A stretch of 64,000 bases of DNA. Origin: a virus. This document shows positions 1 through 64,000 of this stretch, piece by piece. The stretch lies in the IMG/VR virus record IMGVR_UViG_3300036768_001133, positions 8,796 to 72,795 of that record. One strand, 5' to 3'. Each line of letters opens with the position of its first letter. Positions within the stretch are counted from its first letter, which is position 1. The translations under genes and the position numbers were made by a program. The notes below the pieces were generated by a model. The model was not told where the DNA came from, searched no databases, and saw nothing but the letters and a program-made list of their open reading frames with translations.

Positions 1-432
1 ATCAAATACATAATCTATTACCTTGCCTCTATCCTTGTAATATCCCTTATAGATAAGTTTAGGGTTTATAGCATATACTCCACGACCTATGCGTATTAAA
101 ACATTACAAGATACCAAATTATATATGCTTTTTTCTACACACCTTATACTAATACCTAATGTATCCCCTATTATACCCTTATTACGTTTATTTAATACAA
201 TATGCACCAAATCACTACCATAATAGACCTCTCCTAATAAATAGAATAATATCCTATAATCTGTAATATTCACTAAACAACTACACCAACTCATATCCTC
301 CACATATAACTGCACAAACATTTCTACCTCTACACGCTTCACTATACTACTACGCTCCACTAATACACTACCTCCACCTACATTCGTAGTGTCTAAACGC
401 TCATATATTACCTTCCTTGTTCGCTTGGACAT
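1..432 (-). CDS. RepL-like winged-helix replication/regulatory protein (3' end runs off the window; absent from the ORF track)
   Basis: My translation from ATG at 432: MSKRTRKVIYERL...VKRVEVEMFVQLYVED...ISIRCVEKSIYNLVSCNVLIRIGRGVYAINPKLIYKGYYKDRGKV. It is open to base 1, aligns by eye with 7444..7926 and has the RepL-type NPxxxxKG motif after the HTH-wing. Confidence 0.8.
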   Translation of the reverse strand, partial: MSKRTRKVIYERLDTTNVGGGSVLVERSSIVKRVEVEMFVQLYVEDMSWCSCLVNITDYRILFYLLGEVYYGSDLVHIVLNKRNKGIIGDTLGISIRCVEKSIYNLVSCNVLIRIGRGVYAINPKLIYKGYYKDRGKVIDYVFD

Positions 433-460
433 ATACTATTTTTATATGAAAAAAACTTCA

Positions 461-526
461 TTAACGAACTATTGGTTCGGTATTAACGAACTATTGGTTC
501 GGTATTAACGAACTACTGGTTCGGTA
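461..526. repeat. 3 x 22-bp tandem iteron-like repeat (ttaacgaactattggttcggta)
   Basis: Units 461-482, 483-504 and 505-526 (one mismatch in the third); internal dyad cgaac-N5-gttcg; lies just upstream of the RepL-like gene at 1..432. Confidence 0.95.
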
Positions 527-536
527 CTTTTTTCGT

Positions 537-561
537 TAATTCCTTATCTATCAAGCAGATA
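537..561. promoter_or_regulatory. 25-bp dyad IHF-like site, module 1
   Basis: taattccttatctatcaagcagata contains TATCAAgcagATA, one mismatch to the E. coli IHF consensus WATCAANNNNTTR; 10 bp from the repeat array. Confidence 0.5.
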
Positions 562-686
562 CGTATTCATTTGCTATTATCTCACTCTAGCAAAAACTAT
601 TACCTAAAACTACATAAAAAAAATAACAAAAATACCTTATCTAAGGCATATTTGTTACTCCTATGTATAAACCTAACTCCTAAAAA

Positions 687-1115
687 CTAATTCTCAACTT
701 TGCTAATATCTACCTTTTCAAAATTCATCACTAACCTAAACTTCCCCTTCATCAATATATCACTCACCCTATACAACCCTCTCCTAACCCTCTCTAAAAA
801 ACCATAATCCTCTAATACCCTCAATATCATTAACAAATATACACGCTTCACACCTAATAACTCCATCAAATACCTCATACCCTCCCTGTCCCTCGTGCTA
901 AATAAACCATTCCCATATAATACACTTATCTCATATATAGCCTTCATACAACGTGTAAAATTTATTAAACGCTCATCTCCTAAACCCCTCCCCATCATAT
1001 AACCCATAAACTCTATCATATCATATACATTCCCACCCCCTACAACTACCTCTATATAACCATTCCCTATCTCCCTAAAATTAAAAAACTCCTTTAACTT
1101 TACAAACCCTTTCAT
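687..1115 (-). CDS. Winged-helix DNA-binding protein, divergent RepL-like
   Basis: C-terminal LMELLGVKRVYLLMILRVLEDYGFLERVRRGLYRVSDILMKG has the HTH-wing pattern of the two RepL-like proteins, with a degenerate NP..KG motif. Confidence 0.55.
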   Translation of the reverse strand: MKGFVKLKEFFNFREIGNGYIEVVVGGGNVYDMIEFMGYMMGRGLGDERLINFTRCMKAIYEISVLYGNGLFSTRDREGMRYLMELLGVKRVYLLMILRVLEDYGFLERVRRGLYRVSDILMKGKFRLVMNFEKVDISKVEN

Positions 1116-1126
1116 AATATAATAAT

Positions 1127-2977
1127 TTATCCAAATACAAATTTATCCCCCTCCCTACGCCATGTAGGAAACTTAAAACTACTACTACGCTCCTCAAAAC
1201 CTAAACGCAACTCCTCATCATATATCAAACATAACATACTCGCTATCGTCCTGTCATACTCATTCCCCTCAAAATTAAAATTCATTATGTCTTCCACTTG
1301 CTCCCTTATCCATAACTTCTCCATACCCTCCTTCAAATACTTACTAAACCTTTCCACAGCAAACATCTTCCTCCTATAATCCATAACATAACCATACTTG
1401 TTCGTTACCCTACTATACTTTAACCCTATATTCAATAACCTCGGACTACTCGCTAATATACTACCCCAACCTACCTGCTTCAAATACGAAATTATACCTA
1501 TCTTACTATGCTCCACCATCACCTTCGCATTGTAATACAAACATAAACTTAATACACCCTCGTAAAAATCCTCTACATTGCTCGGTCTATCTACATACTC
1601 CGCAACAAACTTCCCCTCCAACCTGTCAAATACATATACAGCCCCCTTACTCTTACTCCATAAACTCTTGTCTTGGTCATAACTATCACAACCCGCTATG
1701 TACCTCCCCTCCTCCACTACCCCACCTACACGTATAGGCTCGTCTATTATTACAAAATTCCCTAACCTGTCCTCCTTAAACTCTACCTCCACCTCAACAC
1801 CACTCCTATATCCATTACAATATAATACACCCCTCTTCACTATTTCCCTATACTCCCTATCACTTATCAATAACAACTCCTCTAACCGCTTCCTCACAAA
1901 CGAAAATGGCGTTATATTGCTTACTAAAAACGCTTCATTTACCTCAAACGGCATCTCTTGTATAAAACTCTCATATGCCCCTATATCACCACTCTCTAAT
2001 AACTTGTTACGCTTCCCCTCTAAATAAACCCTCGCCCCAACTTCATCACTTACCCCATCCTCACCATAATACCCCTCTAACTTCTTGTAAGCAGGTATAA
2101 AATAACATACCCTCTTCCCATTATCAACCTCAAAACTATACAAATTAAAAGCATCAGGATTAAAAAACATATCCCTCGCCTCTATACTACCACCACTCTT
2201 CATCTCTCCACCAGTACCAAATAATATCGCTACACCAGTCCTTATACTACCCCTGTACAAACTATTCTCCACAGCCTTGTAACTATCCTTCAAATTGCTC
2301 TTCCAACTACCTACCTCATCTAATATAACCCTCCTCGGTCTCCCACCCCTCGCCTTACCACTATCATCAAATATTATCATCTCTACCTCACTATTAAAAC
2401 CCTTTCGCAACCTCTCCCCCTTCTCCCCTATATACTCTACCCCACTCATTATATACCCCTCCTTGTCCTTTATCTTACTATGACGCATCTCCTTCGGCAA
2501 ACTATCTAATCCCTCCACCATCTTCTTCCATAACTTTATACCATGTGGATACGTACTCGCACCCAATAAAGCATAACTATTCCTGTAAAATGTATAACTA
2601 TGCGATAATATACAAGCCCCTATGTAACTCTTACCATAACCCCTCCCAGTTATTACAAGCAAATTCTTCCCACTACTAAATGCTAATTCCACTAAATAAA
2701 ATAACTCCCTGTCCTCCTCACTATAATTCGGATAACCTAATACTACCTTACCACCCTCTAACTTGTTTATCTTAAAATAATTCAAAAAAAAATAATACTC
2801 CCCAGTTATCAACTTACCCCCTACTTCATACCCGTATAAACACCTATTCAACTCCTCCCTCCACCAACCTATATACCCCTCCTCTCCCTCTACATAAGGA
2901 CAACCTAACCTCGCCCTAATCAATTCATCTATATACCTGCGCTCCATAATAAAATATATTTTAATAAAATATACCAA
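1127..2977 (-). CDS. terL: Terminase large subunit (crAss-like)
   Basis: N-terminal ITGEYYFFLNY, Walker A TGRGYGKS, Walker B VILDEVG, GTGG coupling motif, RNase H-like nuclease IAGCDSYDQD...DR. The true start may be MERRY at 2947. Confidence 0.93.
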   Translation of the reverse strand: MVYFIKIYFIMERRYIDELIRARLGCPYVEGEEGYIGWWREELNRCLYGYEVGGKLITGEYYFFLNYFKINKLEGGKVVLGYPNYSEEDRELFYLVELAFSSGKNLLVITGRGYGKSYIGACILSHSYTFYRNSYALLGASTYPHGIKLWKKMVEGLDSLPKEMRHSKIKDKEGYIMSGVEYIGEKGERLRKGFNSEVEMIIFDDSGKARGGRPRRVILDEVGSWKSNLKDSYKAVENSLYRGSIRTGVAILFGTGGEMKSGGSIEARDMFFNPDAFNLYSFEVDNGKRVCYFIPAYKKLEGYYGEDGVSDEVGARVYLEGKRNKLLESGDIGAYESFIQEMPFEVNEAFLVSNITPFSFVRKRLEELLLISDREYREIVKRGVLYCNGYRSGVEVEVEFKEDRLGNFVIIDEPIRVGGVVEEGRYIAGCDSYDQDKSLWSKSKGAVYVFDRLEGKFVAEYVDRPSNVEDFYEGVLSLCLYYNAKVMVEHSKIGIISYLKQVGWGSILASSPRLLNIGLKYSRVTNKYGYVMDYRRKMFAVERFSKYLKEGMEKLWIREQVEDIMNFNFEGNEYDRTIASMLCLIYDEELRLGFEERSSSFKFPTWRREGDKFVFG

Positions 2978-2978
2978 C

Positions 2979-3494
2979 CTATATCAACCTGTCTATTAAA
3001 CCCTCCTCCATATTCCCCCTCCTACGCTTACTGCCAGATACACCCCCTAACCCTAATACCAATCCCAACTCCTTCCTCAATTTCACCATATCTAATATCG
3101 CCTTCACCTTCTTCGGCTCACTCTCTACATCTATATCACTCCCACTATAATCCCTAACTACCCTGTCTATACGCTCCACTAACCTCCTATAAACACGCTC
3201 CTCCTGATTGCCTACCTCCTCTAATATCCTATCCACTAAATTAACCAATACCCCCAATAAATTACTATACTCCTCCCTGCTCATCTCCCTACTAAATATG
3301 TCCCTGTATATCACCTCCCCACGCAACGTAATGTCCCCATATACATATACACTGCAATAATACCAATATACATACCTCCTCAAAAAATATTCCTCAACCT
3401 CCCCTAAACCTACTACCAAATTACGCCAATATAAACGATAATCCTCACTTACCTCATATCTATCCCCAATACGCTCTATTATACCTAATTCCAT
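2979..3494 (-). CDS. Hypothetical protein upstream of TerL (possible terminase small subunit by position)
   Basis: 171-aa ORF abutting terL; function inferred from position only. Confidence 0.6.
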   Translation of the reverse strand: MELGIIERIGDRYEVSEDYRLYWRNLVVGLGEVEEYFLRRYVYWYYCSVYVYGDITLRGEVIYRDIFSREMSREEYSNLLGVLVNLVDRILEEVGNQEERVYRRLVERIDRVVRDYSGSDIDVESEPKKVKAILDMVKLRKELGLVLGLGGVSGSKRRRGNMEEGLIDRLI

Positions 3495-3497
3495 ATA

Positions 3498-4268
3498 CTA
3501 ATCCCCTTTTTTACTTATACACTTGCATACACCATATAACTCACTAATATCTAAACTCTCACCAACCCCATAACGCTTGTTACCATAATTCACCCAACCT
3601 ATATTCCCCAACCTGAACCTTATCGTAAAATTATTCCCATTCCTGCCATAATGCCCAAAATCTAAACTACTATCACCTCCCCTTAACCTTAATAATAACC
3701 TTAATAAACTACCCCATAAAGCCTCTAAATACCCGTGAAATACTAAATGACCATAATCACTACATAACATCCTATACCTCCATAAATAACTACCTAATAC
3801 ATCCCCTCCCCTCAATATACCCCTGTAAAATATACCCATTACCCTCAATAAATAAAAATATACATATAACCTCCAATGAAATAAATACCTATCCTTTATC
3901 ACTACTACATTATACCCCCTCTCCAATATCTCCCTGTACATCAACCCATAATCTATATCTATAAACCTGTTTATCCTTAACCTGTAATCCTGTAAATAAT
4001 ATATCTCCCTTAAACAAACACCATTGTAAAATAAACCATTCCCCATCACCATTATACTATAATAATCCCCCTCCCCCTCCCCACCTAATAACCAATCCTC
4101 CATCAATAAACCCCCATATATACCACCACTTATACATACTAAACCATTGCAATTCCTATGACTATACATTATGTTCATCATAAACATAAATAATATCTCC
4201 CCAATTATACCACTATACCCATAACCACGCATTATACCCCTAATACGCTCCTTTAATGAAATAACCAT
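3498..4268 (-). CDS. Hypothetical protein, first gene of the leftward arm
   Basis: 256-aa ORF packed against the next gene with a promoter upstream; extreme composition (no Pro, one each of Ala, Thr, Gln). Confidence 0.6.
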   Translation of the reverse strand: MVISLKERIRGIMRGYGYSGIIGEILFMFMMNIMYSHRNCNGLVCISGGIYGGLLMEDWLLGGEGEGDYYSIMVMGNGLFYNGVCLREIYYLQDYRLRINRFIDIDYGLMYREILERGYNVVVIKDRYLFHWRLYVYFYLLRVMGIFYRGILRGGDVLGSYLWRYRMLCSDYGHLVFHGYLEALWGSLLRLLLRLRGGDSSLDFGHYGRNGNNFTIRFRLGNIGWVNYGNKRYGVGESLDISELYGVCKCISKKGD

Positions 4269-4317
4269 AACAACCTACAATTTCATAAAAAAATACAAAA
4301 ATAAAAATAAATCCCTA

Positions 4318-4348
4318 CAAAATTAAAAACTTATACCACTACTACAAA
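4318..4348 (-). promoter_or_regulatory. Bacteroidota sigma-A type promoter for the terminase arm
   Basis: The minus strand reads TTTG-N19-TAATTTTG, matching the -33/-7 consensus, about 50 bp upstream of the start at 4268. Confidence 0.7.
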
Positions 4349-4483
4349 CAAAAATCTAAAAATTGTCCGATAATAATAACAAAATACTATAAATCATAAA
4401 ATAACCAAATAACCTAAAAACATCTTGATAAACATAAAATATGCCAATGAACATAAGGGTAATACCCAAAGTACCCCCCAATC

Positions 4484-4840
4484 GTGAAACTAAATGAAAT
4501 TCGTATGAGAAAGAAACAAGAAAATCTTGCCAAAGATTTTGACGCTGCAGTCAAACACAACAGGCAGGTATTGTTGGATTTAGGTATAAATCTAACAACA
4601 GCTAAAAAGGGCACATTTGAGGTGTCACTTTCGAAAAAGAAAGTTTCAAGAAGAAACTTCACAAAAAACGAAGTGGAGCAAAGGGAGCTATTCTTCATTA
4701 GCTCCAAATGCGGGAGTCTAAATTTTCCTGCAGATATGCTTGTGCTAACCAGTCCTAAGGTTAGCACAAAGTTAGAAGTGGCTCAGATTGAATATAACCA
4801 ACGAGGTTATATTCAAAGGGTTATTGGTTCGTTCCAATAA
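4484..4840 (+). CDS. Hypothetical early protein (basic), first gene of the rightward arm
   Basis: 118-aa ORF followed by a terminator; base composition is more balanced than its neighbours. Confidence 0.7.
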   Translation: MKLNEIRMRKKQENLAKDFDAAVKHNRQVLLDLGINLTTAKKGTFEVSLSKKKVSRRNFTKNEVEQRELFFISSKCGSLNFPADMLVLTSPKVSTKLEVAQIEYNQRGYIQRVIGSFQ

Positions 4841-4852
4841 CCCGTGTTGTGT

Positions 4853-4877
4853 GGGGGCAATTGCCCCCTCTTTTTTT
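4853..4877 (+). terminator. Rho-independent terminator
   Basis: Perfect palindrome gggggcaattgccccc followed by a T run. Confidence 0.75.
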
Positions 4878-4930
4878 CAGCTTTTTTGGCTTTTTTTCGG
4901 TATTGCTTATTTATTTAAACAAAAAAAAGT

Positions 4931-5098
4931 ATGAAAAGATACCTTATTCATTACTATATACCCTCCCAAAATGTATTTTTGAGAGGGGTATTCGAAGCCG
5001 AAAGCAAATCGGCTTTAATTTCTGAATTGAGAGATTTAGGGTATAGAATTTACAATATTACTTCTATACCTAAACATTTTCATTCTTCTTCCAATTAA
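4931..5098 (+). CDS. Small hypothetical protein (55 aa)
   Basis: ATG after an A-rich leader; MKRYLIHYYIPSQNVFLRGVFEAESKSALISELRDLGYRIYNITSIPKHFHSSSN; below the ORF-track cutoff. Confidence 0.6.
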   Translation: MKRYLIHYYIPSQNVFLRGVFEAESKSALISELRDLGYRIYNITSIPKHFHSSSN

Positions 5099-5127
5099 CC
5101 ACTTAAACCACTTAAACTTAAACGAAA

Positions 5128-5502
5128 ATGAAAGAAGGAAAAAAATACAAAATTATTAGACTCACCCCATACGTTATTAGTGTATGGGGGGACAATGGAT
5201 ATCTAAGTATTCGAACCCTAATAAGGAACTTATGTAACAAAGGGTTCTGTACAAGCTTCCTTGTGAAAAACAAGGAAATGCTTGGGTCTAATCCAACTAT
5301 GTTGGATAATGAAATTATTGATAATATGTTATTCCTTTACAGCCTCGATATAGAGGCGGTAAAGAAAGAATACGAAAGTATTCGTTTGTTTTTAGCCGAA
5401 AACCTAATTAGGTTTTCGGATGAACAATTTCAAAAGAGATATTCTGCCTCCTTTTATAGGAGGTATAGAAGCCTGCCCGACATATGGATCGAGGTAGGAT
5501 AA
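5128..5502 (+). CDS. Hypothetical protein
   Basis: 124-aa ORF with A-rich leader and downstream terminator. Confidence 0.7.
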   Translation: MKEGKKYKIIRLTPYVISVWGDNGYLSIRTLIRNLCNKGFCTSFLVKNKEMLGSNPTMLDNEIIDNMLFLYSLDIEAVKKEYESIRLFLAENLIRFSDEQFQKRYSASFYRRYRSLPDIWIEVG

Positions 5503-5508
5503 TAGTAT

Positions 5509-5548
5509 AGATAGATAACGACATTAGTTGTTATCTATCTTTTTTTTT
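5509..5548 (+). terminator. Rho-independent terminator
   Basis: agatagataacgac-atta-gttgttatctatct hairpin followed by a T run. Confidence 0.75.
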
Positions 5549-5645
5549 GGTTTTTATGTTAGCAGATAAATCAAATTTTTCACTTTCTTCAAGCTCAAAA
5601 CCCTTATTAGGTGAGGGCTTGAAAGTAATAAAGGTATTAGGCACT

Positions 5646-5966
5646 ATGAAGTGCCAAAACCTGTTGAGATATATAAACGAAAACTTTGACAAGTTTTCGT
5701 TTTATGTAAATAATACTCTTTATTTATATTGTATAGATGAAGAGTATGAAGAGCAATATTATATAGGTGAATTAGAGAAGCCTATATATGGGGATTTCAT
5801 AGTAATGATAGTACCACCAAGTTTGGGTACTATTTATTACGATACAGATTACTATGGTAATATAGTGTATTACTATAGTAATATAGTATATAGTAATGCT
5901 AATGATTTGGATAGTATTACTATGGAGAAAGAATACTATGGTATAAGATGTTTAATATCTATATAG
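5646..5966 (+). CDS. Hypothetical Tyr-rich protein
   Basis: Part of ORF 5547..5966. I prefer the in-frame ATG at 5646 because the TTG start overlaps the terminator. Confidence 0.55.
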   Translation: MKCQNLLRYINENFDKFSFYVNNTLYLYCIDEEYEEQYYIGELEKPIYGDFIVMIVPPSLGTIYYDTDYYGNIVYYYSNIVYSNANDLDSITMEKEYYGIRCLISI

Positions 5967-6009
5967 GGATTTAAATAAAAAAAACTTAGGGTAATTGAAA
6001 AAATGACTT

Positions 6010-6138
6010 ATGGCAAGGATTCTATTCTTTATATTTCTTTTACTACTTTTAAATGCTGTTATGGTAATATTAGCATATTCGCAAATAAAATATGGATTGT
6101 ATAAAACAAAAAATATAAAATACATTAAAAAAATATAA
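6010..6138 (+). CDS. Small single-pass membrane protein (42 aa)
   Basis: MARILFFIFLLLLLNAVMVILAYSQIKYGLYKTKNIKYIKKI; partly duplicated at about 9600-9753. Confidence 0.5.
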   Translation: MARILFFIFLLLLLNAVMVILAYSQIKYGLYKTKNIKYIKKI

Positions 6139-6151
6139 AATACATTAAAAT

Positions 6152-6730
6152 ATGGAGTTCATTATTGAATTAAGCAGGTTGAGGGAAACTCCCTGCGAAA
6201 GATACCTTAAACATTTTGAAAATGGGAAAGTAGATGCTCTCAAGCTATTTAGAGAGCTTGGACAGAAATACGAATGGTTATACAACCATTCGGATTATGA
6301 TATTATAAGATTTGAAATAGAAAACGGGATATTTAATTGGGAAGAATATAGTTACTATGTTCCCCAATATTGTCCTGAATATTTTGATGGAAATAAATAC
6401 AATTGGAGAGAAGATAGCTGGGCAATAGTTCAATATTGTCCAGAGCATTTTGATGGGGATAAATACAACTGGGAAAAAGATAGTTGGGCAATAGTTAAAT
6501 TTTGTCCTGAATACTTTGATGGAAATAAATACAACTGGAAAGATCAAGGTTGGGCAATAGTTAAATATTGTCCTGAATACTTTGATGGAAATAAATACAA
6601 TTGGGAGAAACATAGCTATTATGTAGCTATGTATTGTCCTAAATTGTTGGACAAGAATAAATACAATTGGAGAGAAGATAGTTGGGCAGTATCTGAATAT
6701 TGTCCCGAACTATTGAAATATAAACCTTAA
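6152..6730 (+). CDS. 22-aa tandem-repeat protein, paralog 1 (6 repeats)
   Basis: Conserved ~60-aa N-domain, then repeats YNWxxx(S/G)(WA/YY)(I/V)xxYCPxxxDxxK, then a PELLKYKP cap. Confidence 0.9.
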   Translation: MEFIIELSRLRETPCERYLKHFENGKVDALKLFRELGQKYEWLYNHSDYDIIRFEIENGIFNWEEYSYYVPQYCPEYFDGNKYNWREDSWAIVQYCPEHFDGDKYNWEKDSWAIVKFCPEYFDGNKYNWKDQGWAIVKYCPEYFDGNKYNWEKHSYYVAMYCPKLLDKNKYNWREDSWAVSEYCPELLKYKP

Positions 6731-6738
6731 CATTTCAT

Positions 6739-6770
6739 AACACACAAAGTTACAAACTTTGTGTGTTTTT
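6739..6770 (+). terminator. Rho-independent terminator
   Basis: aacacacaaagtt-aca-aactttgtgtgtt 13-bp stem followed by Ts, directly after paralog 1. Confidence 0.75.
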
Positions 6771-7044
6771 ATTTGTGTTCGTTATTAGTTCAAAAATGTA
6801 ACAACAAAAATTTAAAAAATAGGCAAGTGTGATAAAGCCAATTACATAGACTACAAGTTCCTAGATAAAAAGCCCACTATTAGAGATTTTCAAGAAAAAA
6901 ATCTACTTACAAATTTTGAACTTTTTCAAGATATTGCCGCTTAACTCACGTTATATAATATTTATATGTGTGTAATAATTCACACATATAGATTTTTTTT
7001 ATGCTTACGCATACGCTAAATATATAAGAAAAGAAAATATAGGA

Positions 7045-7069
7045 TAATACATTGTTTATCAATGTTTTA
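7045..7069. promoter_or_regulatory. 25-bp dyad IHF-like site, module 2
   Basis: taatacattgtttatcaatgtttta contains an exact WATCAANNNNTTR match (7057-7069) and a one-mismatch copy on the other strand. Confidence 0.55.
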
Positions 7070-7080
7070 CGATAAAAATT

Positions 7081-7145
7081 ATTACTCTATGGGGCTAATG
7101 AAATTACTCTGTGGGAGTAATTTCAATAGTCTGTCAGAGTAGTAA
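7081..7145. repeat. 3 x 22-bp degenerate iteron-like repeat (attactctgtgggagtaatttc type)
   Basis: attactctatggggctaatgaa / attactctgtgggagtaatttc / aatagtctgtcagagtagtaa; the middle unit is an attactc-N5-gagtaat dyad. Confidence 0.7.
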
Positions 7146-7214
7146 AAAATTTAAAAGAAGTCCTTTTTTTTTAGTTTATGTGTGCAATATACTAATATAT
7201 AGTAAAATAAGAGT

Positions 7215-7239
7215 TAAATAATTGATTATCATATATTTA
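7215..7239. promoter_or_regulatory. 25-bp dyad IHF-like site, module 3
   Basis: taaataattgattatcatatattta has an exact WATCAANNNNTTR match on the minus strand (7215-7227) and sits in a longer inverted repeat taagagttaaata...tatttaactctta. Confidence 0.55.
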
Positions 7240-7250
7240 ACTCTTATGAA

Positions 7251-7315
7251 AATGTCGTTTTCGGTTGATAATAATGTCGTTTTCGGTTAATAATAATGTC
7301 GTTTTCGGTTAATAA
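7251..7315. repeat. 3 x 22-bp tandem iteron-like repeat (aatgtcgttttcggttaataat)
   Basis: Units start at 7251, 7273 and 7295; followed by an AT-rich tract and the RepL gene. Confidence 0.95.
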
Positions 7316-7443
7316 AATACACTATTTTGAGTGTATTTTATACATTATTTGATATGTATAAAGAAAATGTATTTTAAGCTTTTTTTTTAATTTTTAATAC
7401 TTATATTTGTGTGTATTAAATACTAATTATTAGATGTAAAAAT

Positions 7444-7926
7444 ATGAAAAATGCAAAGACAAAAATTTATGAAGAGATTAAAACTGTAATAAACGAAGAT
7501 GGGGAAATAATTACAGCTGAATTTACAACAGTAAAAAAAGTAACTAAGGAAACGTTCTTACAGGTTTATTTAGATGATTTTTACTCCTTAATGAGAATTA
7601 GAGAGGGAAACGAATACAAATTAGTTCTGTGGATAGGTAAAAATATGAATTTCGATAATGAAATAATACTGGTTAAGGAAATAAAAAATAGAATCGCCAA
7701 TGAAATTGAGTGTAATGTAAGAACCATAGATAACTCAATACGGTCGTTGGTATCTAAGGGCATTTTAATCAAGTCTGGGAGGGCTATTTTTACTTTAAAC
7801 CCACATTTATTTTTCAAGGGCAGCTTAGACCAGCGGAATAAACTCAAAAAGCTTATAAAGAAAGTAGAATACGATTTCTTAGAAGAAGATGAAACAAAAG
7901 AAATACAAAGTGATAGCAAAGGTTGA
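7444..7926 (+). CDS. repL: RepL-family replication initiator/maintenance protein
   Basis: IANEIECNVRTIDNSIRSLVSKGILIKSGRAIFTLNPHLFFKG (wHTH plus NPxxFFKG); TATATTTG -7 box at 7402-7409. Confidence 0.8.
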   Translation: MKNAKTKIYEEIKTVINEDGEIITAEFTTVKKVTKETFLQVYLDDFYSLMRIREGNEYKLVLWIGKNMNFDNEIILVKEIKNRIANEIECNVRTIDNSIRSLVSKGILIKSGRAIFTLNPHLFFKGSLDQRNKLKKLIKKVEYDFLEEDETKEIQSDSKG

Positions 7927-8125
7927 TAATAACAAGTTTGTAAAGTATAACGTAAATAATTTGATTCTTTTCACGAAATTTCTTGACAGGAGCTTTCAGG
8001 TTTGTTGGCGTTGGTTCAATGTGATAGCAATATTTTGTTTGTTTTATATGGCTACTATTTTTACATTTGTGTTAGTAGTTAGTTTTATATTATTACCTAT
8101 AAAGGTTATACTATGGTTAGTATGA
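7889..8125 (+). CDS. Hypothetical protein with C-terminal hydrophobic segment
   Basis: 78-aa ORF overlapping both neighbours. Confidence 0.55.
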   Translation: MKQKKYKVIAKVDNNKFVKYNVNNLILFTKFLDRSFQVCWRWFNVIAIFCLFYMATIFTFVLVVSFILLPIKVILWLV

Positions 8126-9414
8126 TAGATGTTGAATTAGACAGCATATATTATTGTCTAATAAACAATAGCAATATACGTATATTTGATAGGGAATACT
8201 ATACAAAGGGTGATACTTTGTATATGTATGACAAGTTAGTTGAAATATATAATAAAGAAAAATATGTCAGTTTGAATATATTTAGGAATGAGATAAAGGG
8301 GGATAGTATATTGCATAAGTATTTATCTGTATATAATGATAAATATGTATGTAGTTATACTATTGAAGAATGTGAAAAGATAATGAGGAGAGACTACAAT
8401 AGAAGGGTATTTATAGATATGATAAATGATAAGTCCTTATTAAGGGCTAGTGATGATAGGATATTGGAGGTGATGATGGAGGTCATAAGCAAGTTTAGGG
8501 GGAATAAGATGGAAAATATAGTTAGTAATTTTGATAAGATGGTTGAATACATAATTAATGTAGATAATAACAGGTATAAAATAGGTATAGAGGGTATAGA
8601 TAGTTCTATATCTATAGAGCCTGATAGGTTTATAGTGATAGGTGGGGCGAGTGGTAGTGGGAAGACAGCCTTCAGTGTATTTTTAATAAACAAGCTATGT
8701 CAGTTGTATAGTGATAGCTTGTATGTTTTATTTATAAGCCTTGAGATGAGTGAGATAAGAGTGATGATGAGGTTAATAAGTTTATTATCGGGAAAGAGCA
8801 TTGGGGAGTTAAAGGCTGTAGATAAAAGTTTTTTTGAAGGGTATAGGGATATAATTAGTGGTTATTCATTAGATATAATGTATAGCACTATGGATATTCC
8901 AAAGTTATCTGCAGTATTGCAGATGCATATAAATGAAGCAAATAGAAAAGGTAAGATACCTGTGGTTTTTATAGACCATTTTGGAGAAGTAAGTGGTTTA
9001 GATGAACATACAGCGAAATCTAACACAGATAAAGTAACCGCTTTGTGTAAGGATGTAGCAAGACAAGGCGGCATATGTTTCGGTCTTACGCAATTGCGTA
9101 AGGATTTGTTAGATAAGAGGAATGAAGGCAGTTATTACAAGCCTTCAAATGGATACATTATGAATAGTCAGAGTGTAGAAGCGAGGGCAGATGTAATAAT
9201 GCACTTGTGGAGACCTGAATATCATAATGTATTAGAGATAATAGAAGAGGAAAAAGATATGATAAGAGTAATAGATACAAGAGGTAGTATATGTATAGTA
9301 AATGATAAGAACAGGGATTTTAAGAAGGGTGATATATGGCTGGATTGTGATATTAAAACGAATAGTTTTAAGGATATTCATAGTAGTAAAATACAAATTA
9401 TTAATAAATTTTAA
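8113..9414 (+). CDS. dnaB: DnaB-like (SF4) replicative helicase
   Basis: Walker A GASGSGKT, H1a FISLEMS, H2 VFIDHF, H3 LTQLRK, H4 EARADVIMHLWRP, arginine finger KNR. Confidence 0.92.
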   Translation: MVSMIDVELDSIYYCLINNSNIRIFDREYYTKGDTLYMYDKLVEIYNKEKYVSLNIFRNEIKGDSILHKYLSVYNDKYVCSYTIEECEKIMRRDYNRRVFIDMINDKSLLRASDDRILEVMMEVISKFRGNKMENIVSNFDKMVEYIINVDNNRYKIGIEGIDSSISIEPDRFIVIGGASGSGKTAFSVFLINKLCQLYSDSLYVLFISLEMSEIRVMMRLISLLSGKSIGELKAVDKSFFEGYRDIISGYSLDIMYSTMDIPKLSAVLQMHINEANRKGKIPVVFIDHFGEVSGLDEHTAKSNTDKVTALCKDVARQGGICFGLTQLRKDLLDKRNEGSYYKPSNGYIMNSQSVEARADVIMHLWRPEYHNVLEIIEEEKDMIRVIDTRGSICIVNDKNRDFKKGDIWLDCDIKTNSFKDIHSSKIQIINKF

Positions 9415-9424
9415 TTTAATTTAA

Positions 9425-9601
9425 ATGGAAAAGAAAACCATCATTATTGAATGTATAGGCGAGCAATATTCTGCCTATATAGAAGATATACCTGGGTTAA
9501 TATCTTTTGGTACTAACCTAAAAGAGGTATTGGATAACTTAGTGGAGGGATATGAATTACATATGGAACTATTGTCAGAACTGGACGGAGATAACTATTA
9601 A
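9425..9601 (+). CDS. HicB-like antitoxin, N-terminal domain only (58 aa; absent from the ORF track)
   Basis: MEKKTIIIECIGEQYSAYIEDIPGLISFGTNLKEVLDNLVEGYELHMELLSELDGDNY matches the HicB pattern Y.A...D.PG....G....E...N..E..EL..E. Confidence 0.75.
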   Translation: MEKKTIIIECIGEQYSAYIEDIPGLISFGTNLKEVLDNLVEGYELHMELLSELDGDNY

Positions 9602-9761
9602 TGCTATTATAGTAATAGTAGGATATTCGCAAGTAAAAGAAGCAAAGATAGAAGATAAGTATAAATTTGAAGACAAGATACTAATACCCGTATTAGAAGG
9701 GAAATATGGAAAAGAATACTTGTATAAAACAAAAAATGTAAAATACATTAATGTATATTAG
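9552..9761 (+). pseudogene. Probable remnant/paralog of the 6010..6138 membrane peptide
   Basis: NAIIVIVGYSQVK...LYKTKNVKYI matches NAVMVILAYSQIK..LYKTKNIKYI; the 5' part overlaps the hicB-like gene in another frame. Confidence 0.45.
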
Positions 9762-10140
9762 AGCGATAGGTAAAGATATAATTATATCTGTAGATAATGA
9801 TTTATTAAAGCCTTGTAATAGGATAACTTGGTTTTATCCTATTACAGACAAATGTAAAAATAGTATAGTATCGTATTTCAAAAAGCAAGGATATAGTATA
9901 GATATCCTCAAAGAAGAATACATACTATATGAAGATGACTTGTATATTTGGTTATCTGATACAGATAATATACAGGGTATAGATTATGATTGTTTATATT
10001 GTGGTGGTGATAGTTTTGATATGGTAATAAACGGAAAAGAGCATAATATATGCTTAAAAGAAGATAAGCTATATGAAATAGTAATTGGTAATCACTATAA
10101 TAAAAGCAGAATAATAAAGGCAGAACCGAAAAGCCTGTAA
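9751..10140 (+). CDS. Hypothetical protein
   Basis: 129-aa ORF; its last codons (KAEPKSL*) are supplied by the repeated leader element. Confidence 0.65.
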   Translation: MYIRAIGKDIIISVDNDLLKPCNRITWFYPITDKCKNSIVSYFKKQGYSIDILKEEYILYEDDLYIWLSDTDNIQGIDYDCLYCGGDSFDMVINGKEHNICLKEDKLYEIVIGNHYNKSRIIKAEPKSL

Positions 10141-10164
10141 TTAGGGGTAAAAAAAACAAGTAAA
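10116..10164 (+). repeat. Conserved leader, copy 1
   Basis: aaaggcagaaccgaaaagcctgtaattaggggtaaaaaaaacaagtaaa before the ATG of paralog 2. Confidence 0.85.
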
Positions 10165-10743
10165 ATGGAATTTATTGTTGAATTAGAAAAGCTAAGGGAA
10201 ACACCTTGCGAAAGATACCTTGAACATTTTATAGATGGTAAAGTCGACGCTCTCAAACTATTTAGAGAGCTCGATGAACAATATGAATGGTTGTATGCAT
10301 ATTCGGACTATGATATAGTCCGTTATGAAATAGAAAATGGAATATTTGATTGGGAAAAACACAGCCGTTATGTTGCTGCGTATTGTCCTGAATATTTTGA
10401 TGGAAATAAATACAATTGGGAAAAATATAGCTGTTACGTTGCTCAATATTGTCCTCAATACTTGGACAAAGAGAAATACAATTGGGAAGTTGATAGTTGG
10501 GCAATAGTTAAATATTGTCCGCAATATTTTGATAAAGAAAAATACAATTGGAAAACTGATAGCTGGGCAATAGCTGAATATTGCCCACAATATTTCGATA
10601 AAGAAAAATACAATTGGGAGAAACATAGCTATTATGTTGCTATGTATAGTCCTGAACTATTGGACAAAGATAAATATAATTGGAAAGAAGATAGCTGGGC
10701 AGTAGCTAAATACTGTCCCGAACTATTGAAATATAAACCTTAA
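10165..10743 (+). CDS. 22-aa tandem-repeat protein, paralog 2 (6 repeats)
   Basis: Same N-domain, repeat unit and cap as 6152..6730. Confidence 0.9.
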   Translation: MEFIVELEKLRETPCERYLEHFIDGKVDALKLFRELDEQYEWLYAYSDYDIVRYEIENGIFDWEKHSRYVAAYCPEYFDGNKYNWEKYSCYVAQYCPQYLDKEKYNWEVDSWAIVKYCPQYFDKEKYNWKTDSWAIAEYCPQYFDKEKYNWEKHSYYVAMYSPELLDKDKYNWKEDSWAVAKYCPELLKYKP

Positions 10744-10757
10744 TTATTTTTACTACA

Positions 10758-10816
10758 AAAGGCAAAACCCGAAAAGCCTGTAATAAAGTAGGGGTAAAAA
10801 AAACAAGTAAAAAAAA
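10758..10816 (+). repeat. Conserved leader, copy 2
   Basis: aaaggcaaaacccgaaaagcctgtaataaagtaggggtaaaaaaaacaagtaaa before paralog 3. Confidence 0.85.
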
Positions 10817-11431
10817 ATGGAATTTATTATCGAATTAAGCAGGTTAAAAAAAGAACCCTGCGAAAGATATTTAAAGTATTTTATAGACGGCAAAATCGAT
10901 GCTCTCAAGCTATTTAGAGAGCTTGGCGAACAATATGAATGGTTGTACAGACATTCGGATTACGATATTATAGGATTTGAAATAGAAAATGGAATATTTG
11001 ATTGGGGAAAATATAGTTATTATATTGCTGAACTTTGTCCGCAATATTTGGACAAAGATAAGTATAACTGGAAGGAACATAGCTGGGCTGTTGCTGAATT
11101 TTGTCCCAAGCATTTGGACAAAGATAGATACAATTGGGAAGAAGATGGTTGGGTAGTTGCGAAATATTGTCCCGAACTATTGGACAAGGAGAAATATAAC
11201 TGGGAAAAAGATAGCTATTATATTGCGAAATATTGTCCCGAGCATTTGGACAAGGACAAATACAATTGGGAGAAATGCAGCTGGGCTGTTGTTGAATTTT
11301 GTCCCGAGCATTTTGATAAGGATAAATATAATTGGAAAGAAGATAGTTGGGCAATAGCTCAATTTTGTCCCGAACTATTGAAATATAAAAAAGGCAAAAC
11401 CCGAAAAACCTGTAAAAAAGTACAAAACTAA
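10817..11431 (+). CDS. 22-aa tandem-repeat protein, paralog 3 (6 repeats; stop lost, reads into the next leader)
   Basis: Ends PELLKYK-KGKTRKTCKKVQN, with the tail encoded by leader copy 3. Confidence 0.9.
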   Translation: MEFIIELSRLKKEPCERYLKYFIDGKIDALKLFRELGEQYEWLYRHSDYDIIGFEIENGIFDWGKYSYYIAELCPQYLDKDKYNWKEHSWAVAEFCPKHLDKDRYNWEEDGWVVAKYCPELLDKEKYNWEKDSYYIAKYCPEHLDKDKYNWEKCSWAVVEFCPEHFDKDKYNWKEDSWAIAQFCPELLKYKKGKTRKTCKKVQN

Positions 11432-11436
11432 AAAGT
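11390..11436 (+). repeat. Conserved leader, copy 3 (degenerate)
   Basis: aaaggcaaaacccgaaaaacctgtaaaaaagta before paralog 4. Confidence 0.8.
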
Positions 11437-12216
11437 ATGAAATTTATTGTCGAATTAAGCAGGTTAAAAAAAGAACCCTGCGAAAAATACCTTAAACATT
11501 TTGTAAATGGTAAAGCTGACGCTCTCAAATTATTTAGAGAGCTTGGCGAACAATACGAATGGTTGTACAGACATTCGGACTATGATATTATAGGATTTGA
11601 AATAGAAAATGGAATATTTGATTGGGAAAAATATAGCTATTATATTGCCCAATATTGTCCCGAGCATTTGGACAAAGAGAAGTATAACTGGGACGAAGAT
11701 GGTCTTTATGTTGCCGAATATTGTCCCGAGAATTTGGACAAAGAAAAATACAATTGGAAAGACCATAGTTGGGCAATAGCCCAATATTGTCCCGAACATT
11801 TTGATAAGGACAGATATAATTGGGAAGAATATAGTTATTATATTGCTAAATATTGTCCGCAATATTTAGACAAAGAGAAGTATAACTGGGAAAAACAAAG
11901 TTGGGCAATAGCCCAATATTGTCCCAAGCATTTTGATGAGGATAAATATAATTGGAAAGAACATGGTTATTATATAGCCTTATATTGTCCTCAATATTTT
12001 GATAAAGATAGATACAATTGGGAAAAACATAGCTATTATGTTGCGAAATATTGTCCCGAGCATTTGGACAAGGATAGATACAATTGGGAGCAATGTAGTC
12101 GCTATGTTGCCCAATATTGTCCGCAATATTTGGACAAGGACAAATATAATTGGGAAGAACATATTTGGGCAGTAGCTCAATTTTGTCCCGAACTATTGAA
12201 ATATAAACCTTATTAA
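11437..12216 (+). CDS. 22-aa tandem-repeat protein, paralog 4 (9 repeats)
   Basis: Same architecture with three extra repeats. Confidence 0.9.
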   Translation: MKFIVELSRLKKEPCEKYLKHFVNGKADALKLFRELGEQYEWLYRHSDYDIIGFEIENGIFDWEKYSYYIAQYCPEHLDKEKYNWDEDGLYVAEYCPENLDKEKYNWKDHSWAIAQYCPEHFDKDRYNWEEYSYYIAKYCPQYLDKEKYNWEKQSWAIAQYCPKHFDEDKYNWKEHGYYIALYCPQYFDKDRYNWEKHSYYVAKYCPEHLDKDRYNWEQCSRYVAQYCPQYLDKDKYNWEEHIWAVAQFCPELLKYKPY

Positions 12217-12228
12217 AATTTTACATTT

Positions 12229-12459
12229 ATGAAAAAAAGCAAAGTGTCCATTTCAAAAAGAATGAAAATATTAGAGAAACTAATAGATGTAGATGGTTTT
12301 GATGAACTAATAGAAAATTTTATTATTGATTGTTCTTTTGAGCTTGCAAGATATAGACAAGCAGAAGAGCATAATAAAGCTAAAAGGCTTGAAAAGAAAA
12401 TAATTAAATTTCTGGAAAAAGTAAAAACATCAAGAAAACTATACTTAGGAGAAATATGA
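12229..12459 (+). CDS. Hypothetical protein
   Basis: 76-aa ORF with ATGA overlap to the next gene. Confidence 0.65.
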   Translation: MKKSKVSISKRMKILEKLIDVDGFDELIENFIIDCSFELARYRQAEEHNKAKRLEKKIIKFLEKVKTSRKLYLGEI

Positions 12460-12998
12460 TTTACAAAAAATTATCTGAAATTCAAAGTAAAATAAAAGTT
12501 CCTAAAACGCAATACAATAGTTTTGGGAAATATAATTACAGGTCTTTGGAAGACATATTTGAAGAAGTAAAAAAGTATTTAGACGAATACAAACTATCTT
12601 TGTATTTGTCTGATGAAATAGTTTTAATAGGTGATAGATATTATGTTAAAAGTACCGCTATACTTGTTGATGTAGAAGATGGTGCAAAGATAGAAAGTAT
12701 TGCATATGCGAGAGAGGAAGAAAATAAAAAAGGTATGGACGGAAGTCAAATAACAGGAGCATCGTCAAGTTATGCAAGAAAATATGCTCTCGGTTCATTA
12801 TTTTTGTTAGATGATAACAAAGATAGTGATTATACTAATACTCATGATAAAAACGATAAACCTATTTTGACAGAAGACAAGATAGGTAAAGCAGTAGAAT
12901 ATATGAAAGAGAAGAAGATAAGCATAAATGAACTGAAAAAGAAATATACTATAAGCAAAGATATAGAAGACAAGATTTTATCTTTATTAAAAAATTAA
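12456..12998 (+). CDS. ERF-family single-strand annealing recombinase
   Basis: KVPKTQYNSFGKYNYRSLEDI and AREE..KKGMDGSQITGASSSYARKYAL..LFLLDD.KDSD signature. Confidence 0.92.
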   Translation: MIYKKLSEIQSKIKVPKTQYNSFGKYNYRSLEDIFEEVKKYLDEYKLSLYLSDEIVLIGDRYYVKSTAILVDVEDGAKIESIAYAREEENKKGMDGSQITGASSSYARKYALGSLFLLDDNKDSDYTNTHDKNDKPILTEDKIGKAVEYMKEKKISINELKKKYTISKDIEDKILSLLKN

Positions 12999-13002
12999 AA
13001 TT

Positions 13003-13620
13003 ATGATTTTAGTTAAACTTTTGTATCAAGAACAAGAAGAAGATGTTTTATATCTTATTGATGAAAATAGAATAGAAACTATGCCTGTTTCTGATACATA
13101 CAATAATGATGGACTACTACTTGGAAGTTATGGAGCAGGTGATAGTATAGAGATTTTGTCTGAAAATCTTGTTGCATTTGCAAATAAATATGAAGAAGAA
13201 AATGACAGTGATTTTGAATGGGAAATAGGACAATTAGTAGAAGCCTATTATAACACCGATTTATTTGATAAAATAAAATCAAATAAACAATTAAAACAAG
13301 ATAAAGATTACAAGTTATATCAACTAACTTGTAAAGGATACAATTATTGGAACGGAAAGAAATATCAATCCGTCATATTAGAAGATAGCTTTGATAATAG
13401 TTTCGTAACTCACGAAATTATTGATGAAGATGAATTATTAGCATTAGTAAATAAAGCAGTTAAAGAAAAAGAATATGTAAAAGAAGAAAATGGAGTTATA
13501 TTTTATTCTTACAAACTAAATGAAGAAGAAACAAAAAAGTTTGATTTGAATAAAATAACTTTTTTTAATAGTTGTTGGCAACAAGATAGTTGGTATGAAT
13601 ATAAAATGTTGTTTTCGTAA
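13003..13620 (+). CDS. Hypothetical acidic protein
   Basis: 205-aa ORF in the operon. Confidence 0.7.
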   Translation: MILVKLLYQEQEEDVLYLIDENRIETMPVSDTYNNDGLLLGSYGAGDSIEILSENLVAFANKYEEENDSDFEWEIGQLVEAYYNTDLFDKIKSNKQLKQDKDYKLYQLTCKGYNYWNGKKYQSVILEDSFDNSFVTHEIIDEDELLALVNKAVKEKEYVKEENGVIFYSYKLNEEETKKFDLNKITFFNSCWQQDSWYEYKMLFS

Positions 13621-13645
13621 TTGTAATTTGATTTTCAGGTGTATA

Positions 13646-13682
13646 GCTCCCCTCTCCTTTTGGAGAGGGGCTGGGGTGAGGT
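13646..13682 (+). repeat. GC-rich REP-like palindromic element
   Basis: cccctctcc-tttt-ggagagggg-ctggggtgagg; a GC island in AT-rich intergenic DNA that resembles the bacterial CCCCTCTCC...GGAGAGGGG..GGGGTGAGG interspersed repeat. Confidence 0.65.
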
Positions 13683-13768
13683 CAAAAAAACAAAGTATAA
13701 CAAAAAACTAAATTTTTTAACAAATTGTATTTCAAACAATTTGTACTTATAACTCACGTTAATTTAAT

Positions 13769-14053
13769 ATGAACAAAAACAAAACTTACTATGAAGAAAT
13801 AAGAAAAAGACTACCTCTTTTTGTCAAAGTACGAAAGGAGGTTTTAGACTATAAAATTAAATATCTTACTGATACTTATAGAAAAAGTATTTTAGTAAAA
13901 GATTTGTTTTCTTTGAAACAATATTATATTTGCACTGATATTTCTTTTAGAGAAGACCTTAATAAAGTATATTTCAAAATACTTGGATACAAAATGGTTT
14001 ATGAAGATACTATATTTGAACTCATAGATAGTTCGTTAATCTTACCAAACTAA
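13769..14053 (+). CDS. Hypothetical protein
   Basis: 94-aa ORF. Confidence 0.65.
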   Translation: MNKNKTYYEEIRKRLPLFVKVRKEVLDYKIKYLTDTYRKSILVKDLFSLKQYYICTDISFREDLNKVYFKILGYKMVYEDTIFELIDSSLILPN

Positions 14054-14066
14054 ACTTAAAAAATTT

Positions 14067-14876
14067 ATGATGCAAGAATTATTTAGCATTACAGGTAAAT
14101 GCAAGAAAATATCTGAACATATCCTTTCAGAAGAAGTAATAAAAGTACCTGATGTAGAAGGAAAATTACCTCATATCAATCATATCATTAGCTTGCTTAA
14201 AGAAGCTAATGAAAGGATAGGGAAATATGAAATGGATATATACCATTCTAACGCAATTATATTAAATCAAAATAAAGAGGAAAAAGAATTTAGCGTAGTA
14301 ATACCTAAATTTCAAATAGAAAGTAAATACCCTGATTATATTACTGATAAGGGGGTAATGAAATCTATATTTACTTTTGAATACAAAAACAATACAAGTT
14401 TGGAAATCAATGCTTGTGTAGCAGAAGAAATACAAGTATGCTCTAATGGGCTTGTTATTCAAGAAAACATTATAGAAAACAAATCTAAACTAAACCGAAA
14501 ATATGGTTTAGAAAGATTTGTGTATATGTTTCTGAATAAATTTGCCGTGGAAGAAAGTGTAGTAAATAGTCAAAGATACATAGAGCTGTTAAGTTCAAAA
14601 GTAGTAACAGCTACACAAGAGAAAGAAATATTAGGCGATTTGCTTAAAAGAACCCATACCAGCAAACACGTAATTGATAGCAGTATCTTGCTTAAAGCCG
14701 CAAGATATGGTGATAACAAAGATAATCCTTTCAAAAGCAAAAATGGTGTAAGAACAATATTTGATTTCTTGCAAGACTTTACTTGCTTTATGAAAACAAC
14801 AGACATATCTACGCATATCAATAAAAATGTAAAACTTACTAACTATTTTAGAGAATTATGTTTGCAGAACAATTAG
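14067..14876 (+). CDS. DUF932/DUF3871-like protein
   Basis: IQVCSNGLVI motif and C-terminal TIFDFLQDFT resemble this family. Confidence 0.55.
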   Translation: MMQELFSITGKCKKISEHILSEEVIKVPDVEGKLPHINHIISLLKEANERIGKYEMDIYHSNAIILNQNKEEKEFSVVIPKFQIESKYPDYITDKGVMKSIFTFEYKNNTSLEINACVAEEIQVCSNGLVIQENIIENKSKLNRKYGLERFVYMFLNKFAVEESVVNSQRYIELLSSKVVTATQEKEILGDLLKRTHTSKHVIDSSILLKAARYGDNKDNPFKSKNGVRTIFDFLQDFTCFMKTTDISTHINKNVKLTNYFRELCLQNN

Positions 14877-15190
14877 AAAAAATTAAAGATGAAGGTTTGC
14901 AACAAAAATTCGCAAAATATATCAAAAATAATGTATCATATAGAACATTATTTTTAGAGTTTATATTAGAAGAAATGAGTAAGCATATACCAAACATAAA
15001 AAGTTTGGTAGAAATATACAATGACAATTTTATAGTAATAGATATGAAAGAATTTACCATTGCTATTTACGAGTGTATAGAAAGAAATGGTATATTCATA
15101 TATTCCACAGATACCTTTTGTCTTCTAAGACAATTGAGAGATGATATGAATGAACCTATTTGTGAATTGTTTGTAAAGACACTTGTTTAA
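14858..15190 (+). CDS. Hypothetical protein
   Basis: 110-aa ORF overlapping its neighbours. Confidence 0.65.
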   Translation: MFAEQLEKIKDEGLQQKFAKYIKNNVSYRTLFLEFILEEMSKHIPNIKSLVEIYNDNFIVIDMKEFTIAIYECIERNGIFIYSTDTFCLLRQLRDDMNEPICELFVKTLV

Positions 15191-15524
15191 TATGGATATA
15201 AAAGTAAAAAAAAATGCTGTTATTCATATGTCAGTTTTAGATTTATACAATATTATTAAAAACAAAAAATCTAAATCTGATGAGGAAATATATCTAATGT
15301 GTATGATACACTATTTGTTACACGATACCAATGATGTTCTTGTAATGAATAAAGTAAAAGATAATCTTGAAAACAATATACCTATTTATTATTTTCAAGA
15401 TGTATTAGATAATGTACTTAAAGATATAGATACAGAATACTTTTCTTTAAGTATAGTATTATATGAAAAAATAATATACGAATATCCAAGTATTAAAAAG
15501 GAAAAAACTAAACTTCCTTTCTAA
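15183..15524 (+). CDS. Hypothetical protein (ends KLPF)
   Basis: 113-aa ORF with TAATG coupling to the next gene. Confidence 0.65.
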   Translation: MFNMDIKVKKNAVIHMSVLDLYNIIKNKKSKSDEEIYLMCMIHYLLHDTNDVLVMNKVKDNLENNIPIYYFQDVLDNVLKDIDTEYFSLSIVLYEKIIYEYPSIKKEKTKLPF

Positions 15525-16261
15525 TGAAATACGAACTTGTTAAAGAAGGCGACTATTTCAGAATAGTCGCCCTAAAAGATATAGATAGCATTGGCATTAA
15601 AAAAGGCGATTTAGGTGGATTGGTAACAAATGAATATACGCTATCAAAAGTAGATGATAGCTGGATATTTGAGGATAGCATAGTAGAAGGAGAAGTAAGT
15701 GTATCAGGCAATAGTCTTATCATTGATAGCGATATTAAAGGTATAGGCTCAATATTTGCTTGTACTATTGTATCCTCTGATATAAGTATTTGTAATTTAT
15801 TTCAGTCAAAAGTATTGCATAGTTATTTAACTAATGTTAATGCAAGCAATAGCTTTTTATTTAGAAGTGAAATATACGAAACAAGTTCCTTAAATAGTCA
15901 AATATACCATAGCAAAATTGAATATAGTAATGTGTATGACTCTGATGTAAAAGAATGTGTAGTAAAAAAAGATAGCAAGATACATAATTCATATGCCTAT
16001 AAATGTGATATAGAACAATCTGATATTTATTTATCTAATTTGTGCGAAGCAGTTTTGATAAATAACATAATATTTAATGGTAAAATCTATATATTCAATA
16101 ATACACTTTATACTCATACTTGTAATAAAATAGATAACTCTTTTATTGTCAATTCAAATATATCAATGTCTAATTTAGACAACTGCCATATTATTTGTTC
16201 TGATATATGCAGAGATATTGCAGATATAAAAATTATTAACCAAAATGATTACAAAAAATGA
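15524..16261 (+). CDS. Phage beta-helix (LpxA-like/short-repeat) protein
   Basis: N-terminal FRIVALKD...IKKGDLGG.V..E..LS..DDSWIF motif followed by S/N/I-rich short repeats. Confidence 0.7.
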   Translation: MKYELVKEGDYFRIVALKDIDSIGIKKGDLGGLVTNEYTLSKVDDSWIFEDSIVEGEVSVSGNSLIIDSDIKGIGSIFACTIVSSDISICNLFQSKVLHSYLTNVNASNSFLFRSEIYETSSLNSQIYHSKIEYSNVYDSDVKECVVKKDSKIHNSYAYKCDIEQSDIYLSNLCEAVLINNIIFNGKIYIFNNTLYTHTCNKIDNSFIVNSNISMSNLDNCHIICSDICRDIADIKIINQNDYKK

Positions 16262-16680
16262 AAGTCGCTTTTTTAGAAGGTAAGGTTTATACACAACCTA
16301 AAAGAATTAAAACCAAATTTGGAAAAGAAGTGCTAAGCTTTTCCATTGGTATTAACAATAACTATAAAGACAAGTCAGGGAACTATGTTCAAAGACCTAT
16401 GACTTATATCAATCTAATATGTCATAACCCTGATTTATTTGATGTTATTGAAAATATTAGACTAAAACAAGATAAAGTTTCTTTACTTGCGACGTTTGAT
16501 ATTGTGGAAGAAAAAGCAGATGGTAAAATTGTTAAAAACACTTACTATTCATTAGTAGCTATAAGTGTTAATAATGATAAATTGTATGGTGCTTATAAAA
16601 CCTTTAAAGACCATTTTACATTAAAAGAAGATTTATATGTCCCACCAAAAGAAACAGACAAAGAAGACTTGCCATTTTGA
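16258..16680 (+). CDS. ssb: Single-stranded DNA-binding protein
   Basis: OB-fold pattern (FLEGKV...FSIGINNNYKDKSGNY...TYINL) and acidic tail KEDLPF. Confidence 0.8.
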   Translation: MKVAFLEGKVYTQPKRIKTKFGKEVLSFSIGINNNYKDKSGNYVQRPMTYINLICHNPDLFDVIENIRLKQDKVSLLATFDIVEEKADGKIVKNTYYSLVAISVNNDKLYGAYKTFKDHFTLKEDLYVPPKETDKEDLPF

Positions 16681-16687
16681 CTATAAT

Positions 16688-16903
16688 ATGGCAAAGGATT
16701 TATATTATCAAATAAGGGCTATCTATAATAGCCCTTATTTGGAAGAAGAAAATTATGAAATTATTATAGCTTTAATGCAAGCAGTAAACGAAGACAAGGT
16801 AAATCCTGAATATTTACTCTATAAAGCAAAACTCTTGTCGCAAGAACAAAAAGAATTTAAACAAAAACTTTGTAATTTAATTAAAGCAAAATTTTGGATA
16901 TGA
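16688..16903 (+). CDS. Hypothetical protein
   Basis: Part of ORF 16637..16903; the in-frame ATG at 16688 avoids the overlap with ssb. Confidence 0.55.
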   Translation: MAKDLYYQIRAIYNSPYLEEENYEIIIALMQAVNEDKVNPEYLLYKAKLLSQEQKEFKQKLCNLIKAKFWI

Positions 16904-17292
16904 AAGAAAACTTAAAAGAAGTTATCAGCTTTTATGAGGATATTACAAATACCTCTATAAAAGAAATAAAAAGAGCTTTATACATTTACGAAAAACTTTC
17001 TTTCGCTAAATATAAAAGTCTTTCAGTTTTTTTGCAAACTTATATGTTATCTTGGGAAAAAGATATTGCTAATATAGATATTATCAATTTTCTATATTCA
17101 GAAATCTTGTGGAATGCTAAAATAAAATTAGGAGAAAAATTATCAGATTGTATAGAAATTGTAGGTTCAAAGGAACATACAAGACTTAAAGTAAAAAAAC
17201 GAGATATGCTTCAAAAACTATTAGCAAATGAAGATTCTTATAGAGTAGAAGACTTAAAAACATTACTTGCCTTACAAAAGTATAAGTTATGA
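16894..17292 (+). CDS. Hypothetical protein
   Basis: 132-aa ORF in the operon. Confidence 0.65.
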   Translation: MDMKENLKEVISFYEDITNTSIKEIKRALYIYEKLSFAKYKSLSVFLQTYMLSWEKDIANIDIINFLYSEILWNAKIKLGEKLSDCIEIVGSKEHTRLKVKKRDMLQKLLANEDSYRVEDLKTLLALQKYKL

Positions 17293-17678
17293 ACTATGAG
17301 TATTTTTTTTTGGCAGATAAAAGCAATGAAACTCAAAGAGTATATGTTGCTGTAACTACTAATAGCAGATACTATAATCTATATCCTAATAAAGTGTATA
17401 GGTGGGAAATAGAAAATGGTATAGCAAGCCCTATAAAACGTATGAATTATACTATACCTGTGGAAGATGAAAAAGCTATACAAGCCCTTGATAATATTGT
17501 AAAATACAAACAATTAGAAAGCATACATAAAAAGTATTTGCTTTATAGATACAATAAAAACATAGATATTATACAACCACTCATACAAATTCCTTATTCT
17601 TTGAAAATAAGAATAAAAGGGAATTTTGACAAAGATAAAAAGTATGTAGAAATTTATGCTAATCCTACCTATTTATGA
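17289..17678 (+). CDS. Hypothetical protein
   Basis: 129-aa ORF with ATGA overlaps. Confidence 0.65.
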   Translation: MNYEYFFLADKSNETQRVYVAVTTNSRYYNLYPNKVYRWEIENGIASPIKRMNYTIPVEDEKAIQALDNIVKYKQLESIHKKYLLYRYNKNIDIIQPLIQIPYSLKIRIKGNFDKDKKYVEIYANPTYL

Positions 17679-17848
17679 TTGGAGAAAAAGTCTTAAAATT
17701 TTATGAAGCTTATACAGGTATAAAATACAAAATATCAGGGAAAAAACTTAAAAAATCAATAGATTTAGAGGAACTTATAAAGAAAGTAAAACAACACAAA
17801 AACTGCGATACAGAAATCTTTAACTTACTAAATTTGTTAGAATATTAA
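17675..17848 (+). CDS. Small hypothetical protein (57 aa)
   Basis: ATGA overlap with the previous stop; MIGEKVLKFYEAYTGIKYK...; fills the gap before rusA. Confidence 0.6.
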   Translation: MIGEKVLKFYEAYTGIKYKISGKKLKKSIDLEELIKKVKQHKNCDTEIFNLLNLLEY

Positions 17849-17866
17849 ACATACTATATTATACAC

Positions 17867-18280
17867 TTGGAAGAGCAAATAATATCTGTTATTAAAAACA
17901 TAGTACCATATCCTTTTGAGGACTTATGTATATTATACATAAGTCCCAAAGGGTATGTCAGACGTACAAAAGCAGATGCTTGGAAAAAGCGTAAATGCGT
18001 AATAGAATACTATGCCTATAAAGATTTACTACGTAATAGCATAGAAGGTAAATACATAGCTAATGAGGTACTTAAAGTAGTGTTCCTATTACAAGTACCA
18101 CAAAGCCTATCTAATAAAAAGAAAAATGAACTATACTATACGCCTCATAAGAAAAAGCCTGATATAGATAACTTGGTGAAAGCTCTATTAGATACCTTTC
18201 ACAAACAAGACAATATAGTGCATACTATCTATGCACATAAAATATATGCTCCTTTTAATGCTATTGTATTACTAACCTAA
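17867..18280 (+). CDS. rusA: RusA-family Holliday junction resolvase
   Basis: PHKKKPDIDNLVKALLD...QD catalytic signature. Confidence 0.88.
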   Translation: MEEQIISVIKNIVPYPFEDLCILYISPKGYVRRTKADAWKKRKCVIEYYAYKDLLRNSIEGKYIANEVLKVVFLLQVPQSLSNKKKNELYYTPHKKKPDIDNLVKALLDTFHKQDNIVHTIYAHKIYAPFNAIVLLT

Positions 18281-18293
18281 AAGTACAAATCTT

Positions 18294-18764
18294 ATGATTA
18301 CCAAAGAAATCTTAGAAGCCCTAAAAGAAATTAACCTGCAAAAAGATTTTAACGAAGAAGATAAGAAACTTATTACAAATCTTTTACAAAATAAAGTGTT
18401 TAATATCTATTACGTTATCAAACACTTGGAAAAAGATATAGACGAGTACAAAAATATTATAGACAAATACAAAAGTAAAATAAACAATACTCAACACAAA
18501 ATAGATTTTCTCAAAGACTTAATGCTTCAAGCAGTTAAACAAGAAAATATCAAATATATTACTGATGAAGATGGTGTTATACTACATACTATCTCACAAA
18601 GACAATCTTATAGTATTATCATTACTGATGAAAACAACATACCTGATAACTTCAAAAAAGTTTCTTATACTATTGACAAAAATAAATTAAAAGATTATAT
18701 TGCAGAAGGTAATATCGTAGAAGGTTGTTATATTGAAACAAAAGACTATTTAACCATTCACTAA
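18294..18764 (+). CDS. Siphovirus Gp157-like protein
   Basis: Coiled coil followed by I.DENNIPDNF.....IDKNKLKDYI.EG.IVEG pattern. Confidence 0.75.
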   Translation: MITKEILEALKEINLQKDFNEEDKKLITNLLQNKVFNIYYVIKHLEKDIDEYKNIIDKYKSKINNTQHKIDFLKDLMLQAVKQENIKYITDEDGVILHTISQRQSYSIIITDENNIPDNFKKVSYTIDKNKLKDYIAEGNIVEGCYIETKDYLTIH

Positions 18765-18766
18765 CT

Positions 18767-18949
18767 ATGCAACAAACACAATCTCTTAAAACTGTTCAAA
18801 CACAAGATATTGAACAACTATTTGAAAAAAATAAAGAAGAAATACTTAAAAAAATTTTTGATATTAAGGATAAATATGGGCTTTCTTACAAAGAACTGAC
18901 CTATGAAATCGTTAAATTCCTTTACCAAGAAATATATTTGTTTAGATGA
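18767..18949 (+). CDS. Hypothetical protein
   Basis: 60-aa ORF, tightly packed. Confidence 0.55.
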   Translation: MQQTQSLKTVQTQDIEQLFEKNKEEILKKIFDIKDKYGLSYKELTYEIVKFLYQEIYLFR

Positions 18950-19629
18950 TTTACGTAAGCTTAGAACCTATACCAAAAGATTTTATTAAAACCAATGACA
19001 ATTATGTCCTCATCTATAATGATATAGATGAGAACTGCTTAAAATATAAAACCTTTCAAGATAAAGAAACTTTATATCAATCATATTACGAAAAAATACA
19101 TCAAGGATATTGTATCATCATCCACGGACAAGATGATTTTGCTAAACTAATGACCTTTGATAGCAATAAAATACATACCGAATGTATAAATAGCATATTT
19201 ATTTTGCCAAGCATCTATCAAGGTATGGAAAACTATAATCTGTCTGATATATTACGTATTACTGCCTTACAAAACGTTTTTACTAAACAATATGTAGAAA
19301 ATATTATACGCAATAATGTAATCTTTCAAACCGAAGGTATATTGCAAAACGTATCTTACGAGCTTTGCAAATCTGTTTTGTTACCTAATAAAACTATCAA
19401 AGATGTAAGATATGCAGGATTTATACTTTCATATGAACTTAAAAATATAGAAACATACGGAGAATTAAGATTTTCATCTGTCTCTGCAACTGATATAAAA
19501 GATTTAGAACTATACAATTTCTTTAACTATATGCTTGATAAATCTAATGATACTTTTATATTTGGCGATACAAATACACTTATCATTCATAAAAAAAATA
19601 TAATGAATCAAGGATACTTAATACTATGA
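18946..19629 (+). CDS. Hypothetical protein
   Basis: 227-aa ORF with ATGA overlaps. Confidence 0.7.
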   Translation: MIYVSLEPIPKDFIKTNDNYVLIYNDIDENCLKYKTFQDKETLYQSYYEKIHQGYCIIIHGQDDFAKLMTFDSNKIHTECINSIFILPSIYQGMENYNLSDILRITALQNVFTKQYVENIIRNNVIFQTEGILQNVSYELCKSVLLPNKTIKDVRYAGFILSYELKNIETYGELRFSSVSATDIKDLELYNFFNYMLDKSNDTFIFGDTNTLIIHKKNIMNQGYLIL

Positions 19630-19844
19630 AAAAAGACATCAATCCAAAAGCTATCTTGCAAGGAACAAAAAACTTTTTGTTCAAAGATGATAAAATAGAA
19701 GAAAAAGCAAAAGAAAGACTTGCTATCTGTCAAGTATGCGAACATAATAGCCAAAAGAAAATTGCTACTTGCAATATCTGCGGTTGCATACTTGTCCTTA
19801 AAACAAGACAAGATGAACAAAAATGCCCTATAAACAAATGGTAA
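19626..19844 (+). CDS. Small Cys-rich Zn-finger protein (DUF6171-like)
   Basis: RLAICQVCEH...CNICGCIL.LKT......CPINKW. Confidence 0.7.
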   Translation: MKKDINPKAILQGTKNFLFKDDKIEEKAKERLAICQVCEHNSQKKIATCNICGCILVLKTRQDEQKCPINKW

Positions 19845-20332
19845 CACAATTGCCTAAGATTCTGCAAACTCAATATATCATCAATGAATATAATAGTTTG
19901 TATAATACTATATCCCAAAAACTATTAGATAAGTTTGGGATAACTATTAGTATCTACGAACTGCAAAGTATCTATAATACCTACATTACTAAACAATTGC
20001 AAGATGAAAAACAAAAAGATATTTGCGATTTTTTAATGAAAGGCTTTGATGTACAATACTTGTTTTCAGTTTATAGTTTTGATATAAAATATTTACTTGA
20101 CTTGCATAAAACAATTAAATATCTTGAAAATAAAAATATCTCTATTCATACTTTACTTATAGCACAAGACTATTTTGTAGAATATTTAAAGACATCATAT
20201 ACACATACCTATCATTTAGAAGAACTACCTGACTATCTATACAATGCTATTGATTGGAAAGTAGTTGCTGAATACCTAAAAAAAGATTATCACAAAATAG
20301 AAATCTTTAACCAATCCTACTATTACAAATGA
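19823..20332 (+). CDS. Hypothetical protein with ArdA-like C-terminal segment
   Basis: ELPDYLYNAIDWKVVAEYLKKDY resembles the ArdA C-terminal P..L..YID....A.DL..D pattern. Confidence 0.45.
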   Translation: MPYKQMVTQLPKILQTQYIINEYNSLYNTISQKLLDKFGITISIYELQSIYNTYITKQLQDEKQKDICDFLMKGFDVQYLFSVYSFDIKYLLDLHKTIKYLENKNISIHTLLIAQDYFVEYLKTSYTHTYHLEELPDYLYNAIDWKVVAEYLKKDYHKIEIFNQSYYYK

Positions 20333-20646
20333 AACAAACAATTGGATTAGACATCTACTTTGAAGTAGTAGAAGAATATTCAAAAGGAGATTATTATACA
20401 CCTGAATACTATTGCTGGGGTTATGATAACCTCGTTATCTTACTCAATGATAATGATGTTACTAAACTATTTGAAGACCATAAAAACGTGCAAACAGCAA
20501 TATATAGATACGCAGATAAATACTACCATAAAGACAAGGTAGAAACAAGTGTAGTAATAGATATAGATGTAGAAATAAATAATGATAGGATATTTTACAA
20601 AAATGTAGATATTACAGACTATCTTATAGATTGCTTCATTGAGTAA
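20329..20646 (+). CDS. Hypothetical acidic protein, last gene of the plus arm
   Basis: 105-aa ORF with a GDYYTP motif. Confidence 0.65.
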   Translation: MKQTIGLDIYFEVVEEYSKGDYYTPEYYCWGYDNLVILLNDNDVTKLFEDHKNVQTAIYRYADKYYHKDKVETSVVIDIDVEINNDRIFYKNVDITDYLIDCFIE

Positions 20647-20670
20647 CTTATAGATTGCTTCATTGAGTAA
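20623..20670. repeat. Perfect 24-bp tandem duplication
   Basis: cttatagattgcttcattgagtaa twice (20623-20646, 20647-20670). Confidence 0.95.
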
Positions 20671-20700
20671 AGGGTAACCCCCTTTACTCAATTTTTTTTT
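20662..20700 (+). terminator. Terminator at the convergence of the two arms
   Basis: attgagtaaaggg-taacc-ccctttactcaat 13-bp stem followed by a T run. Confidence 0.8.
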
Positions 20701-20992
20701 CTTCATCACAACAAGACCCTTTGCTACTTTTAATATACTTAGATAGCTCTTCTATGTTTTCCTTACTTATCTCAATTAACTCTATCCCTTCTTTATCCTT
20801 TAACAATTGAAATAAATAATATGTATAACCATTAAAATCCCAAGAACCCTTTTGTTTAATATATTCTATTACCTTTAAATCGTCTCTGTAAAAGTCATTC
20901 CAAAACCAATCTCTTAATCCTTTCTCTCCTACTACTAAATAACCTTTACCTATTTCATTAAAATACAAATAAATGTGTTCTCTTCCTTCCAT
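20684..20992 (-). CDS. Hypothetical protein, last gene of the late arm
   Basis: 102-aa ORF. Confidence 0.65.
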   Translation of the reverse strand: MEGREHIYLYFNEIGKGYLVVGEKGLRDWFWNDFYRDDLKVIEYIKQKGSWDFNGYTYYLFQLLKDKEGIELIEISKENIEELSKYIKSSKGSCCDEEKKIE

Positions 20993-21004
20993 ATAAATAT
21001 TTTA

Positions 21005-21556
21005 TTAACATGGAGAACAAAAAGTATAACTATAATTTTGAAATGTTAAATTCACTAAATAATATACTTCATTGATGCCTGTTACAAAAATATAAGGCAA
21101 TGATGTCACTGGTATAACATATGTATTAACAGGTGATAATGTGTTATCGTATGTATAAATTGTTACAGTGCTTATCTCTACATTATTTACATCTGTACAA
21201 TATCTATCTGCTGTAATGCAACAAACCCAATTAGATCCGTCCCAATATAGCATAGTACAAAACCCAGATAAATACGTATTTACTAATGAACTATAAATAT
21301 ATGTTGGAACTATATCTACTGTTATTGTATTAGAAACTCCTGTATTTAATCCTGTATTTCCCCAGGTAGGCATTGCATAATTATTACTTGAAAACACGCC
21401 TGTAAAACTACCATTGCTATTGCTAACATCTACATTTATACTAAAATAATCAGAAGCATAAGGCGAGTAAAATGTAGTAGAAAACCCAAATCGTATTTCA
21501 TCAGATAAAGGCGGAGGAACAATACCCTTTTTCTTATGATACTGAATAAATTTCAT
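21005..21556 (-). CDS. Putative tail/receptor-binding accessory protein
   Basis: S/T/N/Y-rich beta-type composition, downstream of a tail-fibre-like gene. Confidence 0.5.
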   Translation of the reverse strand: MKFIQYHKKKGIVPPPLSDEIRFGFSTTFYSPYASDYFSINVDVSNSNGSFTGVFSSNNYAMPTWGNTGLNTGVSNTITVDIVPTYIYSSLVNTYLSGFCTMLYWDGSNWVCCITADRYCTDVNNVEISTVTIYTYDNTLSPVNTYVIPVTSLPYIFVTGINEVYYLVNLTFQNYSYTFCSPC

Positions 21557-21569
21557 AATACGTAATAAA

Positions 21570-22475
21570 TTATACTCTTAATAAGCTAAACAAAGCTACA
21601 CCTTCCGTACCATACGATATACTAAACTGAAAAGCAAAAGGCGTATTAGCAAGTATAACAAATGGCAAAGAGGTAAGTAAGTTTATATTTGGGTCTACAT
21701 ACAAAAGATTTGGATGAACATCAAAAGGCATAACTACATAAAACGTTTCAGGATTTTGTGTAACGTGAAATGTAACATAATAAGGTAAGTTTTGCCAACT
21801 ATATTGAAACTGACCGCTACCTGTTTTTACTAATACATCATTTACATTTCCACTTGGAAATAAAAACTGCCAACTATAATCCGTAGGTGATAAGCTATTT
21901 CTAACTAATACCTGTTCTGCTAAACCGCTTGGTAATGGATACTGCCAACTATAATCATTGTTTAAATTGCTATTTTTAGTTAATACTTGACCTGTTAATC
22001 CCCCAGGTATGTCAGTTGTAGTTAACGAATTAACAAGTTCATTTTCTAACCAAGCAATAAAATCAGGGTGCAATTCTACAATAAATACATTTCGCTTATT
22101 GTAATTTATATCTTCTGATACATTACTTGCTATTCTTACATTTACTATCTCACCATTGTAGGTCGTAATATTCCCAATAATACTTTGCAATACGTCCTTT
22201 ACTTCTGGCAATTGATAAGGCATTATTGCCTTTGTCTTTGTTGTTAAATCTGTCTCATCATAATTCTTTGCCTCTGCATCTGTACTCCTATGCACTAATC
22301 CCTGCATATCTATTTTTGCCCTATCATTTTCTTCCAAAAAGAAAGGAACACTTTCAAATAAGTTTCTGTATGTTTCTTCCGTAGGTTGGTCATACTTCAA
22401 AAACCTCTCACCAGGGTTTGTAAGCGTAGCCGTTACCTGAAAAAACCAATTTCTTAATCGCTTTAATATAGGCAT
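21570..22475 (-). CDS. Putative tail fibre protein
   Basis: Three ~26-aa repeats P.G..(G/E/N)(Q/D)VL.(K/R).......YSWQ, typical of fibre shafts. Confidence 0.65.
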   Translation of the reverse strand: MPILKRLRNWFFQVTATLTNPGERFLKYDQPTEETYRNLFESVPFFLEENDRAKIDMQGLVHRSTDAEAKNYDETDLTTKTKAIMPYQLPEVKDVLQSIIGNITTYNGEIVNVRIASNVSEDINYNKRNVFIVELHPDFIAWLENELVNSLTTTDIPGGLTGQVLTKNSNLNNDYSWQYPLPSGLAEQVLVRNSLSPTDYSWQFLFPSGNVNDVLVKTGSGQFQYSWQNLPYYVTFHVTQNPETFYVVMPFDVHPNLLYVDPNINLLTSLPFVILANTPFAFQFSISYGTEGVALFSLLRV

Positions 22476-22486
22476 ATACTTATCAT

Positions 22487-22792
22487 TTAATAAGAAATCA
22501 AATCTATTTCTATAATATCTATATTTACCCCTTTCAGTTTCTTTAACCTATCCCTTAACTTTTCTAAATCAAAATTACAATCTTCTAAACAAGCTATTAA
22601 CTCATCTGCTTCTAAATTTGGATACCTGCTTATCAAATAGTCTTCATAAAACACTATTTTTGTTAAATCATACAAAACCTTTAACGCACTCTTTTTATTA
22701 CCTGTTATAGAATACTTATAGTATAAGTCTAATAGTTTAGACCTTAATTTGATGAAAAATGTACGAACATACAATAATAAATCCTTACTCAT
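22487..22792 (-). CDS. Hypothetical virion-module protein
   Basis: 101-aa ORF in the tail operon. Confidence 0.65.
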   Translation of the reverse strand: MSKDLLLYVRTFFIKLRSKLLDLYYKYSITGNKKSALKVLYDLTKIVFYEDYLISRYPNLEADELIACLEDCNFDLEKLRDRLKKLKGVNIDIIEIDLISY

Positions 22793-23072
22793 TTACTATT
22801 ACCTTTATACAATCTATATCTCCATTGTTTATGAAATATACATAATATAACTCACTACATTCTGCAAAATTACAATTCATATGCTCTTCATAAGAAACAT
22901 TGAACCCTTTGTTATTTAGAGCTTGAACCATAGAACCTCCTATAAAGTAATAATCATAAGCTAAATGTTTAGCATCTTCTATGTCAAAAACAGATAACTC
23001 AAAATCACAATCTACAAAAGATTGCAAAGGAATATAAGTAACTAATGCTTTTTTATTTCTAATTGCTGCCAT
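22785..23072 (-). CDS. Hypothetical virion-module protein
   Basis: 95-aa ORF in the tail operon. Confidence 0.65.
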   Translation of the reverse strand: MAAIRNKKALVTYIPLQSFVDCDFELSVFDIEDAKHLAYDYYFIGGSMVQALNNKGFNVSYEEHMNCNFAECSELYYVYFINNGDIDCIKVIVNE

Positions 23073-23073
23073 A

Positions 23074-24621
23074 TTATTTACAACATTTCTTGTCTGCTTC
23101 GTTAATTACTGATGTACAAGCCTCGCAAATCTCTCTTAAACGCTTTATCACTTTATCTATCTCTACAAATCGTAAATTCTCTATATTAGATAAACTTGTA
23201 TCTATTATATGAATAGGGTGCTGTAAAGTGTAAAACTCTAATAATAACTTGTACAACGTATAAAAAGCACTTACCATATAATAAAAACGCTCATTTTCTA
23301 CTACATCTAACTTATCACTGCAATACAACTTTTCTGATAAAGCTAAATAACATTCTTTAATCTTACAGAAATGTACTACTATAAATCGCTTCTCCTCAAA
23401 TCCATTATTTACTACAATCTCATATATGCCGTCTTCTATATCTAATAATATACCATCTTCTTCCAATGATATACTATTGCTTAATTGATAATGTGAATAT
23501 GAAGGGTTATATGTATAGCTATCTACATTATTAACAACAGATATAGTAACTATATCCTCATCTTTAATATAATCACGTATTACTATATCATAAGTATCAT
23601 TACATAAAACCAAATTATATTTCTTACATTCTTCTGTTACAAATAACTCTATATCATCAAGTACCCAAAACTCTTTAATTACTTCATATTCCCCACATAT
23701 TGTTTCTATTACTGCTCTTAATTTATACTTACCTAATTCATCAAAAGTATAAGTAAATGTCAAAGCTGATAAAAAAGCACTTAATTGAGCAGGGGTAAAA
23801 TTAAGTGGTAAGCTAATAGTGTTTGTGTATAATACCTGATTATCAAAATCAATAAGCTCTAATGTAATTGTAACAGGTGGTAAGAATGGTATTAAGACAT
23901 AACTATTTGTCAATTGGTCATATATCCATAAATCTTCACGAACACATACATTTACTAAACTAAAATCTATTGGATTATCTACTACAATATACCATAATTC
24001 TTGATTAAAAAACTTGCTATCTTGAAAATCTATAAATGGATATATTTTAGTGTAACACAAGTCGTGGTCAAATGTCCATTCAGGCTGACATAAACATTCA
24101 TTGCAAGGTATCTCTATTGTCCTAATATCACTACAAGGGGGATATACCACAGGCGAACAACAACACGAGGGTATCTCTTCACTTGCTATTGTAAATTCAC
24201 CACAAGCTAAATATTCAGGAATAGGGATTACACTCCCTTGCCCTATTAAAGTCGTTCCCTTATATACATTTAATTTAGTAGGACTTGAACTTGTTTTGTA
24301 TAATTGCTTATGATTATTACAAGGATTGTCTATAATTAAAAAACTTGCATTACAACAATTATTAACAAACTCATCTTTACATTCCAAAGGTATTAGTGTT
24401 ATCTGAAAATTTAAATCTATGCTGTAATGCTGAAATACATTTGTGTAACTATGATACCCTAATACTTCTATATGAACAACAAAACTTTCATTGTCAGGCA
24501 AAGAAAATACTCCTATATTACTCCCTGAAAAACTATAATTTGTACTTGCTGTTATGTCAAATACATTTGTTAAAAGTGGGTTTGATAGTTCATCTACTAC
24601 GGATATAGCTATGTTTGCCAT
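23074..24621 (-). CDS. Cys-rich putative tail hub/fibre-attachment protein
   Basis: 515 aa, beta-rich N-terminal part and helical Cys-containing C-terminus ending KKCCK; first gene after a host-type promoter. Confidence 0.55.
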   Translation of the reverse strand: MANIAISVVDELSNPLLTNVFDITASTNYSFSGSNIGVFSLPDNESFVVHIEVLGYHSYTNVFQHYSIDLNFQITLIPLECKDEFVNNCCNASFLIIDNPCNNHKQLYKTSSSPTKLNVYKGTTLIGQGSVIPIPEYLACGEFTIASEEIPSCCCSPVVYPPCSDIRTIEIPCNECLCQPEWTFDHDLCYTKIYPFIDFQDSKFFNQELWYIVVDNPIDFSLVNVCVREDLWIYDQLTNSYVLIPFLPPVTITLELIDFDNQVLYTNTISLPLNFTPAQLSAFLSALTFTYTFDELGKYKLRAVIETICGEYEVIKEFWVLDDIELFVTEECKKYNLVLCNDTYDIVIRDYIKDEDIVTISVVNNVDSYTYNPSYSHYQLSNSISLEEDGILLDIEDGIYEIVVNNGFEEKRFIVVHFCKIKECYLALSEKLYCSDKLDVVENERFYYMVSAFYTLYKLLLEFYTLQHPIHIIDTSLSNIENLRFVEIDKVIKRLREICEACTSVINEADKKCCK

Positions 24622-24645
24622 AAATGAAAGCTTTATCTATCACAA

Positions 24646-24676
24646 CAAATATACATCTTTTTGCACAATATCCAAA
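24646..24676 (-). promoter_or_regulatory. Bacteroidota-type promoter for the tail operon
   Basis: The minus strand reads TTTG-N19-TATATTTG, 25 bp upstream of the start at 24621. Confidence 0.8.
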
Positions 24677-24683
24677 AATATTT

Positions 24684-27600
24684 TTATTCTATCTCTAACC
24701 ATTCATCTATATCGTCCTTTAATCTTTGCTCATCTTCCTGTAATCCTTTTCTTATCTCTTTATTTAAGTTATGATACCCTTCTCCATTAAAGGCTTTGTA
24801 AAACTCCTCTACACTATTTAATACCCCTACACTATTCATTGTCTTTCTAAACCCTTTATCAAAATCTAATGTTAGCCAATACCAAGTTGCTTCTGCTAAA
24901 TTGCCTACCCCCTTTACACTAACAAGACCATTCAAGTTAAATATACCCGTGGGCGATAATACTCCAAATATGTTCATATCAGAATAAATGTTTCGTAAGA
25001 TATTAAATAAAAATCTTCTACGCTCTACATAATCTCTATCCCTTTCTTTTTCTTCATCATCAAGCATCATAAAAGCTAAAAACATAGACATTGTATAAAT
25101 GATATTACTTACTGCCCAACGTAACGAACTCATCTGCTCTTCTGAAAATTGCTCCTTTAATATTCTTGTATTTCTTGTTTTTAACACAATAATTAAACTT
25201 CTTAACAAAGTACGTATAATACTTTCTTCATAAGGCATTAACTCTACTACTTCTCGCTTACCTTTGTCATTAACAACTTCTAACCTTTTATAGTTAAAGT
25301 TTCTACCTTTGGGTTTAAGCACATTGTTAATAAAAGGCATATTGAATAGCTTAAACTTTAATAAAGCTCTACCAAAAGGAATACTGCTTAAATATACTTG
25401 GCTACCTTCTGTTAACCCTGCACCTACTCTATTTAAGATTAGTTCTATTCTTCTTATTTGGTTAGCATCATAAGCATCATTCAAATCCCCTTTACCTTGC
25501 AAACCTTGTTTTATTCTATTTTCTAATATGTATTCTTTTAGTTCGTTTGCTCTTTTGTCTTTTCTTTTATCATATACTAACTCTTTCATACCATTTACTT
25601 CTTGTAAGCTATATGCTTCCCAAGTTCCTTCTTTTATCATCTGTGCAGTAAGCACTAATAACTTGATATACATATCGCTCATTTTATCTCCCATAAAGAA
25701 CATATCCATACCTGCTCTTGTGTTAAACATATCTCTTTGTGTTGTTCCTATGCGTTTAGATACTACCCAACGAAGCTGGTCTTCATTTACAAATTGAAAT
25801 TTCTCTGCAAGAAAGAAAGCCTTTTCCATATTAAATGGTAATATCTTAACTGCCTTTGCAAGCTCCTTTGTTCCAAATACATCTTTCCTGCCTGCAAAGG
25901 TACTTGCAATTATCTTGTTAATACTTACAATAAAGGCTTTTGTGTTGCTGGATATATTTAAAGCTAAAGCCGCAAGCGTAGACACACTTTCAGCTATTAA
26001 ACCTGTCTTTTCAATAGACCTCGTTAAAGCATCCTTAGCAAACTTAATACGCTCATTAAATAATACTTTTTGTGCAAAACTATCTATCAGCTCTATAATA
26101 TTACTTTGCTCTCTACCTGTTTCTATTTGTCTTAACTTTGACATTATACGAGCTATGTTCCAAGCTGTCTTGGTATCTTGCAATATCCCATATCGTTCTG
26201 TATTGATGTAGAAAAAGTTTAAAATGCTTCTCAAATCTGTACTTAACTTTTTGTTTAAGTTAATATCTAATTGTCCATTTGCTTTGCCTATAATGCCATC
26301 TCTTACAGCTGTACTACCTAAACTATTTACCATTGAATATAACATTAAAGGCAAATCTGAATAGTCTTTGGCTTTTGAAGTCCGTTGATTGCCTGATAGT
26401 ATATTTTCAAAGTTTTGCAATGAACTTTCTGCACTTTCAGAAAGTAAAGAAAAATCATCTACCTTAAACATAGGTGGTACTAAATATTTAGCAATATGCT
26501 CTATCTCTTTATACTTTAATACCCCTTCTTCACTACCAAACCTATGCTTAAAAGCCTGTAAATACAACTCGCTCAATAAATCACTATAACGCTCTATAAA
26601 TTTTCTTTCAGCATTATTTAATTGCTTCCATTCAGGGTCAATAGGTTTGATAAGTTCAAAAGTATTAAACTTTTCTACTTTACCATTAACAACTACATCT
26701 TGATACTTAAACAAATGTTCATAAAACTTGCCTTCATTATTTGTAAAAGCTATACCTTGTATTTTACTTTTATATTCAGCAAATACATTATCTACTCTTC
26801 TTACATATTCATCAAATTTCTTTTTAAGTAATAGCTTTGCATTGTTATATTTTTCATACAAGAAATTAAAATAAGGGTTTTTGTTTTCTATGTCAGTAGT
26901 AATATAAGAACTAATTTTAGCTAAATCATCTAAACTATTGTAAGCATCTTTGTTATTAGTAACCAAAGAAAAGTATGTTTTCACTAAATAGTAAAACTCT
27001 AAATATAGATTGTCAGAATAAACATTTTTGTAGTTTATTTCTTCTTGTATGTTAGGATACCTTTTAAGAATTTGTTTTATCCTGCTTTCAATAGCATACA
27101 AAAGCGTTTGTGTATCTTTGCCTAATAAATAGTCTTCTATAAAAGTTGGGAAATCTTTGGTGTCAATAGAACTAACATTGGTATAATACCCTTCTAAAAA
27201 CGATAGATAGTCAGGCATTAAACGACTGCTATCATCTATTTTATAGCTATCTTTCAATATACGTTCTAAATGCAAACTATTAAGTACAAACTTATTTTGA
27301 AAATTACTTTGTAACAACAATCTTAATCTTTCGTTGTATTCATTAGGAAATACTTTTCTAATCATAAAAGAACTATCACTTTCGCTCAAACTCTTTACTA
27401 ATCCTAAATCTCCTATTTGAGCATTAGCATTTTTAGCAAGTAGTATTTTAGCAAGTATAATAGTTTGATAAGATAAAGTATCTTCCAAAGTATAGTTTTC
27501 TCCTTCCAATCCATAAGCAAATTTCTCTATCATTTTAGAAAACTTATTTATGAAACCTGTACTTTGGTGGTATCTATCTTTCCAATTATATCCCTTGTTT

Positions 27601-30600
27601 GCTATGTTAATAAGTCTATAACTTGTTTTTCCATTAGGCAAAGCACGTTCTAATACAATAATGTTTGTATGGTCGTCTAATAAATCATATTGATTAGCCA
27701 GTTGTGCTATTTCATTACTGCTTGATTTATTTACAAGATATATCTTATCTTCTTTTTTATAGTCAGGAAATAACTTTAAGTATTTTAATTGTTGTTTAGC
27801 TAATACATAATCGCTAAAATTTACATCACTATCACTAACGTCTTGTCTTTTTTCTTCATAAGATTTTATGATTTTATTAAGTTCAGATGCTTTTTGTATA
27901 GGATTGCCTATCCCTTTGTAAAAGTTAATAACTTCATTTAATTCTTGTTTTTGCAGTTCATAGAAAAACTTTTTAGCATATTCTTCATTATTCATTTTAA
28001 TAGTTTGCTTAAAATCTTCCCAAGACATATCTACCTTACCTTTTGATGTAGTAATAGATACTATCTTATCATTTGTATCAAAAGGTCTTCCTAATAGGTT
28101 AATATATGCTTGCCTATTATTAAAGCTATCTATGTAATATTCTCTATGCTCTTGGGCGTATTCAGATAGGTAACTCATTGTTACTTCATTAGTAGAATAT
28201 CCCAAAGCATTAAAAATATTAGTAAAATTTGATGAACCTAATTTATAGTATATTGTATTAGATAAATTAGACCTTATATCATCAGTAATTTGAACATTGC
28301 CATATAATACATTACTTGCATAATCATTTAATATATGGTATATTTTTTTCTTTTCTATATCTGTTATTCCGAATAGCTTATCATTTATGTATCTGTTTAA
28401 CTTGTCTATTATATTTCTTATTAAAGACATAATAGCACCAAAGAAATTTCCTGTTTTATATTGTATTTCTGCATACCTCTTTGTATTGTATAACCCAATT
28501 AACTCTGTAATAGCCTCATCAACAAAATCACTTTCCTTATCATATACTTCATTATACCTACGTAATACCTCTTTGTAAAGTTCTGTATTACGTATTAAGT
28601 TAGACAACTCTTCATATACATCAGGAAAATTCTTCTTTAATAGAGCTACTTGATAATGACCTATTTCGTGAAAGCCTGTATCTAAATCTATATTAGCTAT
28701 GTTAAAATAAACTACATTGTTTTCTATTTTTCCTTTCCAAGTAGCACTTGCATTGTTTTCTATCTTTACTTCTACGCCTGCTTTCTTTAATGTATCTGTC
28801 GCAAATTCTAAAAAGCTATGTTTTAAGTTGCTTAATAATAACTCATCATTTGACTCTCTTGTAAATACGGGAAAAAACTCTCTGCCATCTAATTGATATA
28901 ACTCTTCTGTTTCTTGGTTTTGAAGTTTTGTTGTTTCTTCTATTACTTCTGTCGAAGTAACTACTTCACTGCTTGCTATATCTCTTACATTTGCAAAAGC
29001 TAAATAAGACATAGCATAAGTATTAAAATGTGATAGCAGTGATATAGGAATACGGCTTCTAACAACAATGTTTCCAATGCTTGTCTCAACAGGATAAAGC
29101 CTTGATTTTAGTTTGCCAAAAGAACTTGATACCTCTTCATAAATAACCATTCTCTCTTTATCTGCTTGCCTTGCCTCTTTATCTCTGCCTTTTATTAAAT
29201 CATATACCGACTTTGAAGTATAAACCATATGATTTCTTACTCTTTGACCTGTATGTGTCAAAGATATGTCTTTGTCTGATTTTACAAGAATATCCTCAAA
29301 TACGGCTTTACCATCTATTATTCCTCCAAAAAACTTTACTTTGTCCTTTTCACTTGCTACCTCTTTGGCATAATCTTGATATTTCTTTTGCACTAATGAA
29401 GGCAAAAAACCACGTATGCTCCTATAGCTATTTGCTTTATGCGTTAATACACTATACAAATCAAACATAGAAAGAAGACCCGAAGGCATACGTGAAAATA
29501 TATCTTGCGAAAAGATTATCTCATCTTCGGATAAAGATGTGATTGCTTTTCTGCGTTCTATCATCATACTACCAAAAGTGTCTCTTTCTATACGAAACAC
29601 TGACCATAAAGGTTTATAGTCCTCCTGCTTTTTGAAAACAGCTTCTAAAAAGGACGCAAGCATTTGCGTATAAGCATACCTGCCTTCAAAACTTAATATA
29701 TTGCCTTTATTCTTTGCATAATTGCCTATCTCATCTAACAATTCCGATAAAGTATATTTTACTTTGTAATATACCCCATTCACATTTGTCCCATCAGGAA
29801 CAATAATCTCTACTATATCTCTATTACCCTCCTTTCTGTTATTTCTATCTACTTGGGTTGAATACTTATTTACATATACCTCTTGATTAGATAAATTATT
29901 ACTATCTAAAAATGCTTTCAAATCACTTACATATATACTATCCAAATTGTCTATAACATATCCTAATGATAAACTATCATAATATATGTTCTTAAAAGAA
30001 TTAAATAAAGTAAAAAAAGATTTTGCAGATTTTATTTCTTTGTTGTATATTCTTTCTAAAAACCGAAAACTATCTTCTCTGTAATAAGGATATATTTCTG
30101 CTAAATCCTTAATTAGCAATGAAGCGTTTTCTAAAACTTGTACTTTACCAAATTCAGATTTTAAAAAATAGCTTGATGAATTTTCTATAAAATTAACTTC
30201 ATTATTACTTTTACTTACTTTATCATAACTTTCACTAACAATTTGTTGTATAGTATCTCCATAAAAAGTATTTTTTACACTAATACTATTTTGAAAAGCT
30301 AATAATCCTCCAACAATCTTATCTAAATAATCTTCAAAGTTATTTTTGTATCTATTGATATTTGTTATCTTTTGTAATTTCAAAGATTGTTGCGCTATAT
30401 CTAATAAAGTTTTAATAAACTCCTTTTGATTTATTAATTCTTTCTTTTTATTTTCATCAGTTTCTAATTCTTCTTTACTCTTAAAAAATCTATCTACTAC
30501 TCTTTCCATCTTTATAGGCATAATCCCTTTCATGGAAGCTATGTTAATAGCATCAGATAGCTCCCTTAATATCGTATTATTAGGTCTTTTAGTTTCTTCA

Positions 30601-33600
30601 TCATATCCCCCACCAATAAAATCTAATATCTCATTTATATCTGCTCCATATAGCAATAAAGCATTGATAAGATTAGTAGTAAAAGCTGTAACATTTTGCT
30701 TTCCAGTGGCATTGTACTTGCTATCATCAAGTACGGTCTGTGTTAGCTTGTCTATGATAGGCTGTATATCTAAAACTTTCTCGTTAAAATGTATATAAAA
30801 CTTATTTCCCCTCTCTCCCTTAAAGCTTTTTAATCCAAAACTATTAGCAACATCTTTGTTTATTTCAGGTAAGACAAAGTCAATATTGTTATCCTTATTT
30901 ATCATTTTCAGATAACTATACACTTCATTAAACTTTACAAAATATCCTACTAACTTTTGACTACCCTGATTTTGTATTTGGCTGTTTATCTTGTTTAAGC
31001 CTGTCATCATTCTGAAAGGAAAAGATAAAATAGCATCTTTCTGTTTTAACTCTGACAAGCTCTTGTCTATGTATTCTGTATATTTCTCCGCTTTTTCTAA
31101 AATCAAAGTATTATCTATGGGTGTGATAGATTTGACAAAGTTTTCTGACAAAGATAAATTTGCTTCCAAAGAGTCATAATACTTATTAGAATATACCAAA
31201 TTTTCATTATTAGGTATTTTTGCAATAATCGTAGCACTATCTCCGTCGTTATCTGAACCTTCTATGTATTGCGACTCATAAGGTAAAAATAAAATGTTAT
31301 TCATATTCTCTACAAAACCTACTATCTTACTATTTCTAAATGAAGCCCTTGAAGTTGTAGGAATACGTATGCTTACTACTTTTATATCTTTTCTGTCTGT
31401 ACTAATTAAATCTTTGTCGCTTTTCCAAAAAGTATCTTTTAGCTTTTTATCATATACAGCAGGACTTGCATAATCTCCAAGTTTGTAATGCACCTTAAAA
31501 TCATTTGACATTATTATCTCCGCAGGCGCTATTACAAACTCATTGTCAAATGCTTTGCTATCTGTTTTTAATAATTTTATAGCTTCTATTAACTTGTTGC
31601 CTAATACAAGCCTATTAGTGTTTTTATGTCTAATTGTTTGCGTCTGTAATGGTCTTGCTATGAACCTATCTGCATAATCTTCTCTTATCTGATAGTAATT
31701 ATTACTATCTTCTTTTAAAACCATATCATATTTATTGTTAAGCCCATTAAATATCTTTATAGATGTGTAGTTTTTGTCTAAATCCCCTTCATCTATTTCA
31801 TAAACTATAAAACTCTTTTTAGTTATTTTCCCTGTTTTTTTGTTTTTAAATTCTTTTTCTATTCTTTTAGCAGTGTAACGTACTCTGTCTTCACTTGCAA
31901 ACTTTTCAGCATAACTTTGCAAACGAAAATATTTATTTCGTTTTACTATACCCATCAGTAATAAATCCCGCAAGGTATAAGTATTTCCTGTTTCTATGTC
32001 TTCAAAGATATACATACCTATACCCGTAGCATCACCAATTACTTTTCTATCCCCTGCTACTTTGGGTATAGATGAACGTTTCATAGGCTTTAAGATAGCA
32101 CTCCCTACTTCACGCTCATAAGTAGGTTCATATAAACTTACTTCTCCATTATCCTGTATCTTTGAAGCTATTAACTCATTTCCCCCCAAACTATATTGGT
32201 CACTTATAGATTGTAATAAATTATTTACTACTTTACTCTTACTTTCATCATCAACATTAGTAGATAAACTATAGTTGTTTCTATATTTTTCTAATGCTCT
32301 ATTAGATAGCTCAATGATGCTTTTGTAAGTCTCTTTGCTCATCACTAAATAAGAAATCTGACTTGGCAAAGAAACTACATTCACTTCATAAGGATTTATT
32401 TCGTGTGTTACTTTGGTTACCTCTCCAAATTGTGTAGCACTAACATAATCACTTATATCTAAAACTTCTGAATTTTCTATCGCATCTGCATTATACTTTA
32501 CTCCCGTATAAGTCTTTGAACCTGTTTCATCAGTAAGTATATGCAATAAATGCAAATTTATATCAAATACTAAATCTATATCTAACTTAAACTTTTCGTG
32601 TGCTGTATTAAAATATAAATCTCCTACCTGTTCCCATTGCTTTTTTATCTGTTTGTATAACTCATTAAAATTTTGCTTATTAGACAAAATGTAATTCTTG
32701 CCATTAAAAGCAATCCTTTTAGATGTACCTCTATTCTGAAGCAAATCCAGTGTTACTTTCTTTAAATCGCTTACAAGTTTTTCTGTTTCCTCATCTAAAC
32801 TAATATATTCCTCTCCCTGCTTTTTAGATAGTAAAGCCGTAGATATCCTTATAGCTTTCATACTATCTAAATACTCTTTTATTAGATCTTTATAATCCTG
32901 TAAAGAATATTCATAATCTAATAGCTTCCTGTAAGCATCAACTTTTGTATCTGCATTTAATTGATTTTTTAACCTTTGTAGTTTTTTCTTATTTACATTA
33001 TTCTTTTTGGTCTCTTCTATTATCTCATTTTCTATTTCTTTTCTTATATCATTAAGTTCAAAAATAACTTTATCGTAATAATTTTTTCTTTTCTCGTTTA
33101 GCCTTTCAATAATACTATCAGGCAAAGCATTTTCGTTTAGCTTTCTTATTTTGCCCAAAGGGTCAAAGTCTTGCAATTGTGTATGTAAATTCAAAGTAGA
33201 GGTCTTATCAAATATACCTGTTAATTGATGAGTTATCCCTGCTATGGTGTTCTTGGTAATACCTTCCATATTGGTATTAGTAGCATCACCTAATAGCAAA
33301 GCAACTAATGGACTAACAAACATAAAACCATCAGCAAGCTCTTTATTAGTAAGGGCTTCTGCACTCTTTTTAAACTCATCTCCTAATAAATTATAGTAAG
33401 TTTGTAGTAATGATGTTTCAGGATAAACATCACCATAAGTTTTGGCTTTTAAGACTACACGATTAAGGGTAGATACTACCGAAGGGTCTGCAACATTATG
33501 AGCTGTCTGTCTTAAAATAATACGTTTAGATAGCTCCGTAGGCTCTCTAAATATCTTTACTTCATCATCAGCTAAATGACCACCTACTAAAAATAACTCA

Positions 33601-36600
33601 TATATGCCTGATAAAATATCTAATTCAAAAATCTTTCTTGCAAACTTATTTTTTTCTTTATCATCTAATAAGGCTTCATCTATATTATTATTTAACCTTG
33701 ATAATATTTCTTTTACTTTTTGTACTTGCTTGTAAGATTCTGTTTTTTCTGAAAAGTTGGCTTGTAAAATACTTACATACTGACTATATCTATTTACATA
33801 ATCTTTCAAAGATTTAATGTATGATATAAGGATATTTTCTTTCTCTTTATAGAGCTTATCTAAAAGTGTATCTTCTATATCTGTTTCAGAATTACTTGTA
33901 TTATTCCTATATGCAAAACCATATCTATTAGGCAGTAAAATTTTGTTATCTTTACCTATTGTGTAATGAACATTCTTTAATAGACCATACTTTTTGTATA
34001 GCTCATTAACTATGTTTTCTTTTTTCTTATTAGAAACATCTATTTCATCTTCTATACTATTATACTTTTCTTTTATCTTATTCTGTAAGTCTTTTGCATT
34101 TACATTGTCTATATCTACACTTATTCCTAACTTTTCTGCAAGGTGAATAGTATAAGCAGTAAATATATCTTGTAAAAGACTTTCTATGCTTTTATCTTTT
34201 AAAAACTTGACATCAGCTATAAATTGTAATTTCTTATTACTTGGTGTATGTAATACTGCTTTGTCATCTAACAATAGATTGTAATGCAATAAAATCTTTT
34301 CTAATGCGTTTATATCGTGAAAGGTTACAGTTTCTTCGCCTAATCCTAATTCTTCTTCTCCTATATGTCTTACTGCACTTGTATCAAGTTTTGTAACTAA
34401 TTTTCTGCTTTTTAAGTAATTAGAAACACTATCCCCTAATTTATCTTTTATATCTTCTTTTAAAGCTATATGCAAATTGTATTTTCCAAAATAAGTAGAG
34501 GCTATCTTATCGTTTAAATATGCTTCTTCCTTATTTTGAAACATCTCTATAAAGAAAGGATTTGGGAAAAATACATTGTTAAATTGAACACTGGCTTCAT
34601 ATTTGTGTATCTTAAAATTGTTTCTTTCTTCTATGGTTTCTTTACTATCAATCCTAAAAACAACAATATCTCTTAAATTATACAAATAGTTAAGGTCGTT
34701 TCTTTTTAAAAATGATTTTAACGAAAGTTCTTCAAACTTATCTATATCGCTTTGTTTTATTTTATTTTCTAATGCGTCTCTAATATCTTGTTCTTTTTCT
34801 ACTTTTACATTGTTTTCCTTGATAAATCTATTCAGCTCAAAAACAGATGAAAAAATATCTTTGTCTTCCCTAATAATCCCTAATCTTTTTGTATTGTAAT
34901 CGTGAACTAAAAATATATCTGTACTATTCGTAATAAGCCTATACAAAGCAAAACGAGTAAATAACTCTTTAGCTAAATCATTTAGATTTTTATCCTTACT
35001 ATCAGAAAATAACTCTTTATCTATCTCTACTTCATATTCTAAATATTTGTATTTAGCCTTAAAAATATAGCTATTGTTAGATAACTTATTTACTACTCCC
35101 TGCTGTAATTCAAACTCTACTTCATTAGATTTTAAAAACAAAAGATAAGGATTATCATCAGACATTGTGCTAATGTAAGTCTCCAAAGGCGATAGTAACT
35201 TTTGATTTATCTCGTTTTTTACTACTCCCCAATTTGTATGATTTACTGCTTTATTAAATCTGTTTTGCCAATTGTCCTTACCAAAATCATATATACCATT
35301 TGGAAATGCAGTTTGTAAATTTGATGATAAAAACTCATCTAAATCGTTTAATATAGAATTATATGCTTTATCTAATACATAATCAAGGTTTATAGCTAAT
35401 AACTCATTAGAGGTTTTAAGCACATAATTGCTATTTATCCATACGTTATTATAAGGCTGTACGGAAATAACTTCATTGATAATATTAAATAAAGCAGATT
35501 GCGAATATTCAGGGACTTGTTGTTTCTTAAAGTGTAATAGATAAGGGTTAAATGTCTGAATATGCTCGTTATCTTTTGAAATAATTACCCTGTAACGAGT
35601 ATCTATATCTTCGTTACCAAAGAATAATATGCTATCAATATTACTATTATCTTCTAAAAATTCTGATAAATAACGTACTGCAAAAGATAACAAAGCCTTG
35701 TTATACCTGCCAAACTTTTTTTCTAATGCACCCTTTATTAACTCTTCTCTCCAATTGTTTTTGTTTTCTATCCTATTAAAAGCAAAACGTAAAGCCTCTA
35801 ATATGTATTCAGGTGAAAAAAAGTTAGGTAATAAGCTATTTTTTTTATATGCTTCCTCTATGATTACTCGTGTTACCTTTTTACCTTCTATCTCTACTTT
35901 TGTTTCTATAATATTTACATTTGGAATAAACTTTAATAGCTCTCTTACGTTTTTTGAAGTAAGCCTGATATTAGGCTTTTCAAAAGCTATGTCCATTACT
36001 TCGTTTATTCCCCGCTCATTAAAGTCTGAAAGCAAATCCTCTTCTTCCTCCTGTACATCTACAATGTTAGTTTCAAAATTGCTTAATTCAGTAATAATGT
36101 CTTCTTGGGTTTCTTCTGTTACTTCTTCTTCCTCTACTTCTTCTTCCTCTACATTTTCTTCTGTTTCTGCTTCTGCTTTTAACTCTTCTTTTTGTTTTTC
36201 TATCTTTTGTCGTTTTAATTCTGCAAGAATCTTGTCAGGAATTTTGTAAAACCTGCTTTTTGCTCTTGGGCTAATAGGTATGTTTTCTAATAAAATATCT
36301 GTAATAGCTTTTAAAGGCGATACTTTGTATTTAGAATTCTCCTTGCCTGCATCTTTAATATATTCTTCGTGTGCTTCTTTGAGCTTATACATATAGTCAG
36401 CTACTATAAGCATACGCTCATAGCCAACTAATTTTTCTCCTTTGTTATATTTATCTTTTACTTCTCTTAATATGGTATTTTCGTCTTTGCCTTTATAGCT
36501 ATTTGATAGTTTTGCAATAACAAAATTTTTTAAATTGTTTAATACATTATAATAGTCATTAAAATTGCTAATATTATTAAAAACTACACCATAAGCACTT

Positions 36601-36965
36601 TTAGCTGTAAATAAACGCTCAAACAAATCTACTTTCAGATACTCAAAAAACTTAAAAAACTCTTTCTTCCTATCTTCAAAACTACCATAATCGCTAAAAG
36701 CACTATTGATGAAATTGTTAATACTATCTACTTTTTCTTTGCTAAAAGATTTTAATTTCTTGCCATATTCTAACTTCATTAAATTAACATACCAATCATT
36801 GATAGTTTCTTTGCTATTACTATTGCTGATAGATTGCTTATATCTGTTAATAACTTCTTCTGAAATAGGTAAATTACCTATCATTAGTATATTATCACTA
36901 TCTTTACGATAACCTAATAAAATATCATCTAATAGCTTTGCACGATTGATGGATAGACAACTCAT
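24684..36965 (-). CDS. Giant virion-associated two-barrel RNA polymerase with a zincin-like motif (4093 aa)
   Basis: RIPT...GSDNDGD catalytic loop (nt 31239-31259), upstream ADGFMFVSP motif, HEIGH (nt 28656-28670); size and position match crAss-like virion RNAPs. Confidence 0.85.
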   Translation of the reverse strand: MSCLSINRAKLLDDILLGYRKDSDNILMIGNLPISEEVINRYKQSISNSNSKETINDWYVNLMKLEYGKKLKSFSKEKVDSINNFINSAFSDYGSFEDRKKEFFKFFEYLKVDLFERLFTAKSAYGVVFNNISNFNDYYNVLNNLKNFVIAKLSNSYKGKDENTILREVKDKYNKGEKLVGYERMLIVADYMYKLKEAHEEYIKDAGKENSKYKVSPLKAITDILLENIPISPRAKSRFYKIPDKILAELKRQKIEKQKEELKAEAETEENVEEEEVEEEEVTEETQEDIITELSNFETNIVDVQEEEEDLLSDFNERGINEVMDIAFEKPNIRLTSKNVRELLKFIPNVNIIETKVEIEGKKVTRVIIEEAYKKNSLLPNFFSPEYILEALRFAFNRIENKNNWREELIKGALEKKFGRYNKALLSFAVRYLSEFLEDNSNIDSILFFGNEDIDTRYRVIISKDNEHIQTFNPYLLHFKKQQVPEYSQSALFNIINEVISVQPYNNVWINSNYVLKTSNELLAINLDYVLDKAYNSILNDLDEFLSSNLQTAFPNGIYDFGKDNWQNRFNKAVNHTNWGVVKNEINQKLLSPLETYISTMSDDNPYLLFLKSNEVEFELQQGVVNKLSNNSYIFKAKYKYLEYEVEIDKELFSDSKDKNLNDLAKELFTRFALYRLITNSTDIFLVHDYNTKRLGIIREDKDIFSSVFELNRFIKENNVKVEKEQDIRDALENKIKQSDIDKFEELSLKSFLKRNDLNYLYNLRDIVVFRIDSKETIEERNNFKIHKYEASVQFNNVFFPNPFFIEMFQNKEEAYLNDKIASTYFGKYNLHIALKEDIKDKLGDSVSNYLKSRKLVTKLDTSAVRHIGEEELGLGEETVTFHDINALEKILLHYNLLLDDKAVLHTPSNKKLQFIADVKFLKDKSIESLLQDIFTAYTIHLAEKLGISVDIDNVNAKDLQNKIKEKYNSIEDEIDVSNKKKENIVNELYKKYGLLKNVHYTIGKDNKILLPNRYGFAYRNNTSNSETDIEDTLLDKLYKEKENILISYIKSLKDYVNRYSQYVSILQANFSEKTESYKQVQKVKEILSRLNNNIDEALLDDKEKNKFARKIFELDILSGIYELFLVGGHLADDEVKIFREPTELSKRIILRQTAHNVADPSVVSTLNRVVLKAKTYGDVYPETSLLQTYYNLLGDEFKKSAEALTNKELADGFMFVSPLVALLLGDATNTNMEGITKNTIAGITHQLTGIFDKTSTLNLHTQLQDFDPLGKIRKLNENALPDSIIERLNEKRKNYYDKVIFELNDIRKEIENEIIEETKKNNVNKKKLQRLKNQLNADTKVDAYRKLLDYEYSLQDYKDLIKEYLDSMKAIRISTALLSKKQGEEYISLDEETEKLVSDLKKVTLDLLQNRGTSKRIAFNGKNYILSNKQNFNELYKQIKKQWEQVGDLYFNTAHEKFKLDIDLVFDINLHLLHILTDETGSKTYTGVKYNADAIENSEVLDISDYVSATQFGEVTKVTHEINPYEVNVVSLPSQISYLVMSKETYKSIIELSNRALEKYRNNYSLSTNVDDESKSKVVNNLLQSISDQYSLGGNELIASKIQDNGEVSLYEPTYEREVGSAILKPMKRSSIPKVAGDRKVIGDATGIGMYIFEDIETGNTYTLRDLLLMGIVKRNKYFRLQSYAEKFASEDRVRYTAKRIEKEFKNKKTGKITKKSFIVYEIDEGDLDKNYTSIKIFNGLNNKYDMVLKEDSNNYYQIREDYADRFIARPLQTQTIRHKNTNRLVLGNKLIEAIKLLKTDSKAFDNEFVIAPAEIIMSNDFKVHYKLGDYASPAVYDKKLKDTFWKSDKDLISTDRKDIKVVSIRIPTTSRASFRNSKIVGFVENMNNILFLPYESQYIEGSDNDGDSATIIAKIPNNENLVYSNKYYDSLEANLSLSENFVKSITPIDNTLILEKAEKYTEYIDKSLSELKQKDAILSFPFRMMTGLNKINSQIQNQGSQKLVGYFVKFNEVYSYLKMINKDNNIDFVLPEINKDVANSFGLKSFKGERGNKFYIHFNEKVLDIQPIIDKLTQTVLDDSKYNATGKQNVTAFTTNLINALLLYGADINEILDFIGGGYDEETKRPNNTILRELSDAINIASMKGIMPIKMERVVDRFFKSKEELETDENKKKELINQKEFIKTLLDIAQQSLKLQKITNINRYKNNFEDYLDKIVGGLLAFQNSISVKNTFYGDTIQQIVSESYDKVSKSNNEVNFIENSSSYFLKSEFGKVQVLENASLLIKDLAEIYPYYREDSFRFLERIYNKEIKSAKSFFTLFNSFKNIYYDSLSLGYVIDNLDSIYVSDLKAFLDSNNLSNQEVYVNKYSTQVDRNNRKEGNRDIVEIIVPDGTNVNGVYYKVKYTLSELLDEIGNYAKNKGNILSFEGRYAYTQMLASFLEAVFKKQEDYKPLWSVFRIERDTFGSMMIERRKAITSLSEDEIIFSQDIFSRMPSGLLSMFDLYSVLTHKANSYRSIRGFLPSLVQKKYQDYAKEVASEKDKVKFFGGIIDGKAVFEDILVKSDKDISLTHTGQRVRNHMVYTSKSVYDLIKGRDKEARQADKERMVIYEEVSSSFGKLKSRLYPVETSIGNIVVRSRIPISLLSHFNTYAMSYLAFANVRDIASSEVVTSTEVIEETTKLQNQETEELYQLDGREFFPVFTRESNDELLLSNLKHSFLEFATDTLKKAGVEVKIENNASATWKGKIENNVVYFNIANIDLDTGFHEIGHYQVALLKKNFPDVYEELSNLIRNTELYKEVLRRYNEVYDKESDFVDEAITELIGLYNTKRYAEIQYKTGNFFGAIMSLIRNIIDKLNRYINDKLFGITDIEKKKIYHILNDYASNVLYGNVQITDDIRSNLSNTIYYKLGSSNFTNIFNALGYSTNEVTMSYLSEYAQEHREYYIDSFNNRQAYINLLGRPFDTNDKIVSITTSKGKVDMSWEDFKQTIKMNNEEYAKKFFYELQKQELNEVINFYKGIGNPIQKASELNKIIKSYEEKRQDVSDSDVNFSDYVLAKQQLKYLKLFPDYKKEDKIYLVNKSSSNEIAQLANQYDLLDDHTNIIVLERALPNGKTSYRLINIANKGYNWKDRYHQSTGFINKFSKMIEKFAYGLEGENYTLEDTLSYQTIILAKILLAKNANAQIGDLGLVKSLSESDSSFMIRKVFPNEYNERLRLLLQSNFQNKFVLNSLHLERILKDSYKIDDSSRLMPDYLSFLEGYYTNVSSIDTKDFPTFIEDYLLGKDTQTLLYAIESRIKQILKRYPNIQEEINYKNVYSDNLYLEFYYLVKTYFSLVTNNKDAYNSLDDLAKISSYITTDIENKNPYFNFLYEKYNNAKLLLKKKFDEYVRRVDNVFAEYKSKIQGIAFTNNEGKFYEHLFKYQDVVVNGKVEKFNTFELIKPIDPEWKQLNNAERKFIERYSDLLSELYLQAFKHRFGSEEGVLKYKEIEHIAKYLVPPMFKVDDFSLLSESAESSLQNFENILSGNQRTSKAKDYSDLPLMLYSMVNSLGSTAVRDGIIGKANGQLDINLNKKLSTDLRSILNFFYINTERYGILQDTKTAWNIARIMSKLRQIETGREQSNIIELIDSFAQKVLFNERIKFAKDALTRSIEKTGLIAESVSTLAALALNISSNTKAFIVSINKIIASTFAGRKDVFGTKELAKAVKILPFNMEKAFFLAEKFQFVNEDQLRWVVSKRIGTTQRDMFNTRAGMDMFFMGDKMSDMYIKLLVLTAQMIKEGTWEAYSLQEVNGMKELVYDKRKDKRANELKEYILENRIKQGLQGKGDLNDAYDANQIRRIELILNRVGAGLTEGSQVYLSSIPFGRALLKFKLFNMPFINNVLKPKGRNFNYKRLEVVNDKGKREVVELMPYEESIIRTLLRSLIIVLKTRNTRILKEQFSEEQMSSLRWAVSNIIYTMSMFLAFMMLDDEEKERDRDYVERRRFLFNILRNIYSDMNIFGVLSPTGIFNLNGLVSVKGVGNLAEATWYWLTLDFDKGFRKTMNSVGVLNSVEEFYKAFNGEGYHNLNKEIRKGLQEDEQRLKDDIDEWLEIE

Positions 36966-36977
36966 AATAGTATAGTG

Positions 36978-39900
36978 TTAAAAAGGTAAATCTTCTTTTT
37001 CTATTGTTCCTGTTTCTGTTTCTGTTTCTGTTTCTTTTCCTGTTTCTATTGCTGTTTCTGTCCTCGTTCCTGTTTTTGTTGCTGTTACATTTTCTTTTTC
37101 TCCTGCTTTTGATGTTTTACATACATTGTCCAAGTTACTTTCTTTAATAGAAATGTTAATCTTTATATCAGTTGGCTTGTCTGTTTCAAAAGTATCAAAT
37201 ATAGATACCCCCTCTATAATTTGGTTTTCAGTATTATTCATTGCTTTTACATTGTCAAAACTAAATCCTGCTATTACTTCATATATTAACTCATTACTTT
37301 TTACATCTTCTATTTTTCTCTTATTGTTTTCTGAAATATACAAGTTAATATATTTCAAATGATTAGCATAAATATTAAATATAGTATTCTCTGAAACACT
37401 TTTTAAGACACTCAATAAATCATTTCCTAATATATGATTTTCTTTATTTATTATTGAAATAGCTCCATATACATTTTCATAACTAACAGTATCATCTTGC
37501 TTCATTTTCTTTAGTATATTAACATACCTTCTTGCAAGACTTCTTGCCGTTTTTGACATAATTTTTTTTGCTCTTTTATCTACTTCTTCTTCTTCTTCTT
37601 CTGTTTCTTTCAGTAAATCTACTAAAAATTTATTAAAACCTGAATCTTTATTCTTTTCTAAAATATCTTTAATGAAAATATTTTCAAGCGTATTTTCCAT
37701 ACTAAGCCTATTTTTCAAACCATCCGAAGTTATTATTTTAATAACTTCATTTCCCGACAAACCTATTCTTCCTGCACCAAAAAACTTAGCTAATAATTGT
37801 CTTTCATATTCGTTTAATTGTTTGTCAATAATTGGTATTTGTTTTATATACTTAAAAGCAGAAATAACCTTACCTTTGTTTTCATCACTTAATTGGTCTA
37901 TGTTTTTGGCTTTCATTTGCACTAATACTGCTTTTCGGTTTTTTACTGCTTCTTTTAAGATATTACTTGCCTTTTCATATTTTTTATTTTTTATCTCTCG
38001 ATTGTAATTTAATTTTGTTTTAATATCTATAAATTGAGGTACATATAAATATCCATTTACAGAAAGATAAGGATAACTGGCTGAACTTTGTACATAATCC
38101 TTTAATGTTGTAATATTTCCTGTACTTGCTACATACCTGCCAAAAAATCTATCATCAGGCGAAACTTCATATTGTATATCTATAATCTTTCCATTGTCTA
38201 TAAACTTGTCAAATATACTATTATTTTCATTCCTATTTTTACTTAACCTTACTAAACCTATTAGCTTGCCTTCATATTTAATATTTATAGCATAAAACTC
38301 ATTTCTTCCCGTACCAAATACTTTAAAAGTATTTCCTTCTTTAATAGGCTCTAATGTAATAGATACATTATTTCCTTCTTCTAAACTACTTATGAACGAA
38401 TTGTAAGCATCATTATCAAGTTTAAAGGTTAATCCTGTACTTGCTTCATTTACATATTCAAAAACTCCTTCATAAGTAGAACCATAGAAATATCTATCGA
38501 AAGCATCAGATATAGCTGTTAATAGATTGTTTTCATCATCATCAGCTTTCTTTTCTTCTCCTTCTTCTAATTGTTTTAAGTCTTCATATACTCTATAATG
38601 TATATCAAAATCCCCTAATGCTATATCTCCTACATATATTTGCCTTAACTTACCATCTATCGTTACATAGTTAATATTGTCTTTATCTCTTGTAATAGTA
38701 CCTGCTTTAACTTTTGAAAATATAAAGTTATATATCTCTTTTATTAGATTTTTTTCAATATCTCTTATTTCATTCTCATTTAACTCTTCTTCTGTTTTTC
38801 CTCCTTGTGTTGTAGATTTAGCAGTTTTTGCTTTTTTATCTACAGCAGTTTTTGCTTTTTTATTTCTTGCTTTTTTATTTCTTGCTTTTTTATCTACAGC
38901 AGTAACAACTTTTATTTCTCCATTTCTTTCTTTTTTCTCTATACTTATATTACTTGATTGCAATTTACCAAATTCAAGCGATAACTCCTCTTGCATTTTG
39001 TTTTTTTCTAAACTTGGAAATATTACTATACCTTCCTTATCAACTTCTTTGACATTTTTCTTTAAGTTATCTATAATACTATCTACTGATTTTACATAGT
39101 CTTCTTGTCCCGTAAAATCACTATTAACAACAATAATACTATGTTTGCCTCTTGATAAAGCAACATACAAAGCAGATTTTATTTGTTCAGCTGTAAAATC
39201 AACATCTACATCTTGTATCTTTTTTGTATAAACTTTATTTACTCCTGATTGCAAATTATTGATAACGTTAATAGCTTGCATAAGGGCTTTTATATCTATA
39301 ATTACGCTTTGTCTTTCTTGCCCTTGATTAGGATATACTGCATTTAGTATTTCATCAAAACTATAATAAGTAAAGGCTTGTTGGTCATTACCACTTGTTT
39401 TATGATGATATACTATCTGTCCATATTGCTCTTTACTTGCATTAAATTCTTGATTGTTTAAAAATACAATTCCTTGATGAACAATATCGCTATTTACGTT
39501 AAGATGACTTTTTAAGTTTAGTCCATCAAAGAAATTGTTAATATTTATATTGTCTAATTTTAAGACAGCTAATACACGTTCTAAAAAGTTAGCTATCACT
39601 TCATTTTCAAAACGCAAAGGTACATTGACAGAAAAATTGCCTTCTATTAGATCACTTTTTATATTAAATATACTAGTGCTATTTGCAATTTCTTGCTCTC
39701 TATAAAATTGATGTCTGTCTCCTACTAATACAAAATTAGGTTTATTTAACCAATTTTCAGAGGCTAATGTATATTCATCAACAATATAGATTGTATTTTC
39801 TTTGTTTGTATCTAATCCTTGATAATTTGGCTCATTGTATTGCAAGCTGTTAGCACCTTTATAGGGCGATATAGTTTCTGCACCTGCTAATACTTTGTTA

Positions 39901-42900
39901 TTATTACTATGATTGATATACACTACATTAAAATTAGCATTCTGTAATAACTTGTTAAACATTTCTAACATAGTAGTTTTCCCTACTCCTGCAACAGCGT
40001 GTATAGTATTAAGATATGTTCCTGGGATTTGTTTTGCTTTATTATTTTCTTCTAAAAGTTTTTCATACAAAATTTTTTCTGCTTCTTCTATTTCTACTAC
40101 AGAATATATGCTATTACCTGAACTATCTTTGGTTTCTGTAATCTTTAATCTATTTTGCAATAGGATATGAGCAAATTTTTCATACAATACCATTATTTGT
40201 TCTAATGTAGGTACTATATTAGTATCTTTGATACTACCCATAAGGTAGTTGTAAAAAGTATCGATAGGTAATACAAGAAACGGAGTTAGTACAATAGATT
40301 GGTTTTGGTTAATAGTGTTTATACTATCTTCTGTACTATACTTTTGTATTACATTGTTTTGTATTTCTAATAATGTATCAGTAGGACTATTAAGGTTAGA
40401 TATATTATATCCATCAGGTAATATATCTAATGACATCATTTTTTCTGCTATATTTTTTACTGCCATTACATAGTTATTACGTATCTTTAACAATCTCACA
40501 TCTGTTGTAGATTGTATTAAGTATTTTACTACTTTTAGTTCTTTTATTAGTTCATATTCATCTTCACTATTGCTAATAACTGCACGTACATCTTTTACTT
40601 CTTGGGGATATTTATTAAAGAAATCTGCTCTATCTTCTAATATATTGATGTACTTCTTTTCTATGGTCGTAGCCAAATCTTTTTGTGAAAGAATGCTTTG
40701 AGATATATCTATAAATTCAGAAAACTGAATAATAGTATCTATCTCTTTTATAATTTTACTTGCTTCTTCTACATCTAACTTTTGTCCATTTTGTAAGTTT
40801 TTGTATATTTCTGTATAGAATTGCCTAAAAGGTTTATTTTTATACTTTTCTAAATATTCGTTTCCTAATAGATTTTTTGTCAATAGTTTAAGAATATAAT
40901 CTTCTTTACCAAAATAATTAGGTTGTATATCAATGTTTTTTAGCTCATCTGATAAAGATTGAACTTTCTGTATTTCGTTTCTAATTTTTTCTTTTTGCTC
41001 ATCATAATTTTGCAATAACTTATACCAAGTAGTTTTTGAAATATCAACATTACTTATTTGACCGTCTATTATCTCTTCACCTTGTAATATTTGATAAAAA
41101 ACAGAAATAGTATTGTTATCACCAAGATTTCTATAAGAAATGTCAAAACCACCTCCAGGAAAATCTATAATAATTAAATCATCTTGTTCTATTGTTACAT
41201 CTCCAATCTTTAATTCAGGATTGCTTAAAAAGCTAATTGCAACATCAATATTCTGTTTAATAACATCATTATCAATATTATCTTTGGCAGTTTCAAATAA
41301 AAGTTTTAAGTTTTCTGTAAGGTTTTCTTTTACATTCCCTTCAAATATTCTATTCTTTTCTTTGTTTACATTTTCTAATACTCTATTATTTTCTAATACT
41401 ATATTATTTAGATTTTGAATTGATGTATCTAATACAGACTTTAATCTAACATCTATTAGACCATCTTTTCTTTTATCTAATATATCCTTGATAGAAATTG
41501 CAATATCCTGTACTTGTGTTTTATTTACTATATCATTATATTCTTGCTCTATGCTATTATACTCATCTGAAATAAACCTACCATATTCGGATAAAAAATT
41601 ACTTATATTAGACTTGTTTTCTTTTGCATATTGTATTGTATCTACAAGAATATTAACTATATTTGCTATGTTAATATCACTATCTATATCCAAAGAAAAT
41701 CTTTCTGATAATAGCTTAAAAATATAACTGCTATCTTTATGTCTTGCTAAATCCATTAACATATCTATAATAGCAGATTTAGCCTTCATATCCTTCATTT
41801 CTTCTTCCAACACAAACTTATTTAAATTCCTACGCATTTGTAATTTAGCTAATAGCTTACCACCATTAGATAAACTATTATACTTAATATCCCTACCAGT
41901 ATAATGGAACATATGATTGTTTATCTCATTACCTTCTTCGCCCAAATCCCTTACATCATATCTATATGTAGATTTTTTACTTTTTACAATAAAATAATCT
42001 CCCTCTAATGTACCATTTACAAATAATACACTCTCCCTTGTCTTGTCTGTTTTTGGATAACTAAACCCATAATCCTCCAATATATCTGCTATCCTATTAG
42101 CAAATTTATCTCTTTCTACCTCTCTTTTGCCAAAAGATATGCTATTTATATCACTTTCTACTTCCCTATCTATATTTTCAAATTTATCATTTAATACATT
42201 CTTGTATTCTCCTATCAAATTGTTAGCTTCTTTTTCTAATAATAATTTTTTCTCTTCTTCTCTTTTTTCTTTCTCTTCTGCTGTTTCTGCTACAGCTGTT
42301 GTTTCTGCTTCTTTTGTTTCTGCTTCTTTTGTTTCTGCTACTTTTGTTTCTGCTTCTTTCTTTTTTCTTTCTAACTCCCTTAATAACTTATTCTTTACTA
42401 ATCCTTCTACATTACTATCTACATTAGATAAATCTAACTTTAATACTATATCCTTTAAATTCTGCAATCCATTTTCAAACTCTTCTCTACTAATACGCCC
42501 TTCTACAAAATCATTTTTTATGCTTTCTGCTTCCTTTGCTAAAAACTCTTTTTTCTCCAACAACTCTTCTGTTTTATGTTTCTTTATAGCTTCTATAAAA
42601 CTACTTTTACCACTATCACTTATATTTAAATCATTTATCTTTCCATTGTTTTTCGCTCTCTCTATATTGCTATAAAGTACCCTATTATACATATCATCAT
42701 TTAAATCTCCTTTACTAAATATTACTTCATTAGCAAATACGTGTTTGCTCGCATCATACTTTACAAATCCTGATTTTTCATAATCCCTGTTATCACTATC
42801 TATATCTATATCAATAGCTTTCCCTGCATCTTTTCTATCTATCTCTTTTACCCATAAATTCCCTTCCTTATCTTTTACTATCGGTCTTGCTAATGTCTTA

Positions 42901-45626
42901 CCACTCCCTATGCTATCCAAAGCATAATTCTCTGCAAGTGAAAACTCATCTAAATAACCCTTTACTAATCCTTGTCTAATCTTTCTAATATCTTCTCCTA
43001 ATTGCTCATTGCCACTAAAATTAGCAATTAGCTTTTCTACATCTTTATTTTTTCCTCCATAAAACAAACCATCTTTTTTATTTTTCTGCCTTTCTATATG
43101 CTCATTTACTAACTTCTGCTCAATAGCATCTATTTCTGCTAATGCACTCTTATACACAAAATCATTTGCAGTCATCTTTTTATCCCCCTCTTTTATTACA
43201 TTTCCATACACATCTGTTGTCGTTGAAGCTAATTTCCCCTCTTTCCAAGAACCCTGCAAAGATTGTAATAACTCATCTTTCTTGCCCAAAGCTATATAGC
43301 TTGCCGCCATCTCTGAAAAATCATCAAAAGTAGTTTTACTTAAAGCCCTTTGTGTGTTGTTAAAAAATCTATTCCGTACAGTATTAGGTATTCCTAATGC
43401 TCCTGTACTTAATGTTGAAAGTACAAATGTTGAAGCAAGCTCATCAAAATTTATATCATCATCTAACTCTTTCTTCCCCTCATCTTTAATAAACATATTG
43501 TAAAACTTGTTACTTAACTTAAAACCCAATTCTTCTGAACTTTCCTGTATCCCCTCTCCAATAGCTTGTGGTGCTTTTTGTAAAGTATTTACAAGTCCTT
43601 TTGTGTATTTACTGATAATATTAGTTTTTAATAATTCTTTTTCTGCTTCTGTCTTTACATTCTGCATACCACTTAAATACTCATCTGCCATTGAACGCAT
43701 AATATTATCATATTTCTTTTTTAATACTTTATTACCTGAAAGTAATTTTTCACTTATATCTCCTCCTATTAACCGCATTGTACCCCTTGTTACCAAGGAA
43801 TACATTGTCCCTAATGTATGAGCATCTTCATCTGAATGTCCATTTGTCATTGCTTCATTATATCCTTGCATATACGACATCTGTCCAAATAATAATCCTG
43901 ATGATACAGCATAAGGATTTGTACCATATACACCTTTTACTACTGAACCTACACCTTTTGCAAAAGAATTATTTGTTATTCCTCTAATAATAGAATTATT
44001 TAATACGGGATTAGTTAATAGTTTTAATCCTTTAATACCTAAGTTTATTGCTTTTCCTGCTAACCCTACTACGGGAATAGAAACTAATTGCTGACCTAAT
44101 ATTTCTGTTACACCACCAAGTAGTTTAGAAAGTGAAAAATCCCCTGAACTATCTTTATAGATAGCGCTAAATCCTGTACTTAAATCACGACTAAAATCTG
44201 TACCTGCCTTTGATAAAAACTCATCATAGTAAGGTCTATCTCTCTTAGGATTGTAAAAACCCAAAGATAACATACTTGCCGTAGTAGTAAATGGATTTTC
44301 TCTGAATTGTTTAATAACATCAAGAGATGAAGCTATACCTGCTACTGCTCTATCTCCTATGTATTCCCAAAATCCCTTTTCTAAATCAGGTCTTGCACCT
44401 TGTACTTTCAAAGTCAATGCTCCATCTTCTTTCCTACGCTTTTCTACCTGACCAATAGTAGTAACCATAGGCATACCTTCACCATATCTATTTGTATAAG
44501 GATTGTAAGGATTTAACCCTAACTTAGCTAAAAAAGCCTGACCTTTCTTATACAATGTATCCCCCTCTTCCTTTTCTATTAAACTCTTAATGTTTTCATC
44601 TTTGCTTGCATAAGCCATTAGTACATCTATATTCCTTGCATTTGTAGTTATCTTTTCTTCTTCTTCTTCTTCTTCTTCTGTATATGATGAAAAAATCCAA
44701 GTAGGTACTTTTTCTATATATGATGAAAAAATCCCAGTAGGTACTTTGTTTGTCAATTCAAAGAATAATTCTACCGATTTATCTAATGCTTTATTTTCAC
44801 TTACTCCAAATTTTTTATACAAATCTTCATCTTTCCCTAAACTATCTAATGAATAATTGCCATCTAAATTGTTAATATAAGAATAACCTCTATCTAATTG
44901 CTTTAAGGCTTCTTGTATATCTTTCGTAAGTGTAGCATCAGGAACGTTTCTTAACTCAACAGGTAAAGGCGAGTATTCTGCATCTTTTGGTAACATAGAG
45001 CCTAAATAATCTGCAACATTTTCTCCCTGCAAAGATATTTTCCCTAATTCATTATCTAAATTGATAGTCAATTTTAAGTCTTTAGCTGTTCTTGGGTTAT
45101 AGTCATATACAATAAAACCTTGATTATTATTAAACAAATTAAAAATGTTTCCTACATTTTTTAAGGCTGATAGCTCTTTATCTTCTTCTTCTTCTCCTGT
45201 TTTAGTTTCTATTTTAGCTCCTTTTTGAAGTTTAGGAATATCATTTCCCTGGTTTTCCTCTTTCAGCTCATCATCTTGTCTTAATAATCTTTCTTTTTCT
45301 AACTCTTCTAATAACAATTCTTCCAAAGTAATAGGTCTTACATCATATTCTCCTATATGCTTTAAGAAATTTTTGTATTTACTTAATTTGTTTTGTACTT
45401 CCTTTTCAGACAATCCCCTGTCTAATAATGTATTTTTTACACTATCTTCATCATATTCTACTCTATTCCAATTTAACAAAGGATAAGATTTTGTGCTAAT
45501 GACAAAGTCAATAGCATCTTGTTTGTCTAAATTGTCGTAATCAATCTTTTCTAAAAACTTATTAAAATCAAAATGTAAGTCTTTATCACGTATAAAAAGC
45601 ACTTGGGGGTCTATATCTCTAAACAT
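36978..45626 (-). CDS. Giant virion cargo protein with an SF1 helicase domain (2882 aa)
   Basis: Walker A AVAGVGKTT, Walker B IVDEY, motif III LVGDRHQ, motif V NQGQE, motif VI LYVALSRGK; N-terminal GEGIQESSEE ejection-protein-like region; C-terminus EDLPF. Confidence 0.8.
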   Translation of the reverse strand: MFRDIDPQVLFIRDKDLHFDFNKFLEKIDYDNLDKQDAIDFVISTKSYPLLNWNRVEYDEDSVKNTLLDRGLSEKEVQNKLSKYKNFLKHIGEYDVRPITLEELLLEELEKERLLRQDDELKEENQGNDIPKLQKGAKIETKTGEEEEDKELSALKNVGNIFNLFNNNQGFIVYDYNPRTAKDLKLTINLDNELGKISLQGENVADYLGSMLPKDAEYSPLPVELRNVPDATLTKDIQEALKQLDRGYSYINNLDGNYSLDSLGKDEDLYKKFGVSENKALDKSVELFFELTNKVPTGIFSSYIEKVPTWIFSSYTEEEEEEEEKITTNARNIDVLMAYASKDENIKSLIEKEEGDTLYKKGQAFLAKLGLNPYNPYTNRYGEGMPMVTTIGQVEKRRKEDGALTLKVQGARPDLEKGFWEYIGDRAVAGIASSLDVIKQFRENPFTTTASMLSLGFYNPKRDRPYYDEFLSKAGTDFSRDLSTGFSAIYKDSSGDFSLSKLLGGVTEILGQQLVSIPVVGLAGKAINLGIKGLKLLTNPVLNNSIIRGITNNSFAKGVGSVVKGVYGTNPYAVSSGLLFGQMSYMQGYNEAMTNGHSDEDAHTLGTMYSLVTRGTMRLIGGDISEKLLSGNKVLKKKYDNIMRSMADEYLSGMQNVKTEAEKELLKTNIISKYTKGLVNTLQKAPQAIGEGIQESSEELGFKLSNKFYNMFIKDEGKKELDDDINFDELASTFVLSTLSTGALGIPNTVRNRFFNNTQRALSKTTFDDFSEMAASYIALGKKDELLQSLQGSWKEGKLASTTTDVYGNVIKEGDKKMTANDFVYKSALAEIDAIEQKLVNEHIERQKNKKDGLFYGGKNKDVEKLIANFSGNEQLGEDIRKIRQGLVKGYLDEFSLAENYALDSIGSGKTLARPIVKDKEGNLWVKEIDRKDAGKAIDIDIDSDNRDYEKSGFVKYDASKHVFANEVIFSKGDLNDDMYNRVLYSNIERAKNNGKINDLNISDSGKSSFIEAIKKHKTEELLEKKEFLAKEAESIKNDFVEGRISREEFENGLQNLKDIVLKLDLSNVDSNVEGLVKNKLLRELERKKKEAETKVAETKEAETKEAETTAVAETAEEKEKREEEKKLLLEKEANNLIGEYKNVLNDKFENIDREVESDINSISFGKREVERDKFANRIADILEDYGFSYPKTDKTRESVLFVNGTLEGDYFIVKSKKSTYRYDVRDLGEEGNEINNHMFHYTGRDIKYNSLSNGGKLLAKLQMRRNLNKFVLEEEMKDMKAKSAIIDMLMDLARHKDSSYIFKLLSERFSLDIDSDINIANIVNILVDTIQYAKENKSNISNFLSEYGRFISDEYNSIEQEYNDIVNKTQVQDIAISIKDILDKRKDGLIDVRLKSVLDTSIQNLNNIVLENNRVLENVNKEKNRIFEGNVKENLTENLKLLFETAKDNIDNDVIKQNIDVAISFLSNPELKIGDVTIEQDDLIIIDFPGGGFDISYRNLGDNNTISVFYQILQGEEIIDGQISNVDISKTTWYKLLQNYDEQKEKIRNEIQKVQSLSDELKNIDIQPNYFGKEDYILKLLTKNLLGNEYLEKYKNKPFRQFYTEIYKNLQNGQKLDVEEASKIIKEIDTIIQFSEFIDISQSILSQKDLATTIEKKYINILEDRADFFNKYPQEVKDVRAVISNSEDEYELIKELKVVKYLIQSTTDVRLLKIRNNYVMAVKNIAEKMMSLDILPDGYNISNLNSPTDTLLEIQNNVIQKYSTEDSINTINQNQSIVLTPFLVLPIDTFYNYLMGSIKDTNIVPTLEQIMVLYEKFAHILLQNRLKITETKDSSGNSIYSVVEIEEAEKILYEKLLEENNKAKQIPGTYLNTIHAVAGVGKTTMLEMFNKLLQNANFNVVYINHSNNNKVLAGAETISPYKGANSLQYNEPNYQGLDTNKENTIYIVDEYTLASENWLNKPNFVLVGDRHQFYREQEIANSTSIFNIKSDLIEGNFSVNVPLRFENEVIANFLERVLAVLKLDNININNFFDGLNLKSHLNVNSDIVHQGIVFLNNQEFNASKEQYGQIVYHHKTSGNDQQAFTYYSFDEILNAVYPNQGQERQSVIIDIKALMQAINVINNLQSGVNKVYTKKIQDVDVDFTAEQIKSALYVALSRGKHSIIVVNSDFTGQEDYVKSVDSIIDNLKKNVKEVDKEGIVIFPSLEKNKMQEELSLEFGKLQSSNISIEKKERNGEIKVVTAVDKKARNKKARNKKAKTAVDKKAKTAKSTTQGGKTEEELNENEIRDIEKNLIKEIYNFIFSKVKAGTITRDKDNINYVTIDGKLRQIYVGDIALGDFDIHYRVYEDLKQLEEGEEKKADDDENNLLTAISDAFDRYFYGSTYEGVFEYVNEASTGLTFKLDNDAYNSFISSLEEGNNVSITLEPIKEGNTFKVFGTGRNEFYAINIKYEGKLIGLVRLSKNRNENNSIFDKFIDNGKIIDIQYEVSPDDRFFGRYVASTGNITTLKDYVQSSASYPYLSVNGYLYVPQFIDIKTKLNYNREIKNKKYEKASNILKEAVKNRKAVLVQMKAKNIDQLSDENKGKVISAFKYIKQIPIIDKQLNEYERQLLAKFFGAGRIGLSGNEVIKIITSDGLKNRLSMENTLENIFIKDILEKNKDSGFNKFLVDLLKETEEEEEEVDKRAKKIMSKTARSLARRYVNILKKMKQDDTVSYENVYGAISIINKENHILGNDLLSVLKSVSENTIFNIYANHLKYINLYISENNKRKIEDVKSNELIYEVIAGFSFDNVKAMNNTENQIIEGVSIFDTFETDKPTDIKINISIKESNLDNVCKTSKAGEKENVTATKTGTRTETAIETGKETETETETGTIEKEDLPF

Positions 45627-45647
45627 ATCGTTGTATTTGTCTAATTT

Positions 45648-47957
45648 TTATTTTAACCCACTTTGTATTTTACTATTATAGGGTGTATGAAATTTTATTT
45701 GATCACCATCTAAATTATTGTGCATGGTTGTATTTTCAAAATCTGTTCCTTTACCTTGGGCTTTATTACGTAACTTATCTACAAAACGTTCGTTATCGTT
45801 AATGCTTGATGTTTCCTTTTTAGCCTTTACGTTAGTAATGTTGTATTGAGTTGTGCTATTAGCTACTGCCTCAAAAAGTTTTGCATCTTTTAAATTTATA
45901 CTTTTTGTTTCTCCGTTTCTGTACGTAACATTTACAATGTAATTATTTCCATTAGCATCAGGTATAGCAGTAATAGTAGGAATAGATACCACTCCACTTT
46001 TAGTAGATATTGATGTTAAATTAGCACTTTGTACATCTGATATTGATACAACTTGTCCTTGTGGAAAACTATTTGGGTCTATTTTTACTCTTTCACCATT
46101 TTCTAATATAGCATATACCGTTCCTACGTTTTTACCAGGGACAAATCCTGAATAAGTTTTATCTCCTTCTTTTTTCTTATACAATCCATCTCTTATTCTA
46201 TCTACAAGTATTCCACTTAACCCTTCCTCTTTTCTATACACAGATACACTACCTTCTCCTTGTTTTGCATTGTCATCTATATCTGCTGAAGTTATACCAA
46301 AAAATGAAGTAGCTTCTTGCACAGACATAGCTTTCTTGTCTTCTTCTTCATATCTTGTACCTGCTCCTGTCAAAATATTATAGGCTACTGAATTAAACAA
46401 GGAATCTTCTTGTCTTGAACCACCACCACCACCTACACGTTCTAAATTAAGTGTTTCTATGTATTTATATTGTAGCTTGTCTATAAGCTCTGTCTTTTGA
46501 GCTCTAAATACGTCCATAGTATTTGTAAAGATATTTGTTCCTACAAATACGTCCATAGCTTCTAAACTACTGCCAATGTTTTGTACTACTGCATTAAATA
46601 ATTCAGGTTTCTTTAAGCTATACAAAGCTCTTAAAAAAGGTGATGAAGCAATATGATTGATAGCATAATTAGGGTCTTTCCTTAAAGCTCTAATTGCATA
46701 TTGCAAACGCAAAGGGTCTTCTTGGGCTAATAAATTAGCTAATCCTTCTGCATATTGTTTAGGTACATTTTTAGAAATTAAATCAATAGCATTTTTAATA
46801 TTATTAAACTTAAATACATCACTTTTGTCTTTATTTTTTACTATTCCCTCATAATAAGCCTTTTGTTGTAATAATCCTTCATCATTAGGGTTATTTGCTA
46901 ATTTATTTTTAATAACTTCAAGTTGTTTTTGTGCTTGTGTTATATCTTCTTCCTTTTTTAATTTCATTCCTTCTGCAAGCTTAATATATTCATTCATATC
47001 GCTGGCTACTAAACGCTTTGCCTTTTGTAAGTTAGTCTTAAAAGAATTTACTACACTTTCATTAGACATAGAAAGCAAATCTCTTTCCATATCTTCTAAA
47101 CTATTAGCATTTTGAAAAGCAGTTAATATTTTTGCTTTTACTTCTGTCATCTGCCTCAAATTATTCTCTAAATGAAAATCATAGCCTTGTCTTGTATGTA
47201 TAATAGGCGTTGCTTCAAAAAAGGTAGCTCCTATTATATAACCTCCTTCTTCACGTCCTCTTGCTTTTGTATCGCTTTTTGTATTAGTTACTTTATCTAA
47301 ATAATCGTAAAAAGACTTTTGGTCTGCTACGGTAAATGAAGTATTATTAGCCAAAGATACTCCATTTACATTGTCAGCTCTGGATATAGAACCATACAAA
47401 GGGTCTCTGTAAAATTCTGTTTGTGTATAGTACTTTACTACTTGTCCATTTGTAATAGGCATAGGAATACCTGTAGGGTCTAAGGCATAGCTATCTGATG
47501 TTTTGATAAGCTCTGTACCTGTTTTTTCAAAGTTTCTTTTATTGTCTATTGCTCTTTGTAATACTGCATTATGAACAAACTCGTTTATTTTATGATTAAG
47601 ATTGATAAAGTTTTGGTCAAAGTTTGCATAAGGATTAAATACTGCTATTTGTGTAGCTTCTCTTACTAAATTGTCAAATTGACTTAAAATAGCTTCTTTT
47701 TCAGCAGGCAGTAAGTCTTTATCTAACTTTTCTCTTAATTTACCAAAATCTAAATTAGGTTTAGGAATAGTAGGTTCTTTTAATAATTCTAATTCACTTT
47801 CTAAATCATAAGGCATATAAGGCAAAGGAACATAGTCTATTGCGTAATAGTTCATAGGGTTCCTTGGGTCATCTATGGTAGTACCATAAGGAAAATATAA
47901 ACCCCCTAAATCAAATTTTGGTATAGGTTTATTATTTACATATTTTTTGTAAGACAT
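45648..47957 (-). CDS. Putative virion cargo/ejection protein (769 aa)
   Basis: Lies between the tail stabilisation gene and the giant proteins; N-terminal KFDLGG motif. Confidence 0.65.
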   Translation of the reverse strand: MSYKKYVNNKPIPKFDLGGLYFPYGTTIDDPRNPMNYYAIDYVPLPYMPYDLESELELLKEPTIPKPNLDFGKLREKLDKDLLPAEKEAILSQFDNLVREATQIAVFNPYANFDQNFINLNHKINEFVHNAVLQRAIDNKRNFEKTGTELIKTSDSYALDPTGIPMPITNGQVVKYYTQTEFYRDPLYGSISRADNVNGVSLANNTSFTVADQKSFYDYLDKVTNTKSDTKARGREEGGYIIGATFFEATPIIHTRQGYDFHLENNLRQMTEVKAKILTAFQNANSLEDMERDLLSMSNESVVNSFKTNLQKAKRLVASDMNEYIKLAEGMKLKKEEDITQAQKQLEVIKNKLANNPNDEGLLQQKAYYEGIVKNKDKSDVFKFNNIKNAIDLISKNVPKQYAEGLANLLAQEDPLRLQYAIRALRKDPNYAINHIASSPFLRALYSLKKPELFNAVVQNIGSSLEAMDVFVGTNIFTNTMDVFRAQKTELIDKLQYKYIETLNLERVGGGGGSRQEDSLFNSVAYNILTGAGTRYEEEDKKAMSVQEATSFFGITSADIDDNAKQGEGSVSVYRKEEGLSGILVDRIRDGLYKKKEGDKTYSGFVPGKNVGTVYAILENGERVKIDPNSFPQGQVVSISDVQSANLTSISTKSGVVSIPTITAIPDANGNNYIVNVTYRNGETKSINLKDAKLFEAVANSTTQYNITNVKAKKETSSINDNERFVDKLRNKAQGKGTDFENTTMHNNLDGDQIKFHTPYNSKIQSGLK

Positions 47958-47962
47958 ACTAT

Positions 47963-50410
47963 TTACATTTTTAAGAATGTGCTTCTTGCTACATCTGTAG
48001 CACGTCTAATGCTATCATAAATGTTTTGCCTGAACTGATTGTCCTGGGATATCGTTAAAACATCTGCCTTTTGCAAATTTGCGATAAGCCTATCTAAATA
48101 ACTATTATTGATAACAACATTATTTCCTTTACTTTTCTTACTGCTTTGCTCTTTATCTTGTAAAAGTTTCATCAATTGCATTACCTCTCTATACTCATTG
48201 TCTATATCCATTTTCCCTGAACCCTGATATACTTTATTATTATTATATCCAAATAGGTAAGGATATAGCATTTGCAAATTAGGGTTTGTATTACTATTAG
48301 AAAATATATTGTTATTAGAGGTAGTATTTTGATTAGATATAATAGAAGGTGTTTGTATTCTACTATTTCCTGAAAATAAATTAACCCCTATATTATAGTT
48401 GTCTGTTGCTATGCTATTATACCTTTGTTGATTGTTATTACTATATTGTGTGTTTTGATTATTAGATAATACACTATTATTTGTAGTTGTATTATTTGTA
48501 TTATTTTGTTCATTTATAGTACCACTTTCCAAAGTAAGTGTATTATCATTGCTTTCTTCAATACTATATGGTAAATAACCTTTGTTACGTCTAAATGCTC
48601 CTAAAAATCCTTTACCTCCATAATTCATTACATCATTAACAAGATTAGCATATTCTTTACCTACTCCCGTATCAAAATCTTTTTCCCATTCTGCAAGCAT
48701 CTTTTGTTGCTCTTCTGCACTTGTCTTTACATAATTTCCATTATTATCTTTCTTGTAAAAAAATTCAGGGTGAGAGGCTTTCATTTGCTCTAAATAGTCT
48801 TTCTTTGCTCCACGATAAACCCGCATAGAATCATATACCTGCTTACTATGCAAACGTCTATTCTGTAAATTTTCACTTAATATATTATTTAATTTTTGCA
48901 AATTTTGTTGTTGCATCATAGATGCTTTTAATGCCGCATTTTTCAAATTCTCTTTTGCTTCATCATACATCTCTTTATTTTGTTGTCTTTTATACAATTG
49001 ATTTTGTATATCTATATCCTTTAATTGCTGAAACTCTCTGTTATAGTAATCATTCTTAAACCTATTTTCTTCTTCTGTCATTAACTTTTGCTTTGCTTCT
49101 ACTCCATTACCAATCATATTTTGTGCTGAAGACAATAAACTCTGCAAGTTTCCTGTTGCTCCTTTAACTACTCTTAATCCCTTGTCTATATTTTCATCTA
49201 TCGTTCTCTTTTCATTTTCTAATGTACTTTTCTCTGCTGGTTTTACATTTACTTGCAAAGGGTCATCAGGTCTTCTTAACTTCTGTAATTTTCTAAAAGC
49301 ATCATTGCCTAATAACCTTGCCCTCACTAAATCTACACCACTTAATAACCCTTGCAAAGCATTGTATTGCTTTTGCAATTGATAAGGTGTATAAGGCAAT
49401 TTTTGCTTTGTTAATGTAGGCTCAACAGGTTTTTCTTCAATAGGTGTTTCTACCTTTGTTTCTTTAATAGGCTCTTTAATAGGTTCTTTAATAGGTTCAG
49501 GTTCAGGTTTAGGTTCAGGTTTAGGTTCAGGTTCGGGTTCAGGTTTAACTTCTATTGGTTCAATAGGCTCATACGAGGCAAACTTCATTCTCCTATCATT
49601 CTCACTTAACGCTGTAAGTCTCCCATCTTTACTATGTGTATTTCGCCCACCCATATCTAAAAACTCATACTTATCCTTATTACTATTTATCAAAGCATTA
49701 TATAAATCATACCCTTTTGAATGGTCTCCTTTCCCTAACTTATCAAATAACTTATACCTATCTTCATCATCAAGCATACCTCCTACCGATACCTCTATCA
49801 ATTGATTGTCCATATCAGGAAAGCTACGCTTCATAGCTTTTGCATAAGACATAGCAACAGGATTGTCCTTAAAAACAAAATCATAATCTCCAAAATCAAT
49901 AGATTTACTAAAATCTATTTTTGTTGGGTCTATACCTTTTGCTCTATAATACAATCTATCCGTAGGTTCTTGTATTAAAGGTGTTTCTACTAAATCTCTA
50001 TATTTACTTCTTGTTGTTTCAAACAATGTTTGTGCTTGTGGCTCTTTTAACTTTTTAGATTGTTGTGCCTTGCTTATCTCCGCTAATAAATCCGCATTAG
50101 GTTGCATTTTCTTATCTAAATTCTGATTTAATAAGTTTAATAATCCTCCTGCTCCTTGTGTCAATCCCGTAAGAATTGCATTTGTTGTAGGGTCTTCTAT
50201 CTTATCTACAAAAGGTTTTGCAATACTTCCTAATCCAGATCCAGGGGTTACAGAACCTTGTTGCTGATTGTTACCTAATAAAACCCCTAATAAGTTTGTT
50301 ATACCTGACATATTTCCACCACCCATACTACTTAACAATCCTGTAATAGACCCTCCACTTAAGTACGTAGGTTTTCTTAAATAAGTAGAAAATTTTGATT
50401 TCTTTTTCAT
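47963..50410 (-). CDS. Putative virion cargo protein (815 aa)
   Basis: Gly-rich amphipathic N-terminus, PEPK linker, coiled coil and Asn-rich tail. Confidence 0.65.
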   Translation of the reverse strand: MKKKSKFSTYLRKPTYLSGGSITGLLSSMGGGNMSGITNLLGVLLGNNQQQGSVTPGSGLGSIAKPFVDKIEDPTTNAILTGLTQGAGGLLNLLNQNLDKKMQPNADLLAEISKAQQSKKLKEPQAQTLFETTRSKYRDLVETPLIQEPTDRLYYRAKGIDPTKIDFSKSIDFGDYDFVFKDNPVAMSYAKAMKRSFPDMDNQLIEVSVGGMLDDEDRYKLFDKLGKGDHSKGYDLYNALINSNKDKYEFLDMGGRNTHSKDGRLTALSENDRRMKFASYEPIEPIEVKPEPEPEPKPEPKPEPEPIKEPIKEPIKETKVETPIEEKPVEPTLTKQKLPYTPYQLQKQYNALQGLLSGVDLVRARLLGNDAFRKLQKLRRPDDPLQVNVKPAEKSTLENEKRTIDENIDKGLRVVKGATGNLQSLLSSAQNMIGNGVEAKQKLMTEEENRFKNDYYNREFQQLKDIDIQNQLYKRQQNKEMYDEAKENLKNAALKASMMQQQNLQKLNNILSENLQNRRLHSKQVYDSMRVYRGAKKDYLEQMKASHPEFFYKKDNNGNYVKTSAEEQQKMLAEWEKDFDTGVGKEYANLVNDVMNYGGKGFLGAFRRNKGYLPYSIEESNDNTLTLESGTINEQNNTNNTTTNNSVLSNNQNTQYSNNNQQRYNSIATDNYNIGVNLFSGNSRIQTPSIISNQNTTSNNNIFSNSNTNPNLQMLYPYLFGYNNNKVYQGSGKMDIDNEYREVMQLMKLLQDKEQSSKKSKGNNVVINNSYLDRLIANLQKADVLTISQDNQFRQNIYDSIRRATDVARSTFLKM

Positions 50411-50426
50411 AATATTTCTTGTTTAG

Positions 50427-50500
50427 TTCCCCCAGCAGGACTTGAACCTACAACCTTCTGATTATGAGTCAGATGCTCTAACCAATTGAGCTATGGGGGA
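50427..50500 (-). tRNA. tRNA with CAU anticodon, most likely Ile2 (lysidine-modified); elongator Met not excluded
   Basis: TCCCCCA-TA-GCTCAATTGGTTAGAGC-A-TCTGA-CTCATAA-TCAGA-AGGTT-GTAGG-TTCAAGT-CCTGC-TGGGGGA-A folds as a cloverleaf; C4:G69 and C5:G68 present; no encoded CCA. Confidence 0.93.
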
Positions 50501-50507
50501 TTAGCTT

Positions 50508-51932
50508 TTAATAGCTATTTAATAACTCTAATACTTTATTTGCTTTTAGCTTTCTTCCACCCATAGCCATAGGCATAGCTTCTTCTTTCATAGGCTTTTC
50601 TTCCATATCTTGTCCCATATTCTCTTTGCCCTGTCTTTGCATTTGTTCCATAATCATATCTGCTACCATATATCCTAATTGCATAGCAAGTCGATTGCCT
50701 TCTTGCTCGCTTTTTGCATTTGCTATTTGCATAACCATCTGCTCCATAGCTTGCGTATCCTCTCTACTAAATATTCTTTCCCCTCCTTCTACTTCTGCTA
50801 CTTGTTCTCCTGTATTAGCATCTACCGCAGGTACTCCTCCTTCTTGATGACTTGCTCCATATACTTTCCCACCTTTGGCAAATTGCAATTCTTTACCACT
50901 AAACTTTTGTTTTAACAAATCAGCATTGCCTTCTATAAGTTTTGTTCTTAAAGCTAAATTTTGTTCTGCACTGCCATCTGTTAAACCTTGCTTTTTAGCT
51001 TCTTGCCAAGAACTTTGGGTTAGCATTTCCCATAAGTCTTTTGTAGAAACATTTGCTAAATCTTGCCTTGACTGCTTTTTACTTTGTTTTTTATCCGTTG
51101 TCATTTCAATAGCTCTATCATAAGCTATTTCATTAGATTTAGGATTTTTAGTTTCTCCTTTTACAAAATCATAATTTATTACACGATTAAACATTTCATT
51201 AGGGATAATCTCATCTATATCATCTCCTATTCTATCTTTAATAAAATTATACTCACTTAAAATCTCATTTCTCCTTTTTTTCAAAGCAGATATAGTGTTT
51301 TCAACTTCATAATTCTTATTTTTTTGCAAGTAATAAGCACTTTCTTTCATATCTTCTTCTAACTTAGCTAAATCGTATACTAGCTTGTCTGCTCTTAAAT
51401 ATAACTCTCTATTAGAATTATATTCAGCATCACTAACACCTTTGTTTGATGTAGGTGTAGCAATAGGGAATGAAGGGAACATTTGCCCTTTTTGCATTTT
51501 CTTTTTCATATTTGACAAATCTTTTAAGTTAGTGTTATACATATCTTCTGAAATATACTCAAAATCTTTTTTCATAGTTTCATTTCCTTGTTGATACTTA
51601 TCTCCTTTTTGCTTTTCATAAACTTCCTCGTTTTGATTGATAAGCTCATTGTACAAAGAATATCCCTTAAAATAATCTCCACCTCCTAATTTAGTCAAAA
51701 ATTGCTTTCTAATAGCGGGATTATTTGTTTTCTTACTATAAGCTATTATTGCTACACTATTTGCAACATCTTCGTCTGCATCAGGATACTCGCTTAAAAA
51801 AGCATTTTTGTAATTTAACAAATCAGGATTTTGACTTGCAATGCTTTGAAACACTTGTCCTGTTTCACCTCCACTTGGCTTTACATTTGTATATTTGCCA
51901 GCTTTTTGATAGTATTTTAGTTTCTTTTTCAT
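50508..51932 (-). CDS. Putative virion cargo protein (474 aa)
   Basis: GASHQEGGV...AEVEGGE motif that I recognise from crAss-like structural proteins; several K-aromatic-x-x-G(G) motifs. Confidence 0.65.
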   Translation of the reverse strand: MKKKLKYYQKAGKYTNVKPSGGETGQVFQSIASQNPDLLNYKNAFLSEYPDADEDVANSVAIIAYSKKTNNPAIRKQFLTKLGGGDYFKGYSLYNELINQNEEVYEKQKGDKYQQGNETMKKDFEYISEDMYNTNLKDLSNMKKKMQKGQMFPSFPIATPTSNKGVSDAEYNSNRELYLRADKLVYDLAKLEEDMKESAYYLQKNKNYEVENTISALKKRRNEILSEYNFIKDRIGDDIDEIIPNEMFNRVINYDFVKGETKNPKSNEIAYDRAIEMTTDKKQSKKQSRQDLANVSTKDLWEMLTQSSWQEAKKQGLTDGSAEQNLALRTKLIEGNADLLKQKFSGKELQFAKGGKVYGASHQEGGVPAVDANTGEQVAEVEGGERIFSREDTQAMEQMVMQIANAKSEQEGNRLAMQLGYMVADMIMEQMQRQGKENMGQDMEEKPMKEEAMPMAMGGRKLKANKVLELLNSY

Positions 51933-51966
51933 ATATGTGAATAATTAAGTTTGTAATAAAAACAAC

Positions 51967-51996
51967 CAAATATAAAAAACATTTTTGATAAATAAA
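51967..51996 (-). promoter_or_regulatory. Probable Bacteroidota-type promoter for the cargo genes
   Basis: TATATTTG -7 box on the minus strand (51967-51974) with a TTTA variant at the -33 position. Confidence 0.55.
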
Positions 51997-51998
51997 AA

Positions 51999-52658
51999 TT
52001 AAATGTACCCCAAAGCATTTTTCATATCTATTTCTTGTTTTCTCATCTTATTTGCATAAATACCATAGGCTTTCAAATCTTGAGCTCTCTTTACTTTATC
52101 ACCATACAATAACTTTGTTCCCAAAGTTCCTATCCCTTCTACTAAACCACCTACTACATTTCCTATTAAACCTGCACCAGGAATAAAAGTGTCTAATACA
52201 CTACCTACACTTTTTATACCTGCTCCTACTGTTCCTATTGTTCCCTGCATTTTATTATAGCCATCTAATACACTATCCGCATTGTCTTCCGTTATACTGC
52301 CTGCACTCGTCTTTAAAGGTTTAGGTGCTAATGGATTGCTATTGGCTAAATTAGTAAATAGACCACCACTACTAAATTTTGTTTTTCTCTTTAACTTGTG
52401 CAAAGGTATTTCTAATACTTTCTTACTACTAAACTGATATTCTTTCTCTGGCTCCATTATTATACTTTCTCCATTCTCTCCTATTCCTAATATAGGAAAA
52501 TCTACCTCTTTCATTGTTATCTTGCCACGAGGACTATCTATTACCAAATATTCTTCATCTACAAAAGGACTATGTCTTTTATAGCCTAATATACTTTTTT
52601 GCTCTATTATATTGCCATTTTGTAAATACCTTTTATTAAACTTGCTTTTGCACTTCAT
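51999..52658 (-). CDS. Putative virion cargo protein with a C-terminal Gly-rich membrane-like hairpin
   Basis: GYK..SP...ITMK.V.FPI.G...G....M.P..EYQF domain followed by IPGAGLIGNVVGGLVEGIG. Confidence 0.6.
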   Translation of the reverse strand: MKCKSKFNKRYLQNGNIIEQKSILGYKRHSPFVDEEYLVIDSPRGKITMKEVDFPILGIGENGESIIMEPEKEYQFSSKKVLEIPLHKLKRKTKFSSGGLFTNLANSNPLAPKPLKTSAGSITEDNADSVLDGYNKMQGTIGTVGAGIKSVGSVLDTFIPGAGLIGNVVGGLVEGIGTLGTKLLYGDKVKRAQDLKAYGIYANKMRKQEIDMKNALGYI

Positions 52659-52676
52659 ATATGTAATGTTTTTTTA

Positions 52677-55600
52677 CTAACTAAAACTATATCTGAAATA
52701 CGTAATAATACGTTGTATCTCTACATAGTCATTGGTATCATAATATATACCTATCTCTATTGCCTTATCCCTATACCTCCTACCTACTATATTAGAACTT
52801 TTATCTGTATATGGTATAGCAAATCTTGCAGTATGTTCCCTATAACTAATTCTATTTACTATATTATTTATCACTCCCAAAGGTATTCCATTAGCATAGT
52901 AAATAGTATCTTGTAATACAATACCATTTTCATTAGTAATCCTATAAAACAACCTTGTAGGTAGTATATGATTAGATAAAATAGTTATATTATCAAATAT
53001 CTTTTGCATTTGATAATCTGTATTTACTATGTAATGAAAATACATAGGATAATCCGTTCCGTAAAACCTATTCCTTATATTGCTTACATCATTCTGATAT
53101 ATATTATATAGACCATTCTGATATACAGGACTATCATTAGGAAATGTAATAATAGGCTCATTGTCAAATAAAGTATAATAATCATCAAAAATACTAAACC
53201 CTATTGCAGGTAAATAACTATGTACTATAAACACATTTAGCTTCTCACTAAATACTATATTGTATGCTACCGCAGGATTTCTCCTCTTATATATCACAAA
53301 ATTTATCTCATCATATCTCCTATTGTAAAAACTCCTTACATATATCGCCCCTGATAATTCCCTCGTATCTTCTCCATATACATCAAATATCTCATTTAAA
53401 AAACTACTTATCCTACCTTCACTTAAATCCCTAACTCCTCCCTCTTCTATCCTACATATAGACCTGCGTTTAGCATCTATAAAATATATGCTATTGTCTG
53501 TAGCTATTACACTATCCCTATGAATACTACCATATTTTCTTGACAAAGTCGCTTGATAGGGACTTAATACTGATGTAGTATCTATATATACACTACCTTC
53601 CTCACTAATAGCTTGCCTTTCATTAAAACTTACTAAACTTACTCCATCTTCCTGAATAATATACAACCTATTATTTAATACTCTTACTGCTGTACCTTTC
53701 CCCAAACTTAAATCGTAATCCTGAAAACTAAATGGATATACTACTCTATAATTGTCTATAAAACTATTGTTAATATGCTTTTCTGAATAGTATAATCTTG
53801 TAGGAAAATAATTCTGTATTTCTAATATTTCTTTTACGTTTAACAAATTTACAATATATCCGCCCCATTGTGAATTACCCCCTAACTCATAAAACAAACT
53901 CTCAAAAGTATGATAGTTTTTAGCATAGAAAAATACATTTAGTTTTGTAGCAGAAAAATATACTCCATCACTTGGTTTTATTCTTGGCGGTGATGCTTGG
54001 TTATACATAAGTGAATTAGCATATACAGGAAAAAATGCTCTCCTATTACCTTGTGTCCCCTCACTCATTGGCTCTCTTTCTGTTACACTCCATAATTCCC
54101 TTACCCTACTATATGGATTGTAATTGTTGTCGCATTTAGCCATTGTTATTACTCCACCATATACATATCTATCTCCATTACTACCACCAAAACTATGTCT
54201 GTAATTGCTAAACCAAAACTTCCTATACCATACCCCCTGATAATTATCTCCATTATACCCCCTGATAAAATAGCTATTACTTGCTACTTCTTGTTTAGAT
54301 AAGTTTAAAGTGATAGGAATGAAAAACTTTACTTGCGTAAGTCCATCATACCAATTGTATATATTAGTTGTCCTACCTGTACTGCTGGTAAATAAATCTA
54401 CTATCCAAGCTCTGTCGTGTATAAGAACATCAAGATAATTTATATCATAATTCATATATTGTTTCCCTGGGTCATAATAATAACCCCCTGATGTTCCTAT
54501 ACTCAAATAATAACAATCCATAGGATTAGAGGTATCCCCTGGTTGAGGACTTATCATATTAAGGCTTGGTGGTGTGTATAGCTCTTCTAATGCTGTATCC
54601 CTAAAATATAAATTTGTAGGTACTCCATTTACTTCTAATGCTCCTGTCCTACTTAATGGTGCAGTATGCGTTTCCCAACCATATCCCAAAGTTATTCCTA
54701 CATAAGCATTCCAATTTGTCTGCATAGGTACTACCCAACCATTTTCACCTCCACTATGATTAGGGTGAAAAATCTTAAATCCTCCTTCGTCGTGTGTATT
54801 TATTTGAGAAGTAAATTTTTCATTGCTTGCTGGTCTGCCTGCATAAACAAAATAACTTTTCCCCTTAAAAAGATAATTATTTATCCTTGCATAACTATCG
54901 TTTTCATTGCCCGCTAAATGCGGAAATATAGGAGGATAGGCTTCATTAAAAAAAGCCATCTGCATACAATAACTTACACCAGCACTGTTTCCTGTATTAT
55001 AAAAATCGGTTAAAGTAACAAACTGATAAGTAGGCTTTAATAAATAACTACCTGTTACTTCAAAGCTAATGTCATTATTGTTTAAAACACTTCCATATAA
55101 ACGCTCATCTGCTATTATATCCATACTTACATAAGCAACTCTAAAAGGGTCTCGGTAGGCTTGTGATATAATAATACTTTGAAAATTATTGAATTCTATA
55201 GTTCCCTCTAATCTATCTGCTCCATCTAACAAGCCCGAAGGTAAAGGTATTACTTTCCTTACGTTCTTGCTATCCCTTAAAAAATCGCTTAACCTTTGTC
55301 TATATGTAGGATTGCTCACAAAATAATACAAATTCGAAGCGGGGTATCTTGTGCTATATCCATAATGATAATTGTAAAAAGCTGTAAGTTCTCTTAATGG
55401 CTGACTATTAAAGCCCCACTTAAAAGGTGGTACAGAGTAGCAAGGGACAACAATGCCTTGACCAAAGCAATCTTTCTTTCTTTCTAACCTTACTAAACGA
55501 AATCCTATTACATTATCCCTGACAAACTCGTTTGCTTCATTTTCATCAGGATTTGGCAATGTTAAGTTCCAATCAGGGAAACTGAAAGTAGGAAACATTG

Positions 55601-57173
55601 CTACCAAATGGTCTGTATGCAAATTGCTTGTAAAACTACTGCCATCAAATCCATTTACTCCCCTCTTAGGAAAACGATATATCCCTTTATCATTTGTTAA
55701 ACTGCTAAATGATGTAATACAATTTAAATCATCTGCTCCACTTAATAAAAAGACATTGCTAAATACATTACCTTTTAGTATGTATTGGATACCAAATTGA
55801 TATATTTCTCCATAATGATAACCTAAATTGTAATAGATATGATAAGGATTTTGATACCCAGAATTAGATAAGTTTAGTTGCGGTAAAGTCTGCTCTATAT
55901 AAGCGTCTTGCCAACTATATTCAAAATCTGATAGCTTCCCTAAATCTACCTTTATATGCCTTACTTGTATTCTTTGAGCATAGTTTTCTAATGCCTTAAA
56001 CTGCTTTTCTGCATCATCAGTCTTTGTATGAAAAAGCAATAACCTGCTATCTAATTGTGCTACACTTTTGGCTGTTGCTATTTGTGCATAAAATATATTT
56101 ATAGCTTTATCCGATAAGCTATTTAGCGGTTCTAATCCTGTATGCTTAAAACTGATAGTATTTCCTGTAATATCAATAGGTTCTTGAAACTCATATACTC
56201 CATACTCTTTATTGCCTATACCATAGATAATTTCAAAAAAAACGTGCATATACCTAAATTGTGTATCTACACCACTTACTTGCATTACATTAGTTATCTG
56301 TGCAAAGGTTTCTTCATAATTATCTGATGTACTAAAAGCTATTTCTGTATTACCATATCTACTATCCTCACTACCCATATCTATACTATTATTTCGCCTC
56401 TCATATACCACTACTGGCATACTACTTGATATAATAGCCGTCTTATTTATCTTATCATTACTATATGCAATATGATAGATATATGTAGCACATCTTAACC
56501 TGCCTATATCTTCTTGATACAAATAATCTATTTTAGCTACCTCGTCTGATGTTAGTATAAGTAGCATTGTATCGAAAAAATTATTAGGTTCATACATTCG
56601 TTCTGTTAGCTTGTATAAACCATTTTCTTGTCTTGCTATTCCTGTATTTATTACTCTTATTTTATTGTTAAAATCTACAAAATATAAATTATAGCTTCCA
56701 TCATAATCTAATCTTGCTTCTGCTTCTACAGGGTACTCTAAACTAAAATTAAAGTTTGTATGTCTTAATGCTGTTCTATTTGTGGAAGGTGGATAGTAAA
56801 AATTGTACAAAGGCTTATATGTATAGCTAATAGGTAAATTGTTTATTTCTACTCCTGCTGTACCTATTAAAGCAACATTAGATATGTCTAAACTTGGAAA
56901 CATTCCTATTTCGCCTTCACCTGTCAAAGGATTGTGCGAAAAGATATAACAAAATTCTCTTGCTACTACATATCCTATTGGTACAAAATCAGCAGTAAGC
57001 GAGCTAATAAGTTCTGTACCTTTTAGATTAGCAGTAATAAAAGCATTACCATCCTCAGTGTATAACCTAAAATTGTAAGCCTCTCGTAAAAATTCAGGTT
57101 CTAACAAAGAAATATGTACATCTTTATTTAACCCTTTACTAAAACCAATTATTTGATGTGGTCTTTCACTCAT
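52677..57173 (-). CDS. Tail stabilisation / muzzle protein (P22 gp10-like, crAss Tstab)
   Basis: 1498 aa; N-terminal FSKGLNKD...A.NFR, C-terminal YGSIH..SV......YFID and KIFDN...RDK motifs; gene order. Confidence 0.8.
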   Translation of the reverse strand: MSERPHQIIGFSKGLNKDVHISLLEPEFLREAYNFRLYTEDGNAFITANLKGTELISSLTADFVPIGYVVAREFCYIFSHNPLTGEGEIGMFPSLDISNVALIGTAGVEINNLPISYTYKPLYNFYYPPSTNRTALRHTNFNFSLEYPVEAEARLDYDGSYNLYFVDFNNKIRVINTGIARQENGLYKLTERMYEPNNFFDTMLLILTSDEVAKIDYLYQEDIGRLRCATYIYHIAYSNDKINKTAIISSSMPVVVYERRNNSIDMGSEDSRYGNTEIAFSTSDNYEETFAQITNVMQVSGVDTQFRYMHVFFEIIYGIGNKEYGVYEFQEPIDITGNTISFKHTGLEPLNSLSDKAINIFYAQIATAKSVAQLDSRLLLFHTKTDDAEKQFKALENYAQRIQVRHIKVDLGKLSDFEYSWQDAYIEQTLPQLNLSNSGYQNPYHIYYNLGYHYGEIYQFGIQYILKGNVFSNVFLLSGADDLNCITSFSSLTNDKGIYRFPKRGVNGFDGSSFTSNLHTDHLVAMFPTFSFPDWNLTLPNPDENEANEFVRDNVIGFRLVRLERKKDCFGQGIVVPCYSVPPFKWGFNSQPLRELTAFYNYHYGYSTRYPASNLYYFVSNPTYRQRLSDFLRDSKNVRKVIPLPSGLLDGADRLEGTIEFNNFQSIIISQAYRDPFRVAYVSMDIIADERLYGSVLNNNDISFEVTGSYLLKPTYQFVTLTDFYNTGNSAGVSYCMQMAFFNEAYPPIFPHLAGNENDSYARINNYLFKGKSYFVYAGRPASNEKFTSQINTHDEGGFKIFHPNHSGGENGWVVPMQTNWNAYVGITLGYGWETHTAPLSRTGALEVNGVPTNLYFRDTALEELYTPPSLNMISPQPGDTSNPMDCYYLSIGTSGGYYYDPGKQYMNYDINYLDVLIHDRAWIVDLFTSSTGRTTNIYNWYDGLTQVKFFIPITLNLSKQEVASNSYFIRGYNGDNYQGVWYRKFWFSNYRHSFGGSNGDRYVYGGVITMAKCDNNYNPYSRVRELWSVTEREPMSEGTQGNRRAFFPVYANSLMYNQASPPRIKPSDGVYFSATKLNVFFYAKNYHTFESLFYELGGNSQWGGYIVNLLNVKEILEIQNYFPTRLYYSEKHINNSFIDNYRVVYPFSFQDYDLSLGKGTAVRVLNNRLYIIQEDGVSLVSFNERQAISEEGSVYIDTTSVLSPYQATLSRKYGSIHRDSVIATDNSIYFIDAKRRSICRIEEGGVRDLSEGRISSFLNEIFDVYGEDTRELSGAIYVRSFYNRRYDEINFVIYKRRNPAVAYNIVFSEKLNVFIVHSYLPAIGFSIFDDYYTLFDNEPIITFPNDSPVYQNGLYNIYQNDVSNIRNRFYGTDYPMYFHYIVNTDYQMQKIFDNITILSNHILPTRLFYRITNENGIVLQDTIYYANGIPLGVINNIVNRISYREHTARFAIPYTDKSSNIVGRRYRDKAIEIGIYYDTNDYVEIQRIITYFRYSFS

Positions 57174-57175
57174 AA

Positions 57176-57814
57176 CTAATAAAAATATCTGTTAGCATTC
57201 CAAGATAATAACGTCTTTACTGCTTTGTCTAAATAGTTTCTATTAAATCTTGTACGTCTTGCTTTTTGAAATTCCTCCTGATATATCCTGTAACTTTCTT
57301 GATATACCGCAGGGTCTATCTGTCTTGACCTAAACTTAGCATAATCACTCTTATACACACAATAAGCAACACATACATTTAATAAATCCTCCTCAAACAA
57401 TATGTTATTATCCTTATCAATTTTTATACCTTCCCATTCTATACAAACTTTTTCATTTGTGGTATTAAACTTTATTCCCTCATTATCCCATATGTAATCA
57501 ACATATATACCATATACCTGCCCTACATAGTTCTCATTACCAATAGGTAATTTATCATACAATATATTACTATGTTTTGTGATAGACTTAATATAGTATA
57601 AATTACAAGGCAATCTATCATTATCAATTTTATAGTCTATTATATCTAAACAAGTCATATCCCTAATAGGTGTAATCCTGCCTAAATCTAATAGACAATC
57701 ATAAACCATTTCTTGAACAATATGCTCTTGCAAGTATATACCATAAAAGTCTTGCAACTTTTCCATTACTTGCAAATGCGTAATATATCTATGAGTGTTT
57801 TGTTGCGTTTCCAT
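57176..57814 (-). CDS. Tail tubular/ring protein
   Basis: LPCNLYYI and IKFN....KV.I...GI.ID motifs; directly upstream of Tstab. Confidence 0.7.
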   Translation of the reverse strand: METQQNTHRYITHLQVMEKLQDFYGIYLQEHIVQEMVYDCLLDLGRITPIRDMTCLDIIDYKIDNDRLPCNLYYIKSITKHSNILYDKLPIGNENYVGQVYGIYVDYIWDNEGIKFNTTNEKVCIEWEGIKIDKDNNILFEEDLLNVCVAYCVYKSDYAKFRSRQIDPAVYQESYRIYQEEFQKARRTRFNRNYLDKAVKTLLSWNANRYFY

Positions 57815-58304
57815 TTCTCTTTTTTCTTACTATCATTGAAAATAAATACTTATTGCGTTTATCGCAAAATACATCTACAACATAAAACTCCTCTTTCTTT
57901 AACATAAAATCTGCTCTGTATTGTCTTAATACCTGTTTCTTTCTATTTAATATCTTGTCTTTATTGTGTATTTCCCTTCTTCTAAAACTAAAATTTCTAT
58001 AGGTAGCTATATGCCCTTTTTCTATTACATTCAGCAAAGGTTCTCGTATCATTAAAACCCCTAAATCTACAATATGCTCTATTACACGTTTCTCATTCTT
58101 TACACCATTTTCAGGTTTATTATTAAACAACTTTCTTAAATACTTAAATCCTATTACAATATACAACAAATAAGCAATAACCATCAGAAAAAAAGAATGT
58201 GTACCATTAAACCTTACATAGCAAGTTCTTTTTATCATATTGTATATTATAATCGCTAAATGGTTATACACTAACCTTCTTTCACCATCTCTATATACCC
58301 TCAT
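57789..58304 (-). CDS. Basic hypothetical protein (position of the IHF-like gene in crAss-like phages)
   Basis: 171-aa ORF; function inferred from gene order only. Confidence 0.5.
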   Translation of the reverse strand: MRVYRDGERRLVYNHLAIIIYNMIKRTCYVRFNGTHSFFLMVIAYLLYIVIGFKYLRKLFNNKPENGVKNEKRVIEHIVDLGVLMIREPLLNVIEKGHIATYRNFSFRRREIHNKDKILNRKKQVLRQYRADFMLKKEEFYVVDVFCDKRNKYLFSMIVRKKRNGNATKHS

Positions 58305-58313
58305 AAACTTTTA

Positions 58314-58970
58314 CTATATTACATCTGCTTGTGTATTAGATTGTAAAGGCTTAATTTGTTTATACTGCATATACGAAGCTATTAACTTACCTGTAATAAT
58401 ATCAGCAAATTTATCAGGTATAGGAAATGCTTCTTCATCACTCTTACATACACTACAATCATAAGCATACAAATCTCTTGGGTCTTGAAACATAGCATCA
58501 ATAGCTATGTATTTCATATTGTATGTAGGTGGATTGAAAATAATTAGTTCCGTATTACCCCTTAACCAAGCAATAGTCTTATTCCTTGTAAAACGACTAA
58601 CTCCCACATAATTAGTCATTACACCTGTCTTTATAATAAAAGATTTATCCCACTCTATTGTACCTACATATCTCAACTCTATTACAGCAGGTATTTTTGC
58701 ATACAATACCTTTTGCTCACTTTGCAAATCTATACCACAACACTCTGTTAAACTCCTGCATATTAGCTCTATACACGTAAGCCTTTGATACATCATATTC
58801 AGCTCATGGTCGCTGAAAAATCCATTACGCCTGTATTCATCATACAAACGCCTTGATGTCATCACTATCTCATCTTTTATCTGATTGATATGTATGTTCT
58901 CATTGATAACACCATATCCCCCATTGATAGTATTTTGTACAATAGATGCTAATTGTGATAATGTAGCCAT
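58314..58970 (-). CDS. Tail ring/adaptor protein
   Basis: QRLTCIEL, AMFQDP and FPIP motifs; position in the crAss-like structural block. Confidence 0.65.
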   Translation of the reverse strand: MATLSQLASIVQNTINGGYGVINENIHINQIKDEIVMTSRRLYDEYRRNGFFSDHELNMMYQRLTCIELICRSLTECCGIDLQSEQKVLYAKIPAVIELRYVGTIEWDKSFIIKTGVMTNYVGVSRFTRNKTIAWLRGNTELIIFNPPTYNMKYIAIDAMFQDPRDLYAYDCSVCKSDEEAFPIPDKFADIITGKLIASYMQYKQIKPLQSNTQADVI

Positions 58971-59013
58971 ATTTTTTCAATATTCTCAAATTACTAACAA
59001 ATCTAAAAAAAAA

Positions 59014-59045
59014 TTTGCAATAAAAAAAATTTTGTATTATATTTG
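59014..59045 (+). promoter_or_regulatory. Bacteroidota-type promoter, antisense to the structural operon
   Basis: TTTG(59014-17)-N20-TATATTTG(59038-45); a divergent TAGATTTG box lies on the minus strand at 58998-59005. Confidence 0.75.
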
Positions 59046-59050
59046 CAACA

Positions 59051-59174
59051 GCAAACAAGTTGTCTCCTATTTATTATTTATATAAATCGTTCTTTGTATA
59101 ATAGACAACTTGAAAGCTATCCGCTTTTAATAAATAACAAGCTCTACATACAAACGTATGTAGGGCTTTCTTTC
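59051..59174 (+). ncRNA. Putative ~120-nt structured small RNA
   Basis: Directly after the promoter: hairpin caagttgtct...agacaacttg, small hairpin aaagc-tatcc-gcttt, terminator-like aagctctacatac-aaac-gtatgtagggctt-tcttt; no credible ORF. Confidence 0.6.
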
Positions 59175-59230
59175 GTCGTATCACTATGGAATTAAAATAA
59201 AAAAAGCTGAGCGATTGGATAAAAAAGCAA

Positions 59231-59265
59231 TAAAAAAAGGGATATTCACTGAATACCCCTTTTTT
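59231..59265 (-). terminator. Probably bidirectional terminator after the capsid operon
   Basis: A-run, gggatattc-act-gaatacccc hairpin, T-run. Confidence 0.65.
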
Positions 59266-59279
59266 ATTTTTATACCAAA

Positions 59280-60071
59280 TCAAACTATCGCATTCAGCTG
59301 TGTTATCAGCGTAGTCAAAGTAGTATCTACATATAATACATACTCTAACTGCCTTTCTGAAATTTGCGAAGCTATACTTAACCCTACGGGACTTTCATCT
59401 AATCCCCTTACAAGCCAATGATATGTCCTATATTGTCTTCCTTTAATAGGTACATTATACTTTTCTGCAAGTGGTGCATAAGGCATAGCTTTACACTCCG
59501 TAACAAAAGGGTGTATTACATCATAATGTCCTGTACCTACGTTGAAAGGTGTAACAGTAGTTACAGTAGCATTATATCCTATTACTTTGGGCTCTACCTC
59601 TATACCCAATTGAGCAGTTACACGTATTGTTGTAGCACCTATGGTAGAAAGTGTAAAAAATCTACCTATGTCTGACTTGTTCTGATACAATTGAAATATA
59701 GTATCTCGCAATTGTGTAGCTGTCATAGGACTTTGTACTAAATGATGTACCATATCTCTATTAGCTTCCAAAGTAGATACATAAGCGCCAAAACCTTGTA
59801 TATTTCGGCTTACTATGCTTACAGTTATCTCATCTCCCACAACAGGTGCAGTAGGAAAATTTATATCTACTACGTGTGCTACAGGTGCAGTATAAGGTAC
59901 TTGTGTGTTACTTATCAAATCTGCTTGCTTAAACTCTGCAAACCCTACCATTCTTACAAAGGTGTTTGGACCCCAGGCGGCAGGTGCTAATGTAGTGTTA
60001 TTATACACAAACACTTGTAGTTGTTGTGATGTATTCACTACCATTCGTCTTGTTGGAATATTGATTGCCAT
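59280..60071 (-). CDS. Putative auxiliary capsid/decoration protein
   Basis: 263 aa, T/V-rich beta composition; last gene before the terminator in the capsid operon. Confidence 0.55.
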   Translation of the reverse strand: MAINIPTRRMVVNTSQQLQVFVYNNTTLAPAAWGPNTFVRMVGFAEFKQADLISNTQVPYTAPVAHVVDINFPTAPVVGDEITVSIVSRNIQGFGAYVSTLEANRDMVHHLVQSPMTATQLRDTIFQLYQNKSDIGRFFTLSTIGATTIRVTAQLGIEVEPKVIGYNATVTTVTPFNVGTGHYDVIHPFVTECKAMPYAPLAEKYNVPIKGRQYRTYHWLVRGLDESPVGLSIASQISERQLEYVLYVDTTLTTLITQLNAIV

Positions 60072-60083
60072 ATTTTTTTAAGG

Positions 60084-60722
60084 TTAATTATTTTTGAAAC
60101 TTAACTCTTGTGTAGAAACTTGATAACCCTGTATATTCGTAGCACTTTGAAATATCCTAACAATCTTATCTATTATCTGCATATCTACTTCATCAGTATA
60201 AGGTGGATTACTTGGCACTAAGGTTATAGGGTCTATGTAATATAAAGTAGGTATTGCAATATACTCCAATCTTACTTGTAATATTCTTGAAGCATCATCA
60301 TCTCCTACTCTAAAATACAAATTGTTTCCTATAATCTGATATTGCGGATTAGTAAGCTTAGGTTTCCAATAGTAGTTATTCTCGCTATACCCTAATTTAT
60401 CCGCTGTTGTCTTTTGCACTATTACCCACCTATCAGTATTACAATCAAAATCTTCTATGTAATACCAAACAGACAATAGCCTTAAATAATCGTTAGGTAA
60501 AGTAATATAAACGTTGTTTGTATTAGGAAAAGTATTAAACACTACAAATTGACGTAAATCATCAGTACGCTTTTGAACCATTTCAAACTCTTTATACTTT
60601 TCGTTAATATATTCGTATAAAGCTCTTTCAGCATACCTGTTAAAATCTACTATCTCAAAAGTAGGTGTATCATACTTATCTAAATCTATTACACAACGCT
60701 CATATATCTCTAAACTATTCAT
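60084..60722 (-). CDS. Head-tail ring/adaptor protein
   Basis: FEMVQKRTDDLR, LPNDYLRLL and LEYIAIP motifs; crAss-like gene order. Confidence 0.7.
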   Translation of the reverse strand: MNSLEIYERCVIDLDKYDTPTFEIVDFNRYAERALYEYINEKYKEFEMVQKRTDDLRQFVVFNTFPNTNNVYITLPNDYLRLLSVWYYIEDFDCNTDRWVIVQKTTADKLGYSENNYYWKPKLTNPQYQIIGNNLYFRVGDDDASRILQVRLEYIAIPTLYYIDPITLVPSNPPYTDEVDMQIIDKIVRIFQSATNIQGYQVSTQELSFKNN

Positions 60723-61561
60723 ACACGATACTTGCTACGTAATACAGATACTACCTCTTTGTTAGATGCTTCATTAAGCCACATTAAGTATCCCTCAAAA
60801 TCAGTTGCTATTACTTTATCTCTAAATAGATAATTAGACAAGTTAATACTTACTTCGCCTTTATCTATAAGCAAATAAGCAAAATAGCAATTGTTTAGAT
60901 ACTCTTTGTCTTCATAAATTTGACTTACATCTCTACCTGTTGCCATTTTTACATTTTTATCTACTAAATCTAATAAGAATGTATCAATAGCATTTTCAGT
61001 GTCTTCTGAATTACCAGCAAACACCCTTACTATTTTACGTTTTTCACTTAAAGCAAGCTCTAACAAAGCAGATTTGAGTTTAATAGCTTTCTTTTCTTTG
61101 CTTAACTTTTCTTTTACTTGCTTTTCTGTATCTTCTACTTCCCATAAATTTTTACCAAACTTGGGATTGATATAAGGGTGTTCTCGCATCCAGACCCAGT
61201 CAATTGCATCTATCGGATTAGATAAGTCTAATACAACTTTCCCCTGCAATATGCGTGTAGTATCTTTGGTAACTATATGTGGTACATATCGTTTTTCTTC
61301 TTCTGTAAAAATAGGCTGACCTGTAAATAGCTTACCTGTACTACGTTCTACAGGGGGTTGTATCATACATCTTATCGACTTTATTCGCATTTTAGCATCT
61401 TTGCATACCAATACTATCTTTTCATCTTTTATAGGAACAACATACTTTTTATGCAAACCTTCCAGTATAGCTTGTTCCTTTTGGTCTAATACAGATAGTA
61501 CAGATGTTTCTGTTTCTGCTTGTGTTTCTTCTACTATTTTATTCATAGGTTTCCTTGGCAT
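60719..61561 (-). CDS. Conserved crAss-like protein downstream of the MCP
   Basis: VLDLSNPID...W motif; directly downstream of the capsid gene. Confidence 0.65.
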   Translation of the reverse strand: MPRKPMNKIVEETQAETETSVLSVLDQKEQAILEGLHKKYVVPIKDEKIVLVCKDAKMRIKSIRCMIQPPVERSTGKLFTGQPIFTEEEKRYVPHIVTKDTTRILQGKVVLDLSNPIDAIDWVWMREHPYINPKFGKNLWEVEDTEKQVKEKLSKEKKAIKLKSALLELALSEKRKIVRVFAGNSEDTENAIDTFLLDLVDKNVKMATGRDVSQIYEDKEYLNNCYFAYLLIDKGEVSINLSNYLFRDKVIATDFEGYLMWLNEASNKEVVSVLRSKYRV

Positions 61562-61573
61562 AGATTACAAAGT

Positions 61574-62980
61574 TTAAATAATAGAACGTTCTAAAAGCAT
61601 ACAGCTATCAGGATTTAATAGTTTTAATCCTATTGTTCCTAATGCTATCTTACTTGAGCCATGAATAGGAGAGCTAACAACACCACTGCTTTTTCCATCT
61701 TTACCACCTACCCCAATAATATCATTGATAATAAGTTTTAAGCCACTTTGATAGAATACACTAATGTTAGGCTGCCCATCATAAGTGCCTCTATCTATAA
61801 AAAACATCTTGCTACTGCTTAAAGGATAACCATATTCATCAAGTTCATCAGCTTGGTTTTTGTAGTCAAGTAGCTGACTTACACTTACCGTAATAGTGCT
61901 ATTACCATAAATAAACTTGGTAAAGTTACCACCAAGAGTTATGTTGTTTCCTGAACGTGTAGCATATACCCTATCCCCTACTTTTAAGCTATCTTCCATT
62001 AAATCCATAAAGATACGCTTACCACGGCTACCTGTTACAAGCAAGATATTTACTCCGTCTTCTGCTTTACCTGCCCTATATTCCACTTCACCAATAATAT
62101 CTTTTAGCAGTTGTTTAGAAAGTGAAGTATAAGAAACCCTTGAAGATGAGCTAATTTGATTTTCTAATCCGTTGCCTGTGTAAAGTTTTTGTTTTGTATT
62201 AGGATTGGTTAAATGAACTACCCCATCTTCATTTACAGTACTTTTACCATAGATAAGTATGTTTTCTTTGTCATAAGCAACTTTTTGCAAAAGCTGTTTT
62301 TCATACTCGTCCATAATAAATCTTTCTTTGCTAATATCGTCCATTAGAATATATTTGGTCATATTAGCAGTACCAGAAATACTTACTTGTGAACGGAACA
62401 TTGTAACATACTCTCTATGTAGCTCTTCGCTATAACGCATCTTAAAATAGCCTCTATCATTGAACTCACTGGTTGCAGGATACATATATTGTATCTTTCT
62501 TCCAGCACTTGTCCAAATATCGGATACGCTATCTGATGGTGAATTAGTAAGCAGTTTTACACGATAACGAAATACACCCGAAGTAAGCATAGTCCCATTA
62601 TCTTCAAAATAGATAAGTTTGCCGTTTTCTAATTTACCTACTTCTTCTGAATTAAAAAACTGCTCATCTAAACATACATAAAAAGAGCTATTATTAACAC
62701 CCAAGTTAGTACCTGTACTACCACCTGCAACAAAGTTGCATAGCATATTAGGCTCACCAATTAGTTTCCATTCGGCATAATATCCATTGATATTTTCCTC
62801 TTTTGCTTTATCTGTTGCATAGATATATCCTAATCCTTCTGTTAGGTTTATGAGAGAAAATTGAGGATACAATCTCACCGCTTTACTACTTAATGCTGGT
62901 GCAACCTTAAAAGCATCTGCGAGCTTTTCATAAGAAAGCTGACCATTATAGTCGCCAACTATTTTTTTCAGTATTCTCAT
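61574..62980 (-). CDS. Major capsid protein (crAss-like HK97 fold)
   Basis: 468 aa; GVNNS.F, YRVKL, YGKSTV...TGNGL..QI, VTGSRG...F and LGGNFTKF motifs; position. Confidence 0.85.
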   Translation of the reverse strand: MRILKKIVGDYNGQLSYEKLADAFKVAPALSSKAVRLYPQFSLINLTEGLGYIYATDKAKEENINGYYAEWKLIGEPNMLCNFVAGGSTGTNLGVNNSSFYVCLDEQFFNSEEVGKLENGKLIYFEDNGTMLTSGVFRYRVKLLTNSPSDSVSDIWTSAGRKIQYMYPATSEFNDRGYFKMRYSEELHREYVTMFRSQVSISGTANMTKYILMDDISKERFIMDEYEKQLLQKVAYDKENILIYGKSTVNEDGVVHLTNPNTKQKLYTGNGLENQISSSSRVSYTSLSKQLLKDIIGEVEYRAGKAEDGVNILLVTGSRGKRIFMDLMEDSLKVGDRVYATRSGNNITLGGNFTKFIYGNSTITVSVSQLLDYKNQADELDEYGYPLSSSKMFFIDRGTYDGQPNISVFYQSGLKLIINDIIGVGGKDGKSSGVVSSPIHGSSKIALGTIGLKLLNPDSCMLLERSII

Positions 62981-62982
62981 AA

Positions 62983-64000
<1,018 letters not shown>

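Follow-up and report, generated by a model that had tools for sequence, protein, structure and literature searches.

Genes of the locus and source phage

The window analysed here, a stretch of 64,000 nucleotides with a GC content of 30%, comes from an uncultured, crAss-like phage, whose genome of 72.8 kb (72,795 bases scanned) encodes a portal that is only ~25% identical to known Crassvirales portals. The following genes of the locus are relevant here:

1..432 (genome 8778-9227), minus strand: RepL1 gene, 149 aa (PF05732, E 4.5e-10, 39.7 bits)
687..1115, minus strand: gene of a 142-aa putative winged-helix protein (Pfam: AbiEi_4 only, E 0.03)
1127..2947, minus strand: TerL, the large terminase (phrog_6681, E 1.8e-76)
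7444..7926, plus strand: RepL2 gene, 160 aa (PF05732, E 8.1e-14, 51.9 bits)
8113..9414, plus strand: DnaB-like replicative helicase (PF03796, E 1.7e-18; phrog_19)

The stop codon and the last five codons of RepL1 fall left of the window. The gene sits inside a slot between TerL, which forms the left flank, and the portal; in 21 of 23 Crassvirales records these two genes are directly adjacent, with nothing between them. The 142-aa protein is part of the G-rich TerL block, and RepL2 is adjoined downstream by the DnaB-like helicase. RepL1 and RepL2 each open a gene block located after a terminator-like hairpin. PF00136, PF00476 and PF13155 have no match anywhere in the genome and, judged by its sequence, the phage appears to be one without a detected DNA polymerase or Toprim. 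To our knowledge, the start of DNA replication has not been established experimentally in crAss-like phages.

The RepL proteins

The three proteins had originally been predicted to be RepL-like, which is true for two of them. A six-frame search of the genome with the RepL family of Pfam (curated cut-off 20.3 bits) matches RepL1 and RepL2, both well above the cut-off, and only these two. The 142-aa protein is not recognisable as a RepL, with no PF05732 match, an hhalign probability of 0.75% and a BLASTP E of 0.44 to RepL1; its AF2 model is poor (pLDDT 54), which precludes a fold comparison.

RepL1 aligns with the RepL2 family at an hhalign probability of 98.6% and 28% identity. In an alignment of 13 sequences both are colinear with 11 plasmid RepLs, and the positions G20, N119, P120, K125 and G126, which include the N-P...K-G wing motif, are invariant; the identity between the phage and plasmid proteins is low, at 20-31%. 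The AF2 model of RepL2 shows a winged helix in its core (residues 50-125, pLDDT 72-91). A fold search with it yielded nothing beyond generic winged-helix folds, all at E above 0.001, and these are the winged helices of transcription factors, e.g. CodY, CRP/FNR, and ArsR.

Three arrays of 22-bp units

The locus contains three repeat arrays, each composed of three 22-bp units:

460..526, minus strand: module 1, three 22-bp dyad iterons (TRF 97% matches, score 127; 43/44)
7081..7146, plus strand: module 2, three 22-bp dyad units (30/44 in the period-22 scan)
7251..7316, plus strand: module 3, three 22-bp direct iterons (TRF 97%, score 123; 42/44)

When the whole genome of 72,795 bases was scanned at period 22, the threshold of at least 29/44 self-matches (genome mean 13.1, sd 3.4) was reached at exactly three places, which are the three modules, so that the predicted arrays were borne out as the sole ones of this period in the genome. 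The iteron cores have zero further occurrences elsewhere in it. The unit sequences differ among the modules, two of them being dyads with a 5-bp spacer, as had been described. In module 1, the unit is TTAACGAAC-N5-GTTCGGTA (CGAAC-N5-GTTCG), and in module 2, the central unit is ATTACTC-TGTGG-GAGTAAT; the units of module 3 are non-dyad. Module 2 is the weaker array: it is not listed by TRF at a minimum score of 30 and appears in the repeat search as an inverted repeat with 31-nt arms (77%).

Modules 1 and 3 point into RepL1 and RepL2, respectively, the arrays ending 27 nt and 128 nt upstream of the ATG, whereas module 2 has no gene adjacent, which agrees with the original prediction in both respects. 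The flanks of the arrays are 15-18% GC compared with 30% for the window, and a tract of 15% GC (7317-7443) comes after module 3. Thus, the general features of iteron origins, here a period of 22 in all three modules and AT-rich flanks, are present.

Boxes, palindromes and hairpins beside the arrays

The sequences around the arrays contain the following elements:

532..557, no strand assigned: inverted partial iteron (532-543) and TATCAA box (548-553), the box one mismatch from the IHF consensus
6960..6993, plus strand: terminator-like hairpin, upstream of the left edge (7002) of the RepL2 indel segment
7036..7080, plus strand: module 2 box, a conserved leader in which 7057-7069 matches the IHF consensus exactly
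7207..7247, plus strand: palindrome of module 3 with arms of 20 nt (90%); 7215-7227 matches the IHF consensus on the minus strand
7312..7341, plus strand: perfect 12-bp hairpin closing module 3 (z -6.0)

All three modules had been proposed to share a 25-bp dyad that contains IHF boxes, and both parts of this proposal hold in some modules only. Palindromes were assessed by the DNA fold z against 200 shuffles. The palindrome of module 3 (7207-7247) is significant, with a z of -6.0 and 0/200 shuffles, but the dyad regions of module 2 (z -1.85, 10/200 shuffles) and module 1 (z -1.7, 11/200 shuffles; hairpin not significant) are weak. Exact matches to the IHF consensus WATCAANNNNTTR start at 7057 on the plus strand in module 2 and at 7215 on the minus strand in module 3, and module 1 has none; 22 such matches occur in the 72.8-kb genome. 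The common feature of the modules is a TATCAA/IHF-like box ~20 bp from each array, rather than a dyad.

Similar architectures in plasmids and phages

The 700 nt upstream of repL were scanned in 11 RepL plasmid loci for the best-scoring repeat period, which in 9 of the 11 is a triplet (eight of period 22, one of period 21) that ends 80-173 nt before the repL ATG. When whole plasmids were scanned, an array was found in 8 of 9 complete plasmids, with 0/200 shuffles for each. These plasmids, which include Sodalis pSG3, Pseudomonas pBYT5-6, and cryptic plasmids of Bacillus, Priestia, Arsenophonus and Aeromonas, are 1.5-5 kb in the sample, and their RepL, annotated as replication protein, is the sole annotated CDS in pONE430 (1,527 bp). 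Like phage RepL1 and RepL2, the plasmid RepLs are proteins of 150-200 aa with colinear motifs. Their units are often dyads with a 5-bp spacer (ATTACAT-GAGGG-ATGTAAT, TCACT-GTGAG-AGTGA, TTACTC-TATGT-GAGTAG), like those of modules 1 and 2, and the units of module 2 resemble the iterons of pSG3 and pBYT5-6.

Modules 1 and 3 fit this architecture of a ~22-bp triplet within ~250 nt upstream of repL, although module 1 is nearer to its gene than any plasmid array and the units of module 3, unlike most plasmid units, are non-dyad. Here, moreover, it is a phage genome of 72.8 kb that carries the units, twice with a gene and with differing sequences, and once more as a gene-less array. Because the arrays match the architecture upstream of plasmid repL, reading them as initiator/iteron pairs is well founded; of the orthogonal initiator/operator pairs that had been envisaged, the pair reading is supported in this way, but only two of the three proteins are RepL. 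The iteron replicon is a known plasmid design, met here in a new setting, the genome of this phage.

Origins of the Rep_3 type, such as those of pSC101, F, R6K, and pPS10, combine phased direct repeats, an IHF-type bend site and an AT-rich tract with an adjacent autoregulated initiator and dyad sites for dimers. Their initiator is Rep_3; here it would be RepL, and none of the three proteins (RepL1, RepL2 and the 142-aa protein) has a Rep_3 match in Pfam.

Partly comparable to the phage arrangement are the pHW126-like replicons (pHW126, pIGRK, pIGMS31). Their Rep, a distant relation of RepL, is a winged-helix protein whose gene is preceded by a palindrome, by direct repeats resembling iterons and by an inverted-repeat operator (bioRxiv 10.1101/2022.12.05.519187; PMC2831885). 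The repeats there number four and are 20 bp long, and a conserved region (CR) is present (bioRxiv 10.1101/2022.12.05.519187); the phage has three 22-bp units, and palindromes flank module 3. RepM of pIGMS31, which is RepL-related, binds iterons and operator, and the minimal origin includes the iterons (bioRxiv 10.1101/2022.12.05.519187). Rep of this group nicks DNA, and rolling-circle as well as theta intermediates have been seen there (bioRxiv 10.1101/2022.12.05.519187; PMC2831885).

Among phages, the prototype crAssphage (Carjivirus communis) is reported to carry two divergent repL genes, one of which has a predicted origin immediately before it (PMC10983915). These two genes are distantly related, as here (24.6% identical compared with 28%), but stand at both ends of the plus-strand block (PMC10983915), whereas one of those studied here is located between TerL and portal. 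No triplet array is found within ~1.35 kb upstream of the crAssphage repL genes (0/2), so arrays are not obligatory for phage RepL.

Conservation and exchange in relatives

The arrays and their genes are partly absent and partly displaced in related phages. Contigs of two runs contain the joints 7002>8024 and 7002>8027, and modules 2 and 3 together with RepL2 are consequently absent from them; the edges of the indel segment are 7002 on the left and 8024 on the right. Since relatives apparently lack it, the RepL2 segment appears to be dispensable for the lineage. In another relative (L005), where RepL2 is 85% identical and homology is limited to ~7190-7900, module 3 and RepL2 are found in another genomic context, with the 16-nt core and the palindrome of the module kept and the 6-nt linkers varying. 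Changes in module 1 of a further relative (L004) are confined to spacer and junction positions, an identical G>T change occurring at equivalent positions of two units.

In the distant relative L140, of which TerL is 45% and the portal 48% identical, the gap between TerL and portal is occupied by another RepL-like gene and by other arrays, and a TATCAA box flanks both L140 arrays; the RepL-like gene has no BLASTP similarity to RepL1, with which it shares the slot. In this gap, beside that gene, lies a copy of module 2 that is ~88% identical, in which units 1 and 2 have kept every arm position (28/28) and the leader is conserved at L140 4500-4544. The RepL proteins near module 2 in the two genomes are only 24% identical despite the 88% conservation of the module, which is present in two genomes only, among the collections searched. 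The joints directly support the earlier suggestion of a mobile site-plus-RepL unit, with which the context in L005 and the occupants of the slot in L140 agree. Nothing was found in favour of the 687-1115 protein as partner of the orphan array.

Proposed exchangeable replicon cassettes and alternative roles

The modules are probably exchangeable RepL replicon cassettes of the plasmid type, functioning as origin, as autoregulatory operator, or as both. Each array of three 22-bp sites (22 bp being two helical turns) would be a landing pad for the winged helix of RepL, flanked by the TATCAA/IHF-like box and DNA of 15-18% GC. RepL2 and module 3 would head the replication block beside the DnaB-like helicase, where RepL2 most likely nucleates origin opening and the loading of the host replisome, because the phage is without a DNA polymerase or Toprim match; for the same reason, recruitment of the host replisome by an initiator/origin pair would be a core part of the biology of the phage. 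Probably, RepL2 is also a repressor of its own promoter region. RepL1 and module 1 would form a second, different cassette in the TerL-portal gap, for which autoregulation is likely because the module abuts the gene start; its distance of 27 nt from the ATG speaks more for an operator than for an origin. Module 2, a gene-less array of the canonical RepL dyad type that is conserved across divergent phages, would be the actual origin shared by them or else a site used in trans; as it is better conserved than the nearby RepLs, its binder may be something else. Recombination would exchange the cassettes between genomes and positions.

The locus links the RepL genes of phages to the repeat arrangement of small RepL plasmids. 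For direct binding and origin assays it offers two small proteins and, as DNA targets, three short and well-defined arrays. With cassettes present, absent or exchanged among natural variants, a test of initiator/site specificity and mobile-element incompatibility is already at hand.

It is possible, if rather doubtful, that the arrays are only transcriptional operators with no origin function, RepL1 repressing or switching the portal/structural genes and RepL2 the helicase block. The short distance of module 1 from the RepL1 ATG, the dyad units, which suit dimeric repressors, the position of both genes at the head of blocks after terminator-like hairpins, the fold matches to CodY, CRP/FNR, and ArsR, and the crAssphage RepL genes without arrays are all consistent with such a role. 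However, the same triplets precede RepL in plasmids of 1.5-5 kb, where it is annotated as replication protein, the orphan module 2 has no adjacent gene to control, and the iterons of the RepL-related RepM belong to the minimal origin (bioRxiv 10.1101/2022.12.05.519187).

For module 2, a speculative and somewhat unlikely extension of the cassette reading is that it is a portable, protein-less RepL origin or decoy, kept almost unchanged by divergent phages while RepL genes swap around it and served or titrated in trans by the RepL of co-resident phages and plasmids, the arrays being an iteron-based compatibility code. If true, this code would decide which elements replicate together in one cell. 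Quite improbable is that module 2, possibly together with the other arrays, acts as a decoy, incompatibility or handcuffing locus that titrates the RepL initiators of this phage or of co-resident phages and plasmids, for copy control or superinfection specificity. Its lack of a gene, its canonical RepL type, its retention elsewhere in the genome of a distant relative and a degree of conservation above that of any nearby RepL would suit such a locus, but the same conservation is expected of an origin proper, and the module occurs in only two genomes of the collections searched.

Finally, that a pac/TerS-like packaging recognition system is formed by module 1 together with RepL1, the 142-aa protein or both, a reading prompted by the position of module 1 between TerL and portal, by the RepL-like gene and arrays in the corresponding L140 gap, and by a winged-helix-like motif common to the 142-aa protein and a 151-aa protein of L140, each flanking TerL, is very improbable, as RepL1 and the 142-aa, 171-aa and 256-aa proteins have no TerS family match in Pfam or PHROGs, the slot occupants are not orthologous, and the gap is empty in nearly all Crassvirales records. 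Homologues of the 142-aa protein comprise one full-length protein (P0011, 44% identity) and an 86-aa partial one (P0010, 99%).

Repeat arrays of the phage genome

Three arrays of three 22-bp repeats (iterons), here called modules 1, 2 and 3, are rather likely to be RepL-type replicon cassettes. The iteron replicon design itself is known; the novelty lies in the match with a plasmid-wide triplet architecture, the conservation of an array that has no gene of its own (module 2), a cassette slot between the large terminase (TerL) and portal genes, and natural presence/absence variants of the cassettes. The features concerned are the following, in window coordinates unless marked as genome:

1–432, minus strand: RepL1, behind module 1
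460–526: module 1, 3.0 x 22 bp (TRF matches 97%, score 127)
687–1115, minus strand: 142-aa protein
1127–2947, minus strand: TerL (PHROGs phrog_6681, E 1.8e-76)
7081–7146: module 2, gene-less
7251–7315: module 3, 3.0 x 22 bp (TRF matches 97%, score 123)
7444–7926, plus strand: RepL2, behind module 3
8113–9414, plus-strand block: DnaB-like helicase, right after RepL2
12456–12998, plus-strand block: Erf-like annealing protein
18294–18764, plus-strand block: Mu Gam-like protein
genome 6424–8706, just left of the window: portal (PHROGs phrog_6547)

TRF and a repeat search placed modules 1 and 3 exactly where the original prediction had put two strong arrays; module 2 is weaker, being absent from the TRF list and detected as an inverted repeat (I2). 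When the whole genome was scanned for three-copy self-similarity at period 22 (mean 13.1, sd 3.4), a score of at least 29 of 44 matches was reached at three places only, which are modules 1, 2 and 3 (43, 30 and 42 of 44), and the cores of all three arrays are unique in the genome. Modules 1 and 2 are built of dyad units, each with a 5-bp spacer, and module 3 of asymmetric units; module 1 also contains an inverted partial iteron at 532–543. The array flanks have 15–18% GC, compared with 30% for the window.

A 25-bp dyad had been proposed for all modules, which was not borne out: DNA folding is significant in module 3 alone, where the palindrome at 7207–7247 reaches a z of -6.0 (0/200 shuffles as good) and a second hairpin, a perfect 12-bp one at 7312–7341 with likewise a z of -6.0, closes the array. 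The corresponding values are -1.85 (10/200 shuffles as good) for the dyad region of module 2 and -1.7 (11/200) for that of module 1, and the counterpart of the module 2 region in L140, a related IMG/VR contig of 9.6 kb, shows no folding (z -0.45). The element that recurs beside the arrays is a TATCAA-type box, located ~17–23 nt from the first unit. Exact matches to the IHF consensus lie at 7057 (+) and 7215 (-), two of 22 genome-wide, and module 1 has one mismatch. No Rfam family was detected over 1–9000 at E <= 0.1, and a sigma-70 promoter scan gave a signal no higher than that of shuffles. Boxes of the form TAnnTTTG are found at 7402 (+) and 634 (-); since the window contains 180 such boxes, these two are without weight.

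The 72,795-bp virus record, of which the window covers bases 8796–72795, has ends that overlap by 123 bp. Because this overlap falls within a TCA repeat, a circular or permuted assembly is the best reading of the record. The phage is a distant crAss-like phage, because the best matches of its TerL and portal in the phage collection are Crassvirales at ~25–28% identity; blastn of window 1–8000 against phages gave no match. With overlapping ends, the genome (72.8 kb) is smaller than its Crassvirales matches of 90–105 kb. From 4268 leftwards all genes are on the minus strand, and from 4484 to ~20,650 they are on the plus strand. The compared runs that contain the phage or its close relatives carry the labels microbial mat, hot springs, aquatic and wastewater; no RNA run is listed among them.

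RepL1, RepL2 and the 142-aa protein

The original prediction counted three RepL-like proteins, two of which stand in profile searches: RepL1 (full gene 149 aa; 39.7 bits) and RepL2 (160 aa; 51.9 bits) pass the PF05732 cut-off of 20.3, and the 142-aa protein is not detectably RepL. They are the only PF05732 matches in a six-frame search of the genome and are homologous to each other, with 28% identity (hhalign 98.6%). In the AF2 model of RepL2, residues 50–125 form a confident winged-helix core (pLDDT 72–91), and a fold search of the PDB with RepL2 returned generic transcription-factor winged helices, none at E <= 0.001; no RepL structure was found in the PDB by sequence.

The sole Pfam match of the 142-aa protein is AbiEi_4 (E 0.03), its hhalign probability to the RepL2 family is 0.75%, its AF2 model (pLDDT 54) is too poor for a fold search and ESM Atlas was uninformative for it. 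Among 1.84 billion representatives, it has one full-length homologue (P0011, 44% identity) and a near-identical partial match of 86 aa (P0010). PHROGs and NCBIfam held nothing for any of the three proteins. Another database protein, P0012 (123 aa), joins residues 1–28 of the 142-aa protein to C-terminal TerL and N-terminal 171-aa protein pieces in scrambled order, and so looks like a probable assembly chimera within the G-rich block.

Parallel with RepL plasmids

A tblastn search of PLSDB with RepL2 matched 23 records, mostly plasmids of 1.5–6 kb with the annotation "replication/maintenance protein RepL". Eleven of these records (nine small plasmids in complete form and two regions taken from larger plasmids) were compared by scanning the 700 nt before repL for three-copy periods of 10–33 and taking the best-scoring one. 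Eight loci had a best period of 22 and one had 21; the self-match was 68–100%, and in these nine loci the array ends 80–173 nt before the repL ATG. Plasmid pONE430 has no array in the 700 nt upstream of repL, and pRGI00569, which has merely an AT-rich period-22 stretch ~540 nt upstream, was counted as a miss. A period-22 window of at least 29/44 occurs in 8/9 whole plasmids, and 0/200 shuffles reached the score in any plasmid.

In many of the plasmid units, two dyad arms enclose a 5-bp spacer:

Bacillus plasmid: ATTACAT-GAGGG-ATGTAAT
Arsenophonus and Aeromonas plasmids: TCACT-GTGAG-AGTGA
Sodalis pSG3: TTACTC-TATGT-GAGTAG
Pseudomonas pBYT5-6: TACTCTGTGGAGGTA

The module 2 unit, ATTACTC-TGTGG-GAGTAAT, is of the type of the Sodalis pSG3 and Pseudomonas pBYT5-6 units. 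The phage modules thus share their architecture with RepL plasmid replicons. A triplet-array rule for RepL plasmids was not found stated in the full-text literature searched and may still be published. In the pHW126-like plasmids, whose Rep is distantly related to RepL, the minimal origin contains a conserved region along with four iteron-like repeats of 20 bp, and the targets of Rep are these iterons and also an inverted-repeat operator (bioRxiv 10.1101/2022.12.05.519187; PMC2831885).

Conservation of the modules in relatives

RepL1 has no homologue outside its own cluster and the IMG/VR contig L004, where it is 97% identical and where the order TerL, 142-aa gene, module 1, RepL1, portal is the same. 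Differences in module 1 of L004 are confined to iteron spacer and junction positions, and the same G>T at the equivalent position of two units makes their arms perfectly symmetric.

RepL2 is 85% identical in L005, a metagenome contig that keeps module 3 (the palindrome and three iterons, in which the 16-nt core is unchanged and the 6-nt linkers vary) as well as the sequence just preceding the ATG. The homology is limited to ~7190 to ~7900, with a different gene downstream, so module 3 plus RepL2 forms a ~0.7-kb unit present in two contexts. Neither RepL2 by itself, nor the RepL2 alignment, nor DnaB retrieved a relative from IMG/VR, and the RepL2 alignment found none in GTDB genomes. The pattern of a single module 3 iteron has at least 119 single-copy matches in IMG/VR, evidently by chance, and the two-iteron pattern has 0.

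L140 is a genuine though distant relative, with identities of 45% (TerL), 48% (portal) and 39% (171-aa protein). Module 2 and its box are ~88% identical there across ~115 nt; no arm position of units 1 and 2 has changed (28/28), and 6/24 spacer and linker positions differ over the three units in a manual count from the alignment. That module 2 is a decayed relic is ruled out by this conservation. Searches for its central 19-mer gave no further IMG/VR contig and no match among GTDB genomes.

The TerL–portal slot

From match coordinates in 22 distinct phages with both TerL and portal matches, the two lie <=310 nt apart in 20, and in crAssphage they are likewise adjacent. In cr115_1 an HNH endonuclease gene lies between them, and the ORFs between the two matches in MT835839.1 (2493–3830) carry motifs that presumably mark an intein. 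The gap measures ~1.2 kb here and ~2.3 kb in L140, and both hold a RepL-type gene with arrays. The L140 gene encodes a 187-aa RepL-like protein (hhalign 94.7% to the RepL alignment) that resembles RepL2 (24%, E 1e-5), not RepL1, and comes with two 21-bp dyad units of its own, which have TATCAA boxes on their flanks; the gap also contains seven AT-rich repeats of 65 bp, a RusA gene and the module 2 copy. Since the occupants are not orthologous, the lineage keeps a cassette slot with exchanged content. A recent insertion of RepL1 into an otherwise empty TerL–portal junction is ruled out, the L140 slot being occupied too.

The seven 65-bp repeats of L140 are in tandem at 4675–5210 (19–23% GC), between the module 2 copy and RusA, and may be an unwinding or binding region.

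Apparent absence of cassettes in relatives

Logan contigs were aligned to the window at a likeness threshold of 85; stretches lacking cover, such as 1–496 in run X10, were given no weight. Two contigs, one each from runs of two studies, join 7002 to 8024 or 8027 with 2–5 other letters between, which suggests that those relatives are without a segment of 1.02 kb that contains modules 2 and 3 together with RepL2. The joints have shorter sides of 39 and 51 nt, and identity over the right-hand pieces (~975 nt) is 94–96%; joints aligned at <95% likeness can derive from other organisms, and the contigs are good but not conclusive evidence for absence of the segment. The segment begins right after a terminator-like hairpin (6960–6993) and stops 89 nt short of the helicase gene. 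A further contig retains 6995–7156, with module 2, and diverges beyond. In a third run, a single contig that matches to the right of 1089 has the 11-nt core of the module 3 iteron just before that point, which is weak evidence.

A 14-nt direct repeat (93%) is found at 7906–7919, in the 3' end of RepL2, and at 8017–8030, exactly at the right edge of the absent segment, and may mark a recombination point. A 78-aa ORF with a long hydrophobic stretch (7889–8125), between RepL2 and the helicase, is partly within the indel segment.

Proposed mechanism and comparison with crAssphage

No match to DNA polymerase family A/B or Toprim_2 was found anywhere in the genome; this, together with the DnaB-like helicase, Erf-like and Gam-like proteins, leads to the expectation of an initiator that recruits the host replisome. 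Such recruitment by an initiator is the plasmid or lambdoid manner. The RepL proteins would bind their own arrays, as dimers on the dyad units, with the TATCAA box and the AT-rich flank helping the DNA to bend and melt. Arrays beside a gene start, that of module 1 above all, may also autoregulate, as is reported for the RepL-related RepM (bioRxiv 10.1101/2022.12.05.519187). Module 2 could be the origin proper, as the canonical form of its units, its conserved sequence and the long AT-rich repeats adjoining it in L140 would suggest, or else a site acting in trans.

CrAssphage has two repL genes, which are 24.6% identical, and its origins, one of them just upstream of a repL, are software-predicted (PMC10983915). 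Both genes were located in BK010471.1, and a three-copy array of period 16–26 was present in 0/2 within ~1.35 kb upstream, so the arrays are a trait of the cassettes of this lineage and not of all crassviral RepL genes.

Mosaicism and base composition

The TerL block is ~99% identical across studies, and the early region rightwards is mosaic. Contigs of a hot-springs run cover 1–4100 with 27 differences, and those of a wastewater run cover 1232–3613 with 27 and 497–1118 with 7. Segments replaced or skipped in the early region are 4484–4756, 5965–6995 and 6006–6820. Paralogous genes composed of 66-bp coding repeats (~22-aa units, YCPEYFDGNKYNW-like) lie at 6152–6730 and 10165–12216, the former being left out at a 6006>6820 joint in contigs of two runs.

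An extreme compositional island spans 687–4268, with the minus-strand genes of the 142-aa protein, TerL, a 171-aa and a 256-aa protein, and also L140 1–3400. On its coding strand C is 0.02–0.06, G is 0.32–0.37 and T is at least equal to A, with a plus-strand GC skew of -0.6 to -0.8; in genes outside it, C is 0.07–0.17. Such a shift, with less A and C and more G and T, is what exposed-strand deamination or selection for C-poor mRNA would give. In L140 the homologous TerL block is likewise skewed G>>C (0.49–0.70), and the skew stops at the TerL terminator.

What the first reader, a model, noticed from the sequence alone, without database searches (positions are those of the whole stretch)
6152..12216. 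Expanding family of modular 22-aa repeat proteins with shuffled variable positions (DARPin/TALE-like logic)
Seen: four paralogs share a ~60-aa N-domain and a PELLKYK(P) cap and carry 6, 6, 6 and 9 repeats (27 in total). The frame (Y/F)(N/D)W.........(Y/F)CP...D..(K/R) is nearly fixed. Variation concentrates after the Trp (EEYS, REDS, KDQG, EKHS, EVDS, KTDS, EEDG, EKCS, EQCS, EEHI) and in a dimorphic pair, WA versus YY (also RY, CY, LY, WV). The first repeat is always xY-type, the last always WA-type, and the internal order differs in every gene. Inference: a helical solenoid binder whose surface is diversified by recombination among 66-bp units. It sits in the early arm just upstream of an ERF recombinase. 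The aromatic/acidic variable residues suggest protein targets such as host defence factors more than a DNA code, but a nucleic-acid code is not excluded.
Basis: partly seen in the sequence, partly recalled or inferred. Interest (0 to 1): 0.85.

Follow-up and report, generated by a model that had tools for sequence, protein, structure and literature searches.

The report
Undescribed 22-residue helical-repeat phage gene family
A phage from a microbial mat carries four old copies of a gene for a previously undescribed kind of helical repeat protein, probably a set of binding proteins made alongside the DNA-replication genes, and related phages carry up to about sixteen such genes in a row.

Summary
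Four paralogs (6152-6730, 10165-10743, 10817-11431, 11437-12216) share a 60-aa N-domain and carry 6, 6, 6 and 9 units of exactly 22 aa. AlphaFold2 gives a very confident alpha-solenoid (pLDDT 96.3). Each unit is an 11-residue helix, a short helix and a loop. No Pfam, NCBIfam, PADLOC, PDB-sequence or fold match was found; ankyrin/DARPin rows at Z about 5 are within noise.

The family is rare: 231 clusters among 1.84 billion representatives. It is absent from 50,697 GenBank phage records. It sits in phage replication/recombination modules and forms tandem arrays of up to 14-16 genes with 3 to about 24 units.

Expansions are lineage-specific. The four copies here are old (dS 0.5-1.7) and under purifying selection, with no long identical tracts. 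A related phage lacks copy B exactly as a cassette.

So the solenoid-binder idea is supported and the TALE-like code is not. Ongoing 66-bp shuffling is not shown, and the function is inferred. This is a new variant of a known kind.

The parts
6152..6730 (+). Paralog A, 192 aa: 60-aa N-domain, 6 units of 22 aa, cap CPELLKYKP
   Evidence: 66-bp period; sister of B in the N-domain tree (98/85)
6739..6767 (+). Terminator-like hairpin (13-bp stem then a T run) right after paralog A
   Evidence: consensus scan only
10116..10164 (+). Shared upstream element of paralog B (begins aaaggca); left edge of the 642-bp B cassette
   Evidence: joint 10115->10758 in a relative's contig
10165..10743 (+). Paralog B, 192 aa, 6 units; modelled by AlphaFold2; absent from a related phage
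10757..10816 (+). Shared upstream element of paralog C
10817..11431 (+). Paralog C, 204 aa, 6 units. The stop after KYK is lost, so a 12-aa tail is read from the shared upstream element of D
11437..12216 (+). Paralog D, 259 aa, 9 units; 198-bp (3-unit) higher-order period
7251..7315 (+). Context: three 22-bp direct repeats (iteron-like) upstream of the RepL-like gene
7444..7926 (+). Context: RepL-family replication initiator
   Evidence: Pfam PF05732, E 8.1e-14
8113..9414 (+). Context: DnaB-like replicative helicase
   Evidence: phrog_19, E 3.5e-28
12456..12998 (+). Context: Erf-like single-strand annealing protein
   Evidence: phrog_155, E 4.2e-45

Best explanation
The four genes are diverged, selectively maintained paralogs of an undescribed phage protein family.

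Shown:
- Each protein is a soluble, acidic, aromatic-rich alpha-solenoid.
- A conserved N-terminal part of about 60 aa starts the stack and ends in a degenerate repeat.
- It is followed by 6-9 units of 22 aa, each an 11-residue helix (W3-Y13), a break at Cys14, a short Pro15 helix and a loop. A cap of CPELLKYKP closes the stack.
- Twelve framework positions hold the stack. About ten positions vary, and five of them form the outer face of the long helix.

Inferred:
- The proteins are made together with the replication/recombination genes.
- They act as binding modules. The constant N-part and framework give the scaffold, and the paralog-specific surface gives each copy a different protein partner.
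- The most likely partners are host proteins that the phage must neutralise or redirect (host takeover or counter-defence).
- Copy number changes by unequal recombination at a shared upstream element of about 50 bp, gaining or losing whole gene cassettes.
- Unit number changes in 66-bp steps over longer times. Neither process is rapid in this genome.
For: - Fold: AF2 pLDDT 96.3, pTM 0.86, with a regular helix/short-helix/loop pattern in every unit. The N-part plus unit 1 alone gives pLDDT 90.2.
- Real genes under constraint: N-domain dN/dS is 0.08-0.28. Framework positions give 0.05-0.26 and variable positions 0.15-0.5.
- Family: 67 homologues and 231 clusters. There are 815 distinct internal units from 194 ORFs, all with the same framework.
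- Scaffold plus variable surface: across the family, entropy is at most 1.3 bits at positions 1, 2, 3, 7, 10, 11, 14, 15 and 19. It is 2.3-3.1 bits at positions 4, 5, 6, 8, 9, 12, 16, 17, 20 and 21.
- Modular use: the repeat module is joined to at least four different flanking domains, all without Pfam matches.
- Context: the genes lie beside RepL, DnaB and Erf here and beside RusA and Gam further on. Elsewhere they lie beside DnaB-like and Sak4 (L018), RecT-like and RuvC-like (L014), and phage RNAP subunits (L016, L024). In L008 a PolIII-alpha-like ORF and a dUTPase-like ORF lie just upstream; I named these by eye from the translations and ran no family search on them.
- Arrays: 13 of 22 metagenome loci hold 2-14 family ORFs side by side.
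- Lineage-specific expansion: the window's four copies form one clade (100/100), and 12 copies from L018 lie on one side of a branch (93/83).
- Cassette gain or loss: a 677-nt contig of a related phage joins 10115 directly to 10758, removing B together with its upstream element at a shared 7-nt stretch.
- Cytoplasmic and not a nucleic-acid binder by charge: pI is 4.8-5.7, and the charged N-terminus has no hydrophobic leader (read).
Against: - No partner is known, and no fused domain or neighbour gives a function.
- No homology or fold link to any known counter-defence protein was found.
- dN/dS stays below 1 at the variable positions. The one exception is a post-hoc set of closest pairs (1.10) that rests on only 5 synonymous differences. 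So there is no signal of an arms race between these four copies.
- The variable positions were chosen from the same data, which biases their dN/dS upward.
- The 8-9 covariation suggests part of the 'variable' surface is structural.
- Surface exposure was inferred from helix geometry, not measured on coordinates.
- Early or middle timing is inferred from gene neighbours only.
- The strain comparison rests on short metagenome contigs laid at 85% likeness.
Confidence: 0.5

Rival explanations
1. Accessory scaffold of the phage's own replication/recombination machinery. In this reading the solenoids bind phage proteins (helicase, RepL, annealing protein) or organise a replication compartment, and the paralogs serve different phage partners rather than host targets.
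For: The genes are consistently adjacent to helicase, single-strand annealing proteins, resolvases and polymerase genes in unrelated phages (the L008 polymerase-like ORF was named by eye). There is strong purifying selection and no sign of positive selection.
Against: Copy number runs from 1 to about 16 between phages, and one copy is dispensable in a close relative. That is unusual for a core replication factor. Lineage-specific expansions fit conflict genes better. The neighbouring replication genes belong to different families in different phages (Erf, Sak4, RecT), so there is no constant partner.
Confidence: 0.2
2. Acidic DNA-mimic or decoy. The negatively charged solenoid imitates DNA or another polyanion and blocks restriction enzymes or other DNA-binding defence proteins, as Ocr, ArdA or pentapeptide-repeat proteins do (these examples are recalled, not tested).
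For: pI is 4.8-5.7, with an excess of 5-12 acidic residues. The rigid elongated repeat fold is confident. The genes sit among early/replication genes.
Against: The net charge is modest for a DNA mimic. Acidic residues are mixed with Lys at the same variable positions (E/K at positions 4 and 5), so there is no regular charge pattern. No fold similarity to pentapeptide or other mimic proteins was listed. A mimic would not need many different paralogs.
Confidence: 0.1
3. Modular nucleic-acid reader (TALE/PPR/PUF-like). One unit would read one base of ssDNA or RNA through the residues after the Trp and the WA/YY pair.
For: The arrays have strict modularity and variable unit number (3 to about 24). 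Each unit has aromatic residues that could stack on bases. The genes lie next to ssDNA-annealing proteins.
Against: The proteins are acidic. About ten positions vary rather than a two- or three-residue code. The 8-9 pair behaves as a structural alternative. No similarity to PPR, PUF or TALE stands above noise: one synthetic PPR row at Z 4.6 sits among ankyrin rows.
Confidence: 0.07
4. Active diversity generator. Frequent recombination among 66-bp units, perhaps helped by the adjacent Erf, would keep reshuffling the arrays within the population.
For: Best-matching units are partly non-collinear (C4-D7 91%, C1-D4 86%, A2-D3 82%). D shows a 198-bp super-period. Contigs of related phages align as mosaics of units, and one contig fits an extra 66 bp in C (joints). 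Unit number varies widely in the family.
Against: No two units are more than 91% identical, and dS between units is about 1.7. The longest exact runs are 29-43 nt between genes and 19-33 nt within genes. A and B have stayed collinear at 4 of 6 unit positions despite dS of 0.7. A second run holds identical sequence wherever it covers the genes. The mosaic joints come from short contigs at 85% likeness and may simply be diverged paralogs.
Confidence: 0.08
5. Assembly artefact or non-coding repeat.
For: Short-read contigs break inside the arrays.
Against: Exact contig pieces from two runs cover the genes. The reading frames are open, with dN/dS well below 1. Homologues exist in many samples. The predicted fold is confident.
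Confidence: 0.01

Closest known systems
Ankyrin repeats / DARPins
   Same: Stacked helical repeats form an elongated binder scaffold with framework and surface positions. They are the best structural rows (6moj_A: Z 5.1, rmsd 5.2 A, 151 residues aligned). Ankyrin genes also form multigene families in large viruses (recalled).
   Different: Ankyrin has a 33-aa unit with two helices and a beta-hairpin loop, against 22 aa here with one long and one very short helix. There is no Ank Pfam match. Z of about 5 is below the level the tool gives as meaningful for helical repeats.
Tandem LRR-protein locus of Flavobacterium psychrophilum (Altae-Tran et al. 2020, PMC10392669; section 6 read)
   Same: Up to 19 tandem paralogs, each with 2-14 repeats of about 22 residues that carry hypervariable positions. 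The N-terminus is conserved, strains differ in gene and unit number, and the repeats stack as a solenoid. This is the same genomic logic as the arrays found here.
   Different: Those are bacterial, secreted or surface-anchored LRR (beta-alpha) proteins with recombination scars and gene fragments. Here the genes are phage-borne, there is no signal peptide, the fold is all-alpha, and the four copies in this window are intact and old.
DUF4116 (PF13475) repeats
   Same: A short helical repeat of unknown function, modelled as an alpha-solenoid (PMC8078820, passages read) and found in some phages. One such phage protein appears at Foldseek E 9.3, which is not significant. I recalled a loose resemblance of its motif to the cap.
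   Different: There is no hit of PF13475 on the whole phage genome at E<=1, and none in hmmscan of the four proteins at E<=1.
Leucine-rich repeat variant (LRV, PF01816; recalled)
   Same: From memory: 24-residue units of alternating alpha- and 3-10 helices in a superhelix. This is the nearest architecture in unit length and content.
   Different: There is no Pfam hit at E<=1, and it is not among the 50 best structural rows. The motif is different. No direct superposition could be run.
TALE / PPR / PUF code repeats
   Same: Modular arrays of variable length.
   Different: Their units are 33-36 aa with 2-3 specificity residues on basic proteins that bind nucleic acid. Here the units are 22 aa, about ten positions vary, and the protein is acidic.
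phrog_658 (unknown function)
   Same: 3 of 4 paralogs match at E 5e-6 to 2e-3.
   Different: Only 19-21 residues (one unit) match, against positions 129-149 of a 161-position profile. The family has no annotation.

Membership tests
New family proposed here (22-aa 'NW-S-CP' alpha-solenoid repeat with N-domain) | Exact 22-aa period with framework [FY]1 N2 W3 S7 [VI]10 A11 [YF]13 C14 P15 [LFI]18 D19 [KR]22 | tested here: met
   27 of 27 units are in register. Column counts are, and the same framework is seen in 815 units of relatives.
New family proposed here (22-aa 'NW-S-CP' alpha-solenoid repeat with N-domain) | Type-I N-domain (PC..[WY]L ... Y.WLY..S.YD.I..EI.N..F.W) | tested here: met
   Alignments A1 and A4: invariant L10, F33, Y40, W42, Y44, D50, F61 and W63 in 34 of 34 rows.
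Ankyrin repeat (Pfam Ank clan) | 33-aa unit matching the Ank profiles | tested here: not met
   The period is 22 aa. No Ank family appears in hmmscan at E<=1.
Ankyrin repeat (Pfam Ank clan) | Helix-loop-helix plus beta-hairpin fold | tested here: inconclusive
   The best rows are DARPins/ankyrins at Z 4.0-5.1, within noise for helical repeats. DSSP shows no strands in the repeat part.
DUF4116 (PF13475) | Match to the family profile above 24.9 bits | tested here: not met
   0 matches at E<=1 in the whole 72.8-kb genome; none.
Leucine-rich repeat (LRR) | LxxLxLxxN motif with a beta strand in each unit | tested here: not met
   No LRR Pfam hit. The model is all-helical in the repeat part. The motif is absent by reading.
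LRV (PF01816) | 24-aa alpha/3-10 repeat profile and fold | tested here: inconclusive
   No sequence hit at E<=1. It is not among the 50 listed structural rows. No direct superposition was possible.
TALE-like code repeats | Variation confined to two residues per unit that set base specificity; basic DNA-binding protein | tested here: not met
   About ten variable positions; pI 4.8-5.7.
Known anti-defence / defence families (PADLOC) | Match to a PADLOC model | tested here: not met
   Only one weak row (TniQ, 17.8 bits, no stretch passing) across 8 proteins.
PHROG 658 | Full-length match to the profile | tested here: inconclusive
   Partial match of 19-21 residues, E 5e-6 to 2e-3, in 3 of 4 paralogs.

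The most novel reading that the evidence does not exclude
Phages of several lineages carry a self-made repertoire of miniature designer-like binders. The scaffold is a 22-residue alpha-solenoid not seen in any solved structure. Each phage lineage amplifies it into arrays of up to about 16 genes by cassette duplication, then diversifies it by unit gain, loss and exchange. Each paralog would neutralise a different host immune or housekeeping protein. This would be a phage counterpart of the ankyrin/F-box multigene families of poxviruses and giant viruses, and a natural analogue of DARPin libraries.
Probability: 0.22. Interest if true: 0.85.

Novelty: new variant of a known kind. Interest (0 to 1): 0.62.

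Why it matters
Helical repeat scaffolds are the main natural and engineered non-antibody binders. A very confidently predicted 22-residue unit with no sequence or fold relative would be one of the shortest alpha-solenoid units known, and a candidate scaffold for design.

For phage biology, long tandem arrays of one gene family are unusual in genomes that are short of space. Such arrays point to strong, lineage-specific selection, typically conflict with the host.

The family is entirely unannotated. It is absent from GenBank phage records and has only 231 clusters in 1.84 billion representatives. Any function found would therefore be new.

Tried and rejected
- Megablast of the whole region and tblastn of paralog D, P0074 and P0060 against 50,697 GenBank phage records: no match.
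- The search for homologous proteins with 'longer' lengths: none of 1173 candidates scored, so no fused long forms were found by that route.
- Atlas: only unnamed viral clusters, best score 0.90. Nothing usable for the N-domain alone.
- Profile of A1 against PDB sequences: only chance-level rows, best E 0.024.
- Foldseek on PDB and BFVD, and VIA-align over 48,161 chains, for both the whole model and the N-part: nothing above noise.
- Viral-contig scans:
  - N-domain pattern: 1 locus.
  - Paralog D: 1 locus.
  - Helicase: none.
  - A degenerate DNA pattern for KYNWE..SWA: the same single record.
- The mixed-architecture alignment A3 was too variable for the pattern tool, which returned an error.
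- Genome contigs: one MAG locus only.
- No RNA holder is listed among the sequencing runs, so expression could not be examined.
- Parts of the arrays have no contig cover in X2-X4. I draw nothing from those gaps.
- A Zn or metal site built from the Cys14 ladder was considered and dropped. Cys14 is replaced by A, Y or S in part of the other 17% of family units, and His17 is not conserved.
- Supplements of PMC10392669 were not seen. They may list further repeat families from that screen.
- Four literature searches found no description of this family.

Full report
**What is there.**
- The window is bases 8796-72795 of a 72,795-bp IMG/VR virus record with direct terminal repeats.
- On the + strand lie four ORFs: A 6152-6730 (192 aa), B 10165-10743 (192 aa), C 10817-11431 (204 aa) and D 11437-12216 (259 aa).
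- Anchoring on [FY][ND]W gives spacings of exactly 22 residues throughout. That makes 6, 6, 6 and 9 units, each array preceded by a 60-aa N-domain.
- Tandem Repeats Finder sees the 66-bp period in all four genes. It also sees 132- and 198-bp super-periods in C and D.
- A search of the whole record finds only these four copies.

**Unit anatomy.**
- In the 27 units, W3 and P15 are invariant. C14 is present in 26 of 27 units, N2 in 24 and S7 in 22.
- Entropy is highest at positions 12, 6, 21, 5, 17, 8 and 4.
- I collected 815 distinct internal units from 194 ORFs of relatives, with the window's own genes left out. They show the same framework: [FY]1 N2 W3 S7 [VI]10 A11 [YF]13 C14 P15 [LFI]18 D19 [KR]22.
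- The same positions vary in those relatives.
- The two strongest within-unit couplings are positions 8-9 (mutual information 0.75) and 16-17 (0.77).
- At positions 8-9 the rule is W followed by a small residue (W-A in 290 of 815 units), or else almost any residue followed by Y.
- I read that as two ways of supplying one aromatic side chain, so the pair is at least partly structural rather than a two-state code.
- The pattern 'first unit xY, last unit WA' holds in this phage only.

**Fold.**
- AlphaFold2 on B, with 25 relatives as its alignment, gives mean pLDDT 96.3 and pTM 0.86.
- Every unit has a helix over positions 3-13, a break at C14, a three-residue helix at P15-x17 and a seven-residue loop.
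- The N-part has two short strands and four helices. Its last stretch (Y.WLY..S.YD.I..EI.N) looks like a degenerate unit (my reading).
- At 100 degrees per residue, the conserved positions 3, 7, 10 and 11 occupy an arc of about 100 degrees. The variable positions 4, 8, 12, 5 and 9 occupy the opposite arc. This is arithmetic on the DSSP helix, because I had no coordinates.
- Foldseek finds nothing at E<=0.001 in the PDB or in BFVD.
- VIA-align over 48,161 chains gives one row at Z>=5, a DARPin (Z 5.1, rmsd 5.2 A, 151 residues). The rest are mostly ankyrin rows at Z 4-5. The tool's own notes place this within the noise for helical repeats.
- The N-part plus first unit, modelled alone (pLDDT 90.2), has a best Z of 2.6.

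**Not a described family.**

| Library | Proteins tested | Result |
|---|---|---|
| Pfam | 4 window proteins | nothing near a cut-off, at E<=1 |
| Pfam | 16 homologues | only P0067, which carries an N-terminal D12 methyltransferase piece |
| Pfam | 35 longer homologues | none |
| NCBIfam | 8 proteins | nothing credible |
| PADLOC | 8 proteins | nothing credible |
| DUF4116 (PF13475) | whole phage genome | no hit at E<=1 |
| phrog_658 (unknown function) | 4 window proteins | 3 match, over a single unit only |

**How common, and where.**
- The word-indexed search gives 67 homologues, all unnamed or 'hypothetical'. A few come from hot-spring MAGs.
- The exhaustive profile search gives 231 clusters at E<=0.001 among 1.84 billion representatives.
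- None is found in 50,697 GenBank phage records.
- The repeat module occurs with at least four different flanking parts, and there are also 25-26-aa unit variants.
- Sequencing runs that hold this stretch are microbial-mat metagenomes. Small shares occur in hot-spring runs.

**Genomic habit.**
- Of the 22 metagenome loci found with the N-domain pattern, my motif scan finds two or more family ORFs in 13, one in 6 and none in 3.
- L018 has 14 consecutive ORFs plus one truncated copy.
- One 17.2-kb contig (L027 plus L020) has 16 ORF pieces, one of which may be split by the locus boundary.
- L025 has 10 ORFs with up to 19 units, and L016 has one gene with 24 units.
- Several of these loci come from sister samples and are not independent.
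- Neighbours that can be named are phage replication, recombination or transcription genes:
  - DnaB-like and Sak4 in L018.
  - RecT-like and RuvC-like in L014.
  - RNAP subunits and deazaguanine-pathway-like genes in L016 and L024.
- In L008 I read a PolIII-alpha-like ORF, two unnamed ORFs and a dUTPase-like ORF by eye. None was tested.
- In the window the order is as follows:
  - A, followed by a terminator-like hairpin.
  - Three 22-bp iteron-like repeats.
  - RepL-like initiator, DnaB-like helicase and a HicB-like ORF.
  - An unknown ORF, then B, C and D.
  - A 76-aa ORF, then Erf.
  - RusA and Gam lie further on.

**History.**
- I built a maximum-likelihood tree of 34 hand-picked N-domains. 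These were 12 of about 15 copies from L018, 6 of 12 from L020, 4 of 10 from L025, all four from the window, and single or paired copies from the other loci.
- The tree puts the window's four copies in one clade (100/100), with A+B (98/85) and C+D (99/80) as pairs. The L018 copies fall on one side of a branch (93/83).
- Expansions are therefore lineage-specific, or else homogenised within lineages.
- The window's copies are old. N-domain dS is 0.52-1.66 with dN/dS 0.08-0.28.
- Units are 52-91% identical in DNA, and no two are the same.
- dN/dS is 0.05-0.26 at framework positions and 0.15-0.5 at variable positions.
- The only value near 1 (1.10) comes from a post-hoc set of the closest pairs with 5 synonymous differences.
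- Because the variable class was defined on the same data, these values are upper-biased.
- The longest exact runs are 29-43 nt between genes and 19-33 nt within genes.
- A and B are still collinear at units 1, 3, 5 and 6 (80-91% identity). Unit 2 in each matches units of D better, and C against D is not collinear.
- So unit-level exchange or turnover happened in the past, but nothing indicates that it is frequent now.

**Cassette turnover.**
- B, C and D are each preceded by a shared element of about 50 bp that begins aaaggca.
- C lost its stop after KYK and reads 12 codons into the element in front of D.
- When contigs of four runs are laid on the region, the best holder (X1) and a second run (X2) carry identical sequence wherever they cover it. 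X2 has other sample and study codes but the same year and habitat, so it may belong to the same campaign.
- Two runs with related phages differ.
- One 677-nt contig in X3 runs from 9754-10115 straight into 10758-10883. This removes B and its element at the shared 7 nt.
- Other short contigs align as mosaics of units from different paralogs. One contig fits an extra 66 bp in C.
- The deletion joint is clean and has 126 nt on its shorter side.
- The mosaics come from short contigs laid at 85% likeness, and I treat them only as hints.

**Interpretation.**
- Shown:
  - a real, constrained, confidently folded alpha-solenoid family of phages that has not been described;
  - a strict framework with variable positions;
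  - lineage-specific tandem expansion;
  - cassette-level copy-number difference between relatives;
  - location in replication/recombination modules;
  - acidic, Trp/Tyr/Cys-rich composition (pI 4.8-5.7; W+Y+F 19-23% against 11.8% in the other long ORFs).
- Inferred:
  - the proteins are cytoplasmic binding modules whose paralog-specific surfaces recognise different proteins, most likely host proteins;
  - they are expressed with the replication genes.
- Odds, which sum to 0.96 and leave a small remainder for readings I have not thought of:

| Reading | Odds |
|---|---|
| Binder of host proteins (best explanation) | about 0.5 |
| Accessory of the phage's own replication or recombination proteins | 0.2 |
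| Acidic decoy or DNA mimic | 0.1 |
| Active shuffling system | 0.08 |
| Nucleic-acid code reader | 0.07 |
| Artefact | 0.01 |

**Comparison with what is known.**
- In logic, the closest published case is the tandem LRR-protein locus of Flavobacterium psychrophilum. It has up to 19 paralogs with 2-14 repeats of about 22 residues, and it differs between strains (PMC10392669, section 6 read). That locus is bacterial, secreted and of the LRR fold.
- In shape, the nearest are ankyrin/DARPin stacks, but only at noise level.
- Four literature searches found no description of this family.

**Verdict.** This is a new repeat family, a new variant of a known kind, with an unusual multigene habit in phages. 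Its function is untested.

Noticed in passing
window 1-4268 (minus-strand genes 1-432, 687-1115, 1127-2977, 2979-3494, 3498-4268): A 4.3-kb block that includes the large terminase (phrog_6681, E 1.8e-76) has a coding strand with only 2-7% C at all three codon positions and 26-37% G. Other minus-strand genes have 11-14% C. Its proteins almost lack Pro, Ala, Thr, Gln and His. The change is sharp at about 4.3-4.5 kb, and the 8.8 kb of genome before the window does not share it. Unexplained.
   Followed up: partly
window 460-526 with 1-432(-), and 7251-7315 with 7444-7926(+): There are two RepL-family initiator-like genes (PF05732, E 4.5e-10 and 8.1e-14; 27% identical to each other). Each is preceded by its own set of three 22-bp direct repeats of different sequence. 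This suggests two iteron-type origins or an initiator/regulator pair.
   Followed up: partly
window 24684-36965(-) and 36978-45626(-): Two adjacent giant ORFs of 4093 and 2882 aa have no PHROG match. The second has only a superfamily-1 helicase motif at residues 1872-1978.
   Followed up: partly
window 11389-11431: Paralog C has lost the stop codon that A, B and D keep after KYKP. It reads 12 extra codons out of the conserved upstream element of D. The same element also supplies the last codons of ORF 9751-10140 in another frame.
   Followed up: yes
window 6108-6150: A perfect 20-bp direct repeat (2.2 copies) lies immediately upstream of paralog A. A lacks the upstream element shared by B, C and D.
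   Followed up: no
window 9425-9601: A 58-aa ORF with a weak HicB-like antitoxin match (phrog_497, E 7e-5) sits between the helicase and the B-D cluster. No HicA-like partner was looked for.
   Followed up: no
L036 (G003:C1:537-971, minus strand): The family copy in this 55-kb virus record is interrupted by one TAG and three TAA. It may be a decayed copy, or a frame or code problem.
   Followed up: no
L008 1834-5637 and 7093-7993: By eye, the PolIII-alpha-like gene and the dUTPase-like gene next to the family copy contain inserted stretches that resemble inteins, and the dUTPase-like gene is split into two ORFs. No tool was run on this.
   Followed up: no
L009 7797-8672: The only hit in 185,579 species genomes is a 291-aa copy in a Chloroherpetonaceae MAG. 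It lies between a 373-aa ORF that I took by eye for DprA-like (not tested) and unknown genes, a phrog_1221 gene and a 1394-aa ORF that I took by eye for helicase-like (not tested). This may be an integrated element and a hint at a host group.
   Followed up: partly
proteins P0038, P0040, P0074, P0059-P0061, P0065; P0032, P0034, P0069: The same repeat module is fused to two other conserved N-terminal domains (KYYKV...GLN...C..GGIYF and NCG.Y.RTI...IGCF.GTF). Neither matches Pfam. Units of 25-26 aa with a KWFD insertion also exist.
   Followed up: partly
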